Source of the DNA: Nitrosomonadales bacterium
GTDB lineage: Bacteria > Pseudomonadota > Gammaproteobacteria > Burkholderiales > SG8-39
Direction: 5' to 3'
DNA length: 64,000 bases
Assembly: GCA_036676355.1 (NCBI GenBank)
Contig: JAKFDA010000078.1
Span: forward strand, 199-64,198
Shown piece by piece: positions 1 through 64,000 of this stretch. The position numbers and the translations under genes are program-made. Every line of letters begins with the position of its first letter. Within the stretch, counting starts at the first letter, position 1. The notes beneath the pieces were generated by a model. That model was given only the letters and a program-made list of their open reading frames with translations, was not told the origin of the DNA and made no database searches.

Positions 1-1195
1 CTATGTGGTCGGCGGCGCGGTGCGCGATCTGATCCTCGGCGTAAAGCCGAAGGATTTCGATGTCGCCACCGATGCGCATCCCGAGGACGTGCATCGGCTC
101 ATGCGCCGTTCGCGCATCATCGGCCGCCGCTTCAAGCTCGTGCACGCGCTGTTCGGCGACGAAGTGGTGGAGGTGTCGACCTTCCGCTCGATCAACGGCA
201 ACGGCAGCACCGACGAGCACGGCCGCGTGCTGCGCGACAACGTGTACGGCAATCGCGTACAAGATGCGGCGCGGCGCGATTTCACCGTCAACGCCCTGTA
301 TTACGACCCGACCACCGAACAGGTGCTCGACTATCACCAGGGCGTGCGCGACCTCAAGTCGCACACGCTGCGCATCATCGGCGACCCGGCCGCGCGCTAC
401 CGTGAAGATCCGGTGCGCATGCTGCGCGCCGTGCGATTGGCGGCGAAACTGGATTTCAAGATCGCCCCCAAAACCCGTGAGCCGATCAAGGAACTCGCCG
501 AACTGCTCGACCACGTGCCGACGGCGCGCGTGTTCGACGAAATGCTCAAGCTGCTGCTGTCGGGGCGCGCCAGCGCGTGTCTGGATCGGCTGCGCAGCGA
601 AAAATTGCATCGCGGCCTGCTGCCGTTGCTCGATGTCATTCCGGAACGGTCGCAAGGCGAGAAATTCGTCAATCTCGCACTGGCGCAAACCGACAAACGC
701 ATCCGTGAAGACCGCCCCGTTTCGCCCGCGTTTCTTTTCGCCACGCTGCTGTGGCATGAAGTGCGCACGGCGTGGCAGGCGCGCATCGATAACGGCGAAC
801 GCGCGATTCCGGCGCTGCACGAGGCGATGGATGAAGTCATCGACCGGCAGACCGAAAAACTCGCCATCCCGCGCCGGCTCACCGCCACCATGAAAGAGAT
901 CTGGACGCTGCAGCCGCGCTTCGAACAACGCTCGGGCCGCCGCCCGTTCGCCGTGCTGGAGCACCCGCGCCTGCGCGCCGGTTACGACTTTCTCATGCTG
1001 CGCGCCGAAAGCGGCGAAGCCGACGCGGAACTGGTCGACTGGTGGCGTCGCTTCATGGAAGCCGACCCCGAGGAACGCGCCGACCTGCTCCTGCCGGCGC
1101 CGTCGAGCGAAAAGAAACGCCGTCGCCGCCGCCGCAGCAAAAAAGACACGGCGACGACCGAGTCGCCCGCAGCGCAGCCGCACACGGAGGAGTAG
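1..1195 (+). CDS. pcnB: poly(A) polymerase I (5' end runs off the window)
   Basis: VGGAVRDL, DFDVAT, IIGRRFKLVH, RRDFTVNAL and EDPVRMLRA motifs; Arg-rich tail; directly upstream of folK. Confidence 0.97.
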   Translation, partial: YVVGGAVRDLILGVKPKDFDVATDAHPEDVHRLMRRSRIIGRRFKLVHALFGDEVVEVSTFRSINGNGSTDEHGRVLRDNVYGNRVQDAARRDFTVNALYYDPTTEQVLDYHQGVRDLKSHTLRIIGDPAARYREDPVRMLRAVRLAAKLDFKIAPKTREPIKELAELLDHVPTARVFDEMLKLLLSGRASACLDRLRSEKLHRGLLPLLDVIPERSQGEKFVNLALAQTDKRIREDRPVSPAFLFATLLWHEVRTAWQARIDNGERAIPALHEAMDEVIDRQTEKLAIPRRLTATMKEIWTLQPRFEQRSGRRPFAVLEHPRLRAGYDFLMLRAESGEADAELVDWWRRFMEADPEERADLLLPAPSSEKKRRRRRRSKKDTATTESPAAQPHTEE

Positions 1196-1672
1196 TTGGC
1201 GCGCGCCTACATCGGCATCGGCGCCAATCTCGGCGACGCCAGGCGGCAGGTGCGCGACGCCATTGCCGCACTCGGCGCGCTCGCCGGCACGCAACTCGCC
1301 GCCGCCTCGTCGCTCTATCGCACCGCGCCGGTCGGCTATCTCGATCAACCCGATTTCATCAACGCCGTCGCGGCCATCGACACCGCGCTGCAACCGCATG
1401 CGCTGCTCGACGCGTTGCACGAGGTCGAGGAGCGCTTCGGCCGCGAACGTTCGTTCAAGGATGCACCGCGTACGCTCGATCTCGACGTCCTGTTGTACGA
1501 CCAGCGCATGATCGACGATGAGTTGCTCGTCGTGCCGCACCCGCGCATGCATGAACGCGCCTTCGTGCTGAAGCCGCTGATCGAAATCGCACCGGGCTGC
1601 GTGATCCCGCAACGCGGGCCCGCCGAGGCGTGGCTGGCACGTTGCGCCGATCAGGCGATCGAAAAACTTTAG
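1196..1672 (+). CDS. folK: 2-amino-4-hydroxy-6-hydroxymethyldihydropteridine pyrophosphokinase
   Basis: AYIGIGANLGD, PRTLDLDVL, PHPRMHERAFVL motifs; TTG start right after the pcnB stop. Confidence 0.97.
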   Translation: MARAYIGIGANLGDARRQVRDAIAALGALAGTQLAAASSLYRTAPVGYLDQPDFINAVAAIDTALQPHALLDALHEVEERFGRERSFKDAPRTLDLDVLLYDQRMIDDELLVVPHPRMHERAFVLKPLIEIAPGCVIPQRGPAEAWLARCADQAIEKL

Positions 1673-1688
1673 CAGGCGCCGCTCAGCA

Positions 1689-2039
1689 ATGTTCGCCAAC
1701 CCGGTGTTATGGAAAACGGTCGGACTGCTGTGCGCATCGAACGTCTTCATGACCTTCGCCTGGTACGCGCATCTGAAGAACATGTCGGCCAAGCTCTGGC
1801 TGATCGCCGCATTAGCGAGCTGGGGTATTGCGCTATTCGAATATCTGCTGCAGGTGCCGGCAAACCGCATCGGCTATACGCTACTCTCACTGCCGCAACT
1901 GAAAATCCTGCAGGAAGCGATCACTCTCACGGTATTCGTGCCGTTCGCGCTGTTCTACATGGGCCAGCCGTTCAAGGTGGACTACCTCTGGGCGTCGTTG
2001 TGTATCATGGGCGCGGTTTATTTCATCTTCCGCAGCTGA
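1689..2039 (+). CDS. small DMT-superfamily membrane protein
   Basis: SNVFMTFAWYAHLK and SWGIALFEYLLQVPANRIG motifs; four hydrophobic segments. Confidence 0.85.
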   Translation: MFANPVLWKTVGLLCASNVFMTFAWYAHLKNMSAKLWLIAALASWGIALFEYLLQVPANRIGYTLLSLPQLKILQEAITLTVFVPFALFYMGQPFKVDYLWASLCIMGAVYFIFRS

Positions 2040-2075
2040 CGCACTTCGTGTCGCGCGCGCATCCGCTCTGATTCC

Positions 2076-2717
2076 ATGCCAGTGTCCCGTTATCGCTATA
2101 TCGTGGTTGAAGGGCCCATCGGCGCGGGCAAGACCAGCCTCGCGCAACGCTTGAGCGAACGCCTGGAAGGCGAAACGCTGCTGGAGCGACCGGAGCTCAA
2201 TCCGTTCCTGTCCAAGTTCTATCAGGAACCCGCGCGCTATGCGTTGCAGAACCAGTTGTTCTTCCTGTTCCAGCGCATCCAGCAGCTACGCGAACTGAGC
2301 CAGCTCGATCTGTTCGGCAGCGTCACCGTCGCCGACTTCCTGATCGACAAGGATCCGCTGTTCGCCCGACTGACGCTTTCCGGCGATGAACTGCATCTTT
2401 ATCAGACCATTTACGACTCGCTCAAACCGCAGACGCCGCACCCCGATCTGGTGATTTACCTGCAGGCGCAGCCCGATACGCTGATCCAGCGCGTCCAGAA
2501 GCGCGGCCGCGATTACGAGCGCCAGATCAGCGAAGATTACTTGGCCGCGCTGAGCGACTCCTACAGCCGTTTTTTCTATCATTACAGCGAGGCGCCGGTA
2601 CTGATCGTCAATTCGGAGAACCTGAATTTCGTCGATCGCGACCGCGATCTCGAATTGCTGCTCGAACGGATGTCCGGCATGCGCGGCGGTCGCGAATTCT
2701 TTAACGTTGGTGAGTAG
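2076..2717 (+). CDS. deoxynucleoside kinase
   Basis: P-loop VEGPIGAGKTSLA, PDLVIYLQA, RGRDYE; usual position between folK and panB. Confidence 0.93.
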   Translation: MPVSRYRYIVVEGPIGAGKTSLAQRLSERLEGETLLERPELNPFLSKFYQEPARYALQNQLFFLFQRIQQLRELSQLDLFGSVTVADFLIDKDPLFARLTLSGDELHLYQTIYDSLKPQTPHPDLVIYLQAQPDTLIQRVQKRGRDYERQISEDYLAALSDSYSRFFYHYSEAPVLIVNSENLNFVDRDRDLELLLERMSGMRGGREFFNVGE

Positions 2718-2988
2718 GGATAACGCCTAGCAGTAGCGAGTATGGTCGCGAGTGCGGGACCGCGAAGGGCAGAGCAGGCTCCATCGGCTTCATCGATGGA
2801 TGCGACCCCGCAGCGGGCTGTAATGGGCCGGATAGTTCGCGTACCTTATGTGCCTTTGCGGTCGCATCCCCTGAAGGGGCCCCTGCTCCGCGCGCCGGCA
2901 CATGCTGTACGAGCGAGGACAAAGTCAATCAAATTTCAAGCTCATTGAATCGGCGATATCGTTTGCTGGAACCTTAACTAGAGCCCCT
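2718..2988 (+). mobile_element. MITE-like element copy 1 (degenerate ends, conserved core 2742-2924)
   Basis: Core nearly identical to the reverse complements of 19193-19377 and 30428-30612; right end TTAACTAGAGCCCC resembles TTAATCAGAGCTTC; fills the whole dnk-panB spacer. Confidence 0.8.
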
Positions 2989-2989
2989 T

Positions 2990-3778
2990 ATGCGCATCAC
3001 CCTAGCTGAACTGAAAAAAATCCAGGATCGCGGCGAGAAGCTGGTCATGCTGACCTGCTATGACGCGAGCTTTGCCGCCTTGTGCGATGCCGCCGGGGTC
3101 GAGTTGCTGCTGATCGGCGATTCACTCGGCATGGTGGTCCAGGGCCACGACAGCACGCTGCCGGTCAGTCTGGAGCAGATGGCCTATCACGTCGGCATGG
3201 TGGCGCGCGGCTCACAGCTCGGCATGATCATCGCCGATATGCCCTTCGGCACTTATCAGGAATCACCGGCACAAGCGTTGGCCAATGCGGTGAAGCTGAT
3301 GGCGGTCGGCGCCCAGCTGGTCAAGCTCGAAGGCGGCCGCACCATGCTCGACACCATTCGCTTTCTGGTCGATCGCGGCATCCCGGTCTGCGGGCACGTC
3401 GGTCTAACACCGCAATCGGTGCATCAGTTCGGTGGCTACAGGGTGCAGGGTCGCGGGGAGGCGGCAAAACAAGTGCTCGACGACGCGCTCGCCGTACAGG
3501 AAGCCGGCGCCGCGATGGTCGTGCTGGAAGCCATTCCGTCCACGCTCGCTGCCGAAGTCGCCGAGAAACTGAGCATTCCAACCATCGGCATCGGGGCCGG
3601 CCCCGATTGCGACGGACAGGTGCTGGTGCTGTACGACATGCTCGATATCTACCCCGGCCGCAAGGCGCGCTTCGTGCGCAATTTCATGGACGGCGCACCG
3701 GGTATCGGCGAAGCGATCAAGCGCTATGTGGCGGCGGTGAAAGACGGGTCCTTCCCCGCGCCGGAGCACGGATTTTGA
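2990..3778 (+). CDS. panB: 3-methyl-2-oxobutanoate hydroxymethyltransferase
   Basis: [41 protein letters not shown] motifs. Confidence 0.97.
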
Positions 3779-3786
3779 GCCGGTGA

Positions 3787-4707
<921 letters not shown>

Positions 4708-4804
4708 ACCAGCAGGGGAGTAATCCGGGGCCCGGCAAACCTTACGGAGGAATGCGGCTCGACTTCTATGTGAAGCCGGTGAAGCGTTTCTTGGAGAGCA
4801 AAGC

Positions 4805-5185
4805 ATGCAGCGTACGATGCTGAAGTCCAAAATCCATCGCGCCACCACGACGCATTCAGAACTTCATTACGAAGGCTCCTGTGCCATCGACGAAGATCTG
4901 CTCGACGCCGCGGATATCCGCGAGTATCAACAAATCGATATTTTCAACGTCACCAACGGTGAGCGTTTCACGACCTATGCGATTCGCGCCCAACGCGGCT
5001 CGGGCATCATCTCCGTCAACGGCGCCGCTGCACGCAGGGCCGCGGTGGGCGACGTGCTGATCATTGCAAGCTACGCGGTGATGAACGAGATCGAACTGGA
5101 ACGCTTCGAACCCGACCTCGTTTACGTCGACAGCCGTAACCGCATCAAACACCAGGGCCACGAGATTCCGCTCCAGCGCGCCTGA
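4805..5185 (+). CDS. panD: aspartate 1-decarboxylase
   Basis: [11 protein letters not shown]|S self-cleavage site, [14 protein letters not shown]. Confidence 0.97.
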
Positions 5186-5204
5186 GCGATCCGGTGGATC
5201 GGTG

Positions 5205-5231
5205 AAAGAGCCGCCTCGCGCGGCTCTTTTG
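5205..5231. terminator. intrinsic terminator between convergent panD and PfpI gene
   Basis: 10-bp stem AAAGAGCCGC/GCGGCTCTTT with 5-nt loop, followed by T run. Confidence 0.75.
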
Positions 5232-5249
5232 GTTTATGCGGCCCCGATA

Positions 5250-5843
5250 TCAGCCGGTCGGCGCATCGACGATACCGCCGGTCGGGCGCGCCACGCGTCG
5301 AGCGGAGCCAAGGCCCCGGCCGATTTCTTCGATCAGCTTCCGGTTGAAGGCCGGCAGGTCGGCCGGCTTGCGGCTGGAAACCAGGCCATTGTCGACCACG
5401 ACTTCCTGATCGACCCATTTCGCACCGGCGTTGATGAGATCGGTTTTGAGCGACGGCCACGAAGTGATGGTCCGCCCCTTCAGCACATCCGCTTCGATCA
5501 ACGTCCACGCACCGTGGCAGATCACGCCGACCGGTTTGCCCGAGTCGACGAAATCCTTCACGAGTTGCACGGCCCTGGGTTGCATGCGCAACTGATCAGG
5601 ATTGGCCACGCCACCCGGCAGTACGAGTGCGTCGAATTCGTCGGCTTTCGCCTCGTTGAGCGGCACATCGACCGCAAACCGGTCGGCCTTGTCGAAGTGT
5701 TTCCAGCTCTGTACCTCGCCTTCGCTGGGCGAAACGATGAAGGTCTGCGCGCCCGCCTCGTGCAGCGCGCGTCGGGGTTCGACCATTTCCGATTGCTCAA
5801 ATCCCTCGGCCACGAGTAATGCGACTCTGATTCCTTCCAGCAT
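5250..5843 (-). CDS. PfpI/DJ-1 family (type 1 glutamine amidotransferase-like) protein
   Basis: GFEQSE, LVLPGGVANPD, ICHG nucleophile elbow; ATG at 5843 with GGAGG RBS. Confidence 0.92.
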   Translation of the reverse strand: MLEGIRVALLVAEGFEQSEMVEPRRALHEAGAQTFIVSPSEGEVQSWKHFDKADRFAVDVPLNEAKADEFDALVLPGGVANPDQLRMQPRAVQLVKDFVDSGKPVGVICHGAWTLIEADVLKGRTITSWPSLKTDLINAGAKWVDQEVVVDNGLVSSRKPADLPAFNRKLIEEIGRGLGSARRVARPTGGIVDAPTG

Positions 5844-6016
5844 GACAACCTCCGTCAGATGACTGTCCATCACACGCGATCCCGCGTGTCGCGACTTTGT
5901 CACTGAAAGGTTGCACACACTGTGCCGACTGTTTCGTTCATCGAAGATAGGCGATTCGTGATCGCTCATGGCGCGATGTCAGACACACGCCGGCACCGAC
6001 GATCCACGGCGGCGCT

Positions 6017-6958
6017 TCACAACTCGTAAGACTCGCCGCTGCCCTGCATCGCCTGCCGAATCACTTCGTGCGTAAGCTGCGGTGCGAATAGTTCGAGAAA
6101 GTCGTAGGCATAGCCGCGCAGGTACGTGCCGCGGCGAATGGCGATGCGCGTCGTGCTGGTGCGAAATAAATGGCCGGCATCGATCGAACGCAGTCCGCGA
6201 TCCCGCTCCGGATCGAAAGCCATCGCGGCAATGATGCCCACCCCCAGTTCGAGCTCGACATAGGTCTTGATCACATCCGCGTCGATCGCGGTGAGCACGA
6301 CATCGAACTGCAGCCCGCGCGTGGCGAATGCGTCGTTGATCTGCGAGCGCCCGGTAAATTCCGGGCTGTAAGTGATGATGGGGTACTTCGCCAGTTGCTC
6401 GAGCGTCAGGCGACCGTCCTTCAACAGCGGATGGTCGGGGCGCACCACCACGATGTGATGCCATTGATATCCGGGCATGGCGAGTAATTCCGGAAACTGC
6501 ATGAGCGATTCGCTCGCAATGCCGATATGTGCATCATGTTGAATCACCATTTGCGCGATCTGCTGCGGATTGCCCTGCAGCAGTGAGAGGTGCACGCGCG
6601 GATAGCGCTTACGGAATTCGCTCACCACTTGCGGCAACGCATAGCGCGCCTGTGTGTGCGTGGCGGCAATGATCAGACTGCCCGAATCGTGGTCGGCAAA
6701 ATCGCTGCCGACGCGCTTCAGATTCTCCGCTTCATCGAGTACGCGCTCGATGATTTCCAGCACCGCCCGGCCCGGCTCGGTCAGCCCGACAAAGCGCTTG
6801 CCGCGGCGTTCGAAGATCTGAATGCCGAGTTCCTGTTCGAACTCCTTGATCTGCTTCGAGACGCCGGGCTGCGAGGTATACAGCGCGTTGGCGGCCTCGG
6901 TCAGGCTCATTCCCCGCCGCACCGTTTCGCGCACATACCGCAATTGCTGAAAGTTCAT
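6017..6958 (-). CDS. cysB: CysB/Cbl family LysR regulator
   Basis: TSQPGVSKQI HTH, ATHTQARYALP, DADVIKTYVELELGVGI; divergent from cysHDN. Confidence 0.92.
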   Translation of the reverse strand: MNFQQLRYVRETVRRGMSLTEAANALYTSQPGVSKQIKEFEQELGIQIFERRGKRFVGLTEPGRAVLEIIERVLDEAENLKRVGSDFADHDSGSLIIAATHTQARYALPQVVSEFRKRYPRVHLSLLQGNPQQIAQMVIQHDAHIGIASESLMQFPELLAMPGYQWHHIVVVRPDHPLLKDGRLTLEQLAKYPIITYSPEFTGRSQINDAFATRGLQFDVVLTAIDADVIKTYVELELGVGIIAAMAFDPERDRGLRSIDAGHLFRTSTTRIAIRRGTYLRGYAYDFLELFAPQLTHEVIRQAMQGSGESYEL

Positions 6959-6969
6959 ATGAATATATC

Positions 6970-7011
6970 TTTATATCTAAACGTTATTTGAACATGCTTA
7001 TTTATTCGTTC
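6970..7011 (+). promoter_or_regulatory. putative CysB/Cbl operator upstream of the cysHDN block
   Basis: 30/42 ungapped identity with the reverse complement of 22997-23038, including an exact ATTTATTCGTTC. Confidence 0.7.
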
Positions 7012-7091
7012 TCCTTATATCCGGCTTTGACTAGGATCGCAACTCCACACAAGGCATCGCCTCCGCGCCCTGAAACGCCACTCAAACACGC

Positions 7092-7217
7092 ATGTACATC
7101 TACGATGAAATCAATCGGCGCATGGTGGCTGAGCGCATCGTGCAATTCTGCGACCGGAATTATCGGCCTGCCGCATCGTCGGCAGCCCCGTTTCGTCGCG
7201 CCGCCGCCTCGACATGA
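7092..7217 (+). pseudogene. 41-codon remnant: N-terminus of CysI-type sulfite reductase apparently fused to a DUF934-like C-terminus
   Basis: Translates MYIYDEINRRMVAERIVQFCD-RNYRPAASSAAPFRRAAAST*; first half resembles the MYxYDxxDxxxVxERVxQFRDQ start of proteobacterial CysI; stop overlaps cysH ATG (ATGA). Confidence 0.7.
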
Positions 7218-7957
7218 TTACTCCTCTCGCCCTTGACACCACACCCGCGCTCGCCGGCAAGGTACGTGCGCTGGAAGAACTGCTCGCGTGCATCGCGCGC
7301 GACTACACGCCGGCCACGCTTGCCAGCAGCCTGTCGATCGAAGACATGGTGGTGACCGACGCAATCCTGCGCAACGACATCGGCATTGAAATTTTTACGC
7401 TCGATACGGGCCGCATGCATCAGGACACGCTCGACGTCATCACCGCCATCGAGCGTCGCTACGACGCGCGAATCGAGGTGCACACACCGGACCCGCAAGC
7501 CGTAACGCAGTACGTCACGACGCACGGGCGCGATGCGTTTTACCAAAGCGTCGATCTGCGCAAGCGCTGCTGCGAAATCCGCAAGATCGAGCCGCTCAAG
7601 CGCGCACTGGCTGGCAAGAAGGCGTGGCTGACCGGACTGCGTCGTTCGCAATCGGTCACGCGCGATGCGCTGCAAGTCCAGGCGTACGACGCCAACTACG
7701 GGCTGGAGAAATTCAATCCCCTGGCCGACTGGTCCGAGGAAGAGGTGTGGGCCTATATCCGCGCGCATGACGTGCCGTACAACCGGCTGTACGACCAGGG
7801 CTATCGCTCCATCGGTTGCGCGCCCTGTACGCGGCCGACGGTGGCCGGCGAGGACGTGCGCGCGGGCCGTTGGTGGTGGGAACAACCGGAGTCCAGGGAA
7901 TGCGGACTCCATGTCGGGCCGGACGGGCGTCTGGCTCGCAGTAAAGGGAACGCATAA
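7214..7957 (+). CDS. cysH: adenylylsulfate (APS) reductase, [4Fe-4S] type
   Basis: LDTGR, CC pair (RCCEIRK), SIGCAPCT, ECGLH. Confidence 0.93.
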   Translation: MITPLALDTTPALAGKVRALEELLACIARDYTPATLASSLSIEDMVVTDAILRNDIGIEIFTLDTGRMHQDTLDVITAIERRYDARIEVHTPDPQAVTQYVTTHGRDAFYQSVDLRKRCCEIRKIEPLKRALAGKKAWLTGLRRSQSVTRDALQVQAYDANYGLEKFNPLADWSEEEVWAYIRAHDVPYNRLYDQGYRSIGCAPCTRPTVAGEDVRAGRWWWEQPESRECGLHVGPDGRLARSKGNA

Positions 7958-7961
7958 AACC

Positions 7962-8903
7962 ATGAGCGCAGTGCTTCAATCGAAAGAGCCCGTGCAGATC
8001 GATCTGCCGGAACGCAACCACCTTGACTGGCTGGAATCCGAAGCCATCCACATCATGCGCGAACTCGCCGGCGAGTGCGCCAACCCGGTGGTCTTCTTCT
8101 CCGGCGGCAAGGATTCCATCGTGCTTCTGCGCCTGGCCGAAAAAGCGTTCCGCCCGGGACGCTTCCCCTTTCCCATGCTGCACATCGACACCGAGCACAA
8201 CTATCCGGAAGTGATCGAACTGCGCAATCGTCGCGCGGAAGAACTGGGCGAGCGTCTGATCGTCCGTTCGGTGGAAGACTCCATCAAGCGCGGCACCGTG
8301 CGTCTGCGTTCCAGACTCGAAAGCCGCAATGCCGCGCAAGCGGTGACGCTGCTCGAAGCCATCGCCGAATTCGGCTTCGATGCCTGCATCGGCGGCGCGC
8401 GGCGCGACGAGGAAAAAGCGCGCGCCAAGGAACGCGTCTTTTCCTTCCGCGACGAATTCGGTCAGTGGGACCCGAAGAACCAGCGTCCCGAACTGTGGAG
8501 CCTCTACAACACTCGCGTCCACAAGGGCGAACACATGCGTGTGTTCCCCATCAGCAACTGGACCGAACTCGACGTTTGGCAATACATCGCGCGCGAAAAG
8601 CTTGAAGTGCCGTCCATCTATTACGCGCACAAGCGTCCGGTGGTACGCCGCAACGGTCTACTGGTGCCGGTCACCGACCTGACCCCGGCGCGCGACGGTG
8701 AGCAGATCGAGGAAATCAGCGTGCGCTTCCGCACCGTCGGCGACATTTCGTGCACCTGCCCGGTCGCATCGACCGCGGCGAGCGTGAGCGAAATCATCGC
8801 CGAAACGATGATCACGACCATTACCGAACGGGGCGCCACGCGGATGGACGACAAAACGTCCGACGCATCGATGGAACGGCGCAAGAAGGAAGGATATTTC
8901 TGA
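7962..8903 (+). CDS. cysD: sulfate adenylyltransferase subunit 2
   Basis: FSGGKDS, GGARRDEEKARAKER, WDPKNQRPELW, C-terminal KKEGYF; ATG at 7962. Confidence 0.97.
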   Translation: MSAVLQSKEPVQIDLPERNHLDWLESEAIHIMRELAGECANPVVFFSGGKDSIVLLRLAEKAFRPGRFPFPMLHIDTEHNYPEVIELRNRRAEELGERLIVRSVEDSIKRGTVRLRSRLESRNAAQAVTLLEAIAEFGFDACIGGARRDEEKARAKERVFSFRDEFGQWDPKNQRPELWSLYNTRVHKGEHMRVFPISNWTELDVWQYIAREKLEVPSIYYAHKRPVVRRNGLLVPVTDLTPARDGEQIEEISVRFRTVGDISCTCPVASTAASVSEIIAETMITTITERGATRMDDKTSDASMERRKKEGYF

Positions 8904-10183
8904 TGTCAGTACTTGGAGAACTCGAACGCAATCTCGGCGCCGAAGATCGCGGCGTGCTGCGTTTCATCACCGCCGGCAGTGTGGATGACGGTAAAAGCAC
9001 GCTGATCGGCCGTCTGCTGCACGACTCGCGCCAGGTTCTGGAAGATCAGATATCCGCGGTCGCGCGCGCCTCGGCCAAGAAGGGCGTGGAATTCCTCGAT
9101 CTGTCGCTGCTCACCGATGGACTCGAAGCCGAACGCGAGCAAGGCATCACCATCGATGTAGCCTATCGCTACTTCGCTACGGCCAAACGCAAGTTCATCA
9201 TCGCCGATACGCCCGGCCATGAGCAGTACACGCGCAACATGGTGACAGGCGCTTCGACTGCGGACGCCTCCATCATTCTCATCGACGCGCGCAAGGGCGT
9301 GCTGCCGCAAACACGCCGCCATACCTACATCGCGCATCTGTTGGGCGTGAAGCGCATTCTCGTCGCCGTGAACAAGATGGACCTGGTCGACTACGACCGC
9401 ACGGTGTTCGACAACATCCGCAAGGATTTCCTCACCTTCGCCGACAAGCTGGGCATCAAGGAATTGCGTTTCTTCCCCGTGTCGGCGCTGCAAGGCGACA
9501 TGGTGGTGGACCGCGGCGAGCACTTTCCGTGGTACGAGGGCCCGACCCTGCTGCAGGCGCTGGAAGACTTCGAAGTACGCGACGACGCGCAACTGGCGCC
9601 GATGCGCTTTCCGGTGCAACTCGTCGTGCGCCCCGGCGCCGGGACAGACTTCAGAGGCTACGCAGGTCGACTCGAATCCGGCGTGATTCGCGTCGGTGAC
9701 GAAGTGGTCGTGCTGCCTGCCAATCGCAGCACGCGCATTCGCGCCATCGTCAGTCTGGATCGATCGCTGCCGCTCGCAGTCGCGGGCGATTCGGTCACGC
9801 TGCTGCTTGCCGATGAAATCGATATCTCGCGCGGCGACATGATCGCGCACCGCGACAGTGCGCCGGACGCACGCAAATCGATCACAGCAACCGTGTGCTG
9901 GCTCTCCTCTGAGGGGCTGAACCCTGCGGCACGTTACGTGCTAAAGCACACCTCGCATACCGTCAAAGCGAAAGTGGCCGCCGTCAATCATCGACTCGAT
10001 ATTCATACGCTCGACAAGCAACCGGCTCCCGCCGCGTTGGCGATGAACGATATCGCCCAGATCACGGTGAATCTGGCGCAACCGTTATTCGCCGACGCCT
10101 ATGCGTCCAATCGCGAAACCGGCGCGTTCATTCTGATCGATGAAGCGACGAATCAGACGGTCGCCGCGGGAATGATTGAGTGA
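8903..10183 (+). CDS. cysN: sulfate adenylyltransferase subunit 1 (GTPase)
   Basis: GSVDDGKSTLIGRLL, EREQGITIDVAYRYF, DTPGHEQY, NKMD; TGATG overlap with cysD; no CysC domain. Confidence 0.96.
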   Translation: MSVLGELERNLGAEDRGVLRFITAGSVDDGKSTLIGRLLHDSRQVLEDQISAVARASAKKGVEFLDLSLLTDGLEAEREQGITIDVAYRYFATAKRKFIIADTPGHEQYTRNMVTGASTADASIILIDARKGVLPQTRRHTYIAHLLGVKRILVAVNKMDLVDYDRTVFDNIRKDFLTFADKLGIKELRFFPVSALQGDMVVDRGEHFPWYEGPTLLQALEDFEVRDDAQLAPMRFPVQLVVRPGAGTDFRGYAGRLESGVIRVGDEVVVLPANRSTRIRAIVSLDRSLPLAVAGDSVTLLLADEIDISRGDMIAHRDSAPDARKSITATVCWLSSEGLNPAARYVLKHTSHTVKAKVAAVNHRLDIHTLDKQPAPAALAMNDIAQITVNLAQPLFADAYASNRETGAFILIDEATNQTVAAGMIE

Positions 10184-10289
10184 AAGTAGAGAGTCGAGAG
10201 ATGAAGCGTGGAGAGCCGAAGTTCTGCAGCCGTATGTGGGCAAATGTTCGCTCTCGACTTTCGACTCTGAACGTTGGACTGTACTAGCC

Positions 10290-11063
10290 ATGGCAACTGT
10301 TTATCTCATCGGTTCCGGTCCCGGCGCACCGGATTTGCTCACCCTGCGTGCAGCCAGGCTGCTGCAGGAAGCGGATATCGTGTTCTACGACGCGCTGGTG
10401 CATCCCGATGTCATCGCGATTGCGGCACGCGCCGAAAAAATCGCGGTCGGCAAACGCTGCGGCAGGCACTCCACGGCGCAGAAATTCATCAACAAGCGCT
10501 TGGTCGACGCGACACGGAAATACGAACGCATTGTCCGACTCAAAGGCGGCGACCCAATGCTGTTCGGCCGGGCGCAGGAAGAACTCGATGCGCTCGACGC
10601 TGCGGGCATCGCCTACGAAGTCGTGCCCGGCATCACGGCGGCGCTCGCCGCGAGCGCACAGATCGGCGTTTCGCTGACCCGTCGCGGGCTGAGCCGCAAT
10701 GTTGCCTTCGTCACGCCGCGCATCGGCGAAATGGAACGTGAGAGCGACTGGGCTGCCGCGGCCGTGCATGCGGACACCGCGACGATCTACATGGGTGCGG
10801 GCGAGGCGGAACGCATCACGGCAACGTTGATCGAACGCGGCCGCAAGGCGGACACGCCGGTTGCGCTGGTGGAGAGCGCGTCCTTGCCCGATGCGCGCGC
10901 GAGCTATGCAACGCTGCGCGACTTGCCGCGCCTCGCCGCGCAAAGCGGCAGCGGGCCGGCCATCATTCTGCTGGGTGAAGTGCTGCGCGAAAAACTCGCC
11001 GCGCAACTTGCATCGGCAACGCAGCGCAAAGTTGAGCCACTGCCAAACAAACGCAGCGCCTGA
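10290..11063 (+). CDS. cobA: uroporphyrinogen-III C-methyltransferase
   Basis: GSGPGAPDLLTLRA, YDALV, VRLKGGDPMLFGR, VVPGITA; ATG at 10290. Confidence 0.93.
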   Translation: MATVYLIGSGPGAPDLLTLRAARLLQEADIVFYDALVHPDVIAIAARAEKIAVGKRCGRHSTAQKFINKRLVDATRKYERIVRLKGGDPMLFGRAQEELDALDAAGIAYEVVPGITAALAASAQIGVSLTRRGLSRNVAFVTPRIGEMERESDWAAAAVHADTATIYMGAGEAERITATLIERGRKADTPVALVESASLPDARASYATLRDLPRLAAQSGSGPAIILLGEVLREKLAAQLASATQRKVEPLPNKRSA

Positions 11064-11079
11064 AGCCCAAGGGTCGGCG

Positions 11080-11457
11080 CTACGACGTCGCGCGCGCCAG
11101 CAGATCCGCCAACTGTTCGTACTCCACAGGCTTGACCAGATGATGATCGAAGCCTGCCTGCTCCGCGCGATGCTGGTCTTCTTCCTGCCCCCACCCGGTC
11201 AGCGCCACCAATAAGGTGGCGCGCCCCGGCGCTTGCGCGCGAATCGTACGCGCTACTTCATAGCCGTTGATGCGGGGCAACCCGATATCGAGAAAGACAA
11301 CGTCCGGCCGGTGCGCGGCAAATGTATCGAGCGCCTGCGGACCGTCATATGCCACTCTCACTTCATGGCCGGCCAACTGCAACAGCATCTGCAGCGACTC
11401 CGCGGCATCCCGGTTGTCGTCCACGACCAGTATTCTTGCCTTATGCGCAATGCTCAT
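11080..11457 (-). CDS. single-domain response regulator (receiver only)
   Basis: ILVVDDN, FLDIGLP, ALTGWG, HLVKP. Confidence 0.88.
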   Translation of the reverse strand: MSIAHKARILVVDDNRDAAESLQMLLQLAGHEVRVAYDGPQALDTFAAHRPDVVFLDIGLPRINGYEVARTIRAQAPGRATLLVALTGWGQEEDQHRAEQAGFDHHLVKPVEYEQLADLLARATS

Positions 11458-11913
11458 GGACGCAACCTTTCATGCCTACAGCCAAGACGGGGCACCAGGC
11501 GCGGCACGCAAAAGTGCCCGCTGTACAACAGGTGATCGTGTTTGTAACAGGAATTGACAATAGCGCCGACGAGCCGCGCTGGAGAGTACGCGGTCATCGA
11601 CGATAACGAATGGTACGAGGCTCCGGCGCGTATGGCTAGTGGCTGGTACACCGAGCAAGTTCTGGCAAGGAGGTAAGCAAGACGCCGGGGACCGATGAGG
11701 CGCGCACCGCCCTCTTCAGTGTCGGTGAGAATCCAGGGCTCGGGACGAGCCGTTCGCTATTTCGCGATACCCTCCGTTGCGCGCGCACGGCGGCGCGAAA
11801 TATCCAAGCCGGATTGGTGGCAATCTGCACACGTCCGGCATCGTCCTGCCGTCTGGCGGCAACATGACGCGCTACAGTACGCTTCCGCGCGCCTGATCAG
11901 ACTTTAGAAGTCG

Positions 11914-13101
11914 ATGCACAAGAAAATTGCCGTAGAAGAACTAAGGGTCGGGATGTACATCCACGATCTGGGCGTGCCTTGGCAACAACACGATTTCCTG
12001 CTTCCGCGCTTCAAGGTGCAAACACAGGAGACAGTCCACGCCATCCGCGCCTGCACCCACTGGGTAATCATCGATACCGATAAAGGCATCGATGCGCCGT
12101 CGCATGTCCCGTCGACGCCCGAACCGGCCGACCAGCCGCCCCCGGTCATCGCCAAAATTCAGCGGATCGGACTGCAGGAAGAACTCATCGTCGCGCGCAA
12201 GCTTTTGCGCGAAGCCCGCAATACCGTGAAACACACGATGGAGGATGCGCGCACCGGCACCATTTCGAGCATTCCGCAGATGCGCGAAGTGGCACAGCGC
12301 ATGATGGAATCGACCAGCCGACACCCCGGCGCCCTGCTTTCTCTGGTCGGACTCAAGACCAAAGACGACTACACTTTTTCGCACTGCGTCGCGGTCGGCG
12401 CGTTCATGATCGCGCTCGGCAAGCAGCTGGGTCTGAATGAAGATGAATTACGTGAGGCCGGCACCGCAGGTCTGCTGCACGACGTGGGCAAGAGTCGCAT
12501 CCCCGGCGAAATCCTCAACAAACCCGGCCGACTCACCGAAGGTGAGTTCGAGGTCGTCCGCGCACATCCGCAACTCGGCTATCAGATGCTGCTCGATACG
12601 GGCTATACGGAATCCGGCGCGCTCGAAGTTGTGCACCATCACCATGAGCGCCTCGATGGCAACGGCTATCCCGACCGGCTCGACAGCACGCAAATCACAC
12701 GTCTGATGCGAATGAGCACCGTCGCGGACGTGTACGACGCAGTGACGTCGGAGCGCGTTTATCACAAGGCGATGCCGCCCACCGCCGCGCTGCAAATGCT
12801 GTTATCCGGCGCCGGCACCCAATTCGACGGCGACATCGTGCGCGCCTTCATCAAAACGGTCGGCATCTACCCCAACCGCTCGCTTGTGCGCCTGCGTTCC
12901 GGTCGCCTCGCCGTCGTGCTCGAACAGCATACGGCCAACACCATCACACCGATTGTGAGAGTTTTCTTCTCGATCAACAGCGACGAACCGATCCCGCCTT
13001 ACGTAGTCAACCTGGCGCACGGCACGGACGCGATCGTCGGCTTCGAAGATCCCGATGCCTGGAAGCTGGACATCGACCAGCACGCCGCCATTTCGCTCTA
13101 G
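11914..13101 (+). CDS. HD-GYP domain c-di-GMP phosphodiesterase with DUF3391-like N-terminus
   Basis: LLHDVGK, HHERLDGNGYP, ADVYDA; N-terminal KKIAVEELRVGMYI. Confidence 0.92.
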   Translation: MHKKIAVEELRVGMYIHDLGVPWQQHDFLLPRFKVQTQETVHAIRACTHWVIIDTDKGIDAPSHVPSTPEPADQPPPVIAKIQRIGLQEELIVARKLLREARNTVKHTMEDARTGTISSIPQMREVAQRMMESTSRHPGALLSLVGLKTKDDYTFSHCVAVGAFMIALGKQLGLNEDELREAGTAGLLHDVGKSRIPGEILNKPGRLTEGEFEVVRAHPQLGYQMLLDTGYTESGALEVVHHHHERLDGNGYPDRLDSTQITRLMRMSTVADVYDAVTSERVYHKAMPPTAALQMLLSGAGTQFDGDIVRAFIKTVGIYPNRSLVRLRSGRLAVVLEQHTANTITPIVRVFFSINSDEPIPPYVVNLAHGTDAIVGFEDPDAWKLDIDQHAAISL

Positions 13102-13157
13102 GAAAATCTGATTCGAACCGGCGATTGCCTCGATCAAGCAACCTAATCAGAGCTTCT
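13101..13157. repeat. ends-only derivative of the MITE family
   Basis: GGAAAATCTGATT...GATCAAGCAACCTAATCAGAGCTTC; right part matches the end of copy 3 (GATCAAGCAACCTTAATCAGAGCTTC) with one indel. Confidence 0.65.
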
Positions 13158-13370
13158 CTCGGTGGCGACGCCGAACGACCGGGCGCACTGTCCGCAAATG
13201 CACGATTCGCCGCGCCGGCTTTGAGGCACTTGTTCGATGAGTTGCGAATGAATACGGATGTCGCGACACCAGCATGCGACGTCGGAGCGCCCGCATGCCG
13301 CAACGGCGCAATGATTCGGCTCGCCGCAAAGCGGACAGCGCAAGCCGGCCTGAAGAACCATATCGGCCAT
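13143..13370 (-). CDS. cysteine-rich CWC family small protein
   Basis: CPLCGEPNHC...CWC...CICGQC pattern; start uncertain (13361/13370/13379). Confidence 0.8.
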   Translation of the reverse strand: MADMVLQAGLRCPLCGEPNHCAVAACGRSDVACWCRDIRIHSQLIEQVPQSRRGESCICGQCARSFGVATERSSD

Positions 13371-13379
13371 CCGCCGCAC

Positions 13380-14087
13380 TCAGTCGCCCGTCGGCGACAG
13401 ACGAAACTCTCGCACGGTCTCGAACCGCGACAACGATTCCGCCAGACGACCCGCATGCGCCGCATTGGTCGAACGGATCACCATGCGGTACTCGAAAAAA
13501 TCATCCTCGGCATTCATGCGGAAGTTGAGGTTCGCGATGCTGAAACCATGCGCGGATACCAGTTTGCGCAGTTCGGCCTCGGGCATGGTCGCCTCGCGTG
13601 CGAAGCGGATCAGAAACTGCGCGTAGAACTGCGCCGGCATGCGGGTCTCGATCCAGCGAAACACCGACAGAGTGCCGATGGTGAGCACCGTGGCCGCCAC
13701 GGCGGGAAAGTAGAAGCCGATGCCGATGAGAATGCCGATCGCCGCAGTGATCCAGATCGAGGCGGCGGTCGTCAGACCGCGCACCGACAGACCTTCCTTC
13801 ATGATCACGCCCGCGCCGAGAAAGCCGATCCCGGTCATGATGCCTTGCGCGATGCGCGTCGGGTCCATCGCAATGCGCCCGTATTCGATGGCCGGCACCC
13901 AGCGGCTTTCGTAAACCGTGACGAGCATCAGCAGTGCGGTCGAAAGGCACACCAGCGCATGCGTGCGAAAGCCGGCCGGCCGGCCGCGATAGCTGCGCTC
14001 CAGCCCGATAATCGCGCCCACTCCGAGCGCGCCCAGCAAACGCAGACTGATTTCCTGATAGACGGGATCCATCCGCACGCTCGACAT
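13380..14087 (-). CDS. MgtC/SapB family membrane protein
   Basis: IGLER, AGFRTHALV, GIGFLGAG, GLTTAASIW. Confidence 0.93.
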   Translation of the reverse strand: MSSVRMDPVYQEISLRLLGALGVGAIIGLERSYRGRPAGFRTHALVCLSTALLMLVTVYESRWVPAIEYGRIAMDPTRIAQGIMTGIGFLGAGVIMKEGLSVRGLTTAASIWITAAIGILIGIGFYFPAVAATVLTIGTLSVFRWIETRMPAQFYAQFLIRFAREATMPEAELRKLVSAHGFSIANLNFRMNAEDDFFEYRMVIRSTNAAHAGRLAESLSRFETVREFRLSPTGD

Positions 14088-14415
14088 TGATCTGTGGAGA
14101 GCTTAGACGGGCCGATGGTCGGAGGCAACGGCACGTACCATTGCGGCAAATGCCGCACCTGAGGCGATTCCCGGCCGGTGCCTGCAGATCGTCTTCACAA
14201 TATCGAGCGCCGCATTGCCGGTCGAAGCTCGCACACAAACGCTTGTGTCCGTAGTGCTCGTAGTCAGTATTTCGGGCCAGTCTTTTATACCTCTGTCGTG
14301 CCGCCGCCCGCATCGCCGGCTCATCCATAAAGGCGTTATAGCAGTTCACCCCGGACGACGACAGCCGCGCGAGGCGGCTGTTGTCTCGACACCGATACGA
14401 ACCGGCTTTGCACGG

Positions 14416-14922
14416 TTACACCGCCGGACGATCGTCATGGCGGCCGCCATGGCGGTGTTTTTCGCCGAACTGTTTGCGCTTGGCCTCGGCCTGCTTACGC
14501 TGTTCGGGCGTCAGCGTCGCCATGATCTGCTGGTTCAGACGCAGCCGCTCGAACTTGAATTCCGCATCGGCCCGCGCCGCCTGTTCGCTTAAGGCACGCG
14601 CTTTCGCTTCGTCGAACTTTTCGGCCTGCGCCAGCTTGCGCAATTCCGCTCGGGCTGCATGCGCCTGTTTGCCTTTCTCGCGCAACGTCGGCGCTGCCTC
14701 GTGACGCAGTTTGAATATCTGATCGCGCTGCGCTTCGCTCCGATCGAGTCCACGCATGAATCCGGCGCGATCGCCGAATCCGCCTTTGGTGTGATGCTTG
14801 CCGTGCATGGCGTGAGTCTGGCAACCGACTTCCCCGCCCGATCGCGCCTGAGAGGCAAGGGGTATAGCCAGCGCCATGCTGCCGGCAATCAAAAGTGTGC
14901 CGAGAACTCGGACGTTTTTCAT
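14416..14922 (-). CDS. Spy/CpxP family periplasmic chaperone
   Basis: Signal peptide, His/Gly-rich linker, LTPEQ motif; divergent from RR/HK pair. Confidence 0.88.
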   Translation of the reverse strand: MKNVRVLGTLLIAGSMALAIPLASQARSGGEVGCQTHAMHGKHHTKGGFGDRAGFMRGLDRSEAQRDQIFKLRHEAAPTLREKGKQAHAARAELRKLAQAEKFDEAKARALSEQAARADAEFKFERLRLNQQIMATLTPEQRKQAEAKRKQFGEKHRHGGRHDDRPAV

Positions 14923-14981
14923 GTGCGCTCCAATGAAGTCACAGGACTACCTGCATGGCCCGCACTGTAGCGAGCGCCGGT

Positions 14982-15037
14982 GTTAACACCCGTTAGGCAG
15001 ACGTAAAGATGCGTAAAGAGAAGTAACCGTCCGTAAG
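14982..15037. promoter_or_regulatory. CpxR-type box within a phased array of half-sites
   Basis: Perfect GTAAA-N5-GTAAA at 15003-15017, plus GTTAA 14982, GTTAG 14992, GTAAC 15023, GTAAG 15033. Confidence 0.7.
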
Positions 15038-15080
15038 CGACGCGACCGCACCGCGATCGCGGCATATACACTCCGACACC

Positions 15081-15782
15081 ATGAAGGCGGATTCCGGCAT
15101 GAGCAAGGTTCTACTCGTCGACGATGACGTCGAACTCGGCGCGATGCTGCGCGAATATCTGCAGCAGGAGGGTTTCGATGCGGTCGCCGTGCACGACAGC
15201 GCCCAGGGCGTAGCGGAAGCCGTGAGCGGCCGGTATGCGATCGTCGTGCTCGATGTGATGATGCCGCATATGAGCGGCATCGAGGTGCTGCGGCGCATAC
15301 GCGCGCAGAGCCGGATCCCGGTGCTGATGCTCACCGCCAAGGGCGATGACGTCGATCGCGTACTCGGCCTTGAGCTCGGCGCCGACGACTATGTCCCGAA
15401 ACCCTGCACACCGCGCGAACTGGTCGCCCGTGTGCGCGCGATTCTGCGTCGCACGCAGAGCGCCTCCGAAGACGCTCCGCTTCGTCTGGAAGTCGGGCCG
15501 CTGATCGTCTGGCCGCAACGGCGCAGCGCGCAATGGCGGGAAGCACCACTTGCATTGACGAGCACCGAATACAACCTGCTCGAAGTGCTTGCACGCAACG
15601 CCGGGCGCGTCGTCAGCAAGGCGGAGTTGTGCGAACAGGCGCTGGGGCGCCCGCTCACGCGCTTCGACCGCAGTATCGACGTGCATATGAGCAGCATCCG
15701 CCAGAAATTTTCGCAGCAGGGCGGCGACCCTTCGCTCATCCAGACCGTACGCGGTCTGGGTTACCAGTTGCTTCGGCCCTGA
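15081..15782 (+). CDS. CpxR-like OmpR-family response regulator
   Basis: LLVDDD, VLDVMMP, GLELGADDYVPKP, DRSIDVHMSSIRQK winged helix; start may be 15099. Confidence 0.92.
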   Translation: MKADSGMSKVLLVDDDVELGAMLREYLQQEGFDAVAVHDSAQGVAEAVSGRYAIVVLDVMMPHMSGIEVLRRIRAQSRIPVLMLTAKGDDVDRVLGLELGADDYVPKPCTPRELVARVRAILRRTQSASEDAPLRLEVGPLIVWPQRRSAQWREAPLALTSTEYNLLEVLARNAGRVVSKAELCEQALGRPLTRFDRSIDVHMSSIRQKFSQQGGDPSLIQTVRGLGYQLLRP

Positions 15783-15790
15783 GGTCGACG

Positions 15791-17152
15791 ATGGGTCGTT
15801 TGTTCTGGAAACTGTTTTTCGCCTTCTGGCTGACGCTGCTGCTCACCGGTCTTGCCGTCGCCACCGCGGTCAATCTGCTACGCCAAAGCCCGGACGGCAA
15901 TGAAGCGCCGGCAGTCGCCGCCGGGCCGGCGGCAGTGATGCTGGTGGATGCCGGCGCATCGGTGCTGCAGTACGGCGGCGTCGAAGCCTTGCGCGCTCTG
16001 ATTCGTAACGAGGAAGGCAGCGCACGCGCATCGCGGCTTCATGCCGTCGATGCGCAGGGAAAGGAATTGCTGGGCCGCAGTGTCTCTGGCGATGCCTACG
16101 CGGCCGCCGCGGCGCTGGCCGAGCAGACCGGCCCGCGCCGGGCCGCCCGCTGGGTGAGTGCCGAGGGCGAACGCTTTCTCTTGTTTGTGCCACCTTCGGA
16201 GCACCGCGCCGGCGCCCGCCATCGCCCGCGGCAGCCGCTATTGCCGCCGGCGATGCTGATGCTGCTGGCCGGGGTGGCCGCAAGCATCGGTTTCGCCGCG
16301 CTGCTGGCCTGGTACCTGTCGCGGCCGATCCGTCATCTGCGCTGGGCGTTCGAAAACGCGGCGCAAGGCAGACTCGGGGTGCGCGTGCAGTCGCGCATCG
16401 GCAGGCGGCGCGACGAAATCGCCGATCTCGGCCGCGACTTCGATCATATGGCGCAGCGCCTGCAGCGTTTGTTGGAAGGGCAGCAGCGTCTGTTGCACGA
16501 CGTGTCGCATGAATTGCGTTCCCCGCTCGCACGGCTTCAGGCGGCGATCGGCCTTGCGCGTCAGAATCCCGCGCGCACCGAAGCGATGCTGCAGCGTGTC
16601 GAGCAGGAAACCGAGCGCGTCGATCAACTCGTCGGCGAACTGCTGACGCTCTCGCGCCTTGATACCGAAACGGGTCATACCGGAGTCGAGCACATCGACA
16701 TCATGGAGCTTGTCGCGGCGATTGCGGACGATGCACGCTTCGAGGCTCAATCCGGCGGTCGCGAGTTGCGCTTAACGACTCACGGCGAATGCTCGGGTCA
16801 CTTCCCTGTCGATGCGCTGCAGCGGGGCATCGAAAACATCGTGCGCAATGCGGTGAAGTACACCGCCGAAGGCACCACGGTCGAAGTCATCGCGGAGTAC
16901 ATGCCCGCGTCAAAAACCGTGCGCATCGAGGTCTGCGACCGTGGCCCCGGCGTTCCGGCGGAGGATCTGGAAAAAATATTCGAACCGTTCTATCGCAGCG
17001 TACACACCTCCGGCGTAACGGGCTTCGGCCTGGGGCTGGCCATCGCACGTCGCGCGGTGCAAGCGGCCGGCGGCGAGATTCACGCGCGCAATCGTGAAGG
17101 CGGCGGTCTGAGCGTCGAGATCCTGTTGCCCTGCGCGGACGAACGTAAGTGA
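15791..17152 (+). CDS. CpxA-like HAMP sensor histidine kinase
   Basis: MGRLFWKLF start, two TM segments, HAMP (RRDEIADL), SHELRSPL, DRGPG, GFGLGLAI. Confidence 0.92.
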   Translation: MGRLFWKLFFAFWLTLLLTGLAVATAVNLLRQSPDGNEAPAVAAGPAAVMLVDAGASVLQYGGVEALRALIRNEEGSARASRLHAVDAQGKELLGRSVSGDAYAAAAALAEQTGPRRAARWVSAEGERFLLFVPPSEHRAGARHRPRQPLLPPAMLMLLAGVAASIGFAALLAWYLSRPIRHLRWAFENAAQGRLGVRVQSRIGRRRDEIADLGRDFDHMAQRLQRLLEGQQRLLHDVSHELRSPLARLQAAIGLARQNPARTEAMLQRVEQETERVDQLVGELLTLSRLDTETGHTGVEHIDIMELVAAIADDARFEAQSGGRELRLTTHGECSGHFPVDALQRGIENIVRNAVKYTAEGTTVEVIAEYMPASKTVRIEVCDRGPGVPAEDLEKIFEPFYRSVHTSGVTGFGLGLAIARRAVQAAGGEIHARNREGGGLSVEILLPCADERK

Positions 17153-17242
17153 TCTTTACGGAAGAGAAAGGATTCGCGGCGGGGACTCAAAAACGTTCGA
17201 GCCATGCGAAACTTCGCCTGTCCCTGCCACCGGAGGTTTCGC

Positions 17243-17734
17243 ATGTCGCATCTATTCCGCCTCATTCCAGTACTCGCCCTGCTGTCCTTCCCGCTACAGG
17301 CGCAGGAGGCGACATTTGAAAGCCGCAGTCTTACACCGGAAGCCGCACTCAAGGCGGCGACGGCCGCAATGGCAACATGCAGAAAGAACGGTTTTCAGGT
17401 CGCGGTGGCGGTAAGCGATCGCGCCGGCCACGCGCTGGTGATGCTGCGCGATCGTTTCGCCGGTCCGCACACCGTGCAGACGGCGATCGACAAGGCCTAC
17501 ACGGCGATCACATTCAAGATGGATACCAGAAGCTTCGCCCGCGTGACGGAGACCGGAGAAGCGTCCGGCATCCGGCACCTGCCTCATATCGTGGCGCTGG
17601 GCGGCGCAGTGCCGATCGAATCGGGCGGCTCCACGGTGGGCGCGATCGGCGTCTCGGGCGCACCGGGCGGCGAAGCCGATGAAGCGTGCGCGCTAGCCGG
17701 CGTCCAGGCGATACGCGAGGAACTGGAGTTTTAG
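17243..17734 (+). CDS. secreted GlcG/HbpS family heme-binding protein
   Basis: Signal peptide, VAVAVSDRAG, KAYTA, GAIGVSGAPGG; GGAGG RBS. Confidence 0.88.
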   Translation: MSHLFRLIPVLALLSFPLQAQEATFESRSLTPEAALKAATAAMATCRKNGFQVAVAVSDRAGHALVMLRDRFAGPHTVQTAIDKAYTAITFKMDTRSFARVTETGEASGIRHLPHIVALGGAVPIESGGSTVGAIGVSGAPGGEADEACALAGVQAIREELEF

Positions 17735-17771
17735 TAAAGCAGCGGAGAGCGGAGAGCTGCGAGAAAAAACC

Positions 17772-18008
17772 CTAGAGCGCCTCGTAGGGGTTGCGCAATT
17801 CCGCGACGACCTGGGCGAACACGGCGCGTATCTGCGCTTCGTCGCAGCCCATCAGCAACGCGTCCTCGAAGGCGTCCTGACAGACCTGCTGGATTTCTTC
17901 GAGATTTTCGCGCAGCACCTTCAGTTTCTCGGTGCAGGAAATCGGCTCGCCTTCAGCGGACCGCCAACGCGGTTGCGGCAACGTTTTTTCCATCGCTTCA
18001 ACAGCCAT
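17772..18008 (-). CDS. hypothetical protein
   Basis: Protein-like ORF (PISCTEKLKVLRENLEE...EDALLMG) 12 bp downstream of cysA on the same strand. Confidence 0.7.
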   Translation of the reverse strand: MAVEAMEKTLPQPRWRSAEGEPISCTEKLKVLRENLEEIQQVCQDAFEDALLMGCDEAQIRAVFAQVVAELRNPYEAL

Positions 18009-18020
18009 GCGTTGAAGGCG

Positions 18021-19112
18021 TCATGCCGCCTTCGGCAGCGCGCTCGCCTTCGGATTGAGAAATACGCGCAAACGCCGCGGCCGCACAACCAGCGTTTCGC
18101 CTTCATAGAAGCGCATCGAGCGGTAATGCTCGGCGGGCATTTCCGCTTCAACGATGCCGGCGCCGTCTTCGCGCTCAAGTTCCAGGCGCGCGGTCGGCCC
18201 GACCACCAGCGCGCGGCTCAGTTGCACCCGAATGCCGGACTGGCCGGCGACATAACGATCGACTTCCACATCGTGCGGTCGCACGAATCCGACCGCCGGC
18301 GTATCGAGCGTGTCGCCGTATTCCGGTGTTTCGAGTGCGATGTCGTCGCCGACATGCAGCCAGCCTTCGTGCGCCCGCCCCTGGAACAGGTTGACGTTGC
18401 CGAGAAAGCCGTACACGAACGGCGTCGCCGGCCGCTCGTACACGTCTTCCGGCGTGCCCTGCTGTTCGACGCGGCCGGCGTTCATCAGCACCACGCGATC
18501 GGCCACTTCCAGCGCCTCTTCCTGATCGTGCGTCACGAAAATACTCGTCACATGAATCTCGTCATGTAGACGCCGCAACCAGCGTCGCAGCTCCTTGCGC
18601 ACCTTGGCGTCAAGTGCGCCGAACGGCTCGTCGAGCAGCAACACCCGGGGTTCGACCGCAAGCGCGCGCGCCAGCGCGATGCGTTGACGCTGACCGCCGG
18701 ACAGTTGCGAGGGGTAGCGATCGGCGCACCAGCCGAGCTGCACCAGGTTGAGCAGCGAATGCACCTTCTCGTCGATCTCCGCTTTGCTCAAACGCAGCGC
18801 ATGAGGTTTCACCTCCAGGCCGAATGCGACGTTGTCGTACACCGTCATATGACGGAACAGTGCATAGTGTTGAAATACGAAACCGACCTGACGTTCCCGC
18901 ACGTCCTGACCCGATGCGTCCTCGCCCTGGAAATGGATGCTGCCCCGGTCGGCGGTTTCGAGGCCGGCGATGACGCGCAGCAGCGTGGTCTTGCCGCAAC
19001 CGGAAGGTCCCAGCAATGCGACCAGCTCGCCCGTGGGGAAATCCAGTGAGACGTCGTCGAGCGCGGTAAAGCTGCCGAAACGCTTGGTGATGTTCCGAAC
19101 TTCAATACTCAT
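18021..19112 (-). CDS. cysA: sulfate ABC transporter ATP-binding protein
   Basis: [47 protein letters not shown]. Confidence 0.96.
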
Positions 19113-19125
19113 GATGTTTCCTTAA

Positions 19126-19401
19126 GGAAGATCCGATTAAGGTTTTTTTATGAATGTTGCCGCAAGCTCTGGACTGCTAAGGCGTTGCTTTACTTTGCCC
19201 TCGCTCGTACAGCCATGTGCCGGCGCGCGGAGCAGGGGCCCCTTCAGGGGATGCGACCGCACAGGCACATGAAGGAACGCAGACCAACCGGCCCATCACA
19301 GCCCGCTGCGGGGTCGCATCCATCGATGAAGCCGATGGAACCTGCTCCACCCTTCGCGGTCCCGCACTCGCGACCATCATCGGCACTCATTCAGACGTTC
19401 C
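19126..19401 (-). mobile_element. MITE-like element copy 2 (276 bp, IS5-like TIRs, TTAA target duplication)
   Basis: TTAA at 19122-19125 and 19402-19405; ends read GGAAGATCCGATTAA and GGAACGTCTGAATGA inward; core shared with copies 1 and 3; no transposase. Confidence 0.85.
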
Positions 19402-19417
19402 TTAACGCGCTTGCGCA

Positions 19418-20329
19418 TCACTTCCTCGGCGCCTCCATCGCGCCGGCGGATTTCAATTCGTTCTGCACACGCCATTCGACAAAACTCTTCAGTGCCAGCG
19501 TAACCAGCGCCAGCAGCGCGAGAATCGACGCCACGGCGAACGCGGCGGCGAACTGATATTCGTTGTACAGAATCTCGATATGCAGCGGCATGGTGTTGGT
19601 CATGCCGCGTATGTGACCGGAGACCACCGATACCGCGCCGAACTCGCCCATCGCCCGCGCGTTACAAAGAATCACGCCGTATAACAAGCCCCACTTGACG
19701 TTGGGCAAGGTCACGCGCCAGAGGATCTGCCAGCCGGAGGCGCCAAGCACACGCGCCGCTTCTTCTTCATCGTTGCCCTGCGCTTCCATCAACGGAATCA
19801 GCTCGCGCGCAACGAACGGAAAGGTCACGAACATCGTCGCCAGCACGATGCCCGGAATGGCGAAGATGATCTTGATGTCGTGCGCCTGCAGCCACGGGCC
19901 GAACCAGCCCTGCGCGCCGAACATCAGCACATAGATCAGGCCGGCGATCACCGGCGACACTGAGAACGGCAGATCGATCAACGTCGTCAACAGGCTCTTG
20001 CCGCGAAATTCGAATTTGGCGATGGCCCAGGCCGCCGCCACGCCGAACACCAGGTTAAGCGGCACCGCGATCACCGCGGCGATCAGGGTGAGCTTTACCG
20101 CAGCGAGCGCATCCGGTTCGATGAGGGCCGCCAGATAGGCTTCGAAACCCTTGCTCATGGCCTCGTAAAAAACCGCGGCCAGCGGCACGAACAGGAACAA
20201 GGCGAGAAAGGAGAGCGCCAGCGCAATCAGCGACCACTTGACCAGCGGATGCTCGGTCGTGGCGCTGCGTCGGCGCGCCGGCGCACGAAAACCTGCGGCA
20301 GGTGACGGAGCGGTAATGACGGCGGACAT
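19418..20329 (-). CDS. cysW: sulfate ABC transporter permease CysW
   Basis: [36 protein letters not shown]. Confidence 0.96.
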
Positions 20330-20333
20330 GGTG

Positions 20334-21176
20334 TTAGCGAGCCTTTGCGCCGCGCCGCGATGTCCACCACTGCAACACATTGATGGCGAGCAGCAGGATG
20401 AACGACGCGACCAGCATGACGACGGCCAGCGCAGTCGCGCCGGTGTAATCGTACTGTTCCAGTTTGGTAATGATCAGCAACGGCGTGATTTCGGTCTTCA
20501 GCGGAATGTTGCCGGCGATGAAGATGACCGAGCCGTATTCGCCGACCGCACGCGCGAACGCAAGGGCAAAGCCGGTGAGCAACGCCGGCATGATGGCCGG
20601 AAAAATAATGCGCACGAAGGTCTGCAGGCGCGTGGCGCCCAGACTTGCCGCCGCTTCTTCCAGTTCCGGCTCCACATCTTCGAGCACCGGCTGCACCGTG
20701 CGCACCACGAACGGCAGGCCGATGAACGTCAGCGCGACCACTACACCGAGCGGCGTGAACGCGACCTTGATGCCCAACTCGGCCAGCCATTCACCGATCC
20801 AGCCGTTAGGCGCATAGATACCCGTCAGCGCGATACCGGCTACGGCGGTCGGCAGCGCGAAAGGCAGATCGACCAGCGCGTCAATGAAGCGCTTGCCCGG
20901 GAACGTGTAGCGCACCAGCACCCACGCCACCAGCAGGCCAAATACGGCGTTGATGGTCGCGCCGATCAACGCGGCGCCGAATGACAGTTTGTACGACGCG
21001 ACGACACGGTCTGTCGTAACAGCGAGCCAGAACTGCTCCCAGGTCAGCGTTGCGGTTTTGAGAAATGCCGCCGACAGTGGAATCAACACCAGCAGGCAGA
21101 GATAGAGCAGCGTGAAACCGAGCGCGATATTGAAGCCCGGCAGCACGGTATGCCGGCGCAGCAGGAAGGTACTCAC
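20334..21176 (-). CDS. cysT: sulfate ABC transporter permease CysT
   Basis: [34 protein letters not shown]; GTG overlapping the sbp stop. Confidence 0.96.
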
Positions 21177-22234
21177 TTCCTGGCCTGATAAATCTGATCG
21201 AATACGCCGCCGTCGTCGAAGTGCGTCCGCTGCGCTTTCTGCCAGCCGCCGAACAGTTCGTCGACCGTGAACAAGCTGATTTTCTTGAACTGTGCCGCAT
21301 GCTTCTTCACCGCGCTGTCCACCACCGGCCGATAGTAATGCTTCGCCGCAATCTCCTGCCCTTCGGGCGAATAGAGATATTCGAGATACGCCTGCGCGAC
21401 TTTGCGCGTGCCCTTGCGATCGACCACCTTGTCGACCACGCTGACCGGATTTTCCGCGGCGACCGACCAACTCGGATAGACGATATCGAAGTTGTCGCCC
21501 AATTCCTTCTTGATCAGGAACACTTCGTTCTCGAAAGTCACCAGTACGTCGCCGATGCCGCGCTGCGTGAACGTCGCAGTCGCGCCGCGTCCGCCCGTAT
21601 CGAGAATCGGCACGTTGGCGAACAGCTTGCCGACCAGCGCGCGCGCCTTCGCTTCGTCGCCGCCGGTCTTGAGTGCATAGCCCCAGGCGGCCAGATAGGT
21701 GTAACGGCCGTTGCCCGAGGTCTTTGGATTCGGCACGATTACCTGCACGCCGGGCCTGGCCAGATCGTTCCAGTCCTTGATGCCCTTGGGATTGCCCTTG
21801 CGCACGAGGAACACCGAAGTCGAGGTGTACGGCACGCTGTTGTTCGGCAGACGTTTCTGCCAGTCGGCCGGGACGAGGTTGCCGCGCTGATGCAACAGAT
21901 CGATATCGTTGGCCTGGTTCATGGTGACGACATCGGCTTCGAGCCCATCAGCGACCGCGCGCGCCTGCTTGCTTGAACCGCCGTGCGATTGCTTGACGGT
22001 GACGTTCTCACCCGTCGTGGCTTTCCAGTGCTTCGCGAACGCGGCGTTGTAGTCCTTGTAGAGTTCGCGCGCGACGTCGTAAGACGCATTGAGGATCGTT
22101 GTATCCGCAGCCGCCGGCAGCGCAAAGCCCGAAAGCGCTATCGCAAAAACGTACAGCCCCAAGCGTTTCAACACTACAAACGTCCTTTTGCAAAGGGCGG
22201 CCACCGGCCGCGCCTTGCACTGATATGGATTCAT
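21173..22234 (-). CDS. sbp: sulfate/thiosulfate ABC transporter substrate-binding protein
   Basis: [32 protein letters not shown]; signal peptide; true start may be downstream. Confidence 0.92.
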
Positions 22235-22282
22235 CGAAAGGCGCAGCGGGAGCGCACGCTCACCACTGCACCGATCGGCCTG

Positions 22283-22927
22283 CTACTTCTTATTCGGCTG
22301 CGCGGTATAGCGCAGGTACGGTTTCACCGCACGATAGCCTTGGGGAAATTTCTGCTTCAGCACTTCGGGGTCGGTGATCGAAGGCACGATGATCACGTCT
22401 TCGCCCTGCTTCCAGTTCACCGGCGTCGCGACGCTGTGGCTGTCGGTCAGTTGCAACGCGTCGATGACGCGCAGGATTTCGTCGAAGTTGCGCCCCGTGG
22501 CGGCCGGATAGGTAAACGTCAGACGGATTTTCTTGTTCGGGTCGATGATGAACACCGAACGCACGGTCGCGGTCGTGCTGGCATTCGGGTGGATCATGTC
22601 GTACAGATCCGAAACCTTGCGATCCGCATCGGCCAGGATCGGAAAGTCGACGACGCAGCCTTGCGTCTCATTGATGTCGCTCACCCAGCCCTGGTGCGAA
22701 TCCACCGGATCAACCGACAGCGCCAACACTTTCACGCCGCGTTTGGCGAACTCCTGCGAGAGCTTGGCGGTATAGCCCAGTTCGGTCGTGCACACCGGGG
22801 TGAAATCGGCAGGATGCGAAAACAGCACGCCCCAGCTATTGCCGAGCCATTCATGAAATCGGATCTTCCCGGCAGTTGAATCCTGTTCGAAGTCGGGTGC
22901 GGTATCTCCCAAACGTAACGTCGCCAT
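22283..22927 (-). CDS. 1-Cys peroxiredoxin (Prx6/LsfA-like)
   Basis: FSHPADFTPVCTTE, GRNFDEILR, ATPVNW; heads the sulfate-uptake operon. Confidence 0.93.
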   Translation of the reverse strand: MATLRLGDTAPDFEQDSTAGKIRFHEWLGNSWGVLFSHPADFTPVCTTELGYTAKLSQEFAKRGVKVLALSVDPVDSHQGWVSDINETQGCVVDFPILADADRKVSDLYDMIHPNASTTATVRSVFIIDPNKKIRLTFTYPAATGRNFDEILRVIDALQLTDSHSVATPVNWKQGEDVIIVPSITDPEVLKQKFPQGYRAVKPYLRYTAQPNKK

Positions 22928-22996
22928 GACTTGCTCCTCGGTTGTTGGTTGGCATCAAATGCGGACATGCATTTTCTACAATCGCGCTTATTCAGT

Positions 22997-23038
22997 GAAC
23001 GAATAAATGGAGATTTCTTTATAGCGTTGAGCTATAAA
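22997..23038 (-). promoter_or_regulatory. putative CysB/Cbl operator upstream of peroxiredoxin-sbp-cysTWA
   Basis: 30/42 ungapped identity with 6970-7011, same orientation relative to transcription. Confidence 0.7.
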
Positions 23039-23135
23039 ACGGACAGCGAGGCGCCATCCGTTCGCTTTAAAGATAGTCGCCGCATCGGCGGAAGCCAGCG
23101 CCGTGCCGTTTGCTTCTGCTCGACGGGCGAAACAG

Positions 23136-24779
23136 TCAGTGCGAATGTTTGCCGGGCGTCATATCGAACTCGCCTTGCAGACTGGTTCGATCGAAATCCG
23201 TCACGAGCATGTCGATGCGCACATCCCAATGCGTTGCCGCCGGCAGATTCAAGGGCGAGACCTGCCACTCTCCAGGGCGCAGTTGGGTGGCTTCACGCCG
23301 CAAAGGTTCGAGTCCATGCGCCGCACTCGAGAACGAGACTGTCACCGTCTTGGGCGAGAGCGGCACTGACTGTGCATCGGTCAGAATCAATCGCAACGAA
23401 CCGGGCTGATCGGATCGCGCCGGCGTGTAGCCAAGTTGCACCGCGACGCCCGCCTCCTGAAAGCGCGTTGCGACAGCGGCTGGCGTCGCAGGTGACGCGA
23501 GCGTCAGCGCACGCGGCGGCGGCGTGAAGCGCCACAATGCAACGACCGCGAGCACGCATAGCGCAAGCGCAATCTCGACTGCGACGATGCGACCGAGCGC
23601 GTAGCGCGCCCGACCGTTTCCAACGAGCACCGGATCTGTCAGGCGATAGCGATTCCACGCCGCGAGGATGAACAATCCGACGACCATGGCGAGCTTGAGC
23701 AGCAATATCTGCCCGTAAGCCGTAGTCCACAGCGACGTCGGCCGATCGACCTGCAACAGCGCGAGCACCACCCCGGTGACGACGAGGGCGAGCACCACGA
23801 AACGAATGCGGCGCGAGAAGATTTGCAGCGCCGGCGCGATCTTGTCGTCGCTGCGCGCCAGCGCAAGCAAGGGTATGAGCGCGCCCAGCCAGGCGGCGAT
23901 GGCGATGCCATGCAGCAGCACGACGGGGCGCGCCAGCCATTGCGGCGGCGCGGCGCTGGCATGACCGCTGACCGCCAGCGCAGTGCCAAGCAGCAACGCT
24001 GCGGCTACCGCACTTGAACGAACGGAACGTTCGCGCACGGACGAAAGCGATACGAGCGCGACGGCCAATGCCGGCGCCGCCAGCGTCAGCGTGAGTGCAT
24101 AGGAAGTGCCCGACGCCACGCGCCATACGCTCGCATCGAATACGTCGCGCCACGGCGCTTCGAGCGCATCCAGCCCCTGCAACATCAGGCAGATCGGAAC
24201 TGCGGCAAGCCCGATCCAGACCGCTCGTCGCGACCACGAGGTGACAGCACGGTTGGCGCCGCCCATGAAGGCACGAAACAGCGCGCCGCCGACGCCGAAG
24301 AACAAACCCACATACAGCGCCAGCCGGGCCAGCCAGATGGCCGGCTTGCGCAAGCTGTCATCGGCCGCAACGGCAACGCCCGCCGCACTGGCGCTGCCGA
24401 TCGAGAAAACCATCGTGCCGCCGATGGGGTGGCCGTCGGCCGATACCACCCGCCAGCTCAATGCATACGTGCCTTGTAGCGTTTGCGCGGGAAGTTCGAC
24501 GTGCAATCCGGCATCGACCGGCGCGGCACGATCGAGCGCCTGCGTGACGCCGTCGGGCGAAACGAGCCGAAACAGCAGCGGCGAGACGGGCTCGTTGAAC
24601 GTCAGCGCGACATGTGCGGGCCACGCCGACAGCACCGCGCCGTCGCCCGGCTCGGATGCAATCAGCGCGGCATGCGCATGCGCCGGCGCAGTCCATAGGC
24701 ACAACGTCAGCAGACACGCTGCTAGCGCGAGCCGGCGTATCTCGCAACGCGCGCGGCGCGCGACGAATGCCGCGAACAT
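23136..24779 (-). CDS. fused CopC/CopD copper transport protein
   Basis: AHA|HAALIAS mature N-terminal His, SWRVVSADGHPIGG, SGHASA, multi-TM CopD domain, C-terminal beta domain. Confidence 0.9.
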   Translation of the reverse strand: MFAAFVARRARCEIRRLALAACLLTLCLWTAPAHAHAALIASEPGDGAVLSAWPAHVALTFNEPVSPLLFRLVSPDGVTQALDRAAPVDAGLHVELPAQTLQGTYALSWRVVSADGHPIGGTMVFSIGSASAAGVAVAADDSLRKPAIWLARLALYVGLFFGVGGALFRAFMGGANRAVTSWSRRAVWIGLAAVPICLMLQGLDALEAPWRDVFDASVWRVASGTSYALTLTLAAPALAVALVSLSSVRERSVRSSAVAAALLLGTALAVSGHASAAPPQWLARPVVLLHGIAIAAWLGALIPLLALARSDDKIAPALQIFSRRIRFVVLALVVTGVVLALLQVDRPTSLWTTAYGQILLLKLAMVVGLFILAAWNRYRLTDPVLVGNGRARYALGRIVAVEIALALCVLAVVALWRFTPPPRALTLASPATPAAVATRFQEAGVAVQLGYTPARSDQPGSLRLILTDAQSVPLSPKTVTVSFSSAAHGLEPLRREATQLRPGEWQVSPLNLPAATHWDVRIDMLVTDFDRTSLQGEFDMTPGKHSH

Positions 24780-24829
24780 CAGGCGCCGCGCCCGCTGCGC
24801 GTCGAGCGAAACATTCGCACGTGCGTTGC

Positions 24830-25348
24830 TCAGGGTTTAGGCAGCAGCTTCAGGCTCGGCGCGGGCGATGCGCTGCCCTCGGCGGGGATATCGATCCAGC
24901 GCTCGGTGCCCTTCTCGCATTCCTGCACCACCGGGAAATACAACATGCTGCCGGCCTTCAGATCGGCGGTCAGATAGGCCGAGAAAGCGAATTCGTCGTA
25001 GTGCTCGTCCAGCAGCTTGCCGGTCCAGATGACTTCGCGCACACCATCAGAAGTCTGCACACCGTGCATGGTGGTATAGGTCTTGTCGTAGTTGCCCTTG
25101 ACCGTATTGAGTTTCCAACCGGCCTTCGGCTGCGGCTTGATGCCAATCACGCCTTCGGGAATGCGCACCCGCACTTTCAGCGTGGGAGAACCCTTGCAAC
25201 CATGCGGCACGCGCATCACGGCCTTGTAGTAGCTGCCTACCGCGGCCTGCTTCGTTTCCAGCGTCACATGGGCAAAAGCGGGCGAAGCGAGCAGCACACC
25301 CGCCACCACCGCAGACAAGCTCGCTGCGCCAACGAAAATACGGTTCAT
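24830..25348 (-). CDS. YcnI (DUF1775) family copper-binding protein
   Basis: AFA|HVTL, RVPHGC, FPVVQEC, SPAP. Confidence 0.9.
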   Translation of the reverse strand: MNRIFVGAASLSAVVAGVLLASPAFAHVTLETKQAAVGSYYKAVMRVPHGCKGSPTLKVRVRIPEGVIGIKPQPKAGWKLNTVKGNYDKTYTTMHGVQTSDGVREVIWTGKLLDEHYDEFAFSAYLTADLKAGSMLYFPVVQECEKGTERWIDIPAEGSASPAPSLKLLPKP

Positions 25349-25444
25349 GCAAAACTCCTGAAGTTATCGATACCGTGCTTGCTTTAACGCGGCCCGGTGA
25401 AGTGTGGCGTCCGCCATCGATCGGTCGCGGACGCCGCTTGCGCA

Positions 25445-27502
25445 TCACATGCGCCATTGCACCCCGGCAAAGACGGAACGCCCGTCTCCCGGGAGGAATT
25501 GGGCTTGATCCACACCGGTCGCATCGAGGATCACACCGGTCGTTGCCGCGTATTTCTTGTCGAACAGATTGCGCACGTCGATGAACCACGACCACTGCCT
25601 GTTGATGTCCTGTCCGATCTTGAAGCCCCATACGGCATAGGAATCGGCTTCCAGCGTGTTGGCCATATCGACCGGATACTCGCGCGGCGACCATTCGACA
25701 TTGGGGCCCGCGTACAAACCATGTGTGCCGCGATAAAGCACCTCGCCGCGGAACAGCAATTTCGGAATGCCGGGCAGCGTGTTGTTGCCGAAAACCGGAT
25801 CGTCATCGAAACGGAAACGATTCAGCAGCGCCGCCGATTGCCACTGGAACTGTCCGAGCCTGCCGCCGAGCGCCGCTTCCGCGCCCTCATGTACGGTATG
25901 CGGCACGTTGACGGTCAGGGTGTTGAATCCTGCCGGCGTTGTGCCCAACAACTCGTCGCGCAGCTTGGCGTGATATAGCGCGACATCCCAATTTATGAAC
26001 TCCGTTTCCCCGCGCGTGCCGAGTTCATAGGTCCAACCCTTCTGCGCGCGGTTCGGCTGTCCCGCAACAAGGCCTTCGCTGAACGACGGCGGCTCGAAAC
26101 TCTTCGACACATTGGCGAACAACTGCGCCGTTGGGGCGAGTTGATAGAGCAAGCCATACTTCGGACTGGTGCCGGTATATGTTTTCTCGTAACTTCCATC
26201 AATGGTTCCAACATCGATGAACTTGTCGTTCAGATCGCGCGTTGCACGCGTGTGCTGCACGCCGAGCACGACAGCGAGGTCGGGCAGCACATAGTGCGTG
26301 TTCTCGGCATAGAACTCGTTCATGGTGGCGATCTGCGTGCTCTTGTCCTTGCGTGCACCGCGCTGCCCGCCGACGTTAAGGTGGCGATCCTCATCGAGCT
26401 CGCCGCGCGAAGGCGCGTAGCCCGCGACGAAAATATTGCGCCGACCGGCCAGCGGCGCTTCGCTGACGAAACGCAGTTCACCGCCCACGGTATCGGAATC
26501 CTGATCGAGCACCTGGAAGATCGGGTGAAACAACTCGAAGCTGGCGTAATACGCCGTCGCCTCGATACGCGATTCGCCGAAGCGCAACACCGTGCGATTG
26601 GACACGCGCGTCACGTCCGTATCGCGCCGTTGATCGCCCGTTACGTTGAGCGGATTCGCGTCGCGCGGATCGTGTTTAAGTTCGGCCTTCTTCAAGTTGC
26701 CGGGCAATTCGGAATCGCTTGTCGCCCAGGAAAGATAGAAACGCGTTTCCGCGTTTTCATTGATGCGGTAACCGAGGTTTCCGTTGAAGCGCCGTCCTTC
26801 CTGCACGGCGTGATCGCGGAATCCGTCCTGATCGAAAGTCGAGAAGCTGGCGTAGTAATCGGCGTTTTCGAGCACGCGACCGGTGGCGACATGCGAGCGC
26901 AGATAATCGAAGCTGCCCGCTTCCAGCCGCAGCGAAAGCGGGCTCGCGTCGAAGCCGGTGCGCGACACATAGTTGATCGCGCCCCCCAGCGTCGAGGAGC
27001 CGTATTGCAGCGCGTTCGCGCCGCGATAGACTTCCATGTAACGCGTCGAGAGCGGTTCGATGGACTGGAAATCGACGCTGCCGTCGGGCAGGTTGAACGG
27101 CATACCGTCCTGCATCAGCTTGATGCCGCGCAGATGGAAGGTGCGCTGAATGCCGGAGCCGCGGATGGAAAGCCGCGCCTCTTCCGCGCCGAAACGCGGC
27201 TGGGCAAATACGCCTGCCGCATAGCGAAAGGTGTCGGCCTGCGTCGCGACGCGCCCCTTTTCGATTTCCTCGGTGTCGACAACGCCTACGCCGCCCGGCG
27301 TCCGGGCGATGCGCTCTTTGGCGACGCGCAGATTCGGTTGCGTAATGGTGGGGCCGTCGGGGTCGCGCTGGCCGGTTACGACAACCGGTGTCAGTTCGGA
27401 GTCGACGGCTTGCGATTCCGCGTTCTGCGCATGCGCCACGCATGGCGCGCAGACGAACGCGCAGAGTGCGGACACGAAATAATTTGTATACGGTGTGGAC
27501 AT
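25445..27502 (-). CDS. TonB-dependent receptor, probably metal (copper) uptake
   Basis: Signal peptide, VVVTG TonB-box region, plug (LSIRGSG, EVYRGANALQYG), NLFDKKY, terminal beta strand. Confidence 0.92.
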   Translation of the reverse strand: MSTPYTNYFVSALCAFVCAPCVAHAQNAESQAVDSELTPVVVTGQRDPDGPTITQPNLRVAKERIARTPGGVGVVDTEEIEKGRVATQADTFRYAAGVFAQPRFGAEEARLSIRGSGIQRTFHLRGIKLMQDGMPFNLPDGSVDFQSIEPLSTRYMEVYRGANALQYGSSTLGGAINYVSRTGFDASPLSLRLEAGSFDYLRSHVATGRVLENADYYASFSTFDQDGFRDHAVQEGRRFNGNLGYRINENAETRFYLSWATSDSELPGNLKKAELKHDPRDANPLNVTGDQRRDTDVTRVSNRTVLRFGESRIEATAYYASFELFHPIFQVLDQDSDTVGGELRFVSEAPLAGRRNIFVAGYAPSRGELDEDRHLNVGGQRGARKDKSTQIATMNEFYAENTHYVLPDLAVVLGVQHTRATRDLNDKFIDVGTIDGSYEKTYTGTSPKYGLLYQLAPTAQLFANVSKSFEPPSFSEGLVAGQPNRAQKGWTYELGTRGETEFINWDVALYHAKLRDELLGTTPAGFNTLTVNVPHTVHEGAEAALGGRLGQFQWQSAALLNRFRFDDDPVFGNNTLPGIPKLLFRGEVLYRGTHGLYAGPNVEWSPREYPVDMANTLEADSYAVWGFKIGQDINRQWSWFIDVRNLFDKKYAATTGVILDATGVDQAQFLPGDGRSVFAGVQWRM

Positions 27503-27614
27503 CCCATCTCTCCGGCGCGCGCGGACGCGCGACGTTTGAAGCGATAAAGCGAGCGTGGTCGGCGAGGCGAGCGTAGCTCGTCACGCCGATGGTGTTGCTC
27601 GTGCTGATTGGGCT

Positions 27615-28004
27615 TCAGGCCTGGAGAGGCGGTGCGCGGGAAGGCGGAGGCGCGCTGACGTGCGCCGTGTGCGAATGCGGCGTAGCCGTTTCGCGTTGTA
27701 CGTGTGTGTTGGACGAGACAATGACAATCGGGTCGCGCGCGTCGTGCAGCGCGGGTATGCCGTTGTCGAAGAAGCATAGCGCGCAATGCGCGCGGTTTTG
27801 ATGATGGTTGCCGTGCTCCGCCGGCGCGTCATCGTGCGTAGCGCAGGCATTGTGGTGAGCCGCGGCACCGCACTCCGAATGCCCGGCATGCTGCTGAGCC
27901 GGGACGATGAAGGAGGCAGAGGACAGCGGCAACAGCCCATGCCACAGAATCGCCAGAATGGCGATCCACACATAATGGCGACGATGAGCAAGCAGATGGA
28001 ACAC
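27615..28004 (-). CDS. DUF2946 (CruR/CutF-like) leader protein with CxxC and C-terminal RAPP
   Basis: Hydrophobic N-terminal segment, His-rich middle, HCALC, PPPSRAPP near the stop; upstream of the TBDR; start uncertain (GTG 28004 or 28067). Confidence 0.85.
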   Translation of the reverse strand: MFHLLAHRRHYVWIAILAILWHGLLPLSSASFIVPAQQHAGHSECGAAAHHNACATHDDAPAEHGNHHQNRAHCALCFFDNGIPALHDARDPIVIVSSNTHVQRETATPHSHTAHVSAPPPSRAPPLQA

Positions 28005-28133
28005 TTGTGACCCGGAGAAAGTACGCGCGGATTGTACTTGGATGCGGCAAATCGCGAACCGGCTCACGCCGGCTCGCGCTTGACCGCGCCTTCACCCACT
28101 ACACTTACTGTTGCGGTACGACGTCGCAGTTTC

Positions 28134-29201
28134 TTACTTGTGACCGTGCGCCGCCGCTTCATTCTGCGGCACTTTCGCCGGCTGCGTGCCGGGTTCGAAG
28201 GCTTTGAACAACGGGTTGTTGAACTTGCCGTAGCCCTTTTTCATCGATTCGCTCATGTAGAAGTCCGGCTCATACTTGATGTCTTTCCACATGTAGAAAT
28301 CCGGCTTTTTGATGTCTTCGTACTCGAATACCAGCATCGCACCGCCGCCTTCCTTGCCGGCTCCGGTGGTGTGCTCTTCGTTGTGGTCGTGCGCCATCCA
28401 GATGCCCGGGTTGTTCATTTCCACGATCATGTCGTAGCGTTCTCCGGGTTGCATCGGCAACACGTCGACGTAGTAGGGCTTCGGCAGCGGCAGACCGTCC
28501 TTGTGCGTGACCAGCGCATCGTGACCGTGCAGGTGGAACGCCACCGGAATGTTCGGCGCAATCAGGCGCAGGCGCATGACATCGCCCTTCTTGATCCGCA
28601 CAGGCTGGTTATGCGGGTGCGCCTTGCCATTGATGGAGAAGTAATCGAATTCACGGCCGGGCAGGCCGTTCTTGCCGTACTCCTGCGCGACGGACGAGAC
28701 CCAGCCGGACAACATCAGGATGACGTCCTTGGTGACTTTTTTCTCCAGCGGCGTCGGGTTCTTCGGCTCGACGATCAACGGACCCCACATGCCGCGCAGG
28801 TCGATGTGCTCGGCGGTGTTGACATGGCAATGGTAGAACAGCGTACCGGGCTTATCGGCAACGAATTTATAGGTGAAGCTGTCCCCCGGCTCCACCGCCT
28901 TCTGCGACACGTCGGGCACGCCGTCCATCTGCCAGGTCTTGGTCTGGTAGATGCCATGCCAGTGGATGGTATGGCTCATGGTCGTGTTGTTGGTCAGCGT
29001 CACTTCCACCGTGTCGCCTTCCTTCACGTGGATCAGCGGTCCGGGGACCTGGCCGTCATAGGCCCACACCTTGGTGGTGAGGCTGGGCGCGACTTCGAGG
29101 TCGTACTCCTCGATCGTCATTTCGAATTTGCGCAATTCGGCGTGCGCCGAAAGCGTGAAGCCCAGAAACATGAGAAGGGTTAATACAACGCGTATAGCCA
29201 T
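28134..29201 (-). CDS. two-domain multicopper oxidase (NcgA/blue copper oxidase-like)
   Basis: HTIHWHG, YHCHVNTAEHIDLRGM (type 1 Cu in domain 1), FHLHGH, HDH; signal peptide. Confidence 0.9.
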   Translation of the reverse strand: MAIRVVLTLLMFLGFTLSAHAELRKFEMTIEEYDLEVAPSLTTKVWAYDGQVPGPLIHVKEGDTVEVTLTNNTTMSHTIHWHGIYQTKTWQMDGVPDVSQKAVEPGDSFTYKFVADKPGTLFYHCHVNTAEHIDLRGMWGPLIVEPKNPTPLEKKVTKDVILMLSGWVSSVAQEYGKNGLPGREFDYFSINGKAHPHNQPVRIKKGDVMRLRLIAPNIPVAFHLHGHDALVTHKDGLPLPKPYYVDVLPMQPGERYDMIVEMNNPGIWMAHDHNEEHTTGAGKEGGGAMLVFEYEDIKKPDFYMWKDIKYEPDFYMSESMKKGYGKFNNPLFKAFEPGTQPAKVPQNEAAAHGHK

Positions 29202-29259
29202 GGTGATATTCCGTTCCGCTGGATAGTTTTGAACTGCTTATTCGTTACTTCCCGATTCG

Positions 29260-29292
29260 GAGATGGAACAGGGCGCACCCCTGTTCCATCTC
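29260..29292. repeat. perfect 14-bp intercistronic hairpin
   Basis: GAGATGGAACAGGG-cgcac-CCCTGTTCCATCTC directly after the cytochrome c stop. Confidence 0.7.
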
Positions 29293-29643
29293 TTAATTTT
29301 TCTTACAGCACAGCTCGCGCAAATGAGCGACAAGCGCGTTGATATCGTCATCGGTGAAGTTGCCGCCCCAGACCGGCATCAGAACCGACTTGTTGATCGC
29401 CTTGCCGCCTTGCTGGATCACCTTGAACAGTTCTGCGTCGGTACGTGCGGACATCTCCTTGGTATCGGTATGATCACGCGGTGCGACCGACATCGAGGCG
29501 GCGTTGACACCCTTGCCGTCGCCGTTCACGCCGTGACATTGGGTGCAATACAGTTTGTACAGTTGATCACCGTGATCAGCGTCGGCAGCATACGACCCGG
29601 CGCTCAGAGCCAGCAGAGAGATGGCGAGGAATAATTTTTTCAT
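29293..29643 (-). CDS. monoheme cytochrome c (NcgC-like)
   Basis: Signal peptide MKKLFLAIS, CTQCH, distal MPVWG; GGAGA RBS. Confidence 0.9.
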   Translation of the reverse strand: MKKLFLAISLLALSAGSYAADADHGDQLYKLYCTQCHGVNGDGKGVNAASMSVAPRDHTDTKEMSARTDAELFKVIQQGGKAINKSVLMPVWGGNFTDDDINALVAHLRELCCKKN

Positions 29644-29645
29644 GG

Positions 29646-30332
29646 CTATTTCTCCCCGATGACTTTGAGGTAGTCGGCAATCTTCTTCACCGACGCCGCA
29701 TTGAGATCGCCCTTGGGCATCAGCGTATGCGGATCCCACGCGACCGGGTTGCCCATGTAAGAGGCGATGAACGCCGGCTGCAGGCGTTGCCACGCGGTGT
29801 AAAGCTCCGGTCCGGACAGGCCGCCCTCGCCGGGTGCATCCTGATGACAGGCATCGCAACCCTTGAACTTGCCGAAGTTCATCTGCCCCATGCGCTTCGC
29901 GATCGTCCCGGGCTGATAGGCCTCGGCCTTGATCAGGTTATCGAAGGGCTTCAAGGTCATCAGGTAATCAGCCATCGCTTCCGCCTGCGCGGCCGGCACC
30001 GCCGGATGCTTGATCAGCGTGCTTGGATCGACCGTGTCGCCATCGGCGCCGCTCTTGACATGCGCCGCAGGAAATTCCCCCGCGGGCCGGATACGGGTCG
30101 GGTTCTGCAGCCAGCTCACCAGCCACGCGCGCTGGAACTTGTTGCCAGCGTAATCCAGCGGCGGTCCTTTGCGATCGGCGCGTTCCACCAACGGCGCGGC
30201 CGCATAGTCATGAGAGAGCGCATGACAACCGGCGCATTGCGCCTGCACATCACTCGCCCCATCGGCGTTCGCCGCGAGCGGAAGACCTGTCATAAGCAGG
30301 ACCGCGGCGCCAAAACTGAGTAACCGTTTCAC
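29646..30332 (-). CDS. diheme cytochrome c (NcgB-like)
   Basis: Signal peptide, CAGCH and CDACH; AGGAGA RBS before GTG. Confidence 0.9.
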   Translation of the reverse strand: MKRLLSFGAAVLLMTGLPLAANADGASDVQAQCAGCHALSHDYAAAPLVERADRKGPPLDYAGNKFQRAWLVSWLQNPTRIRPAGEFPAAHVKSGADGDTVDPSTLIKHPAVPAAQAEAMADYLMTLKPFDNLIKAEAYQPGTIAKRMGQMNFGKFKGCDACHQDAPGEGGLSGPELYTAWQRLQPAFIASYMGNPVAWDPHTLMPKGDLNAASVKKIADYLKVIGEK

Positions 30333-30361
30333 GGTGTCTCCTTTCTTACGTGCAACATTTA

Positions 30362-30636
30362 TGAAGCTCTGATTAAGGTTGCTTGATCAAAGCGGTCGCT
30401 GGTTCGTTTCGCATAAGCGATTGATTGCCTCGTCCTCGCTCGTACAGCCATGTGCCGGCGCGCCGAGCAGGGGCCCCTTCAGGGGATGCGAGCGCACAGG
30501 CACATGAAGGAACGCGAAATGAACCGGCACATTCACAGCCGCTGCGGGGTCGCATCCATCGGTGAAACGGATGGAACCTGCCCTGCCCTTCGCGGCCCGC
30601 ACTCACGACCATCCTCGGCACTTAATCAGACATTCC
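30362..30636 (-). mobile_element. MITE-like element copy 3 (275 bp)
   Basis: Ends TGAAGCTCTGATTAA and GGAATGTCTGATTAA read inward; core 30428-30612 homologous to copies 1 and 2; target duplication degenerate. Confidence 0.82.
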
Positions 30637-30647
30637 CTATACGGTAA

Positions 30648-31592
30648 TCAACGCAGAATCAGTTGATCGCCGCGTCCCTTGTTCGGGTTTGCATCCTTGC
30701 TGTTCATCAGGATGGAAATGCCGCCGGTCATCGCGTGCGCCATGCTGTGATCGACAAGCGCGTTATTGGTGGGACGGTCGCTCGGACTGATGAGATCGAG
30801 CACCACGCCGTGCGCAGGCGCCACCGACATGGTCTGCATGCCATGCAGCACGTTCTTCGGATTGCCGTTTTCCCAGACGCGATCCCAGATGCCGGCGATC
30901 GGGTGGAAGGCAGCCCATTCGTTGATCATCGCGTTGACGAAATAAATGCGAACGCGCTCGCCGGGCTTGGATTCCAGCGCGATGCTGGCATTGGTGTCGT
31001 GTACCGGGTCGTAATGGAAGACCTTGCCGTTGACCAGCACGCCTTTCCATTTTTCGCCCGCCGTTCTTTGTTCTGCGGACGCGCCTTCTTCGAACAGGTC
31101 GCCGTGCACCAGCACGTACTCGCGATCGGGTTTGGGGAAATCCTTGGTGTAGCCCTCTTTAGGATCGACGATCACCACGCCGTACATGCCGCGCGAGATA
31201 TGCTCCGACATCGAATCGGCGCCGCAGTGGTAAATCCACACGCCGGGATGTTCGGCCTTGAACGTGAACTGGTGCGTATCACCGGGCTTGATCGCCTCGA
31301 ATTCAGTCAGCACGTCAAAACGACCTGCGTGAAAATCGATCGAGTGGCTGTTCTTGTTGGCCGCTTCGTTCTTCAGCGTGAATTCAATCGTGTCGCCCTG
31401 CTTCACTCGCACCAGGGGCCCGGGAATGGTGCCGTTATAGGTCCACATCGATTGTTTGGTGCCGGCGTTATCGACTTGCAGATCAGCCACTTCACGCACC
31501 GGAATTTCGAGTTTGACGGTGGCGGCCATGACATCAGCGCTGGCCATAGCGGTCGTCAACAACAGTGCGGACAAGAGCGGGCTTGGTTTCAT
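30648..31592 (-). CDS. nirK: copper-containing nitrite reductase, resembling Nitrosomonas europaea NirK
   Basis: HSIDFH, YHCG, HISRGMYG, HPIAGIWDRV, VDHSM copper/catalytic motifs; YDPVHD and GRGDQLILR recall N. europaea NirK. Confidence 0.93.
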   Translation of the reverse strand: MKPSPLLSALLLTTAMASADVMAATVKLEIPVREVADLQVDNAGTKQSMWTYNGTIPGPLVRVKQGDTIEFTLKNEAANKNSHSIDFHAGRFDVLTEFEAIKPGDTHQFTFKAEHPGVWIYHCGADSMSEHISRGMYGVVIVDPKEGYTKDFPKPDREYVLVHGDLFEEGASAEQRTAGEKWKGVLVNGKVFHYDPVHDTNASIALESKPGERVRIYFVNAMINEWAAFHPIAGIWDRVWENGNPKNVLHGMQTMSVAPAHGVVLDLISPSDRPTNNALVDHSMAHAMTGGISILMNSKDANPNKGRGDQLILR

Positions 31593-31637
31593 GTAGTTTT
31601 CCCCTAGAGTTTTTGATATAAGCTCGTTTGACCTATA

Positions 31638-31652
31638 TCAAGAACTGGGCCA
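31638..31652 (-). promoter_or_regulatory. sigma54-like -24/-12 promoter for nirK
   Basis: Minus strand TGGC-CCAGTTC-TTGA: canonical spacing, -12 is GA instead of GC. Confidence 0.6.
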
Positions 31653-31691
31653 GAATAAATCCAGTGAATTTTCATCATCTTGCATTTATTT

Positions 31692-31754
31692 GATGTCGCT
31701 TAAACAACTGCTTTAAGGATGTATTCATGACAACAGAGATGTTTTAGTGACGAC
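31692..31754. promoter_or_regulatory. three tandem NorR boxes (GT-N7-AC)
   Basis: GTcgcttaaAC 31695-31705, GTattcatgAC 31721-31731, GTtttagtgAC 31741-31751; each preceded by GAT and followed by (A/G)AC. Confidence 0.85.
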
Positions 31755-33291
31755 ATCGAACGCCTTCGTCAACCTCGCCGGAGTGGTCGCGGATCTTTCC
31801 AAAGCCATGGCGCGCGAATTGCGCTACACCCGCCTGCTGGATGCGTTCAAGCGCAGCTTTCCCTGCGATGCCATTGCATTACTGGAGCGTGACGGCGAAT
31901 TGCTGGTTCCGCGTGCGGTGGAGGGTTTAAGCCGCGATACGCTCGGGCGCCGTTTCGTGATCCGTGATCACCCACGTCTCGCGCAGATCGTGCATAGCGC
32001 CGAACCGGTGCGCTTTCCGGCCGACTCCGCGCTGCCCGATCCCTACGATGGTCTGGTTGATGAAGCCGACGACCATCATCTCTATGTACATGACTGCATG
32101 GGCGCGTCGCTCTATATCGACGGACAGCCGTGGGGCGTCGTGACGCTCGACGCACTGACTCCGCAAAGTTTCGACGCCATAGACGCCGATATTTTCCGGG
32201 CGTTTGTTGCGGTTGCCGCCGCCACGGTGCGTGCCGCGGACTGGATTCAGCGACTCGAAGCGCAACTGGAACGGCATCACCGCATTCAGCAGTCCAACGT
32301 GCAGGACGGCTCGGGCGACGAACTGATCGGCCACAGCCTGACCATGCTGCAACTGCAACGCGAGACACAGACGGTCGCCTCCTCCGATCTGCCGGTTTTG
32401 ATTCTTGGCGAGACGGGCGTGGGAAAGGAACTGATTGCGCGCATGATTCACCGCCATTCGGCCCGCGCGCAGGAACCGATGGTGTATATCAATTGCGCCG
32501 CGCTGCCGGAGTCGATTGCCGAGAGCGAGCTGTTCGGCCACATGCGCGGCGCGTTTTCGGGCGCGACCGACGATCGCATGGGCAAGTTCGAACTCGCGCA
32601 CGAAGGCACGCTGTTCCTCGACGAAGTGGGCGAACTGCCGCTCACGGTTCAGGCCAAGCTTCTGCGCGCGCTGCAAAACGGCGAGATTCAGCGCGTCGGG
32701 AGCGACCGGCATCATCGCGTAGACGTGAGGGTGATCGCCGCGACCAACCGCGATCTGAAGCAGGAAGTGGCCACCGGTCGCTTCCGCGCCGATCTCTATC
32801 ATCGGCTGAGCGTCTATCCGCTGATCGTGCCGCCTCTGCGCGAACGCGGCGAGGACGTGCTGCTGCTCGCCGGCTATTTCATCGAACGCAACCAACGCCG
32901 GCTCGGCTTGCGCGGCGCGCGACTCAGCCGCGGCGCGCGTCAATGGCTTGCGAGTTATGCGTGGCCCGGCAACGTGCGGGAACTCGAACACACCTTGTCG
33001 AGGGCGATGATCCGCGCCTTGAGCGTAGCGCCGTCGCGTGACCGCATCCTCGAATTGACCACCCAGCATCTGGGCGCCGACGGTCGAACCAAGCCGATCG
33101 AAACCGTACTCGCCGTCGAGAACGTAGACTGCGATGCGCGTCCGCTCACCGAAGTGATGGAGTACGTCAGGCGCGAAGTCATCCAGGCACGCCTGCAACA
33201 GCACGACGGCAACCGCGCCGCGGCCGCCCGCTCACTCGGCCTCGATCGCGGCAACTTTCATCGACTGCTGAAAAAGATAGGGTTGAACTGA
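31747..33291 (+). CDS. norR: NO-sensing sigma54-dependent activator NorR
   Basis: GAF with [20 protein letters not shown] (iron-ligand positions of NorR); AAA+ [32 protein letters not shown]; C-terminal HTH. Confidence 0.93.
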
Positions 33292-33322
33292 CAGCTCCAG
33301 CGGGCCCCGACGTTTCGCTTAG

Positions 33323-33360
33323 GCAAGCTTTGATTAAGATTGTTCTTAAGCGGACATTCC
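33323..33360. repeat. 38-bp minimal (TIR-only) derivative of the MITE family
   Basis: TTAG|GCAAGCTTTGATTAA-gattgttc-TTAAGCGGACATTCC|TTAA. Confidence 0.65.
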
Positions 33361-33645
33361 TTAATCGAAATCGAAAATGTCGCCGAGGAAACCGCGCTTT
33401 TTCTTTTTGTAACGGCGCTCGCGGTCGTCATAAGGTTCGTAGCCGCGCGGCTGCTGTCTGGACTGCTCTGCGTAAGACGGTGTAACCGGAGCCTGTTGTA
33501 CGGTATCCGGCGCCGCACGGTCGATGATCTTGTCGAGTTCGCCGCGATCCAGCCAGACGCCGCGGCACTGCGGACAGTAATCGATTTCGATTCCCTGACG
33601 TTCGGACATCACCAGGTTCACGCTCTTGCACACGGGACAATCCAT
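33361..33645 (-). CDS. zf-TFIIB-like zinc-ribbon protein
   Basis: CPVC...IEIDYCPQCRGVWLDRGELDKII; KKKKRGFLGDIFD tail; GAGG RBS. Confidence 0.9.
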   Translation of the reverse strand: MDCPVCKSVNLVMSERQGIEIDYCPQCRGVWLDRGELDKIIDRAAPDTVQQAPVTPSYAEQSRQQPRGYEPYDDRERRYKKKKRGFLGDIFDFD

Positions 33646-33734
33646 CGGCTTCCTCATATTTTGGTTGCACATGCCGCACCGCTCGCGGCGTCCGGCATTC
33701 GACCGCCATCGCGCCGATGTGTTCCCCGCTTGCT

Positions 33735-34901
33735 TCAAGCCGCCCTCAAAGCATCGACGATGCGCAAACGCGCCGCGCGCGTGGCCGGCAGGACGCCGCC
33801 GGCAAAGCCCATGACCAGAGCGAAGATGAGCGTTTTTGCAACGATGCCGGGCGTCAGCGCAAAGGAAAAAGCGAGTTCCGAAAACGACTGCCAGTTCATG
33901 GTCGAGATATGCACCAGTTGCATGAACGAGGCGAGCACGACGCCGATCACCCAGCCGACCAGGCCGAGCGCCAGCGATTCGAGCAGGAAGGCGCCGAGTA
34001 TGCCGCGTCGTCGGAATCCGAGCGCACGCAAGGTGCCGATTTCGGCGGTCCGATTCGCCACTGCCGCGTACATCGTAATCATTGCGCCGATCATCGCGCC
34101 GATGGAAAAGATGACCGACAGCGTGACACCGAGATAACTGATGAACGTGGACATCGTTTTGGACTGGTCTTCGTAGAACGTGCGCTCGCGCTTCACCTCC
34201 ACCGGCAGGCGCGGGTCTTTTTCAAGCTCCGTTTTCAAGCGCTCGTAGGCGCCCGCGTCGGCGAGTCGCGCCACAACGGTCGAATAGGACTGACGCCGGA
34301 ACGTCTGCATCAGTTGTTCGGTATCGCCCCATACCTCCGAGTCGAAAGCGGCCCCGCCGGCATCGAACACGCCGACCACGATCCACTCGCGCCCGCCGAA
34401 GCGCAGGCGCTGCCCCAGACCTGCGCCTTCGAATCGTTCCGCCACGCTGCGTCCCACGACGATTTCCGCCGTGCCGAAGCGCAACATGCGACCGTTGACA
34501 ATGCGAACTTGCGGGCGCAACGCAAATCCCGCTTCATCGATGCCGCGCGTGGTGATGTTGGTCAGCACACCCGTACCGCGCTTGGGCAGGGTGATGAGCA
34601 CGACCGTTTCCTTCGACACCAGCGGGCGGCCATCCGGGCCGAGCGCAACGTTGGCGTTGCTTTCGATAATCAAAGCCTGATTACGCTCGATCGAGCTTTG
34701 CACTTCGGTGCCCGCCGAGCGGCGCGTCACGATGACGTTGTCCGGCTGACCGGTCGCCACCAGCGCCGCGCGCAACCCGGCGTCGAGCATGAGCACCGCG
34801 GCGAAGACGAAGACCACCAGCGCCATGCCGCCTGCGGTCAGCGCGGTGGTCAGCTTGCGCGCCCAGAGATTGCGCAGCGAGTAGGAAACCGGAATCGGCA
34901 T
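33735..34901 (-). CDS. MacB/FtsX-family ABC transporter permease (second permease of the operon at 43285-46427)
   Basis: YSLRNLWARKLTTALT, RTAEIGTLRALGF, four TM segments. Confidence 0.9.
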   Translation of the reverse strand: MPIPVSYSLRNLWARKLTTALTAGGMALVVFVFAAVLMLDAGLRAALVATGQPDNVIVTRRSAGTEVQSSIERNQALIIESNANVALGPDGRPLVSKETVVLITLPKRGTGVLTNITTRGIDEAGFALRPQVRIVNGRMLRFGTAEIVVGRSVAERFEGAGLGQRLRFGGREWIVVGVFDAGGAAFDSEVWGDTEQLMQTFRRQSYSTVVARLADAGAYERLKTELEKDPRLPVEVKRERTFYEDQSKTMSTFISYLGVTLSVIFSIGAMIGAMITMYAAVANRTAEIGTLRALGFRRRGILGAFLLESLALGLVGWVIGVVLASFMQLVHISTMNWQSFSELAFSFALTPGIVAKTLIFALVMGFAGGVLPATRAARLRIVDALRAA

Positions 34902-35084
34902 TCGCGTTATCGGATTTTGATTTCGACAAGCATGCCCGAGCACGTGGCAAGCGTCGATGAGTGATTGTTATCGTCACAGCTATCCGCCCGCCTCGCTGTC
35001 TCCGACACACGACACCTTTGGTCTTTACAACGACATGCCACGCTATATAGTTGGCCCACAAGACGCAATGAGAACGGGGAACGA

Positions 35085-35456
35085 GTGCAGCAAACAAAGG
35101 CGTCCAAAATACTGGTGGTCGACGATTGTCATGATTCGGCCGATGGCATGCGCTGGATCCTCAGCACTTATGGTTACGAAGTGGATGTGGCCTACGATGG
35201 CAACGCGGCCCTTGTCAAAGCCCGGGCGCGCATACCCGATATTGTTCTGCTCGACCTTGCCCTACCGGAAATGGACGGCTATCAGGTCGCCGACGCAATG
35301 AGAAGCGAAGCTGGACTCCGCGTGCCGATTTTCGTGGCGGTTACCGGCTACGGGCGCGAGCACGACAAGCGACAAAGCGCCGCAGCGGGCTTCAAACACC
35401 ACCTCACCAAACCGATCGATCCGCTCGCGCTGCTGGAAACGCTCGCCAACGTTTAA
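35085..35456 (+). CDS. single-domain response regulator (receiver only)
   Basis: ILVVDD, LLDLALP, AVTGYG, HLTKP; start uncertain (GTG 35085). Confidence 0.85.
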   Translation: MQQTKASKILVVDDCHDSADGMRWILSTYGYEVDVAYDGNAALVKARARIPDIVLLDLALPEMDGYQVADAMRSEAGLRVPIFVAVTGYGREHDKRQSAAAGFKHHLTKPIDPLALLETLANV

Positions 35457-35498
35457 TCAAGAAAGCGCCTGGCGAGGCGCCCCCGGCGCGCGCGCGGC

Positions 35499-37427
35499 TC
35501 ACAGCAAAGGCACGCCCGCAACCTTTTCATCGCGCTGCTTCGCGCGGCTGAAGCGCACGCTGTTGCGCATCATGTCGGCCATCTCAACCCGACGGTTCGT
35601 ATAGAACTCGTCCGCATCGTCCACCGGCGCATCCGTGCCCGTGTGAATGGAAACATCGAACACGTTGCCGCTTACTCGCGGGAACTTGGCCTTGTACGCG
35701 TCGTCGCGGTATCCCAGATCGGTCCACGAGGCGAATACGGTGTACTTGCGCACCTGCTCCGCATCGAGCAGATCGTAGCCGAGCGAATAGTCGCCCGCCG
35801 GATTGCGCACGCCGAGCAGCGGCATGAGCGTCGCCGGAATATCGAGATGGCTGGTCATGCGGTCGATTTGCGCCGGTGCAACGCCCGGCACATGCAGCAC
35901 CAGCGGGACGCGCACCTGCTCCTCGGTGAAATCCGAGTTATGGCCCCAACGCCCTTTTTCCATGAACTCTTCGCCGTGGTCGCCGGTGATGATCACGATG
36001 GTGTTGTCGAGCAGTTTCTCGCGCTTGAGGTAGTCGAAGACGCGCGCGAACTGGCTGTCGAGATGATTGCAGGCATTGATGTAACGATTCCTGATCAGAT
36101 CGATGTCGCGCTCGAGATTCATGGTGGCGTAGTTCAGATCATCGAGGTATGGCTTTCGGATCGCCGACTCCGGCGGGAACTCGTAACGCGCATGCGGCGA
36201 TTCGAAGAACATGAAGCGCATGAACGGCTTGTTCGGATCGCGCCGATCGAGCGACGCCAGCAACTTAGCCACGTTGCGCTCGTCGCGCCGCCAGGCCGGG
36301 CCGTTCGGATCCTCGTGCAACGCATCGGTTGATATTTGCGAAAAGATCGTCCGGTCGAATTCCGGATAGGTGAACTTCGCGCTGGTATACGCCTCGATCT
36401 GATAGCCCTGCTGCTGCAGCACGTCGATCAGCGCGGGGCCGCGTCGCTGCGCCAGCATCGGGAACCAGTAATTGCCGTACAGCCCGAAGAACATGCTGAA
36501 GAGGCCCATGCGCGTACCGTTGCCGCCGCTGTAGTGACGTTGGTAATGCACGTTTTTCGCGGCAAAGGCGGCGGTGTGCGGCATGATCTGCGGGTCGAGC
36601 ATGTCCCAGCGCCACGACTCGGCCACGAGCCAGACGACGTTGAGCGGTTTAGCCGGCGCCTCGACACGCAGCGGCACGGCCGGATAATTCAATTGCATCG
36701 TCTCGCCGGATGCCACACGCACTGCCTGCCGCTGCGGCGCTTCATAGCCGAGCTTCTTCGCCAGCTTGCGGAATGTGGTCGGCTGATAAAGCGGAAACGC
36801 TTTCGACGCGAGCACGATCGGCGCGTCATGCTTCATGAACGCCACGCCGAATGCGCCGTGTTGCACCAGCGCGACGATGAGGAGCGACGCGAGCGCCGTC
36901 CGCGCAAACGCCCGGCGTCCGCCGAAGCGCTCCCAACGCGGCTGCACCAGGCGTCGCGCGCCGGCAGCCAGTCCGGCCTGCAGCAGGACGATGGCGACTG
37001 CCAACGCAATGGCCATATAAAGCGCCGACCCGCTGCTGCCCATCGATTCCAGTCCGCCCGGCGTGGTCAACAGATTCCAGACGAAGCCATTAAGGTGGAA
37101 GCCGTACATCCGATAGATCTGGCCGTCCACAAACAACGCCATGCACAACAGACTGAACAGCGCCACTGCGACAGCGAGGCTGGTCACGACGGCGCGTGCC
37201 GGCGTCATAACGCGTTTGAGGATTGTCGCGGCGATTCGCGCCACTGCCCAAACCACCAACGTGTAGAACGCACCATAGACAACGAAGGCGGCGTGGCTGA
37301 AAAGCGCCGCCTGGGGCGTGCTCTGCGGCACCGCGCCGAGGTGAACCGACAGCGCGAGCAGCACGAGCGGGTAGTTAAGTGCGGCGTAAAGGCCCAGCGT
37401 CGCGCGCAGACCGGTGTCGTGTTTCAT
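35499..37427 (-). CDS. membrane-anchored sulfatase-fold protein, DUF3413/YejM(PbgA)-like
   Basis: About five N-terminal TM helices; AESWRWD, HYSGGNGTRMGLFSMFFGL, ESPH, ITGDHGEEF, GHNS, SHLDIPAT. Confidence 0.85.
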   Translation of the reverse strand: MKHDTGLRATLGLYAALNYPLVLLALSVHLGAVPQSTPQAALFSHAAFVVYGAFYTLVVWAVARIAATILKRVMTPARAVVTSLAVAVALFSLLCMALFVDGQIYRMYGFHLNGFVWNLLTTPGGLESMGSSGSALYMAIALAVAIVLLQAGLAAGARRLVQPRWERFGGRRAFARTALASLLIVALVQHGAFGVAFMKHDAPIVLASKAFPLYQPTTFRKLAKKLGYEAPQRQAVRVASGETMQLNYPAVPLRVEAPAKPLNVVWLVAESWRWDMLDPQIMPHTAAFAAKNVHYQRHYSGGNGTRMGLFSMFFGLYGNYWFPMLAQRRGPALIDVLQQQGYQIEAYTSAKFTYPEFDRTIFSQISTDALHEDPNGPAWRRDERNVAKLLASLDRRDPNKPFMRFMFFESPHARYEFPPESAIRKPYLDDLNYATMNLERDIDLIRNRYINACNHLDSQFARVFDYLKREKLLDNTIVIITGDHGEEFMEKGRWGHNSDFTEEQVRVPLVLHVPGVAPAQIDRMTSHLDIPATLMPLLGVRNPAGDYSLGYDLLDAEQVRKYTVFASWTDLGYRDDAYKAKFPRVSGNVFDVSIHTGTDAPVDDADEFYTNRRVEMADMMRNSVRFSRAKQRDEKVAGVPLL

Positions 37428-37503
37428 GTATTTCCCGAGGAGATTGGGTCGCGTGCATGCGGTTATCGTGCCTACGATCGCACTGGGCGCCGTACCGGCC
37501 CGA

Positions 37504-37535
37504 CGCCGGTCGCCGGTCGCCGGTCGCCGGTCGCC
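37504..37535. repeat. tandem heptamer (CGCCGGT)x4
   Basis: cgccggt repeated four times plus cgcc, in the SDR-sulfatase spacer. Confidence 0.85.
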
Positions 37536-37597
37536 ATTTAGATGACTTTTCCCTGATGAGCTGCTTAAGGACTGAGACGACGCGCGCGATTGCGGAA

Positions 37598-38428
37598 TCA
37601 CGCCAGATCCTGCGGCGCCGGATGCACCGCCGCAGTTCGCTCGACATTACCCTTGCTCTCCAGCGCGGCGCGCGCCGCACGCGCCTGAGAGCGCAACAGG
37701 CGGTCGAACAGGCGCGGCAACATGCCGTTGAGACGGGCGAACGACGACTCGACGAAGCCGAACGTCCGCTCGGACGCGTCTTCTTCGATCGCCCGCACGA
37801 TATGCATCGCGACGACTGCCGGATCGTCGAACACCATTCCCGTTCGTTCGGCATAGCGATGCACCGCGACGCCGTTCATCGGCGTACGCGTGGCGCGCGG
37901 CGCGACATACGTCACGCCGACACCGCGGTCGGCAAGCTCGCGCCGCAAGGCTTCCGAAAATCCGCGCAGGCCGAACTTGCTCGCCGCGTACGTCGTGAAA
38001 TAGGGAAAGCCCATCGCACCGAATACCGAGCCGACGTTGACGATACGGGCGCCCGCAGTCAGATGCGGCAGGACGGCGGCGATCAACGCCATCGGCGCAA
38101 TGAGATTCACCGTGATCAACCGGTGTATCGACGACGCTGTCTCGTTCTCGAAGCAGCCGAATTCCGATACACCGGCGGCATTGACCAGCAGATCCAGACC
38201 GCCAAGCCGTTGCAACGCGTTCGCCACGAGCTCGGCGTGGCCGCCGTTCGACGCGAGATCGAACACCATCGCATCGCCATGCACGCGCGCGGCAAGCCAT
38301 GCCAGGCGCTCGCGATCGCGGCCGACGAGCACCAATCGCGCGCCTTTGGCCGCCAGTTGTTCGGCGAGCGCACGACCGATGCCACCGGTTGCGCCGCTAA
38401 GCAGCACTCTCGCACCGTGAATCTTCAT
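37598..38428 (-). CDS. short-chain dehydrogenase/reductase
   Basis: SGATGGIG, NAAG, NVGS, YAASK; ATGA overlap with the upstream gene. Confidence 0.93.
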   Translation of the reverse strand: MKIHGARVLLSGATGGIGRALAEQLAAKGARLVLVGRDRERLAWLAARVHGDAMVFDLASNGGHAELVANALQRLGGLDLLVNAAGVSEFGCFENETASSIHRLITVNLIAPMALIAAVLPHLTAGARIVNVGSVFGAMGFPYFTTYAASKFGLRGFSEALRRELADRGVGVTYVAPRATRTPMNGVAVHRYAERTGMVFDDPAVVAMHIVRAIEEDASERTFGFVESSFARLNGMLPRLFDRLLRSQARAARAALESKGNVERTAAVHPAPQDLA

Positions 38429-39102
38429 GCCGCCTCCCTCGCGCACGGCACGCGCTTCGCATCGAGCCCGCGAAAGATGTCGCCGTAGAGCTTGTAGAAC
38501 ATACGTGCGCCATGGGCGATGGCCCGGCGGTCACCCGGTTCGTCGAGCTTATTCACCAGGCCGGCGAAATACTTGATGTGGGCCTGATCGAGGCTTCCGT
38601 GCGAACTGAGATAACTGAATGCGTTTGCGGGCAGGTCAAGCGCCGCGCGCAAAGCTTCGGCGGCCCTGCTCGCCACATTGACGCTCGTCCCCTCGAGCAC
38701 CAACACCATGCCGAGAAACGCCACCGGGTTGCCGCGCGCGATCGTGTCATATGCGTAAGCCACCATGAGTTCGACCGGTGCGGACGGCGTGCCTCGTCGC
38801 ACTTGCTCGGCATCGACGCCGCATGTGCGCAGATCGTTGAGTATCCATTCCTGGTGTCCGCGTTCCTCGTCGATATATTCGGACATCGCCTGTCGCAGCC
38901 ATTCCAGTCGCTCGGGCAGGCGTGCGCCGCATGCCATCAACAACGGCAGCGTGTGTTTGACATGGTGGTAGGCCTCGGTCAGAAACGCGGTGTATTCGAC
39001 CAGCCCGAGACGACCGGCCGCGCCGTCGCGCAGAAATGGGATAGCGAGCAACGCGTCGCGCTCGCGTTGCGTCGCCGCGAGCAGTTCGTCGTGATAAGTC
39101 AT
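38425..39102 (-). CDS. heme-oxygenase-like (TenA/PqqC-like) iron-containing redox enzyme
   Basis: EAYHHVKHT, EERGHQEWILND, VLEGTS, SHGSLDQAH: His/Glu pattern of HO-like diiron proteins. Confidence 0.85.
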   Translation of the reverse strand: MTYHDELLAATQRERDALLAIPFLRDGAAGRLGLVEYTAFLTEAYHHVKHTLPLLMACGARLPERLEWLRQAMSEYIDEERGHQEWILNDLRTCGVDAEQVRRGTPSAPVELMVAYAYDTIARGNPVAFLGMVLVLEGTSVNVASRAAEALRAALDLPANAFSYLSSHGSLDQAHIKYFAGLVNKLDEPGDRRAIAHGARMFYKLYGDIFRGLDAKRVPCAREAA

Positions 39103-40532
39103 GCGTTCTCCGTTTTGTAGAGTTGGTCGATGCGGTCGCCGTAGCGCGTAAGCAGCGCCTCGCGCCGCAATCTGCCATTCGAAGTCGCCTCTCCATTGCC
39201 AAGCGAGAAGGCGGCATCGGCTGCAATCCAGTGGCGCACTTGCGCGTAATCCGGCAGCGCGCGGTTCGCCGCTGCGATCGCGACGGCGAGGTGCCGCGAA
39301 TCACGCGGGACGATCACGGCCGATAGCCACGGTTTGCCCTCGCCGAAGACGGCGGCCTGCGCAATGGCGCGTTGCGCGGTCAATTCGCGCTCGACCCACT
39401 CCGGCGCGACATTGCGGCCGAAGGCAGTCACCAGCATGTTGCGGCGCCGCCCCGTGAGGTGCAGGAAACCGGCCTCGTCGATATAACCGAGGTCGCCGGT
39501 CGGCCACACTTCGCCCGCCGCTTCTCGATCGCCTACATAACCGAGCGTCGTGGCGCCCGCGACACACAGTTCGCCATCGCGCGCGATTTCGAGCGCGGCA
39601 TGCGGCAGCACACGACCGACGCTACCGTCGCGACAGGCCCGCGGCGTGTTGAGCGCCACCACTGAAGCGCACTCGGTCAAGCCATAGCCTTCGTAGACAG
39701 GTAGACCGCAAGCGCGCGCGCGCCGCAATAGCGCTACCGACAACGGCGCGCCGCCCACCGCGATGAAGCGCAAGTCGGCAACAGATTCGTGGCCGTCTTC
39801 CAGCGCCTCGACCAGACCGACGAGCATTTGCGGCACGAGAATGGCGGTCGTGGCTCGATAACGACGCAGCGCTTCGAGCAGCACCACGCCGTCGAAGCCG
39901 CCCATGCCGCGCAATCCAATTCGTTCGGAGGGCAGGACGACAGTGCGTGCGCCGGCAATGCGTTGCGCATACAGGCCGCCGATGTTTTCCAGCAACGTTG
40001 CGAGCGGCAACGCGCACAGATGCACATCGTCGCGTTGAAGTTCGCAGGCTGCAGCCAGCGACGCCGCCACCATTTCCATCGCGCGCGCGCTGAGACAAAC
40101 GCCCTTCGGCTCGCCGGTGGTGCCGGATGTATAAGTAATTTTCGCCGTACCGGGCGGCAGCGCACGCGGCGTCGACACGATGCGCGTTGCACACAATGTG
40201 TGACCGGCGATTTCAATGGATTCGTGGTGAATCCTGTGCAACGGCGGATGCTCGACGGCATCGCGTCGATCGCTTAAAACCCAATCCGCGCCGCTGTCGT
40301 GCAATGCATGCCGACGTTGCGCGGGGGTGAAGAAACGCGGCAGGGGCACGATCGGTATTGCGCTCTCCAGCGCGGCGAAATCGGCGATCGCCCAGGCCGG
40401 GCTGTTATCCATATCGAGCGCGAGCACGCGCGGCCGCATGCGCTCGTACGCCCGGTGCATTCGCTCGATCTCGCCTGCTGCTTGCTCCGCTGTAAGCGCA
40501 TCATGCGGCCCGATCAGCGCGAGACCCTTCAT
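39099..40532 (-). CDS. AMP-binding (adenylate-forming) enzyme
   Basis: YTSGTTGEPKG, YEGYGLTE, TGDLG, GRRRN; ATGA overlaps on both sides. Confidence 0.92.
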   Translation of the reverse strand: MKGLALIGPHDALTAEQAAGEIERMHRAYERMRPRVLALDMDNSPAWAIADFAALESAIPIVPLPRFFTPAQRRHALHDSGADWVLSDRRDAVEHPPLHRIHHESIEIAGHTLCATRIVSTPRALPPGTAKITYTSGTTGEPKGVCLSARAMEMVAASLAAACELQRDDVHLCALPLATLLENIGGLYAQRIAGARTVVLPSERIGLRGMGGFDGVVLLEALRRYRATTAILVPQMLVGLVEALEDGHESVADLRFIAVGGAPLSVALLRRARACGLPVYEGYGLTECASVVALNTPRACRDGSVGRVLPHAALEIARDGELCVAGATTLGYVGDREAAGEVWPTGDLGYIDEAGFLHLTGRRRNMLVTAFGRNVAPEWVERELTAQRAIAQAAVFGEGKPWLSAVIVPRDSRHLAVAIAAANRALPDYAQVRHWIAADAAFSLGNGEATSNGRLRREALLTRYGDRIDQLYKTENA

Positions 40533-41146
40533 GCCGCCTTCTCGCAGCACCTGTTCAAGGCAATCCGTGATTCACGTATCGATACGGCACACACGCGCGG
40601 ACCGCTGCGGTAGTAGTCACCCCAATCGTGGCGCGCCTCTTCAGGCAGGGCTTCGAGTGATGCCGGGCCGAGATCGACCAGCGGAATACCGAGCCGACGG
40701 AACGAATTGCGTAACGCCGCCACCCCGGTGAATACCACCCACTCGAACGGCGCGGACGACAGGTAGTGCGTCAGGGCGGCGATCAACTCTCGCGCAGTGG
40801 CGGGAGATGCCGCCGCGAGATTACCGACTTCGACAACGCACGCACGGCTAACCCTGCCGCCCATCGCGCTCGACAGTGCCGCTTCGACAGGCTGCTCGAG
40901 ATAGGACTCGAGGAACAACCGTCGCTCCTGCTCGGCGCCACGCAAACCGCAAGCGATGATCAGCCGACCGTGGCCATCGCGCGCCCCCAGCAGCGTGGGC
41001 ATGAACTGCCGAATGCGCGCTTGATGTGCGGCGCGAAAATGTGCCGCGATAAACGCTTCGGCCTCTTTACGACTCGTACCGATTTGCGCAACGAGACAAC
41101 GTCTCGGCACCGCTTCGCGCTCGGCGCGCGCCTTCCCGTATTCCAT
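40529..41146 (-). CDS. 'thermostable hemolysin' (delta-VPH-like) family protein
   Basis: FMPTLL, LFLESYLEQPVE, VVEVGNLAA, WVVFT, LRNSFRRLG, WGDYY motifs. Confidence 0.85.
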   Translation of the reverse strand: MEYGKARAEREAVPRRCLVAQIGTSRKEAEAFIAAHFRAAHQARIRQFMPTLLGARDGHGRLIIACGLRGAEQERRLFLESYLEQPVEAALSSAMGGRVSRACVVEVGNLAAASPATARELIAALTHYLSSAPFEWVVFTGVAALRNSFRRLGIPLVDLGPASLEALPEEARHDWGDYYRSGPRVCAVSIRESRIALNRCCEKAA

Positions 41147-41214
41147 GCAGCCTCCTGCTATCCCGTGGCAGAGGCATGTTAAGAATCAGGAGCGCGAAGA
41201 AATGTCGTCGAAGT

Positions 41215-41230
41215 GTGAAGTTTCCGTGAA
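41215..41230 (-). promoter_or_regulatory. candidate OmpR/ColR-type direct repeat upstream of the hemolysin-like gene
   Basis: Minus strand TTCAC-ggaaac-TTCAC (11-bp period) in an AT-richer spacer. Confidence 0.5.
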
Positions 41231-41282
41231 TATGAAAAACGTACGGGACTACAGCATCGGGATCCCGGGCGAGGCGCGCCGC

Positions 41283-42557
41283 TCAGGCCGACTCGGATGG
41301 TCCGAAATCGACGGTGAACGTCGTGCCTTCGCCAGGCTGGCTGGCAACCCCGATGCTCCAGCCGAAGCGAGTGCAAAGTCGCCTGACAATCGCCAGTCCG
41401 ATGCCACTGCCTTCACGCCGGGCATTACGACCACGAAAGGAACGCTCGAAGATATGCGGCACGTCCTCGGCGGCGATACCGATCCCGGAATCGTTGATGC
41501 TCAGCGCGTGTCCGTCGTAGCGCACCGTGATGCGGCCGTGATCGGTATAGACGAGCGCGTTCTTCAGCAGGTTGCCGACGAGCAATGCCAGCGCGGTACG
41601 ATGCACCGACAACACCGCGCCCTCGGGAATATCGATCTCCAGTCCGATCCCTTTGGCCTCCAACGCCGAATCGAATTGCGCTGCAATCTCGGACACCATT
41701 TCGCGCAAGGCAACCGATTCGCGCGCGGCCATCGGCGCTTCGCGCGCCAGCAGCAGCAGAGCCTCGACCACTTCGGTCATGCGATCGGTGCCTTCGAGTA
41801 CACGTTGAACACGCGAACGCGATTTTTCGTTCAACGACGCATCATTCAGCAACAGTTCGCAGCTCGATTTGATAATCGTCAGCGGCGTACGCAGTTCATG
41901 GCTGACGTTGGCGGTGAACTCCTTTTCCCGGCTCAGCAATTCGGTGACGCGATCGGCATACTCGTCCAGCGCCTGGGCGAGCGTGACCACCTCCGCGTCG
42001 CGATAATCCGGCGCCAGCACGGGCTGCGGCGCCGCCGGGTCGAGGCTCGCGACACGCCGGGACAGATCGGTCACCTGCCGCACCAGCCGGCCCGCCACCC
42101 AGACGCCAGCCCACACCAGCACCGCAATGGATACGACAATACCCAGCAACATGAAGATGCGGAATTCGTTGACGCGGTCTTCGTGCCGGGTGGCGTCGTA
42201 AAGCAGGTAGTAGACGCCGTCCTGCGTCGGCTGCACATCGACGTGGAGTTCGCGCTCGCCGATGTAGAACTCATGCACCCCGGAATCGAGACCGCGCAGA
42301 TACTCGGGTAGCGCGGCGGCGTCTTCCGGCGTGCGCACGATATAGCGAATCAAACCGCCCGGCACATCGCCCGGCGCGCGACTGAGCACGCGCTCGGCTT
42401 CGTCGAGCAGAATGCGATCGATGAAATTTTCTTCCTGATATTCGACGATGAACAGCACCGCGATCGTCTGCAGCACCAGCAGGAATGCGCCGACCACGAT
42501 GACACCGATCGCCACCCGACTACGCAGGCCGATGCGGGCGGAATTGACGTTCGCCAC
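41283..42557 (-). CDS. ColS-like sensor histidine kinase
   Basis: Two TM segments, HAMP, SHELRTPL, NLLKNA, DSGIG, GIGLAIV. Confidence 0.9.
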   Translation of the reverse strand: MANVNSARIGLRSRVAIGVIVVGAFLLVLQTIAVLFIVEYQEENFIDRILLDEAERVLSRAPGDVPGGLIRYIVRTPEDAAALPEYLRGLDSGVHEFYIGERELHVDVQPTQDGVYYLLYDATRHEDRVNEFRIFMLLGIVVSIAVLVWAGVWVAGRLVRQVTDLSRRVASLDPAAPQPVLAPDYRDAEVVTLAQALDEYADRVTELLSREKEFTANVSHELRTPLTIIKSSCELLLNDASLNEKSRSRVQRVLEGTDRMTEVVEALLLLAREAPMAARESVALREMVSEIAAQFDSALEAKGIGLEIDIPEGAVLSVHRTALALLVGNLLKNALVYTDHGRITVRYDGHALSINDSGIGIAAEDVPHIFERSFRGRNARREGSGIGLAIVRRLCTRFGWSIGVASQPGEGTTFTVDFGPSESA

Positions 42558-42558
42558 G

Positions 42559-43251
42559 TCAGCGCCGCTCGACCGACGCCAGGCGGTAACCTACGCCGTG
42601 CATGTTCTCGATCGGATCGGCGGCGCCGGCCGCCTGAAACGCGCGGCGCAGGACGTACATGTGGCTACGCAGGGTTTCGCTGGAAGGCAGCCGTTCGCCC
42701 CATACCGCCTGCTCGAGATCGGCGCGGGTATAGACGCGCGCAGGCTGGGTCAGCATGAACTCGAGCAGGCGCAACGGCTTGGGCGGCAGGCGCACCGGCG
42801 TACCGTTCACCGTCACCGACAGCGTGACGGGATCGAACACGATCGCGCCATGCCGCAACGCTGTGAGTGCGGCGCGACCGACCCGGCGCTTGTGCAGCGC
42901 CTGCAGACGCGCTTCGACTTCGGCGAGCGCGAAGGGCTTGGCAAGGTAATCGTCCGCGCCGCTATCGAAGCCTTCCAGCTTGTCTTCCAGCGTATCGCGC
43001 GCCGTCAGCATCAACACCGGCGTATCGCGCTGCGCATCCTCGCGCAGTCGGCGACATAGCATCACGCCGTCGATTCCCGGCAGATTGAGGTCGAGCACGA
43101 TGGCGTCGAAGTCCTGCGTCACGGCCAGATGCAATCCCGTCACGCCGTCGAACGCCGCATCGACCGTATGACCATGCGACTCGAGGTAATCGCATAGATT
43201 GGTGGCAATGGGGCTTTCGTCTTCGATGATGAGGATACGCACGGTTACCAC
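42559..43251 (-). CDS. ColR-like OmpR-family response regulator
   Basis: DGVTGLHLA, LDLNLPGIDG, RLREDA.RDTPVLMLTARD, LRSHMYVLR resemble Pseudomonas ColR; start 43251 or 43242. Confidence 0.9.
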   Translation of the reverse strand: MVTVRILIIEDESPIATNLCDYLESHGHTVDAAFDGVTGLHLAVTQDFDAIVLDLNLPGIDGVMLCRRLREDAQRDTPVLMLTARDTLEDKLEGFDSGADDYLAKPFALAEVEARLQALHKRRVGRAALTALRHGAIVFDPVTLSVTVNGTPVRLPPKPLRLLEFMLTQPARVYTRADLEQAVWGERLPSSETLRSHMYVLRRAFQAAGAADPIENMHGVGYRLASVERR

Positions 43252-43284
43252 GGCAAAATTCGGTAACGCGCATTCTAGCCGCGC

Positions 43285-44448
43285 TCAACCGACGAATCGC
43301 AACCCGTCGACAATCTTCACTCGGGCGGCGCGCCGCATCGGCAGCAGCGCCGCCGCCAAGCCGACGATCAGCGCGCAGCCGGCCTGCAGCGCAACCGTCG
43401 ACCGGCTGATTTCGAATATCGGAAACAGCGTCCCCATCTGTGCGGCAAACCAGTGTCCGATCGGGAAGGTCAGCGCGATGCCGAGCACGGCACCGGCCAG
43501 GGCGATGGCCAGCGATTCGCCGAGAATCAGGCCGCCGACGAAAGACGGATGGAATCCCAGCGCCTTCAAAGTGGCGTATTCAGGCATGCGTTCGCGCGCC
43601 GTCATCGACATCGTATTCGCCATGACCGCGAGAATGATGGCGATGACGACAAAGGAAACGAAACGCACGGCCACCACAATCGCCTCGGTCTGTTTGGCGA
43701 AGCCGATCTGGAACGCGCGCTCCGTCTCGGTGAGCGTTTCGGCGGCAGAGTTGCGAAACAGCTCATCGATGTTGCGGCCGATCTCCGCAGCGCGTCCGAT
43801 GTCGCCGATCGAGACGACGAATACACCGACCTTGTCGGCACGCTGCGGCGCGCGCTTCTTGAGCGTCTCGTTGAGATATTCGTAGTGGAAGAACATCAGC
43901 GAGGTGTCCGTCGACGGCTGCGCGCCGTCGTAGATCGCCCGCACGGTGAATTCCCAGTTGCCGGGGAAAATGTCGCCCTGCAGCGGAAGCGTGTCGCCGA
44001 TGCGAAAACCGTGGTTGACGGCGAGCTTGCGGCCGATCACCGCGCCCTTGCGATCGCGCATGAAGGCGCGAAACTCCTCGTCTTCGAGCAGGTACTCTGG
44101 ATACATCGCGAAATACGGTTCGGGGTCGACCGCGAACCGCGGAAAGAAATTTTCCATGCTTGTATCGCGATAAACGCCGCCGAACCAGTTGGCTGCGGCG
44201 ACGCGTTCAACGCCGCCGACGGCGCGAATCTTTTCGCGATAGTTGATCGGCATCGGGAAAATCAACGATACCGCGTTGCGCGTCACCAGGCGATTGGCCG
44301 CCGCGGCGTTCGCGCCCGCGTACCACGCATCCACAATGGTCTGCAGCAGGCCGAAGGACAGAATCGCGACCACCAGCCCGAGCACCGTCAGCCCGCTGCG
44401 CAGCTTGTGCCGCAGACCGTTACGCAGAATGAGTTTGAAAAAGTGCAC
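43285..44448 (-). CDS. MacB/FtsX-family ABC transporter permease
   Basis: RNGLRHKLRSGLT, NWFGG, RERMPEYATLKALGF. Confidence 0.9.
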   Translation of the reverse strand: MHFFKLILRNGLRHKLRSGLTVLGLVVAILSFGLLQTIVDAWYAGANAAAANRLVTRNAVSLIFPMPINYREKIRAVGGVERVAAANWFGGVYRDTSMENFFPRFAVDPEPYFAMYPEYLLEDEEFRAFMRDRKGAVIGRKLAVNHGFRIGDTLPLQGDIFPGNWEFTVRAIYDGAQPSTDTSLMFFHYEYLNETLKKRAPQRADKVGVFVVSIGDIGRAAEIGRNIDELFRNSAAETLTETERAFQIGFAKQTEAIVVAVRFVSFVVIAIILAVMANTMSMTARERMPEYATLKALGFHPSFVGGLILGESLAIALAGAVLGIALTFPIGHWFAAQMGTLFPIFEISRSTVALQAGCALIVGLAAALLPMRRAARVKIVDGLRFVG

Positions 44449-44457
44449 GGCGCGAGA

Positions 44458-45216
44458 TCAGGCGTGACGATTCGCGCGTACCGAACGCTCCGCCACGCCC
44501 TCTGCGGTGGAAAGCTCGCCCTTTTCCAGATACATGATGGCGTGCGCCCGATCGGCCGCGCGCTTGTCATGGGTGACCATGATGATGGTCTTGCCGAGTT
44601 CCGCGTTCAGTCGATCGAGCAGGCCGAGAATTTCTTCGGCCGATACGCGATCCAGATCTCCGGTCGGTTCGTCGGCGACTAATAAGGTGGGATCGGAAAT
44701 CACCGCGCGCGCGATCGCCACCCGCTGCTGCTGTCCGCCCGACAATTCGGACGGCAGGTGATCCATGCGATCGGCCAGGCTGACCAGATCGAGCGCCATT
44801 TCCACGCGCTCCCGACGTTCGCGGCGCGACAGCGAAGTCAACGTCAGCGGCAATTCGACGTTCTCGAACGCGGTGAGCACCGGCATCAGGTTATAGAACT
44901 GGAAAATGAAACCGACGTTCGCCGCGCGCCAGTCGGCCAGTTCGGCCTCGGTCAATTGCGTGATGTCGATGCCGTCGATGATCACTTCGCCCGAGTCCGG
45001 TTTGTCGATCCCGGCAATCATGTTGAGCAGCGTGCTCTTGCCCGAACCGGAAGGCCCCATCAGGCCGAGAAAATCGCCGGCCCGGATATCGAGGTTGATA
45101 TCGGTCAGCACCGATACCGTCTGTCCGCCGCGTCGATACGATTTGACCAGGCTGCGAATCCTGATCAGCGGCGCGCTCGCTTCATTGCCGGTCGGCGCAT
45201 TCACGACATCATTCAC
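44458..45216 (-). CDS. ABC transporter ATP-binding protein (LolD/MacB type)
   Basis: GPSGSGKS, LSGGQQQRVAIARA, ADEPTG, VTHD. Confidence 0.95.
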   Translation of the reverse strand: MNDVVNAPTGNEASAPLIRIRSLVKSYRRGGQTVSVLTDINLDIRAGDFLGLMGPSGSGKSTLLNMIAGIDKPDSGEVIIDGIDITQLTEAELADWRAANVGFIFQFYNLMPVLTAFENVELPLTLTSLSRRERRERVEMALDLVSLADRMDHLPSELSGGQQQRVAIARAVISDPTLLVADEPTGDLDRVSAEEILGLLDRLNAELGKTIIMVTHDKRAADRAHAIMYLEKGELSTAEGVAERSVRANRHA

Positions 45217-46427
45217 GGCTTCTGCTCGATCGTGACCTTGCGGCCGTCAAGGCTCGCATCGAGCGGTTTCAGCACCACGCGATCGCCGGGCTGCACCCCC
45301 CGCACTTCGAGCAATTCGCCGAGCGTCGCGCCGGTCTGCACCGGCACCCGCTCGGCGCGACCATCCTTGATGCGTAACACCGACGCGGAGGCATCGTCAC
45401 GCAATACCGCCTCGGCCTGCACCGCCGTGACCGGTTTGCGCTCCTCGGGCTCGAGCGCGCGCTCAAGAAATGCGACCTTGGTGCTCATATCGGGCAGCAC
45501 GCGCTCATTGCGTTCGTTGAAACGAATCTTCACCAGCACCGTCGCCTTGGCGCGATCGACCGTCGGCACAATGCGATTGACCTGCCCGCCGAAACGCTCG
45601 TCCGGCAGCGCGTCGAGTTGGATCTCCACCGGCTGGCCGACGCTGATCTTGCTCAGCGAAGACTCCGCCACATCCGCTTCGACTTCGAGCGTGCTCATGT
45701 CGGCCATGGTGACGACCGCGCCCTTGGTATCGAGCGCACTCGAGAAGGGCGTGATGTTGTCGCCCACATTGGCATTCTTGGTCAGCACGACGCCGTCGAA
45801 CGGCGCCCGGATGAGCGTCTGATCGAAGCCGACCTCGGCGGCTTCGAGATCGGCGCGCGCGACCGCCAGCGAGGCCTGCCGGCTCGCCAGCGCCGCCTTG
45901 GCGATTTCCATGCGCGCACGCGCGGCGTCGTGCGCCGCTTCGCTGATATAGCGCTTGCCGATCAATTCCTCGGAGCGCTTGAACGCGCGCAGGGCATCGC
46001 GTAAATCCGCGCTCGCCTGCTCCACATTCGCCTGCGCAACCTTGACGCCGGCCTGTGCCTGCTCGCGCGTCGCCGCGACATCGCGATTTTCCAGTCGCGC
46101 GATGATCTCGCCCTCTTTCACCTTGCTGCCTTCGGCGACGCCGAGCCACTCCAGACGCCCGGTCGCTTTCGACGCGATCGAGGCTTTGCGCTGCGCGACG
46201 ACGTAACCCGTCGCGTTCAGCACGGTGATCGCCTGTGCCGGATAAGCGGTCGTCACGCTGACCGCCTCCACGGTCACCGCGCCGACATAACGCTGCGCCA
46301 GAATCGCCGCGGCAATGAGCAACACCGCGGCGGCGGCAATCCACCAGCGCCAGCGTGTACGTTTCGGCGTGCCTCTGCCGGCCGCGCCGCGATCGATACT
46401 GAGTCGGGAAAGTTCGGATGCGCTCAC
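45213..46427 (-). CDS. efflux periplasmic adaptor (membrane fusion protein)
   Basis: N-terminal TM, ATGYVVA, lipoyl halves (EGSKVKEG, IRAPFDG), coiled coil; probable GTG start 46427. Confidence 0.9.
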   Translation of the reverse strand: MSASELSRLSIDRGAAGRGTPKRTRWRWWIAAAAVLLIAAAILAQRYVGAVTVEAVSVTTAYPAQAITVLNATGYVVAQRKASIASKATGRLEWLGVAEGSKVKEGEIIARLENRDVAATREQAQAGVKVAQANVEQASADLRDALRAFKRSEELIGKRYISEAAHDAARARMEIAKAALASRQASLAVARADLEAAEVGFDQTLIRAPFDGVVLTKNANVGDNITPFSSALDTKGAVVTMADMSTLEVEADVAESSLSKISVGQPVEIQLDALPDERFGGQVNRIVPTVDRAKATVLVKIRFNERNERVLPDMSTKVAFLERALEPEERKPVTAVQAEAVLRDDASASVLRIKDGRAERVPVQTGATLGELLEVRGVQPGDRVVLKPLDASLDGRKVTIEQKP

Positions 46428-46554
46428 AAGATGGGGATGTCGGAAAGAAAGTAGTGAGCCCTGCGTGCGACATGCAGGGCTGGGCATTATATCTGCGCCG
46501 CGACGGCGCCCCGACCGGATATGGACGCAGATGCGGCAGGTAATTCGCGCCGTA

Positions 46555-47139
46555 TCAGCGCAATCGAAAACGCACCGGCAACAGGATGGTGCGACCGGCC
46601 ACGGTCGCCGATAAGGTGCCGAGCTCACGCACCGCGCGCAACGCCGCAGCATCCAGAATCTCGTGACCGGAACTGCTTGCGACGGCGGCACTCCGCACAT
46701 GTCCGGCGGCGTCGATTTCGAGCAGCACGATCACCTCGCCCTCCAGCCCCTGCTCCAACGCTTCGGGCGGATAGAGCACCACCTCGGCAATCCGCTGTTT
46801 GGCATCGTCGACGGTCGGGCGTTGTCGCTCCACCGGCCGTGCGGCCGCCCTTGCCGACCTGGCTTCATCGGGTTTCGCTCGGCGCGACGGCGGCGCCGCC
46901 ACTTCCTCCGGCGGCAAGGTGTTCTTGATCAGGCCGTCGTCGGGCGTTGCCGTGACATCCTGCGCGCCCGGCAACAGGCGCGCGTTGAGCGGGATCGACT
47001 CGACCGGCGCGCGCATATCGAATGACGGCAGGCGCGACGCAACGCCGAGCACGCTCGCATGCAGAAATACCGACGCAACGACGGCGAGACCGACTCTCCA
47101 ATTCGCCTGCCACGGCGGCCTTTGACTTTTGCTGTCCAC
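46555..47139 (-). CDS. TonB-like energy transducer
   Basis: TM with SxxxH (SVFLH), Pro/Ala linker, YPPEA...SSGHEILDAAAL...PVRF; start uncertain. Confidence 0.85.
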   Translation of the reverse strand: MDSKSQRPPWQANWRVGLAVVASVFLHASVLGVASRLPSFDMRAPVESIPLNARLLPGAQDVTATPDDGLIKNTLPPEEVAAPPSRRAKPDEARSARAAARPVERQRPTVDDAKQRIAEVVLYPPEALEQGLEGEVIVLLEIDAAGHVRSAAVASSSGHEILDAAALRAVRELGTLSATVAGRTILLPVRFRLR

Positions 47140-47184
47140 GCCCGGAATATGGGCCGCTCGTTTGCACCTTGGCAAGTTCTCTTC

Positions 47185-48132
47185 ATGTCCCTCCGCACGC
47201 TGCGATTCCTCGCTCTGTTCCTCTGTCTTTCGAGCGCCCACTGCGTCTGGGCTGCGACGCCCGACCCGGTGCGTTTCGGCGTGATGATCGAAGCGGGCGA
47301 TCTGGATGCGGCGCAGCAGTGGCTCGACGAAGGACTCGATCCGAACTTCGAAGCCGATCGCATCGGCAGCGGTTTGATGATCGGCGCCTGGGAAGGCAAC
47401 ATTCCAATGATGGAATTGTTCGTCCGTCATGGCGCCGATGTGAACTATGTCAGCGTGCGCGGCGAGCAGGCGTTGATGCATGCCGCATGGAAAGGCCGGG
47501 CCGAGGCAATCGAGTGGCTGCTGGCACACGGCGCCACGATCAATCGCAGCGGACCGGAATGGTCCGCGCTGCATTACGCGGTGTTCGCCGGTCACGAACA
47601 GCTCTCGCGCCTGCTGGTCGATCGCGGCGCCGACATCAATGCCCGCTCGCCCAACGGCTCCAGCGTGTTGATGATGGCGGCGCGCGAAGGTCATCAGTCG
47701 CTTGCGCGTCTGCTGCTCGAGCGCGGCGCCGATCCCGACGCAACGAACGAGCACGGCGACGACGCGCTCGACTGGGCGCTGCGGCGCGGTCATGTCCGGA
47801 TTGCGCAGGAACTTTCCACCAAGGAGCGTTTTGCCGAAGTGGCGCGCGAAGTCGTGCACGCTCCGCCGCCGGTCTACTCGGAACCCGCGCCGCGTCCGTT
47901 GACGGAACTGGTCGATGCGCTGCGCCGCGCGCGTGCGGAGGGCCGCTCCACCGCTGAAGTGCTGCACCGATACGAAGCCACGCTGAAGGCCTTCGCAGAA
48001 CAGCCGGTCGCGCCAGCGGAGACACCCGCGGCGCTGGAAATCACCGGTCGACGCAATGCGCCCGGACAGGAACGGGCGCGCCTGCTTTACGAGAAGCACC
48101 AACAATGGAAGCGGGAGCACGGAAGGCAATAA
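47185..48132 (+). CDS. secreted ankyrin-repeat protein
   Basis: Signal peptide; repeats ALMHAAWKG, ALHYAVFAG, LMMAAREG with GAD(V/I)N linkers. Confidence 0.9.
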   Translation: MSLRTLRFLALFLCLSSAHCVWAATPDPVRFGVMIEAGDLDAAQQWLDEGLDPNFEADRIGSGLMIGAWEGNIPMMELFVRHGADVNYVSVRGEQALMHAAWKGRAEAIEWLLAHGATINRSGPEWSALHYAVFAGHEQLSRLLVDRGADINARSPNGSSVLMMAAREGHQSLARLLLERGADPDATNEHGDDALDWALRRGHVRIAQELSTKERFAEVAREVVHAPPPVYSEPAPRPLTELVDALRRARAEGRSTAEVLHRYEATLKAFAEQPVAPAETPAALEITGRRNAPGQERARLLYEKHQQWKREHGRQ

Positions 48133-48238
48133 GCAAGCCTGCGGGCAACTGATGTCCTTTGTGCCAATGCAGGCCTCGCCTTTGCTCCATCAACAAGGAG
48201 TCTTGTTGCGCTTGTGCAACGTGCACGTATGAATAACA

Positions 48239-50725
48239 GTGAATCGTCAACCGCTTCCTTTAGAATCGTCGACTCCCGCACAACCGGCCCGCGCGATGAT
48301 CTTCTCTCGCATGCGGTGGAATTTCGCCGTCAAAGCCGTAGTTGTTTCCACCGCCGGGCTCTTGTGTGCCTCGGTATTCGCTTATACGACCCTGTATAAG
48401 CGGCTTGACGGCTGGTTGCAGGACTCGTTGCAGCGCACCGTCGCCGCACCGATCGATTTAAGCGACGTCCTCGTCGTCGATATCGACGACGCGTCGCTGA
48501 GCACCCTGGTGCGCGCGCTCGGCCCCTGGCCCTATACGCGCGACACCTTCGCCTACGCGCAGTCCTATCTGATGGAACACGGCGCACGTCTTGTTGTGTA
48601 CGACCTGCTGCTTGCGGACGTGCGCGAAGGCGACGAGAACTTCAGTCCGGCAGCGCGCCACAACGTTGTGTATGCGGGGGCGGGCTTCACCGTCCCGCTG
48701 CCCGTCACGCCCGCTTACCGAACCCAGCTTGAAGCACTCGCTATCGGCCGCGACGACAATCCACGGGGAACGGATAGCGAAGCGCCGATCGGCGACGGCT
48801 ATCGCTATTGGTCGTATCTAAAGCTCCCGCTAACGACTGCGGCGAGCGGCCGCGCAGTCGGCGTCATGAATATTCAGCCGGATGAGGACGGCGTAGTGCG
48901 TCGCGTGGCCTTGTTCCATGGCACGCAGGGCTATGTGCTGCCGAGCCTCTCGCTCGCCGCGCTCATCGCCGCGCACCCGGAGCAGGTGGAAGCCGATTGG
49001 GCGCATCGCGCACTGCGTGTGCGCCGTGTAGACGTGCCGCTCACCGAGGGTGGCGAGGCGCTGTTGCGCTATCCGTCGAACACCGACGAATTGCGCGTCG
49101 TTCCATTCTATGAATTGATGTTCTCGGCGACGCGCTCAGCGCCGGCCAACGCGCTGTTGCCGGATGTGAGAAACAAGACGGTGTTCATCGGCAGTTCGAG
49201 CTTCGCCGCCGGCACCCATGCCTATACGCCGATGGCGCGTATGGCCGGCGTACAACTCTCCGCCTTGACCTACGCCATGCTCGCCAATCGCAGCGTCCTT
49301 TCACCGCCGCGGCTTGTGCTCGACGGTGCCATCGCAGCGTTCGCGCTGGCGTTGCCGCTGCTGCTGCTATGGCGCGGCGTGGAGGCAAGCGGACGCGCCT
49401 TCCTGCTCATCTTTTTCGGCCTGCCGCTGCTGTGCTTCGGCATCGCCATCGCACTGCTGATGGGCGGACATCAGTCCAACTGGCTGTATGCCGTGACGGT
49501 CGGGCTGGCGGCGTGGATTGGCGTACTCGCGATCTGGTTGTTCGATCTGGCCAACGATCAACGACGGCTGCGTTACGAGGCCATCGCGGCGCGCGAAGCC
49601 AACCGTCTCAAAAGCGAGTTCCTCAACCAGGTCACGCATGAATTGCGCACGCCGCTGACCGCGATCATGGGTTTCAACAAGATCAATCAATACACCGAGG
49701 ATCTCGGTCGCGACTCGCGCATCAAGAACAGCGAGATCATCGGCCGCAATTGCGATCACCTGCTCGCGCTGATCAACAACAATCTCGATCTGGCAAAAAT
49801 GGAAACCGGCAGCCTGGTCATCGCATCCGCGCCCGAAGACCCGGAGCAATTGTGTCGCGACATCGTCGCGACCCTGCAACCCGTCGCCGACGAAAAACGG
49901 CTGCGACTCAAATTCACGCGCGTGACCGAGTTGCCCGCGGCGCTGATGCTCGACGCATTTCGCGTCCGTCAAGTACTGATGAATCTACTCGGCAACGCGC
50001 TCAAGTTCACCCAGCGCGGCACCGTCGAACTCGCGGTCAGTTGGCACAGCGCGACGCTCTTGCTCGAAGTACGCGATACCGGCGCCGGCATTCCCGCCGA
50101 CGCACTCGAGCGCATTTTCCATCCCTTCGAGCAGGTCGACGCCAAAGTTGCGCAACGCTTCGGCGGCACAGGCCTCGGTCTCGCCATTACGCGCACTCTG
50201 GTCGAATTGATGGATGGCGTGATCGAAGTGGAATCGGAGCCCGGCATCGGCTCGCTCTTCCGAGTCCGGCTGCCGGCCGAAGTGACTGCTCGCCCCGACA
50301 CGGTGCGTCCGATCACCGACGCGCGCCCCATGGAAATTTTGTCCGGCCGTGTATTAATTGCCGAAGATAACGAAGACATCCGCGCACTGATCGAACTGCA
50401 ATTGACCAAGCTTGGGGTCGAGACAGTCTCCGTGCCGAACGGCCTTGCCGCCGTCGAGACCGCATTGGCGGCCCCCTTCGATGCAGTGCTGATCGACATG
50501 GAAATGCCGGTCATGAACGGCTTCGAAGCAATCAATGTTCTCCGTACTCGCAACTACCACGGCACGATCCTTGCCTTGACCGCCCACCAGGAGGGATTGG
50601 AAATCGAACGCGCGCTCGCTTCGGGTTGCGACGGCGTGGTACGAAAACCAGCCAGCATCGAATCTTTGCGCACCGCCCTGAGGTCGGTTCTGCGTGGCTC
50701 GCGCCGCGCCACGGGAAGTGCGTAA
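48239..50725 (+). CDS. CHASE2-domain hybrid sensor histidine kinase
   Basis: VVDIDDASL...GPWP, PDEDGVVRR, three TM segments, THELRTPL, GGTGLGL, C-terminal receiver; start uncertain. Confidence 0.9.
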   Translation: MNRQPLPLESSTPAQPARAMIFSRMRWNFAVKAVVVSTAGLLCASVFAYTTLYKRLDGWLQDSLQRTVAAPIDLSDVLVVDIDDASLSTLVRALGPWPYTRDTFAYAQSYLMEHGARLVVYDLLLADVREGDENFSPAARHNVVYAGAGFTVPLPVTPAYRTQLEALAIGRDDNPRGTDSEAPIGDGYRYWSYLKLPLTTAASGRAVGVMNIQPDEDGVVRRVALFHGTQGYVLPSLSLAALIAAHPEQVEADWAHRALRVRRVDVPLTEGGEALLRYPSNTDELRVVPFYELMFSATRSAPANALLPDVRNKTVFIGSSSFAAGTHAYTPMARMAGVQLSALTYAMLANRSVLSPPRLVLDGAIAAFALALPLLLLWRGVEASGRAFLLIFFGLPLLCFGIAIALLMGGHQSNWLYAVTVGLAAWIGVLAIWLFDLANDQRRLRYEAIAAREANRLKSEFLNQVTHELRTPLTAIMGFNKINQYTEDLGRDSRIKNSEIIGRNCDHLLALINNNLDLAKMETGSLVIASAPEDPEQLCRDIVATLQPVADEKRLRLKFTRVTELPAALMLDAFRVRQVLMNLLGNALKFTQRGTVELAVSWHSATLLLEVRDTGAGIPADALERIFHPFEQVDAKVAQRFGGTGLGLAITRTLVELMDGVIEVESEPGIGSLFRVRLPAEVTARPDTVRPITDARPMEILSGRVLIAEDNEDIRALIELQLTKLGVETVSVPNGLAAVETALAAPFDAVLIDMEMPVMNGFEAINVLRTRNYHGTILALTAHQEGLEIERALASGCDGVVRKPASIESLRTALRSVLRGSRRATGSA

Positions 50726-50749
50726 GCCGGGTAATGGGGGACAGTCATC

Positions 50750-51118
50750 ATGCAGCGCTTACAAACCGTTTCGTCGGATCGTGCGCGCGCCTACAACGCC
50801 GCGCTCGGCGGCATTCCCGCACATCGGATCTGTGTCCGGGTCTCAAGCGAGCTCGAACCGCTGATCCCGCGTTTTCTGGCCAATCGACGCACGGAAATCG
50901 CTTCGCTTGAACAAGCCGTCGAATCGAAGGACGTGGAAACGCTGCGCCGCATTGGTCACGGCCTCAAGGGCGTGGGCGGCGGCTATGGCTTCGATGAGAT
51001 CACCCGCATCGGGGCGCAGATCGAACTCTATGCAAAAACCGGCAACAATGAAGCGACCCGTCGGCTCGTTCGGGCGCTGAAGCGCTATCTCGACGACGTC
51101 GAAGTGAGCTTCGACTAG
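50750..51118 (+). CDS. Hpt domain protein
   Basis: IGHGLKGVGGGYG motif. Confidence 0.88.
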   Translation: MQRLQTVSSDRARAYNAALGGIPAHRICVRVSSELEPLIPRFLANRRTEIASLEQAVESKDVETLRRIGHGLKGVGGGYGFDEITRIGAQIELYAKTGNNEATRRLVRALKRYLDDVEVSFD

Positions 51119-51143
51119 TCGGACATCGCCGAGGAGGCAAATC

Positions 51144-51902
51144 ATGCGCATCGCACTGCTTGAAGACGACTCCGCTCAACGCGATCTGGTGAAACTGTGG
51201 CTCGACGGCGCAGGACACGTCTGCCACGCGTACGGCCGATCGAAGGATTTCATGCGCATCCTCACGCGCGACACGTTCGATCTGCTGCTCATCGACTGGG
51301 AACTGCCCGACATCAACGGCGATGTCGTGCTCGAATGGGTGCGTCGCAACGTGCACGAATACGTCCCGGTGATGTTCGCCACCGCGCGCAGCGATGAAGA
51401 AGATATCTGCGCCATTCTGCGTGCGGGCGCCGACGACTACCTGGCCAAACCGCTGCGCAAGAACGAATTGCTCGCGCGCATCGAAGCGCTCGGCCGACGC
51501 GGCAAACAGCCGATCGCCAACGGCGAGCCCTTGTGTGTCGGCGATTTCGAGATCGACTTCGAATGCCGTGTCCTGCGTCGCGGCGGCACGCCCGTGTTGC
51601 TGACGCAAAAGGATTTCGACCTTGCCGTATTCCTGTTTCGCAACGTCGGAAATCTGCTCTCGCGCGGCCACATTCTGGAAACCGTCTGGGGTCGCAATCC
51701 CGATCTCAACACGCGCACGGTCGACACGCATATCAGCCGCCTGCGTTCCAAGCTCGGCCTGGTGCCGGAGAACGGTTGGCGCCTGTGCGCCGTCTATCAG
51801 CAAGGCTATCGACTCGAACCGGTCGCCGAACGCGACGCATCCGTCCTCGCACGCCGCGGCAACAAGGCGCCCGAACCGATCGTCTACGCAACGCCACAGT
51901 GA
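51144..51902 (+). CDS. OmpR-family response regulator
   Basis: IALLEDD, IDWELPD, GADDYLAKP, TRTVDTHISRLR; GAGGAGG RBS. Confidence 0.93.
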   Translation: MRIALLEDDSAQRDLVKLWLDGAGHVCHAYGRSKDFMRILTRDTFDLLLIDWELPDINGDVVLEWVRRNVHEYVPVMFATARSDEEDICAILRAGADDYLAKPLRKNELLARIEALGRRGKQPIANGEPLCVGDFEIDFECRVLRRGGTPVLLTQKDFDLAVFLFRNVGNLLSRGHILETVWGRNPDLNTRTVDTHISRLRSKLGLVPENGWRLCAVYQQGYRLEPVAERDASVLARRGNKAPEPIVYATPQ

Positions 51903-51923
51903 GGCAGTCGATCACGAGTTGAG

Positions 51924-51964
51924 CGTCAATGAAAAACCGCGCAACGCGCGGTTTTTCATTGACG
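51924..51964. terminator. bidirectional intrinsic terminator
   Basis: 18-bp perfect stem CGTCAATGAAAAACCGCG/CGCGGTTTTTCATTGACG with 5-nt loop. Confidence 0.8.
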
Positions 51965-51998
51965 GCAGGCGCGGCAGTCCATCGCCCATGAACGAACT

Positions 51999-52029
51999 AC
52001 AGACATCCGCCCGCGTGGCGGATGTCTGT
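51999..52029. repeat. second perfect hairpin (13 bp)
   Basis: ACAGACATCCGCC-cgcgt-GGCGGATGTCTGT. Confidence 0.65.
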
Positions 52030-52477
52030 TTATGCATAATCGTCATGCGCGCACACACCTCGTGCCGGTCAGGCGTTCCCGGCGCCGGCCGATTTCGTCG
52101 CAGCGAGAATCGCCGTGTTTGTCGCATTGACGCTGTCTGCAGTGATCGGGGGTGCAATGCTGGGAATGCACGGAACAGCGATGGGAGTAATGCGAATGCA
52201 ACGCCATCGCGCGACGCATTCGCTGAGAATGACTCCCTCATTCCGGCGAAAACGGGAGAAAGCCATTCGCCTCCTTGATTTACAGGATGTCGCCCCCATC
52301 TCGTGAGGAGTCGACAAATGGCCGTATATGTTGTCTTATGTTGATCAGGTCTGTCGTGCCGACAATCTGAGCAAGCGATTTTCGACCGCCCGCGATTGCC
52401 CCGCGCCTTATCGAGACCGCGGGGTCTTTCATTTTTACCGACCGCAACGCCGGATCGGGTTGATACAGGAGAAAATC

Positions 52478-52606
52478 ATGGCCAAAGGACAGATGCGCGG
52501 AAATCGGGAAATCAAAAAGCCGAAGCAGAAGAAGGAGCCAGCGCCGGCTCCTGCCGGATTCGCCAGGGGCATGACGCCGCCGACCGGAAACCCGAAGAAG
52601 AAGTGA
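52478..52606 (+). CDS. small basic protein (42 aa)
   Basis: AGGAGA RBS; MAKGQMRGNREIKKPKQKK...; Lys/Pro-rich. Confidence 0.7.
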   Translation: MAKGQMRGNREIKKPKQKKEPAPAPAGFARGMTPPTGNPKKK

Positions 52607-52974
52607 TCGAACAAGCGTGGCTGTCCGCGCTTTAGCAACGACGGCCGCGCTGCAGCGCCCATCCTGAGCGCTCCCAACATCGCAATCCGCAGTGCTGGTC
52701 GCGATGTACTACCGACCTTTTCACTTGCCGGCGCGCGGATGCGGCGCACTGCGCGATCCTGGTCTTCACAGGCGGCCGATGACGCCGCACATTTCCATTT
52801 GCGCCTGACCTGACTGCCCCGACAGTTGACAAGGCGCAAGCTCGCTTCGACGCGCGCCGGAGCTCCATCTGAACGGTATGCCGTGGCATCTCCCTGCAAT
52901 GAGATCCGCGCTATCTTCAATCGGGTTTGTCCGCTTCGGCGCCTGTCGCAAGCCCCCTGACCGCAAAGGCGCTC

Positions 52975-55900
52975 ATGCACTCGATCCTTCGTTACGCATT
53001 CGGACATCGCTTCACATCGCCGCCCTGGAATGACCGAAGGCCGGTGAGAGAAGAATTGTTCGGCGTCGAACGGCTCGAGCAACACGCGGAAAGCCTCGCC
53101 GCCGCGCAGACGGTCGCGGCAAAACCGCCGGCCGTCCTCCCGTTACACGCCCGGCTCGACGAGAACGCCGCTGTGTTGCTCGCCGCCTATCGCGCGAGCG
53201 CCGCCGAGCTGGAGCGCGGCCGCAGTGTGGTTCCCGCCGCGGAATGGCTGCTCGACAACTATCACATCGTCGAAGAGCAGATCCGCGAGATCCGGGATGA
53301 TCTGCCCCCCGGCTATTACCGCCAGTTGCCGAAACTGGCCGAGGGATCGTTCGCCGGGTATCCGCGCGTATTCGGCCTGGCCTGGGCCTTCGTCGCCCAC
53401 ACCGACAGCAACTTCGATCCCGACATATTGCGTCGCTTCATTGCCGCTTATCAGCGGGTCCAGCCGCTCACGATCGGCGAACTGTGGGCGGTTGCGATTA
53501 CGCTGCGCATCGTTCTCATCGAGAACCTGCGCCGCCTCGCCGACCAGATGACGGCCGGGCGAGCCGCGCGCGCAGATGCCGATACGCTGGCCAACCGGCT
53601 GCTCGCACCCGGGGGTGCCCGCGCTGCGCTCGAGTCGGACATCTCCACTCGTTCGACCGTGCCCTTGTCCGAACCCTTCGCCGCACAACTTGCCAAGCGC
53701 CTGAGAGACCGTGATCCGAGAACGACGCCGGCGCTCGGCTGGCTGGAGGAGCGGCTCTTGTCGCAAGGCACCTCGGTCGATGAAGTAGTGCAGCACGCGC
53801 AACAACGACAGGGTGCTTCCAACGTCAGCGTGCGCAATGTCATTACCAGCATGCGGCTGATTTCCGATATCGACTGGGCGGAACTGGTTGAGAGTGTCAG
53901 CCTCGTCGATGAACGGCTGCGCGCGGAGAGTGCTTTTGCCGCGATGGACTTCACCACACGCAATCTGTATCGCAGCGCGATCGAATTGCTGGCCCGCGGT
54001 TCGTCATACGCGGAACTCGAAGTTGCCGATCAGGCGCTGCAGGCCGCCCGGCTCGCCGCGGCAGACACGGCCACTGCGGTGGACGCTGAGCGTGTCGGCG
54101 ATCCCGGCTATCACCTGATCGGCGAAGGCCGCCGCGCGTTCGAGCAAACGATCGAATTCCGGCCGCCGCCCCGCCTACGCATCAGCCGCTTCAACATTCG
54201 TCTCGGCATAGGCGGCTACATCGGCGCGATCCTGTTCGTCACAACCGGGCTGCTGGCCTTCGCGCTATCCGTACTCGCCACCCCGGGCATTGACGCCGGC
54301 TGGCTTGCGCTATTCGCGCTGATCGCATTCCTTCCGGCGACCGAAGCGGCAACCGCACTGGTCAATCGTGGAGTCACGCGCAGTTACGGCGCGATGACTT
54401 TGCCGGGCCTCGAGCTCAAGACAGGCGTTCCGTCGTCGCTACGCACCCTCATTGCCGTGCCGACGTTGCTGATCAGCGAAGCCGAGGTGCTGGAGCAAAT
54501 CGAACAACTGGAAGTCCACCATCTCGCCGGCACCGGCGGCGACCTCACTTTTGCTTTGTTGTCGGACGGCATCGATGCGGATGAAGAGGTCCTGCCGGGC
54601 GATGCGCAGCTGCTCGCCGTCGCGACCGAGGCGATCGCGGAACTCAACCGACGCTACGAGCCGGGACCCGGCGGCGATCGCTTCCTTTTGCTGCATCGAC
54701 ACCGCGTCTTCAATGCAGGCGAAAACATATGGATGGGATGGGAACGCAAAAGGGGCAAGCTGCATGAACTCAACCGTCTGTTGCGCGGCGCCACCGATAC
54801 CACGTTCATGCCCGTCGCCGGATGCGCCCCGCAAGTGCCGGCCGATGTACGCTTTGTCATTACGCTCGATGCCGACACGCGACTGCCGAGAGACGCCGCG
54901 GTCCGACTGATCGGCAAGATGGCTCATCCGCTGAACCGACCCAAATTCAGCGAGACCGAGCAACGCGTGATCGACGGCTACGCCATTCTTCAGCCGCGCG
55001 TCACGCCTTCGCTGCCGGTCGGCCGCGAAGGGTCGTTCTATCAAAGACTCTATTCCGGCCCCGGCGGCATGGATCCCTATGCGTCGGCCGTTTCCGATGT
55101 GTATCAGGATCTGTTCGGCGAAGGTTCCTACACCGGCAAAGGCATTTACGACGTCGACGCCTTCGAGGCGGCACTTCGCGGCCGCGTACCGGAAAACGCC
55201 TTGCTCAGCCACGATCTGTTCGAAGGCGTTTTCGCCCGCGCCGGTCTGGCTTCCGACATCGAGGTGGTCGAGGAATTTCCGTCTCGCTACGACGTTTCCG
55301 CCAAACGCAAGCATCGCTGGACGCGCGGGGACTGGCAGCTGCTTCCCTGGATACTCGGACACCGCAGCGGCAACCGGGCAGTGCCGTCGATCGGTCGCGG
55401 CAAGATGCTGGACAACCTGCGTCGATCGCTGCTCACGCCGTTCACCCTGCTGGCGTTCGGACTGTGCTGGCTGCTTCCGCAGCCTGCAAGCATGGAAGGC
55501 ACGCTGCTCGTCCTCGCCGCCTTCGCGATTCCGCCTTTCCTTCCGGTCGTTTTTTCAATCCTGCCGCATCGTCCCGGCGTTCGTCTCGGCAACCATCTTC
55601 GCGCACTCGCGACCGATCTGCGCCTCGCGATCGTGCAGACTTTCTTCTCGCTCGCCTTCCTGCCCGATCGAGCCCGGCGCATGGTGGATGCGATCGTCAG
55701 AACGCTGGTGCGGCTATGCGTGACGCGTCGTCATATGCTCGAGTGGACAACTGCTGCGCAGGCGAAGGAAAGTCCGCAGCTGAATATGCGCGGCTTCTAT
55801 CTGAAGATGGCGGGCGGCACGTCGCTCGGCCTCATCATGGCGGCGGCCGCGGTCGCATTCGCGCCGTCGTCCTGGCCGTTGGTGCTGCCCTTTGCGCTGC

Positions 55901-58900
55901 TCTGGCTGATCGCACCGGCACTGGCCTCATGGGCCAGCCGGTCGCCGACGGCCGTGCGGTTCGCCATCGCCGACTCGGATGCGCAGGACTTGCGCCTCAT
56001 CGGGCGACGCACCTGGCGCTTCTTCGAAACCTTCGTGACGCCGTCGAGCAACATGCTGCCGCCGGACAATTTCCAGGAGACTCCGAAGCCGATCGTCGCG
56101 CAACGGACATCGCCGACCAATATCGGTCTCTATCTGCTCTCGACCGTCGCCGCGCGCGACTTCGGCTGGACCGGCACAACAGAGACGGTCGAGCGACTGG
56201 AAGCGACCTTCGATGCAATGCAAAAGCTGCCGCAGCTCAAAGGCCATTTCTTCAACTGGTACGGAACGCAGGATCTGCAGGCCTTGGCGCCGGCATATGT
56301 TTCATCCGTCGACAGCGGCAATCTGGCCGGCCATCTCATTGCGCTCGCCAACGCCTGCGACGAATGGGCGGACGACTCGCACGTATCGGTACCGAATGCC
56401 CGGCCCGGCATGGCCGACAATCTTCGTCTGGCGCGCGAGACGCTCAACGCCCTGCCTGCCGCGCAAAGCGAACGAGGGCTGCAGCTTGCCGCGCTTTTCG
56501 AAGAGATCGACGCGCAGTTGAATGGCGTGCAAGCGATCGAGACGATCTCTCCGACGTTGAAACGGCTGACCGAAAAGGCCACCAGGACAGCGCTCGAGAT
56601 CATCCCCGCAGTCGAAGGCGACGACATTCCCGATCTGGTTTTCTGGATCGAGGCGCTGCGCACGGCGGTGATCGAACACGCCCGCGATCGGCTGCACACT
56701 GCCGATGCGCCGCACGTGCTGCAAGACAGACTGAGAACGCTCGCCGCAACGGCGCGCGAAATGGCTTTGGCGATGGATTTCGCGTTTCTGCTCGATACTG
56801 AGCGGAAACTGTTGTCGATCGGCTACTCGCTTGCCGACAATCGGCTCGATCCCAGTTGCTACGATCTGCTCGCTTCGGAAGCGCGGCTCGCCAGCCTGTT
56901 CGCGATCGCCAAGGGCGACGTTACGACACAACACTGGTTTCGCCTCGGCCGGACAGCAACGCCTGTCGGCAGCGGGTCGGCGCTGATCTCCTGGTCCGGC
57001 TCGATGTTCGAATATCTGATGCCGTCGCTGGTGATGCGCGCGCCGGTCGGCAGTGTGCTCGAACAGACCAATCGACTGATCGTGCAGCACCAGCAATCTT
57101 ACGGGCGATCGTTGGGCACGCCGTGGGGCGTTTCGGAATCCGCCTATAACGCCCGCGACATGGAGTTCACCTACCAGTATTCCAACTTCGGCGTTCCCGG
57201 TCTCGGCCTGAAGCGCGGCCTCGCCGAAAACGTGGTGATCGCGCCCTATGCGACCGGTCTTGCCGGCATGGTGGACCCGCAAGGCGCACTGCAAAACTAC
57301 GCTCGCCTTGCCGAGATGGGGGGAAGCGGCCGTTTCGGCTTCTATGAAGCCCTCGATTTCACTCGTTCGCGACTTCGCGATGACGAGGATGTCGCGATCG
57401 TGCGCAGTTTCATGGCCCATCACCAGGGCATGACCATCGTCGCCATCGACAATACGTTGCACGAGGGTCGGATGCGCGCCCGCTTCCATCGTGAACCGAT
57501 GATCCAGGCGAGCGAACTGCTGCTGCAGGAGCGCATGCCGCGCAACGTCGCCATTGCCCATCCGCGCGCCGAAGAGGTGAAGACGGCCGCGAGCGAAGCC
57601 GGCACCGAACCGTCGGCGATGCGTCGACTCACCGCCTCGACAGCCGGCGCGCCCGTCACGCACCTGCTCTGCAACGGGCGCTACGCAGTGATGCTGACCG
57701 CGGCCGGCGCGGGCTACAGCCGCTGGCGCGATATGGCGGTCACCCGATGGCGCGAAGACGCGACCCGCGACGACTGGGGCTCCTTCATTTTTCTGCGCGA
57801 TACGTTCAGCGGCGCCGTGTGGTCCGCCGGCACGCAGCCGATCGCCAACGATGCGGCACAACGCGAAGTGATCTTCGCCGAAGATCGCGCCGAATTCATC
57901 CGATACGAAGGCACGCTCACGACCACCATGGACGTTCTGGTGTCGGGCGAGGCCGACGGCGAGGTCCGTCGCATCTCGCTGACCAACAGCGGACGCCGCG
58001 CACGCGAAATCGAACTCACCTCCTATGCCGAAGTGGTTCTCACCACGCCGGCGGCCGACAATGCGCACCCGGCTTTCGCCAAGATGTTCGTGGAAACCGA
58101 ATATCTCGCCGAATTCGGCGCACTCATTGCGACACGCCGACCGCGCTCGCGCGACGAACCGCCCATCTGGGCCGCACATTTCGCCGTGGTGGAAGGCGAG
58201 ATCGTCGCCGACCCGCAATACGAATCCGATCGCGCGCGTTTCATCGGCCGAGGTCGTACCGTCGGTACGGCGGCCGCCATGCTGGACAACCATGCGCTGT
58301 CGAACACGGCGGGGACGGTGCTCGATCCGATCTTTTCGCTCAGACAGCGCGTGCGGATTCCGTCGGGTCAGATCGCACGGATCGCGTTCTGGACCATGGT
58401 CGCGTCGTCGCGAGAAGAACTGCTCGATCTGGTCGACAAGCATCACGATCGCAGCGCGTTCGATCGTGCCAAGACGCTGGCCTGGACGCAGGCCCAGGTT
58501 CAACTTCGCCATCTCGGTATCGAAGCGGAGGAAGCGGCCAATTTCCAGCGCCTGGCCGCGCCGATCCTGTATGCCGATGCGCGCTTCAGGGCGTCCTCCG
58601 ACGCCATCAGCCGCGGCGCCGGCGCGCAATCGGGCCTGTGGCCGCATGCGATTTCCGGCGATCTGCCGATCGTCATGCTGCGTATCGACGATATCGAGGA
58701 CATCGCCCAGGCCCGCCAACTACTGCGCGCGCACGAATACTGGCGCATGAAGCGCCTTGGCGTGGATCTCGTGATCGTCAACGAACGCGCATCCTCCTAC
58801 GTGCAGGATTTGCAGAACGCCATCGACACCGCCGTGCGCATCAGCCAGTCGCGACCGCGTTTCGGCGCGGAATTCGCGCAAGGCTCGGTCTATGCGCTGC

Positions 58901-61497
58901 GCGCCGATCTCATGAGCATCGAGGCACGCGCCCTGATTCAATCAGTGGCCCGTGTCGCGCTGATTGCCCGCCGCGGACCCATTGTCAGCCAACTCGCTCA
59001 TCTGCCATCGCTACCCGCCCGGCCGCTGCCTGCGCCCTGGCCGAAATCGACGCGCGCGGCCCCGCAGCCGTCATCGACGGCGTTACCGGAGCTCGAGTTC
59101 TTCAACGGCCTGGGCGGTTTCGATAAAAACGGCAGCGAATACGTCACCATCCTCGAAGCGGGCGATATGACGCCCGCGCCATGGATCAACGTGATCGCCA
59201 ATGCGGATTTCGGCTTCCAGACATCGGCGCAAGGAAGCGGTTACACCTGGGCCGGGAACAGTCGCGAGAATCAGCTCACGCCCTGGTCGAACGATCCGGT
59301 CGTCGACCCGGCGGGCGAGGCGATCTACATTCGCGACGAAGAAAGCGGCGATTTATGGAGCCCGACGGCGCAGCCGATCCGCCACAACGGCACCTACATC
59401 GCTCGCCACGGTTACGGTTACAGTCGCTTCGAACACCAGGCAAACGGCATCGCGCTCGAATTGCTGCAATACGTACCGCTGGCCGATCCGATCAAGATTT
59501 CACGCCTGACCTTGCGCAACCTTTCGGCAGCGCCCCGCCGGCTTTCGGTCACGGCCTATGCCGAGTGGGTGCTCGGCACATCTCGCGGTGCTGCGGCTCC
59601 GTTCATCGCGACAGAAATCGATGACACCACCGGCGCGATGCTGGCCCGCAACCCCTGGAGCATTGCGTTCCCCGGGCGAGTCGCCTTTGCCGATCTCGGC
59701 GGACGGCAAACAGCGTGGACCGCCGACCGCACCGAGTTCATCGGCCGCAACGGCAGTTCTGCGGCACCCGCGGCGCTAATCGAAAAGACACCGCTGTCCG
59801 GCGCGACCGGCGCCGGCTTGGATCCCTGCGCAGCCTTGCAATGCATGGTGGAGCTCGGCGCGGGCGAGATGATCGAAATCGTATCGTTCATCGGCCAGTG
59901 CGAATCGCTTGAAGAGGTGCAGAGGCTGATTGCGCGTTATCGCGAAATCGATCTCGACGCCGTGCTCGATGAGGTCACGGATCACTGGCAGACATTGCTC
60001 GCGACGATTCAGGTGAAGACACCCGACCGCGCGATGGACATCATGCTGAACGGCCGGCTGCTCTATCAGACACTCGCCTGTCGCATCTGGGCGCGCTCGG
60101 CTTTTTATCAGGCCAGCGGTGCCTACGGCTTCCGCGATCAATTGCAGGACGGTATGGCGCTGACCTTCGCCCGACCGGACCTCACGCGACATCATCTGCT
60201 GCGCGCCGCTTCGCGACAGTTCGTCGAAGGCGATGTGCAGCACTGGTGGTTGCCGCACTCCGGACAGGGTGTACGAACACGCATATCGGACGATCGCGTC
60301 TGGCTCGCGTTCGCCGTCGCGACCTACATTACATGCTCGAACGACAGCGCGATTCTGGATGAACTCGTGCCGTTTCTCGAAGGTCCGATGCTGCTTCCCG
60401 GCGAGCACGATGCGTTCTTCCAACCGATGATCGCGGACGAATCGGCTTCGCTTTACGAGCACTGTGCGCGCGGACTCGATCAGTGCATCGAGCTCACCGG
60501 GACGCTCGGCTTGCCGCTCATCGGCACAGGCGACTGGAACGACGGCATGAACCGGGTCGGCGAAGGCGGCCAAGGCGAAAGCGTCTGGCTCGGCTGGTTG
60601 CTGGTGCGAACCATCGAACGCTTCGCGCCGCTCGCCGAAGGCCGTCGCGACGCCGAGCGTGTGCTCCGCTGGCGCAACCATGCGAACTCGGTGCGCGAAG
60701 CGATCGAACGCGAGGGCTGGGATGGCGAGTGGTATCGCCGTGCCACGTTCGATGACGGCACCTGGCTCGGCTCGAAGCAGAGCGGCGAATGCCGCATCGA
60801 TTCGATTGCGCAGTCCTGGGCCGTGTTGTCGGGCGCCGCCGATTCAGCACGAGCCGCGGTGGCGATGGCGTCGCTGGAAAAACACCTTATCCGTCGTGAC
60901 GACGGTCTCGCCCTGCTGTTCTCGCCGCCGTTCGACCGGACACCGCTCGACCCGGGTTACATCAAGGGTTATCCGCCGGGTCTGCGCGAAAACGGCGGGC
61001 AATACAGCCACGCCGCAATGTGGGCCATCCTCGCGTTTGCGCAATTGGGTGCCGGCGACAAGGCCGGCGAGTTGTTCGCACTGCTCAACCCGATCAACCA
61101 TGCGCGCAGCGCCGAGGAAGTCGAACGCTACAAGGTCGAGCCGTACGTTGTCGCAGCCGATGTCTATTCGGTCGCGCCGCATGCCGGGCGCGGCGGGTGG
61201 ACCTGGTACACGGGCGCCGCGGGATGGATGTATCGCGCCGGCATCGAAGGCATTCTGGGCATCCGTCGCGAAGGCGCTGCGCTGATCATCGATCCCTGTA
61301 TTCCTGCCGCATGGCCGGGATTCGAAGCGACGCTGAATGTGCAAGGCACGCGCTACGATATTCGCGTGGACAACCCATCGCGTCGTTGTCGCGACGTCTC
61401 GCGCGCCGAACTCGATGGCGCACACATCGACTGCGCCGCAGGCCACGTCCGCGTCCCGCTGGATGGCGGCACGCACAATCTGCTGATGTCTATCTAG
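52975..61497 (+). CDS. ndvB: cyclic beta-1,2-glucan synthase (NdvB/ChvB/Cgs family)
   Basis: About 2840 aa; EWLLDNY, WMGWERKRGKL, TLDADT, LLSHDLFEG, RWTRGDWQ; TM block; WSGSMFEYLMP; C-terminal GH94-like GFRDQLQD, GDWNDGMN, RENGGQYSH; start 52927 or 52975. Confidence 0.93.
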   Translation: MHSILRYAFGHRFTSPPWNDRRPVREELFGVERLEQHAESLAAAQTVAAKPPAVLPLHARLDENAAVLLAAYRASAAELERGRSVVPAAEWLLDNYHIVEEQIREIRDDLPPGYYRQLPKLAEGSFAGYPRVFGLAWAFVAHTDSNFDPDILRRFIAAYQRVQPLTIGELWAVAITLRIVLIENLRRLADQMTAGRAARADADTLANRLLAPGGARAALESDISTRSTVPLSEPFAAQLAKRLRDRDPRTTPALGWLEERLLSQGTSVDEVVQHAQQRQGASNVSVRNVITSMRLISDIDWAELVESVSLVDERLRAESAFAAMDFTTRNLYRSAIELLARGSSYAELEVADQALQAARLAAADTATAVDAERVGDPGYHLIGEGRRAFEQTIEFRPPPRLRISRFNIRLGIGGYIGAILFVTTGLLAFALSVLATPGIDAGWLALFALIAFLPATEAATALVNRGVTRSYGAMTLPGLELKTGVPSSLRTLIAVPTLLISEAEVLEQIEQLEVHHLAGTGGDLTFALLSDGIDADEEVLPGDAQLLAVATEAIAELNRRYEPGPGGDRFLLLHRHRVFNAGENIWMGWERKRGKLHELNRLLRGATDTTFMPVAGCAPQVPADVRFVITLDADTRLPRDAAVRLIGKMAHPLNRPKFSETEQRVIDGYAILQPRVTPSLPVGREGSFYQRLYSGPGGMDPYASAVSDVYQDLFGEGSYTGKGIYDVDAFEAALRGRVPENALLSHDLFEGVFARAGLASDIEVVEEFPSRYDVSAKRKHRWTRGDWQLLPWILGHRSGNRAVPSIGRGKMLDNLRRSLLTPFTLLAFGLCWLLPQPASMEGTLLVLAAFAIPPFLPVVFSILPHRPGVRLGNHLRALATDLRLAIVQTFFSLAFLPDRARRMVDAIVRTLVRLCVTRRHMLEWTTAAQAKESPQLNMRGFYLKMAGGTSLGLIMAAAAVAFAPSSWPLVLPFALLWLIAPALASWASRSPTAVRFAIADSDAQDLRLIGRRTWRFFETFVTPSSNMLPPDNFQETPKPIVAQRTSPTNIGLYLLSTVAARDFGWTGTTETVERLEATFDAMQKLPQLKGHFFNWYGTQDLQALAPAYVSSVDSGNLAGHLIALANACDEWADDSHVSVPNARPGMADNLRLARETLNALPAAQSERGLQLAALFEEIDAQLNGVQAIETISPTLKRLTEKATRTALEIIPAVEGDDIPDLVFWIEALRTAVIEHARDRLHTADAPHVLQDRLRTLAATAREMALAMDFAFLLDTERKLLSIGYSLADNRLDPSCYDLLASEARLASLFAIAKGDVTTQHWFRLGRTATPVGSGSALISWSGSMFEYLMPSLVMRAPVGSVLEQTNRLIVQHQQSYGRSLGTPWGVSESAYNARDMEFTYQYSNFGVPGLGLKRGLAENVVIAPYATGLAGMVDPQGALQNYARLAEMGGSGRFGFYEALDFTRSRLRDDEDVAIVRSFMAHHQGMTIVAIDNTLHEGRMRARFHREPMIQASELLLQERMPRNVAIAHPRAEEVKTAASEAGTEPSAMRRLTASTAGAPVTHLLCNGRYAVMLTAAGAGYSRWRDMAVTRWREDATRDDWGSFIFLRDTFSGAVWSAGTQPIANDAAQREVIFAEDRAEFIRYEGTLTTTMDVLVSGEADGEVRRISLTNSGRRAREIELTSYAEVVLTTPAADNAHPAFAKMFVETEYLAEFGALIATRRPRSRDEPPIWAAHFAVVEGEIVADPQYESDRARFIGRGRTVGTAAAMLDNHALSNTAGTVLDPIFSLRQRVRIPSGQIARIAFWTMVASSREELLDLVDKHHDRSAFDRAKTLAWTQAQVQLRHLGIEAEEAANFQRLAAPILYADARFRASSDAISRGAGAQSGLWPHAISGDLPIVMLRIDDIEDIAQARQLLRAHEYWRMKRLGVDLVIVNERASSYVQDLQNAIDTAVRISQSRPRFGAEFAQGSVYALRADLMSIEARALIQSVARVALIARRGPIVSQLAHLPSLPARPLPAPWPKSTRAAPQPSSTALPELEFFNGLGGFDKNGSEYVTILEAGDMTPAPWINVIANADFGFQTSAQGSGYTWAGNSRENQLTPWSNDPVVDPAGEAIYIRDEESGDLWSPTAQPIRHNGTYIARHGYGYSRFEHQANGIALELLQYVPLADPIKISRLTLRNLSAAPRRLSVTAYAEWVLGTSRGAAAPFIATEIDDTTGAMLARNPWSIAFPGRVAFADLGGRQTAWTADRTEFIGRNGSSAAPAALIEKTPLSGATGAGLDPCAALQCMVELGAGEMIEIVSFIGQCESLEEVQRLIARYREIDLDAVLDEVTDHWQTLLATIQVKTPDRAMDIMLNGRLLYQTLACRIWARSAFYQASGAYGFRDQLQDGMALTFARPDLTRHHLLRAASRQFVEGDVQHWWLPHSGQGVRTRISDDRVWLAFAVATYITCSNDSAILDELVPFLEGPMLLPGEHDAFFQPMIADESASLYEHCARGLDQCIELTGTLGLPLIGTGDWNDGMNRVGEGGQGESVWLGWLLVRTIERFAPLAEGRRDAERVLRWRNHANSVREAIEREGWDGEWYRRATFDDGTWLGSKQSGECRIDSIAQSWAVLSGAADSARAAVAMASLEKHLIRRDDGLALLFSPPFDRTPLDPGYIKGYPPGLRENGGQYSHAAMWAILAFAQLGAGDKAGELFALLNPINHARSAEEVERYKVEPYVVAADVYSVAPHAGRGGWTWYTGAAGWMYRAGIEGILGIRREGAALIIDPCIPAAWPGFEATLNVQGTRYDIRVDNPSRRCRDVSRAELDGAHIDCAAGHVRVPLDGGTHNLLMSI

Positions 61498-61556
61498 AAA
61501 CGCTTGGCGCAACGGTGATGCAAGCATACTCATGCAACGCCGTCGTCAAACGTGTT

Positions 61557-61643
61557 TGGTGCCGGGAGCGAGAATCGAACTCGCACGACCTTGCGGCCGC
61601 GGGATTTTGAGTCCCGTGCGTCTACCAGTTCCGCCATCCCGGC
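61557..61643 (-). tRNA. tRNA-Leu(CAA)
   Basis: GCCGGGA acceptor stem, anticodon loop CT-CAA-AA, long variable arm, GTTCGATTC, encoded CCA; 87 nt. Confidence 0.96.
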
Positions 61644-61752
61644 TTGGGGATTTACTGCTTGCGGCGTAGCATCGCGGCAGTCCGGGATCCGGACCACCGT
61701 TCCAACACCTAGCAACGCCGCGCTCCTGTGAAGGAGGCGGCATTATCCAAGA

Positions 61753-62805
61753 ATGCCCTCTCCCCGGCAACAATCCGATCTCACGGTCGATGATTTCGAC
61801 TATGTGCTGCCGCCCGAACTGATCGCGCAGCATCCCCCCGCGCATCGCACCGACAGCCGCCTGCTTCATCTGCACGGGGCGGCGTTGAGCGATTTGTCGT
61901 TCGCCGATTTCCCGCAATTGCTTGAAGCGGGCGACGTGCTGGTGTTCAACAACACCAAAGTCATCAAGGCGCGCCTGCACGGTGTCAAGGCGTCGGGCGG
62001 TCAGGTCGAGGTGCTGGTCGAACGCGTTCTGGGCGAACATGAAGTGCTCGCCCAGATACGGGCAAGCAAGTCGCCCAAGCCCGGCGGGCTATTGCGCCTG
62101 GCCGACGCCTTCGACGCGCAGATGCTCGGGCGCACGGACGACCTCTTTCATTTGCGCTTCGATCCCGCGCGCACCGTGTTCGAATGGCTTGAGCGGCATG
62201 GTCATGTGCCGCTGCCGCCCTATATCGAGCACGCCGACAGCATGGAAGACGCGCGGCGCTATCAGACCGTGTATGCAACGCAGCCGGGCGCGGTTGCCGC
62301 ACCCACGGCCGGCCTGCACTTCGACGAGGCGATGCTCGAGCTTCTGCGCGCGCGCGGCGTCGAGCTCGCATTCGTCACGCTGCATGTCGGCGCCGGCACC
62401 TTTCAGCCGGTGCGCGTGCAGCGCATCGCCGAACACAAGATGCATCGCGAGTGGTACGAGATTCCACCGGCCACTGTCGCAGCAATCCAGCGCGCGCAAA
62501 GCGCGGGACGCAACGTCGTTGCGGTCGGCACCACCAGCCTGCGCGCGCTGGAAGCGTCCGCCGCGACGAACGGCGCAGTGCATGCGGGAACGGGCGATAC
62601 GGCACTGTTCATTACGCCGGGTTACGAGTTTCGCGCGGTCGATCGTCTCCTCACCAACTTCCACCTACCGCGCTCGACCCTGCTGATGCTGATCTCGGCG
62701 TTTGCCGGCATGGAGCCGGTTCGGCGCGCGTACCGCCATGCGGTCGAGCGGCGTTATCGCTTCTTCAGTTACGGCGATGCGATGATCATCGACCGGGCGA
62801 GTTAG
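61753..62805 (+). CDS. queA: S-adenosylmethionine:tRNA ribosyltransferase-isomerase
   Basis: [45 protein letters not shown]. Confidence 0.97.

Positions 62806-64000
<1,195 letters not shown>

Follow-up and report, generated by a model that had tools for sequence, protein, structure and literature searches.

Capsule and O-antigen loci carry variable gene sets between conserved flanks, and these sets are exchanged by homologous recombination. The Xer-dependent integrating elements and dif modules bring cargo without a recombinase of its own, and have short inverted sites around a 6-bp core. The mobile insertion cassettes (MICs) include MIC231 of Bacillus cereus, cited in PMC4337579, and the TnXax1-derived MICs of Xanthomonas, which are 3-19 kb in size and have passengers that include two-component genes (PMC4337579). 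As far as that source describes them, the MICs share their type of ends with a known IS or transposon, whose transposase can act on them in trans, and usually occur in several copies or sites (PMC4337579). In this study, an 8.37-kb block between the two permease genes of one ABC exporter operon was analysed. It lies in a window of 64,000 nucleotides, the whole stretch of DNA that was analysed and to which all coordinates refer, from a Nitrosomonadales bacterium (G000; 3.07-Mb assembly). The family set used for comparison comprised 317 genomes, including G000. The block may best be described as a long-standing insert, built up piece by piece in a slot of variable content, and not as a cassette demonstrated to move.

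The flanking genes and the eight inner genes were assigned to domain families with Pfam and NCBIfam. The host operon lies on the minus strand and encodes an HlyD/RND-type periplasmic adaptor (45213-46700), an ABC ATPase (44458-45216), permease-1 with FtsX and MacB_PCD domains (43285-44448), and permease-2 with MacB_PCD and FtsX domains (33735-34901). Permease-2 is the last gene of the operon, and its orthologues adjoin permease-1 in relatives. These domains bear out the adaptor-ATPase-permease-permease operon (MFP-type adaptor) that an earlier, sequence-only reading of this DNA had named as the host. An adaptor, an ABC ATPase, and FtsX/MacB_PCD permeases in one operon (Pfam) also identify the system as a MacB-type tripartite exporter. 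The first cargo gene past permease-1 encodes an OmpR-type response regulator (42559-43251). It is followed on the same strand by a sensor histidine kinase (41283-42557), a T_hemolysin-family protein (PF12261; 40529-41146), an AMP-binding, acyl-activating enzyme (39099-40550), a haem-oxygenase-like iron-containing redox enzyme (Haem_oxygenas_2; 38425-39102), a short-chain dehydrogenase (SDR; 37598-38446), and a YejM/LapC-like membrane enzyme with DUF3413 and Sulfatase domains, which scored below the curated cut-off (35499-37601). The eighth gene, an orphan response-regulator receiver (35085-35456), lies on the plus strand and faces inward. The adaptor, the ATPase, the DUF3413-Sulfatase enzyme, the SDR, and the AMP-binding enzyme were called by both databases; the other genes were called by Pfam. 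As had been claimed, no transposase or integrase domain was found in the eight genes (Pfam, NCBIfam), and the intergenic gaps of 165, 42, and 136 nt leave no space for such a gene.

The cargo genes are rare in the family. Among the 317 genomes, the DUF3413-Sulfatase gene was found only in G000 and its sister species G002 (E<=1e-100), and a Haem_oxygenas_2 protein of >70% identity only in G000, G002, and G148. The T_hemolysin-family protein was present in 8 of 201 family genomes. A search of genome contigs with the T_hemolysin protein returned only distant stand-alone clusters (36-46% identity) from Aeromonas, gammaproteobacterial MAGs, and a Xylophilus MAG; neither a donor of the cargo nor matching ends were found among the contigs matched. 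Among the papers listed by a literature search on the four-gene cluster of T_hemolysin, AMP-ligase, haem-oxygenase-like, and SDR genes, none was relevant.

The block is bounded by two copies of the direct repeat GCATTC (34898-34903 and 43270-43275). Directly inside the left copy is the arm GCGTTATCGGATTTTG (34904-34919, plus strand), in the presumed 5' leader of permease-2. Directly inside the right copy is the arm GCGTTACCGAATTTTG, read on the other strand (43254-43269), between a TAGAAT -10-like hexamer and the GTG start of the regulator gene. The arms are 16-nt inverted repeats with 14 of 16 positions identical, and both mismatches are transitions. The left GCATTC contains the permease-2 start codon (ATG at 34901, minus strand). 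When 34904-43275 was excised in silico, the TGA stop of permease-1 (43285-43287, minus strand) was followed by 11 nt and then by the permease-2 ATG. Both the repeat structure and the precise permease joint proposed earlier were thus confirmed. The two flanking IS copies of a composite transposon are absent, as the ends are only 16 nt long and there are no IS genes.

The 17 best loci among 61 relatives include 12 in which permease-1 is followed immediately by permease-2. The two genes also adjoin in 68 of the 80 loci from metagenomes; the remaining 12 are too short upstream to judge. The empty spacer is therefore the ancestral state, and the block is a lineage-restricted insertion relative to the ancestral operon. 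The same four-gene order (adaptor-ATPase-permease-permease) was found in 68 of the 80 metagenome loci and in the relatives. The median permease gap in the metagenome loci is 11 nt, stop codon counted, and most empty spacers measure 2-20 nt. With permease-2 as the query, the metagenome scan found no filled site among the 68 judgeable loci and no relative above 75%. Three genus-mates of G148 and G077, namely G118, G134, and G026, have the empty form. Permease-2 is present in one copy per genome in G000, G001, G002, G026, and G148, and the joined permease proteins of G148 are 86.6% identical to those of G026 and 70.8% identical to those of G000; the flanks thus track taxonomy. A sliding-window comparison of G148 with G000 found no rise in similarity by the junction and no imported tract between the genera. 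A hairpin split by the insertion was also considered; it is unsupported, the empty spacers being so short.

The filled alleles hold different gene sets in the same spacer. Within the genus, G000 and G002 are full, and the third species, G001, has the receiver alone between its two permease genes. This receiver (protein 69% identical) is the only cargo gene also found in G001. The empty sites anticipated by the sequence-only reading were recovered in other genera, where the permeases adjoin, but not within the genus. In another genus, G148 carries a regulator, a kinase, T_hemolysin, an AMP-ligase, an oxidase, and an SDR between its own permeases, and G077 carries a regulator, a kinase, a methyltransferase, and a PEMT-family gene; the regulator occupies the same place in both as in G000. 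In a third genus, G025 has the methyltransferase and PEMT genes alone. The filled G077 and the empty G118 share about 95-97% flank identity. An alignment showed that a promoter-like block of about 36 nt before permease-2 (34925-34960, minus strand) is common to all five filled alleles, in three genera. A repeat pattern like that of G000 was found at none of the junctions of G002, G148, G077, and G001. In G148 only 6 nt separate TAGAAT from the regulator start, which leaves no space for an arm. The right arm and G001 have a 9-mer in common, whose score was reached in 44 of 5000 shuffles, and MAFFT aligned this stretch otherwise; as a right-arm remnant, the 9-mer is suggestive only. The claim of a single unit fails here, as parts of the cargo and other genes fill the same spacer in other species. 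The slot picture is drawn from a handful of draft genomes, several of them frameshifted.

All eight cargo genes are present in the sister species G002, where they are about 90% identical to those of G000, and so are the two copies of GCATTC. Across 33735-45216, the identity between G000 and G002 is 80-96% in 200-nt windows and does not shift where the cargo begins or ends; the insertion is therefore not recent, and the block predates the split of these two species. The differences at 4-fold degenerate sites are 0.12-0.31 for the cargo genes and 0.25-0.31 for the flanks, and they vary among genes (chi-square p = 1e-5). Between the regulator genes of G148 and G077, identity is 95-97% across the first 400 nt and 61-87% thereafter, which indicates a recombination breakpoint inside the gene. 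With this breakpoint and the uneven 4-fold divergence, recombination is visible at the locus. Of the 32 arm positions, 10 differ between G000 and G002, with 2 gaps in addition, and the arms are unrecognisable in G002; this implies lopsided decay, which speaks against a transposition scar.

The preferred explanation, with a probability of roughly 0.54, is that the block is a composite module which has long resided in a multi-allelic slot and which recombination has reshuffled, and that its end repeats may be a transposition-type scar. The composite would consist of the two-component pair, a four-gene acyl-modifying set (T_hemolysin family, AMP-ligase, haem-oxygenase-like oxidase, and SDR), the YejM-like sulfatase-family enzyme, and the orphan receiver. 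The spacer of about 11 nt would be the slot, which may be empty or hold two methyltransferases, a regulator and kinase together with one or the other enzyme set, or the receiver only. Homologous recombination within conserved parts, and also deletion, would turn one allele into another. The slot picture must pick either many precise losses or repeated gains at one spacer, which argues against it. Within this explanation, it is tentatively held, at slightly less than an even chance, that the G000 repeats are the decaying footprint of one staggered-cut transposase-type insertion, a dead MIC-like element. Several results oppose such a scar. Its ends have no other copy in G000 or the 316 relatives, and no like pattern occurs at the four other junctions compared, including that of G148 with no room for an arm. 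At a 4-fold Jukes-Cantor distance of 0.735 to the G001 split, neutral decay since before that split would give about 12 changes in the 32 arm bases, and 2 mismatches are seen (Poisson about 6e-4), yet the receiver gene that they enclose dates back as far as the split itself.

Alternatively, there may have been no transposition. The block would then have been assembled stepwise at a hot spot by illegitimate and homologous recombination, and the repeats would be a coincidence that arose from leader sequences through few substitutions. This alternative is unlikely, but it retains some weight. When 80-nt windows of the same genome were paired at random 150,000 times, no pair combined a 6-bp direct repeat with an abutting inverted repeat of at least 14/16, and the best pairs reached 13/16 (5 pairs). 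The binomial estimate for the pattern is about 1e-6 per window pair, and chance is thus unlikely at one pair of junctions; a scan of very many windows, however, may yield such an event. A generic repeat finder placed the arm pair outside its 25 longest of 2082 inverted pairs, and the signal of the end repeats is their position, abutted by a direct repeat at gene junctions, not their length. That both mismatches are transitions, as decay from identity predicts, also speaks against coincidence. The confinement of the pattern to G000 and the location of each arm in a presumed 5' leader fit coincidence. So does the composition of the direct repeats: in the left GCATTC, the start codon and the first base of a proline codon account for four of six bases, and four bases of the right GCATTC are within the TAGAAT hexamer, which is conserved in another genus. 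Look-alikes of the arms also occur, with 'GAATTT' after TAGAAT in G148 and G077 for the right arm, and 'CGAT..CGC' before permease-2 in G025 for the left arm, although these are weak (e.g. 10/16 in G025, marginal by eye).

The sequence-only reading had taken the whole 8.37 kb as one non-autonomous cassette, transposed into an empty GCATTC target and still mobile in trans. The 14/16 terminal inverted repeat with its exact 6-bp duplication, the lack of a transposase inside, the preservation of the permease-2 start codon by the duplication, and the empty sites of other genera lend this proposal partial support. It is nevertheless improbable, because cognate ends were found nowhere in the 317 family genomes. 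The 16-mer with up to 3 mismatches gave no extra copy with common flanks in the 3.07-Mb assembly. The exact 16-mer matched only the two arms in the 317 genomes, and one mismatch gave 21 matches compared with 17 for a reversed control pattern; these are draft assemblies, which often lack IS copies. Nor was the arm motif (up to 4 mismatches) found near homologous genes in 18 related loci. A partner element with the same ends was thus not recovered, and the absence of the 16-mer from any other insertion boundary counts against mobilisation in trans. The proposal is further opposed by the homologous cargo parts that stand without arms at the same spacer in other genera, by the receiver alone in G001, by the left-edge block that lies inside the supposed element and also in alleles with other cargo, and by the age of the block, older than the G002 split. 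The excision product that it led one to look for, the joint 34903/43276, did not appear among contigs assembled from four soil runs, each of a different study, where rare forms would be invisible. The left and right junctions are each bridged by contigs from independent soil studies, and the cargo arrangement is stable in nature. One soil-run contig has 1-nt deletions at 34908 and 34915 in the left arm. There is also one low-depth joint from 35442 to 43391 with 26 other letters, which may be a receiver/permease-1 form or a chimeric contig.

A broader combination of ideas would make the spacer a dedicated docking site, where a site-specific or transposase-like activity encoded by the host inserts transposase-free modules (a two-component system plus lipid/acyl-modifying enzymes), swaps them, and takes them out again cleanly. 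The G000 repeats would be the best-preserved ends, and exporter and cargo would function together, with a lipid-like product made or modified by the cargo genes and exported by the pump. Taken jointly, these ideas are improbable as well. Integration by a tyrosine recombinase is expected to leave a core repeat whose inverted arms point inward. Site-specific recombination is accordingly another reading, in which GCATTC is the crossover core, the arms are half-sites, and a circular module was integrated by a host tyrosine recombinase in the Xer-dependent, dif-module manner. Such a process would fit the observed core and arms, the absence of a recombinase from the cargo, and the same spacer being filled and empty in close kin (G077 and G118), and it would account for the repeated use of the spacer and the clean losses. 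It is very unlikely, however, as the outer chromosomal half-sites are unlike the arms (3/11 by eye) and the other filled alleles have no arms. A query with a dif consensus had no match in the assembly, even with 7 mismatches allowed. The arms might also be functional sites, either a pair of operators for the cargo regulator or the termini of a segment that can invert, as each immediately precedes the start of a gene (that of the regulator or of permease-2), but this is highly improbable, given that the arms are not kept in G002 despite the same genes, that no like motif was found near the homologous clusters at the 18 loci, and that the block has no invertase gene. Two further candidates were rejected. 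An origin of the receiver by inverted duplication of the region upstream of the regulator disagrees with its identity of about 34-35% to regulator homologues of two other genomes. For RNA pairing of the arms, the coding-strand mismatches are A-C, and wobble pairs would form only on the other strand, where a transcript is unexpected.

The preferred reading of a resident module in a slot also has to accommodate expression of the split operon. The cargo may be transcribed by read-through from permease-1, or from the TAGAAT -10-like site before the regulator. Permease-2 may be transcribed from the conserved block at the left edge of the cargo (34925-34960), which has a promoter-like arrangement of TCGACG, 17 nt, and CATGCT on the minus strand; a consensus scan did not call this block as a promoter, and its role for permease-2 is putative. 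The orphan receiver gene has its own promoter-like site (35024-35051, plus strand), which agrees with the consensus at 10 of 12 positions and lies in a region conserved in G002 and G001.

Should the ends prove to be a genuine scar of transposition, a whole regulatory-plus-biosynthetic module would have entered an operon with both neighbours left unbroken, and would then have been fixed and remodelled. The comparative picture is weightier, with an 11-nt exporter spacer holding at least five gene sets in three genera. The promoter-like block of all five gene sets may restore expression of the downstream permease. The arrangement also suggests that MacB-type exporters are functionally tied to the T_hemolysin, AMP-ligase, haem-oxygenase-like, and SDR set, which is uncharacterised and widespread, with no known product. 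Knowledge of mobile DNA would remain unchanged unless movement is demonstrated.

Compared with the described systems, the locus shares features with each of the three. Like the Xer-dependent elements and dif modules, it has a block without recombinase or transposase, short inverted sites, and a 6-bp core; unlike them, it has outer half-sites that do not resemble the arms, and a dif-like sequence was not found with the consensus used. Like the MICs, it has transposase-free passengers, short inverted repeats, and a target duplication, and the block size is within 3-19 kb (PMC4337579). Unlike the MICs, its ends match nothing in the 317 genomes, it is present in a single copy, and its cargo is partly found in alleles without such ends. 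The locus is unlike the capsule and O-antigen loci in that its slot is the 11-nt spacer separating two paralogous permease genes of a single operon, with transposon-like ends in one species. It resembles them in the differing gene sets at one place, their presence and absence within genera, and the breakpoint inside a common gene.

The window (contig C78:199-64198 of a 3.07-Mb assembly with 104 contigs and 61.6% G+C) contains an ABC exporter operon on the minus strand. In gene order, that strand carries a TonB_C protein gene, then an HlyD-type adaptor (45213-46700), an ABC ATPase (44458-45216), permease-1 (43285-44448; FtsX and MacB_PCD), and permease-2 (33735-34901; MacB_PCD and FtsX), which closes the minus-strand series after a block of eight genes. 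The block contains, on the minus strand, an OmpR-type regulator (42559-43251), a histidine kinase (41283-42557), a T_hemolysin-family protein (40529-41146), an AMP-binding enzyme (AMP-ligase, 39099-40550), a Haem_oxygenas_2 protein (oxidase, 38425-39102), an SDR (37598-38446), and a DUF3413+Sulfatase protein (35499-37601; YejM-like, under the curated cut-off); an orphan receiver (35085-35456) lies on the plus strand. The sequence-only reading had noted no transposase or integrase among these genes, and a domain search of all eight agreed. At 0.58-0.67 per 600 nt, the G+C content of the block is in line with that of the flanks. Between the convergent receiver and sulfatase-family genes, a 42-nt gap (35457-35498) contains a palindrome rich in G+C that could terminate transcription in both directions; a simple scan predicted no terminator there.

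As had been proposed, the ancestral operon lacked the block, which is an insertion. A 704-nt piece of permease-2 matched 22 of 61 related genomes, own genome counted. Among the 17 best loci, permease-1 is directly ahead of permease-2 in 12; the sister species (G002) has the cargo, another species of the genus (G001) has the receiver gene only, G025 and G047 have no permease-1 inside the 1.5-kb flank, and G058 gave partial hits and was left unclassed. In metagenome loci found with permease-2, permease-1 is directly upstream in 68 of 80, with a gap of -1 to 229 nt (median 11, including the stop codon). The other 12 have at most 440 nt upstream, too short to judge, and none of the 68 judgeable loci is filled. 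The adjacency in relatives and metagenome loci indicates that the four-gene operon is the ancestral form, with 11 nt as a typical spacer. In G047 (locus L187, 11073-13989), the 2.9 kb upstream of the permease-2 homologue contain no permease-1; the operon may be arranged differently there, or the slot may again be filled. Two metagenome contigs, L131 (1-225) and L137 (225-428), have something other than usual before permease-2: one a short ORF, which may resemble the four-helix-bundle proteins of 23S rRNA intervening sequences, the other no more than the final 60-odd codons of a frame like that of permease-1.

GCATTC occurs at 34898-34903 and 43270-43275, and 16-nt inverted-repeat arms (34904-34919 and 43254-43269; 14/16 identical) abut on the inside. 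The permease-2 start codon is inside the left GCATTC, and the right one is 9 nt from the permease-1 stop; excision of 34904-43275 in silico gives TGA, 11 nt, and ATG. The earlier description of these repeats and of the clean permease junction was correct. As a control, 150,000 random pairs of 80-nt windows were drawn from this genome. In no pair did a 6-bp direct repeat adjoin an inverted repeat of at least 14/16; the best was 13/16 (5 of 150,000), and the binomial estimate is ~1e-6. Chance is excluded as the source of the pattern when one locus is considered; a scan over very many windows could yield one such pattern.

The search for the 16-mer ends elsewhere revealed no other boundary in the own assembly or in 317 family genomes. 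No further copy with shared flanks was found in the own assembly at up to 3 mismatches. In the 317 genomes, the exact 16-mer occurs only as the two arms, and one-mismatch forms occur at 21 scattered single sites, versus 17 for a reversed control pattern. These tallies take in one genome flagged unpublished (G242), on which no statement depends. Because IS copies are often missing from draft assemblies, the absence of partner ends is not proven. A mobile cassette, as proposed, is possible as the origin of the block, but the mechanism is unsupported for its present state.

Comparison with relatives firmly demonstrated that the block is composite and long resident, that one spacer holds several alleles across three genera, and that recombination has taken place inside the cargo. 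All eight cargo genes are found in G002, on two overlapping contigs. From 33735 to 45216, identity to the window stays at 80-96% per 200 nt and does not change abruptly where the cargo begins or ends; the overall difference at 4-fold degenerate sites is 0.218. Thus the block was already in the common ancestor of both species. By gene, this difference is 0.31 for permease-2 and the SDR, 0.25 for permease-1, 0.24 for the regulator, 0.17 for the kinase and the oxidase, 0.16 for T_hemolysin and AMP-ligase, and 0.12 for the receiver (heterogeneity chi-square p = 1e-5). This threefold spread (33735-44448) hints at recombination between the two lineages after their split. GCATTC is kept on both sides in G002. 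Over the 32 arm positions, this species shows 10 differences from the window and 2 gaps, and the inverted repeat is unrecognisable. The flanks of G001 are ~79% identical to the window (4-fold difference 0.47). Only the receiver gene (protein 69% identical) lies between its permeases, together with the conserved promoter-like block of that gene, and G001 may be a deletion derivative. Its junctions have neither arm and no GCATTC; the score of a 9-mer matching the right end was attained in 44 of 5000 shuffles.

The same spacer is also filled in other genera. In G148 (genus g25), the order is adaptor, ATPase, permease-1, regulator, kinase, T_hemolysin, AMP-ligase, oxidase, SDR, and permease-2, with the sulfatase-family gene and the receiver absent from the locus; the G148 proteins are 50-76% (cargo) and 64-79% (flanks) identical to their counterparts in the window. 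The G148 kinase and SDR matches (L063 8307-9492 and 12389-13142) are split over two frames and may be pseudogenes or assembly indel errors; many similar frame breaks were seen in G118. The cargo of G077 (g25) consists of the regulator, the kinase, a Methyltransf_25 protein, and a PEMT-family protein, and that of G025 (genus g24) of the methyltransferase and PEMT genes alone. These alleles, together with G001, contradict the view of the block as a single unit. This alternative pair, whose PEMT-family member is a membrane methyltransferase, occupies the same spacer in two genera (L174 8943-10390; L188 16640-18120), with 84% DNA identity and flanks at 81-82%. This cargo, like that of the window, points to lipid modification. 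Empty sites, for which the sequence-only reading had advised a search, were found in relatives including G118, G134, and G026 of g25, whereas the sister species is filled and G001 has the receiver only. Permease-2 is present as one copy in each of the five genomes searched. The joined permease proteins of G148 are 86.6% identical to those of G026 and 70.8% to those of the own genome, with no rise of similarity to the latter beside the junction, and the flanks track taxonomy. The flanks of G077 and the empty G118 are mostly 93-100% identical per 100 nt, at least as close as either is to G148. Between G148 and G077, identity is 95-97% in the first 400 nt of the regulator gene and 61-87% from there on, which indicates a recombination breakpoint within the cargo.

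On the permease-1 side, the filled alleles of g25 have the spacer and a TAGAAT hexamer in common with the window. The empty site of G134 contains part of this spacer as well, which is therefore old target DNA. The distance from TAGAAT to the regulator GTG is 6 nt in g25 versus 29 nt in the window, right arm included. On the permease-2 side, a ~36-nt block (34925-34960, minus strand) is common to all five filled alleles in three genera (L063 13270-13310; L174 10440-10480; L188 18150-18190) and missing in G001. On the coding strand it has a -35-like element, 17 nt, and a weak -10-like element, and the left arm lies between it and the permease-2 start codon. From its conservation, we infer a putative internal promoter that may serve permease-2 once the operon is split; it was not among the calls of a consensus promoter scan. 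At the junctions of G002, G148, G077, and G001, a scan found no direct repeat of 4 bp or longer with arms matching at 11/16 or better.

The window stretch, or part of it, was present in 18 runs, drawn from 8 studies; every run with a source label came from soil. Contigs were compared for four of the runs, each from a different study. The left junction is bridged in X2 (34786-35233) and X15 (34611-35068), and the right junction in X7 (42885-43881, no difference) and X10 (43199-43516). One contig of X10 lacks single nucleotides of the left arm at 34908 and 34915, which would be expected of unconstrained sequence. No joint 34903/43276 was found in the contigs of the four runs, rare forms being beyond contigs. 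One low-depth X7 contig links the receiver gene end (35442) to permease-1 (43391), with 26 other letters between; this is either a receiver-only allele of a close relative or a chimeric contig.

Of the 317 family genomes, 3 have an oxidase homologue with more than 70% identity, and 2 have the sulfatase-family gene (E<=1e-100); close regulator-kinase pairs stand alone in two further genera. The four-gene enzyme set (37598-41146) forms stand-alone clusters elsewhere in the family and, with lower similarity, in Aeromonas and other bacteria; among the matches listed in one literature search, no paper on this set was found. These clusters (L055-L067) preserve the order T_hemolysin, AMP-ligase, haem-oxygenase-like oxidase, and SDR, often beside a regulator-kinase pair; at 36-60% identity, they are present in further members of the family, in three Aeromonas species, in gammaproteobacterial MAGs, and in one Xylophilus MAG.

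Inverted arms next to a direct repeat are the textbook product of a staggered-cut, transposase-type insertion, and such an event would also account for the surviving permease-2 start codon. Within the best explanation, the repeats of this species might be a transposition scar, at slightly under even odds (about 0.45). However, the comparisons fit this origin badly. If the arms had been neutral since before the G001 split, ~12 changes would be expected in this lineage, by an estimate built on 4-fold-site distances, versus 2 mismatches (Poisson ~6e-4). If the arms were younger than that split, the receiver inside them should be absent from G001. If one founding insertion gave rise to all filled alleles, the arms should be decayed everywhere. 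It is possible that the arms are partly constrained as 5' leaders, or that they were lost elsewhere through small deletions. A site-specific mechanism is another possible source of the repeats, and coincidence is also possible.

Among named kinds of element, mobile insertion cassettes (MICs) come closest. In one report (PMC4337579), these are passenger genes between IS-related inverted repeats, without a transposase, which a cognate transposase mobilises; they are delimited by target duplications and span 3-19 kb in Xanthomonas. The block resembles the cassettes of that report in its inverted repeats, its duplication, and the absence of a transposase. It differs in that the search linked its ends to no cognate IS, and its movement is hypothetical; therefore the block is called MIC-like, possibly a dead member, and is not filed as a MIC. 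The more useful lead is the multi-allelic slot and the link that it suggests between this exporter family and an uncharacterised enzyme set. As a whole, the locus behaves like variable regions between conserved genes, which are exchanged by homologous recombination.

Follow-up and report, generated by a model that had tools for sequence, protein, structure and literature searches.

The 64-kb stretch of DNA analysed here (the window) contains a member of a widespread, uncharacterised four-to-five-gene small-molecule pathway. Its core genes encode a PF12261 protein annotated as 'thermostable hemolysin' (Thl), an ANL-superfamily ligase, an HO-like enzyme (HDO), and a short-chain dehydrogenase (SDR). 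We consider it fairly probable that this cassette makes, independently of a carrier protein, a small molecule for which an N-acylated amine amphiphile acting outside the cytoplasm is the likeliest candidate. All genes named in a preliminary description of this DNA were found on the minus strand (Table 1), and the translational coupling reported there was recovered exactly, as ATGA stop/start overlaps at 40529-40532, 39099-39102, and 38425-38428. As also stated there, no carrier-protein ORF occurs among the overlapping genes. Literature searches returned no characterisation of the cassette pathway.

Table 1 Features of the cassette and its surroundings in the window.
Feature	Coordinates	Strand	Evidence
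MFP (periplasmic adaptor) of MacAB-like exporter	45213..46700	-	Pfam HlyD_D23 + HlyD_3; TIGR01730
ABC ATPase, LolD/MacB-like, same exporter	44458..45216	-	Pfam ABC_tran
FtsX/MacB-type permease	43285..44448	-	Pfam FtsX + MacB_PCD
OmpR/PhoB-family response regulator	42559..43251	-	Pfam Response_reg + Trans_reg_C
Sensor histidine kinase	41283..42557	-	Pfam HisKA + HATPase_c
Direct repeat TTCAC-N6-TTCAC, probable response-regulator box	41215..41230	-	Single window match; conserved in relatives
Thl, PF12261 'thermostable hemolysin'	40529..41146	-	Pfam, 196 bits
ANL-superfamily adenylate-forming ligase	39099..40532	-	Pfam AMP-binding + AMP-binding_C_3
PF14518 HO-like enzyme (HDO)	38425..39102	-	Pfam, 118 bits
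Classical SDR	37598..38428	-	Pfam adh_short; NF006565
Probable non-coding spacer, SDR to sulfatase-fold gene	37428..37597	-	No conservation vs L001
Multi-TM DUF3413 + sulfatase/alkaline-phosphatase-fold membrane protein	35499..37427	-	Pfam Sulfatase + DUF3413

In a neighbourhood survey of 81 loci, gene order could be assessed in the 72 with enough downstream sequence, and 67 of these kept the order Thl, ligase, HDO, SDR on one strand, which bears out the earlier view of a tight unit without a carrier protein. Ligase and HDO genes overlapped by 4 nt in 24 of 67 separate pairs, HDO and SDR genes did so in 34 of 70, and ligase and HDO were fused as a single ORF in three of 70 loci. A set of 5.8 billion proteins yielded 613 long proteins matching the HDO part; among the 120 matches listed, 114 combined PF00501 with PF14518, and two of these 114 were triple fusions that also contained PF12261. 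No carrier-protein gene or domain was found in the cassette, nor in the triple fusions. Thl, ligase, HDO, and SDR are one evolutionary unit, with its order kept and its members often fused. The cassette also appears in the annotation of a plasmid from V. parahaemolyticus and of a Variovorax replicon. A biosynthetic role is favoured because a Streptomyces type II PKS cluster contains the Thl-ligase pair, together with a TauD enzyme.

The preliminary description had compared the VVEVGNL motif of Thl to LuxI/FeeM-type N-acyltransferases and proposed a Foldseek comparison of the product of 40529-41146 with GNAT folds. Within this motif, E106, G108, N109, and L110 are invariant in 18/18 aligned relatives. 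The confident AF2 model (pLDDT 91.2) has a GNAT fold, and its best PDB matches were the AHL synthases TofI, MesI, LasI, and BjaI and the N-acyl amino acid synthase FeeM (E 5.5e-7 to 2e-5; FeeM chains at ranks 3 and 5-8), at sequence identities of only 9-17% and TM-scores of 0.5-0.66. An Atlas language-model search with Thl led to the FeeM and Autoind_synth families. Even with the threshold relaxed to E ≤ 10, the Pfam models for LuxI, FeeM, and Acetyltransf_5 matched none of 18 Thl family members, and the family profile had no match among PDB sequences. PF12261 comprises 2244 50%-identity clusters at E ≤ 1e-3. Going by its model, Thl is a GNAT-fold, LuxI/FeeM-like acyltransferase, and the fold similarity suggests that it transfers an acyl group to an amine. 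Its name probably goes back to a product that is heat-stable and membrane-active and not to a protein toxin, a view that also draws on the original cloning report.

The P-loop and core motifs of the ligase are conserved. ANL enzymes usually carry a lysine in motif A10; since an arginine is invariant at this position in 16/16 ligase sequences, the chemistry may be atypical. In HDO, E80, H83, E137, H168, D172, and H175 are invariant in 20/20 sequences, and we take these residues to be metal ligands by analogy with HO-like dimetal oxidases; the earlier assignment to the HO-like diiron-type enzymes is thus upheld by a full predicted set of six ligands. The AF2 model of HDO (pLDDT 92.3) gave Foldseek TM-scores of 0.83 to 3dde, 0.82 to CADD, and 0.78 to UndA. 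The nearest structure, 3dde (Sden_3740; 23% identity), is of an uncharacterised protein, and HDO did not reach the cutoff of the CADD model (29.6 vs 200 bits). The SDR scored 282.5 bits with NF006565, above the cutoff of 238. In the proposed pathway, the ligase would activate a carboxylic acid to an acyl-AMP or acyl-CoA, and the dimetal enzyme, physically coupled to the ligase, would make this acid or oxidise the activated acyl group. The SDR would adjust a hydroxyl or keto group, and Thl would pass the acyl group to an amine, giving an N-acylated amine such as a lipoamino-acid-like or aryl-amide amphiphile.

The response regulator encoded upstream of the cassette reached no NCBIfam equivalog cutoff, in a model set without a curated ColR/ColS entry. 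Inspected by eye, the kinase has a periplasmic stretch of ~95 residues with a hydrophobic segment on either side. The TTCAC-N6-TTCAC repeat is present as previously described, but its place is 3' of the two regulator genes, within the 136 nt that separate the kinase stop from the Thl start; it would therefore belong to the operon promoter and is not 5' of the regulator genes. With 0.09 matches expected by chance and at least one match in 9/100 shuffles, its single occurrence in the window is, taken alone, weak evidence. The repeat was found 5' of Thl in all five loci with the regulator pair upstream, the window included; in the four relatives sharing the window layout its spacer varies, and one copy has one mismatch. 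Outside this class only one match was found, in L077, also with one mismatch.

A transmembrane signalling module adjoins the cassette in 73/81 loci. The regulator pair is located upstream in 5, downstream in 22, and divergently in 12 loci, and 34 loci have a divergent ECF sigma/FecR/TonB receptor trio; seven of the eight unclassed loci are on cut contigs. TTAAG-type repeats occurred in 15 of the 22 loci with a downstream pair and in none of the 51 loci of the other three classed groups. These counts are not independent events, because the HDO tree (70 rows), on which seven type changes suffice, places the 34 ECF-type loci in what is essentially a single clade. The module beside the cassette is extracytoplasmic and interchangeable, and the direct-repeat box in the predicted cassette promoter co-varies with its type. 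The conservation of the TTCAC repeat makes it very probable that the cassette is controlled, as had been supposed, by the two-component system next to it, and the response regulator is likely an activator of the downstream operon. In the window, the periplasm-sensing kinase would phosphorylate the OmpR-type regulator, which would then bind TTCAC-N6-TTCAC and switch the operon on.

The longest ORF of the sulfatase-fold gene starts at GTG 37601 and overlaps the SDR stop as GTGA. Positions 37428-37597, however, showed no conservation and carried indels relative to L001, a relative ~90% identical at the protein level, while both flanks were conserved; they also contain a 7-mer tandem repeat at 37504-37535 (TRF: period 7, 4.6 copies). 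The GTG ORF is therefore probably over-extended, and the gene most likely starts at ATG 37427. In the preliminary description, the cassette was thought to build a lipid-like unit with which a periplasmic LtaS/EptA/YejM-like enzyme remodels the envelope under ColRS-type stress control, a reading that we regard as possible but unlikely. The gene does adjoin the SDR gene in the window, and here as in L001 it follows directly on the same strand with no terminator predicted between them. In L069, the divergent genes next to the cassette encode an MsbA-like ABC exporter and a pair of sulfatase-fold membrane proteins; a homologue occupies this position in L073, and L035 has one at +5.7 kb. These occurrences fall into three separate clades of the HDO tree, somewhat above chance by a rough estimate. 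Fold relatives of Thl such as FeeM make lipoamino acids. PmrA-type boxes, belonging to systems that control envelope genes, resemble the cassette regulator boxes. The TTCAC half-sites also match ColR sites footprinted in P. putida (PMC2689224), and ColRS likewise controls envelope genes. Against this reading, the neighbourhood comparison found a sulfatase-fold neighbour in only 5/81 loci, a sporadic link. There is none near L002, which shares the window layout, and L041 has a gene for a TPR protein instead. A 170-nt unconserved spacer separates the gene from the SDR gene, to which it is not translationally coupled. Identity as a YejM orthologue was rejected, as the protein scored 200 bits with the YejM model NF038282 (cutoff 825). 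The sulfatase-fold gene is thus not the conserved partner that it had been taken for; the conserved partners are the extracytoplasmic signalling module and, as the fifth gene of the cassette elsewhere, a periplasmic TPR protein, not a transferase. The sulfatase-fold protein is a lineage-specific accessory, which in the window may decorate the product or make use of it.

The TPR gene lies 3' of the SDR gene in 68/81 loci, and the N-terminus of the one protein read (L016) is signal-peptide-like; the gene is absent from the window, though otherwise near-universal. A MacAB-like pump is encoded 5' of the cassette in the window, L001, and L002 only, with the adaptor homologue at the same place. In the window, the adaptor and ABC ATPase genes overlap by 4 nt. 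The adaptor scored 173.6 bits with TIGR01730 (cutoff 94.9), and the best NCBIfam models for the ABC ATPase, LolD and MacB, were both below their cutoffs. The pump is a possible exporter of the product.

A pump of this kind and the TonB_C-domain gene upstream in the window would also suit a metallophore that is exported and taken back up through a TonB-dependent receptor, with cell-surface signalling or a metal-sensing two-component system as its sensor. ColRS is a metal-responsive system (PMC4074579), the ECF sigma/FecR/TonB receptor trio is divergent to the cassette in 34/81 loci, the Variovorax locus has a VIT-family gene next to it, and a PF00756 esterase and an OPT transporter occur near some loci. 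This reading is nevertheless doubtful, slightly more so than envelope remodelling. The receptor trio represents one evolutionary event because it is essentially confined to one clade. The usual siderophore enzymes are all absent, and the enzymes present allow no chelating group to be deduced. A classical iron-siderophore role is weakened further because Fur boxes were not enriched 5' of Thl: the best match was ≤12/19 in all 78 loci tested and did not exceed that of control windows.

Sets of ligase, oxygenase, and dehydrogenase are typical of CoA-dependent degradation, and the cassette might instead be catabolic or detoxifying, so that a compound that is imported or damages membranes would be sensed outside the cell, activated by the ligase, oxidised and reduced, and made harmless by N-acylation or in some other way. 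Substrate-inducible TonB receptors are widespread, as are two-component systems, and the regulators here vary by clade while the enzymes stay constant. We nonetheless consider this improbable: the LuxI/FeeM-fold relatives of Thl are synthases, the Streptomyces Thl-ligase pair lies within a polyketide cluster, the ligase-HDO and triple fusions resemble an assembly enzyme, and no other catabolic genes are conserved near the cassette. The annotation of the PF12261 protein as a hemolytic toxin in its own right is scarcely credible: the family is named after the Vibrio delta-VPH gene, listed as a thermostable hemolysin with unclear role in PMC5592226, but the confident GNAT-fold model had no pore-former among the matches listed (a pore-former model would have spoken against the preliminary view), the Thl N-terminus has no signal peptide by eye, and PF12261 always occurs within an enzyme operon, sometimes fused to ligase and oxidase.

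The favoured reading, a carrier-protein-independent route to an N-acylated amine amphiphile, can be placed beside several known systems. As in Pseudomonas ColRS, a membrane kinase is paired in the window with a regulator of the OmpR family, and the repeat has the half-sites and spacing of footprinted P. putida ColR sites such as those of PP3766 and PP0035 (PMC2689224); the window site differs from the ColR consensus by having no central T-tract and matches 9 of 13 specified consensus positions by our own count. The sulfatase-fold protein resembles YejM/PbgA/LapC and LtaS/EptA/OpgB in its multi-TM DUF3413 N-terminus and periplasmic sulfatase/alkaline-phosphatase domain, whereas its gene is not a conserved cassette neighbour. 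HDO has the fold of the HO-like dimetal oxidases CADD, UndA, BesC, SznF, and MboA and shares with them the predicted ligand pattern E-x2-H ... E ... H-x3-D-x2-H, which is invariant among HDO sequences, but it often forms the C-terminal part of a fusion with an ANL ligase, an arrangement that we do not know from characterised members. Thl shares its GNAT-derived fold with the LuxI-type AHL synthases (TofI, LasI, EsaI, BjaI, MesI, RpaI), which are its best structural matches (E 5.5e-7 to 1.2e-4; TM-score 0.46-0.66), and has the conserved acidic residue in the E-x-G-N-L strand motif. The CoA-dependent members of this group, BjaI, MesI, and RpaI, use acyl-CoA from a separate ligase, which parallels the ligase adjoining Thl. 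Thl differs in its lack of a Pfam Autoind_synth match (0/18, E ≤ 10), in its identity of 9-16%, in having no LuxR-type receptor near the cassette, and in its partners, namely HDO, the SDR, the TPR protein, and a signalling system of the two-component or ECF type. FeeM and other N-acyl amino acid synthases are similar in the fold search and in the Atlas clusters; Thl is set apart from them by the absence of sequence-level membership, and, whereas FeeM uses an acyl carrier protein, the cassette has no carrier gene or domain, triple fusions included. The fee cluster likewise couples the activation of fatty acids to an N-acyl synthase and to oxidative tailoring, and yields membrane-active amphiphiles.

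The minus strand of the window carries an uninterrupted gene run, from a periplasmic adaptor through a sulfatase-fold membrane protein. The cluster outlined in the preliminary description is real, and its three ATGA overlaps were found exactly where it had put them (40529-40532, 39099-39102 and 38425-38428). Four consecutive genes of this run form a cassette encoding a PF12261 "thermostable hemolysin" protein (Thl), an AMP-binding ligase, a heme-oxygenase-like dimetal enzyme (HDO) and a short-chain dehydrogenase (SDR). This cassette is widespread, has apparently not been studied, and is the object of interest; the window copy belongs to it as an ordinary member whose layout is unusual. An Rfam scan of positions 33000-48500 (E ≤ 0.1) returned no RNA family, and a promoter and terminator scan gave two promoter-like and four terminator-like sites, not above shuffled sequence.

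Features of the minus-strand gene run, listed in the direction of transcription
Feature	Position	Strand	Remark
Periplasmic adaptor	45213-46700	minus	
ABC ATPase	44458-45216	minus	
FtsX/MacB-type permease	43285-44448	minus	
OmpR-family response regulator	42559-43251	minus	
Histidine kinase	41283-42557	minus	
Kinase-Thl spacer		minus	136 nt
Thl, PF12261 "thermostable hemolysin"	40529-41146	minus	
AMP-binding ligase	39099-40532	minus	
HDO, PF14518 heme-oxygenase-like	38425-39102	minus	
Classical SDR	37598-38428	minus	
DUF3413+Sulfatase membrane protein	35499-37427	minus	start placed at ATG 37427

Other genes of the window were noted in passing. An ORF with a TonB_C domain (46555-48132, minus strand) lies just upstream of the MacAB-like pump, and its long predicted N-terminus overlaps a plus-strand ankyrin-repeat gene (47059-48132, E = 1.9e-41). 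The ORF at 52927-61497 (2856 residues) combines the supersandwich and catalytic domains of GH94 with one that is glucoamylase-like, and presumably encodes a cyclic beta-1,2-glucan synthase; it is preceded by genes for a CHASE2 hybrid kinase (48239-50725) and for a response regulator (51144-51902). The genes at 25445-31592, which encode a TonB-dependent receptor, a cytochrome c and two proteins with multicopper-oxidase domains, may form a copper or metal oxidation cluster.

Related loci were collected by scanning one genome per species with an alignment of six closer rows. The scan gave 136 pattern matches, 93 of which encoded a relative; the best 80 loci were kept and, together with the window, make up the 81 loci used for neighbour counts (phmmer on all ORFs within ~10-12 kb around Thl, with Pfam-verified seeds). 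Eight loci were too short for gene order to be judged. Of the 72 loci for which 3.6 kb or more of downstream sequence was available, 67 have the Thl, ligase, HDO and SDR genes on one strand in this order, the exceptions being four loci without an SDR match covering ≥50% of the query and one without HDO. The junctions between the cassette genes are tight, and a single ORF encodes both ligase and HDO in three loci, which belong to different clades. The HDO part was matched by 613 proteins (393-1253 residues) of a large collection, and 114 of the 120 listed among them combined AMP-binding and HDO domains. Two of these 114, each 943 residues long (P0309 and P0333), carry PF12261 at the N-terminus, followed by AMP-binding, AMP-binding_C_3 and PF14518 domains in one chain, so that the gene order is kept. 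A carrier domain was found in none of the listed fusion proteins. This agrees with the lack of a carrier-protein gene noted previously for the window, and suggests that the pathway runs without a carrier protein.

The PF12261 family comprises 2244 clusters (50% identity, E ≤ 1e-3), and the cassette occurs in Pseudomonas, Massilia, Vibrio, Variovorax and many uncultured Proteobacteria. In 68 of the 81 loci a fifth gene, for a TPR protein of ~215 residues, follows the SDR gene; the N-terminus of the Pseudomonas copy resembles a signal peptide by eye, and the 64-kb window contains no homologue. Annotated copies of the five-gene arrangement also exist on a plasmid of V. parahaemolyticus and on a replicon of Variovorax. 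A type II polyketide synthase cluster on a Streptomyces plasmid includes, besides genes for cyclases and MFS exporters and a deoxysugar gene, a Thl-ligase pair with a TauD/TfdA dioxygenase gene after it (L083, 7863-11090).

Thl matched the Pfam model PF12261 (T_hemolysin) with 196 bits (cutoff 27) over model positions 6-172 of 174. Its VVEVGNL motif, already remarked upon from the sequence, is present, and the E, G, N and L of this motif are invariant among 18 relatives. The AlphaFold2 model built from the alignment of these relatives (pLDDT 91.2, pTM 0.86) has a GNAT fold. A fold search of the PDB with this model gave 42 matches at E ≤ 0.001, led by the acyl-homoserine lactone synthases TofI, MesI, LasI and BjaI together with FeeM (E = 5.5e-7 to 2e-5, TM 0.46-0.69; FeeM itself E = 1.6e-6, TM 0.59-0.69) and followed further down by other GNAT acyltransferases, whereas the listed matches included no pore-forming toxin. 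A language-model search from which PF12261 clusters had been excluded led to FeeM, Autoind_synth and Acetyltransf_5 clusters with scores of 0.88-0.92, which are at the level of leads, as is the Autoind_synth feature score of 0.90. At the sequence level, however, none of the 18 family members matched the LuxI-type Autoind_synth model (PF00765), the FeeM and N-acyl amino acid synthase models (PF21926, PF13444) or, credibly, any other Pfam family at E ≤ 10, and the family profile found no PDB sequence at E ≤ 10. The earlier guess of a LuxI- or FeeM-type protein is thus borne out for the fold and not for membership in either family. Judged from its predicted structure, the "hemolysin" is an acyltransferase-fold enzyme. 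A complex prediction for ligase and Thl (score 0.00, mark 0.32) is evidence neither way.

The HDO protein matched PF14518 with 118.4 bits (cutoff 28.9). Residues E80, H83, E137, H168, D172 and H175 do not vary among the 20 aligned sequences (the window HDO and 19 cassette homologues). They form the pattern E-x2-H / E / H-x3-D-x2-H, which is the dimetal ligand set of UndA and CADD, and by analogy we take them to be ligands here. With the PF14518 match and these three histidines and three carboxylates as putative ligands, the protein qualifies as a heme-oxygenase-like dimetal oxidase. Its model (pLDDT 92.3) is closest in fold to 3dde (Sden_3740, uncharacterised; TM 0.83), CADD (0.82) and UndA (0.78). 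With 29.6 bits, the protein falls far below the cutoff (200) of the model for CADD-type self-sacrificing pABA synthases (TIGR04305). The ligase is most likely a short member of the ANL enzymes (PF00501, 159.5 bits, and PF23562); its nearest relatives, MenE-type and fatty-acid CoA ligases, are weak matches. Its T-S-G-T-T-G-x-P-K-G motif is conserved. ANL enzymes usually possess a catalytic A10 lysine and a G-R-x-x-D hinge motif; here the A10 position (G453-R454 region) is occupied by arginine in 16 of 16 aligned cassette ligases, and the hinge motif reads G-R-K-K-N. The SDR, the only cassette protein that passed an NCBIfam equivalog cutoff, scored 282.5 bits against NF006565 (cutoff 238), a model without specific function.

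A transmembrane signalling module adjoins the cassette in 73 of the 81 loci, in four layouts. In class A (5 loci: the window, L001, L002, L011 and L041) a regulator pair lies upstream on the same strand; in class B (22 loci) the pair is downstream, beyond the TPR gene; in class C (12 loci) a kinase/regulator pair is divergent; and in class D (34 loci) the divergent genes encode an ECF sigma factor, a FecR anti-sigma factor and a TonB-dependent receptor. The remaining eight loci, seven on cut contigs and one of full length (L079), were left unclassed. The 73 loci are not independent events: in an HDO tree with 70 rows the loci cluster by class, and seven changes are enough to account for the distribution. 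Class D amounts to essentially a single clade. Class B is scattered over four clades or more, on either side of the midpoint, and seems to be the commonest form and perhaps the ancestral one.

The repeat TTCAC-N6-TTCAC was matched once in the window, at 41215-41230, ~70 nt before the start codon of Thl. The preliminary description had recognized this repeat and located it upstream of the regulator pair; its actual site is the kinase-Thl spacer. At least one such match occurred in 9 of 100 shuffles, and a single site is unremarkable alone. Each of the five class A loci has the repeat upstream of Thl (L011 with one mismatch), with varying internal spacers (GGAAAC, AAAAAC, CGAATC, AAAAAC and GAAATC), and L041 possesses four half-sites in phase. 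Apart from one match with one mismatch (L077), it was absent from the other classes. In 15 of 22 class B loci, from Pseudomonas, Massilia, Rhodocyclaceae and others, the upstream region contained a different direct repeat, TT(C/A)A(G/T)N-N5-TT(C/A)A(G/T)N, presumably PmrA/QseB-like, which none of the 5 class A, 12 class C and 34 class D loci contained. The type of box thus switches with the type of regulator. This is good comparative evidence that the cassette promoter is controlled by the adjacent regulator, and the previously suggested small-molecule pathway under two-component control is supported.

The longest ORF of the sulfatase-fold gene begins at GTG 37601 and overlaps the SDR stop. 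Compared with a relative ~90% identical in protein, the stretch 37428-37597 is unconserved and interrupted by indels, whereas both flanks are conserved; it includes a perfect tandem repeat of the 7-mer CGCCGGT (37504-37535, 4.6 copies). The close relative L001 lacks this repeat and has an insertion of 68 bp, unrelated to it, in the same place. We therefore placed the start at the downstream ATG and treat this stretch as the SDR-sulfatase spacer. The protein has the DUF3413+Sulfatase architecture common to YejM-like proteins; an assignment to YejM/PbgA/LapC (NF038282) was rejected (200.4 bits, cutoff 825). Only 5 of the 81 loci have a sulfatase-fold homologue within ~10 kb of the cassette, namely at the same position in the window and its near-twin L001, in two Rhodocyclaceae loci (L069 and L073), and at +5.7 kb in L035. 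In L069 (3848-9745, Rhodocyclaceae MAG), two sulfatase-fold membrane proteins, one with DUF3413, are encoded divergently from Thl, next to a fused MsbA-type ABC exporter that is likewise divergent from the cassette. By a rough estimate, three clades with such a neighbour are somewhat above chance. Of the two other full-length class A loci, L002 has no sulfatase-fold gene nearby and L041 has the TPR gene instead. The expected co-conservation of the sulfatase gene thus largely fails, and the proposed transfer of the product to this enzyme is at best lineage-specific. We regard the gene as a sporadic accessory rather than a core partner: what is conserved is the four genes and the regulator box, and what is lineage-specific is the sulfatase-fold gene and the pump.

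L002, the closest class A relative beyond L001, has a fused ligase-HDO and only a fragment of the SDR (13126-13566, 146 aa), directly followed by a homologue of window ORF 33717-34964. This layout indicates that the SDR-sulfatase-receiver segment differs among close relatives.

Most likely, the enzymes of the cassette work in the cytoplasm to make a small acylated molecule whose site of action is the envelope or outside it. The Thl fold, the fusions, the missing carrier protein and the Streptomyces context argue for such a pathway, as do the periplasmic TPR gene, the extracytoplasmic sensors and the MacAB-like pump of the window clade. The earlier idea of a small-molecule pathway without a characterised product is thereby supported; we infer in which order the steps take place and which acid and amine they use. 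The product may be a signal, a metallophore or an envelope lipid. Hints at metals come from the clade with ECF, FecR and TonB-receptor genes, from the TonB_C gene that lies upstream in the window, and from the VIT gene at the Variovorax locus, but a Fur-box scan of 78 promoters gave no enrichment. Hints at the envelope come from the sulfatase-fold and lipid-exporter genes that sporadically neighbour the cassette. The constant pairing with envelope-spanning sensors makes the product a candidate new signalling or metal-related molecule, which is directly testable.

A bolder proposal, to which we assign a rather low probability, is that PF12261 cassettes represent a widespread new class of self-produced extracellular cue with an autoinduction circuit. 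A LuxI-fold synthase and a fused ligase-dimetal oxidase would yield an amphiphilic amide, which would be exported and then caught in the periplasm; in loci with a TPR gene, the TPR protein would do this. A two-component system or the TonB-receptor/anti-sigma/ECF pathway would read the amide and feed back on the operon. If true, this would be a quorum-sensing-like or metallophore-like autoinduction with new chemistry, and the decades-old "thermostable hemolysin" of vibrios would be a small-molecule activity.

The Vibrio gene reportedly owes its name to the heat-stable hemolysis of an E. coli clone. PF12261 proteins carry the label of hemolysins and count as virulence markers in Vibrio surveys. 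If these proteins are acyltransferases of a small-molecule pathway, this annotation misleads. In its chemistry, the cassette is notable for the direct coupling of an ANL ligase with a heme-oxygenase-like dimetal enzyme. A search of openly accessible literature found no biochemical or genetic characterisation of the cassette. In the available text of PMC5592226, delta-VPH is a thermostable hemolysin "with unclear role in pathogenicity". PMC10469919 reports the class B layout for V. parahaemolyticus VP1729-VP1735 and connects VP1735, the thermostable hemolysin VP1729 and the iron-containing redox enzyme VP1731 by a predicted network link only. A separate preprint gives VP1726-VP1729 as ProU1 with VP1729 as the last gene, which conflicts with VP1729 being the hemolysin. 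A term search of an HDO review (PMC13108848) found no mention of hemolysin, acyltransferase or siderophore.

For the regulator and kinase of the window, NCBIfam, which has no ColR or ColS model, returned generic OmpR-family matches only, all below cutoffs. The window site agrees with the ColR consensus (T/C)(T/C)NA(C/G)NN(T/C)TTTTT(C/G)AC at 9 of 13 specified positions and differs in missing the central T-tract, whereas the footprinted ColR sites of P. putida share with the window repeat both the TTCAC half-sites and the 11-bp phasing (PMC2689224).
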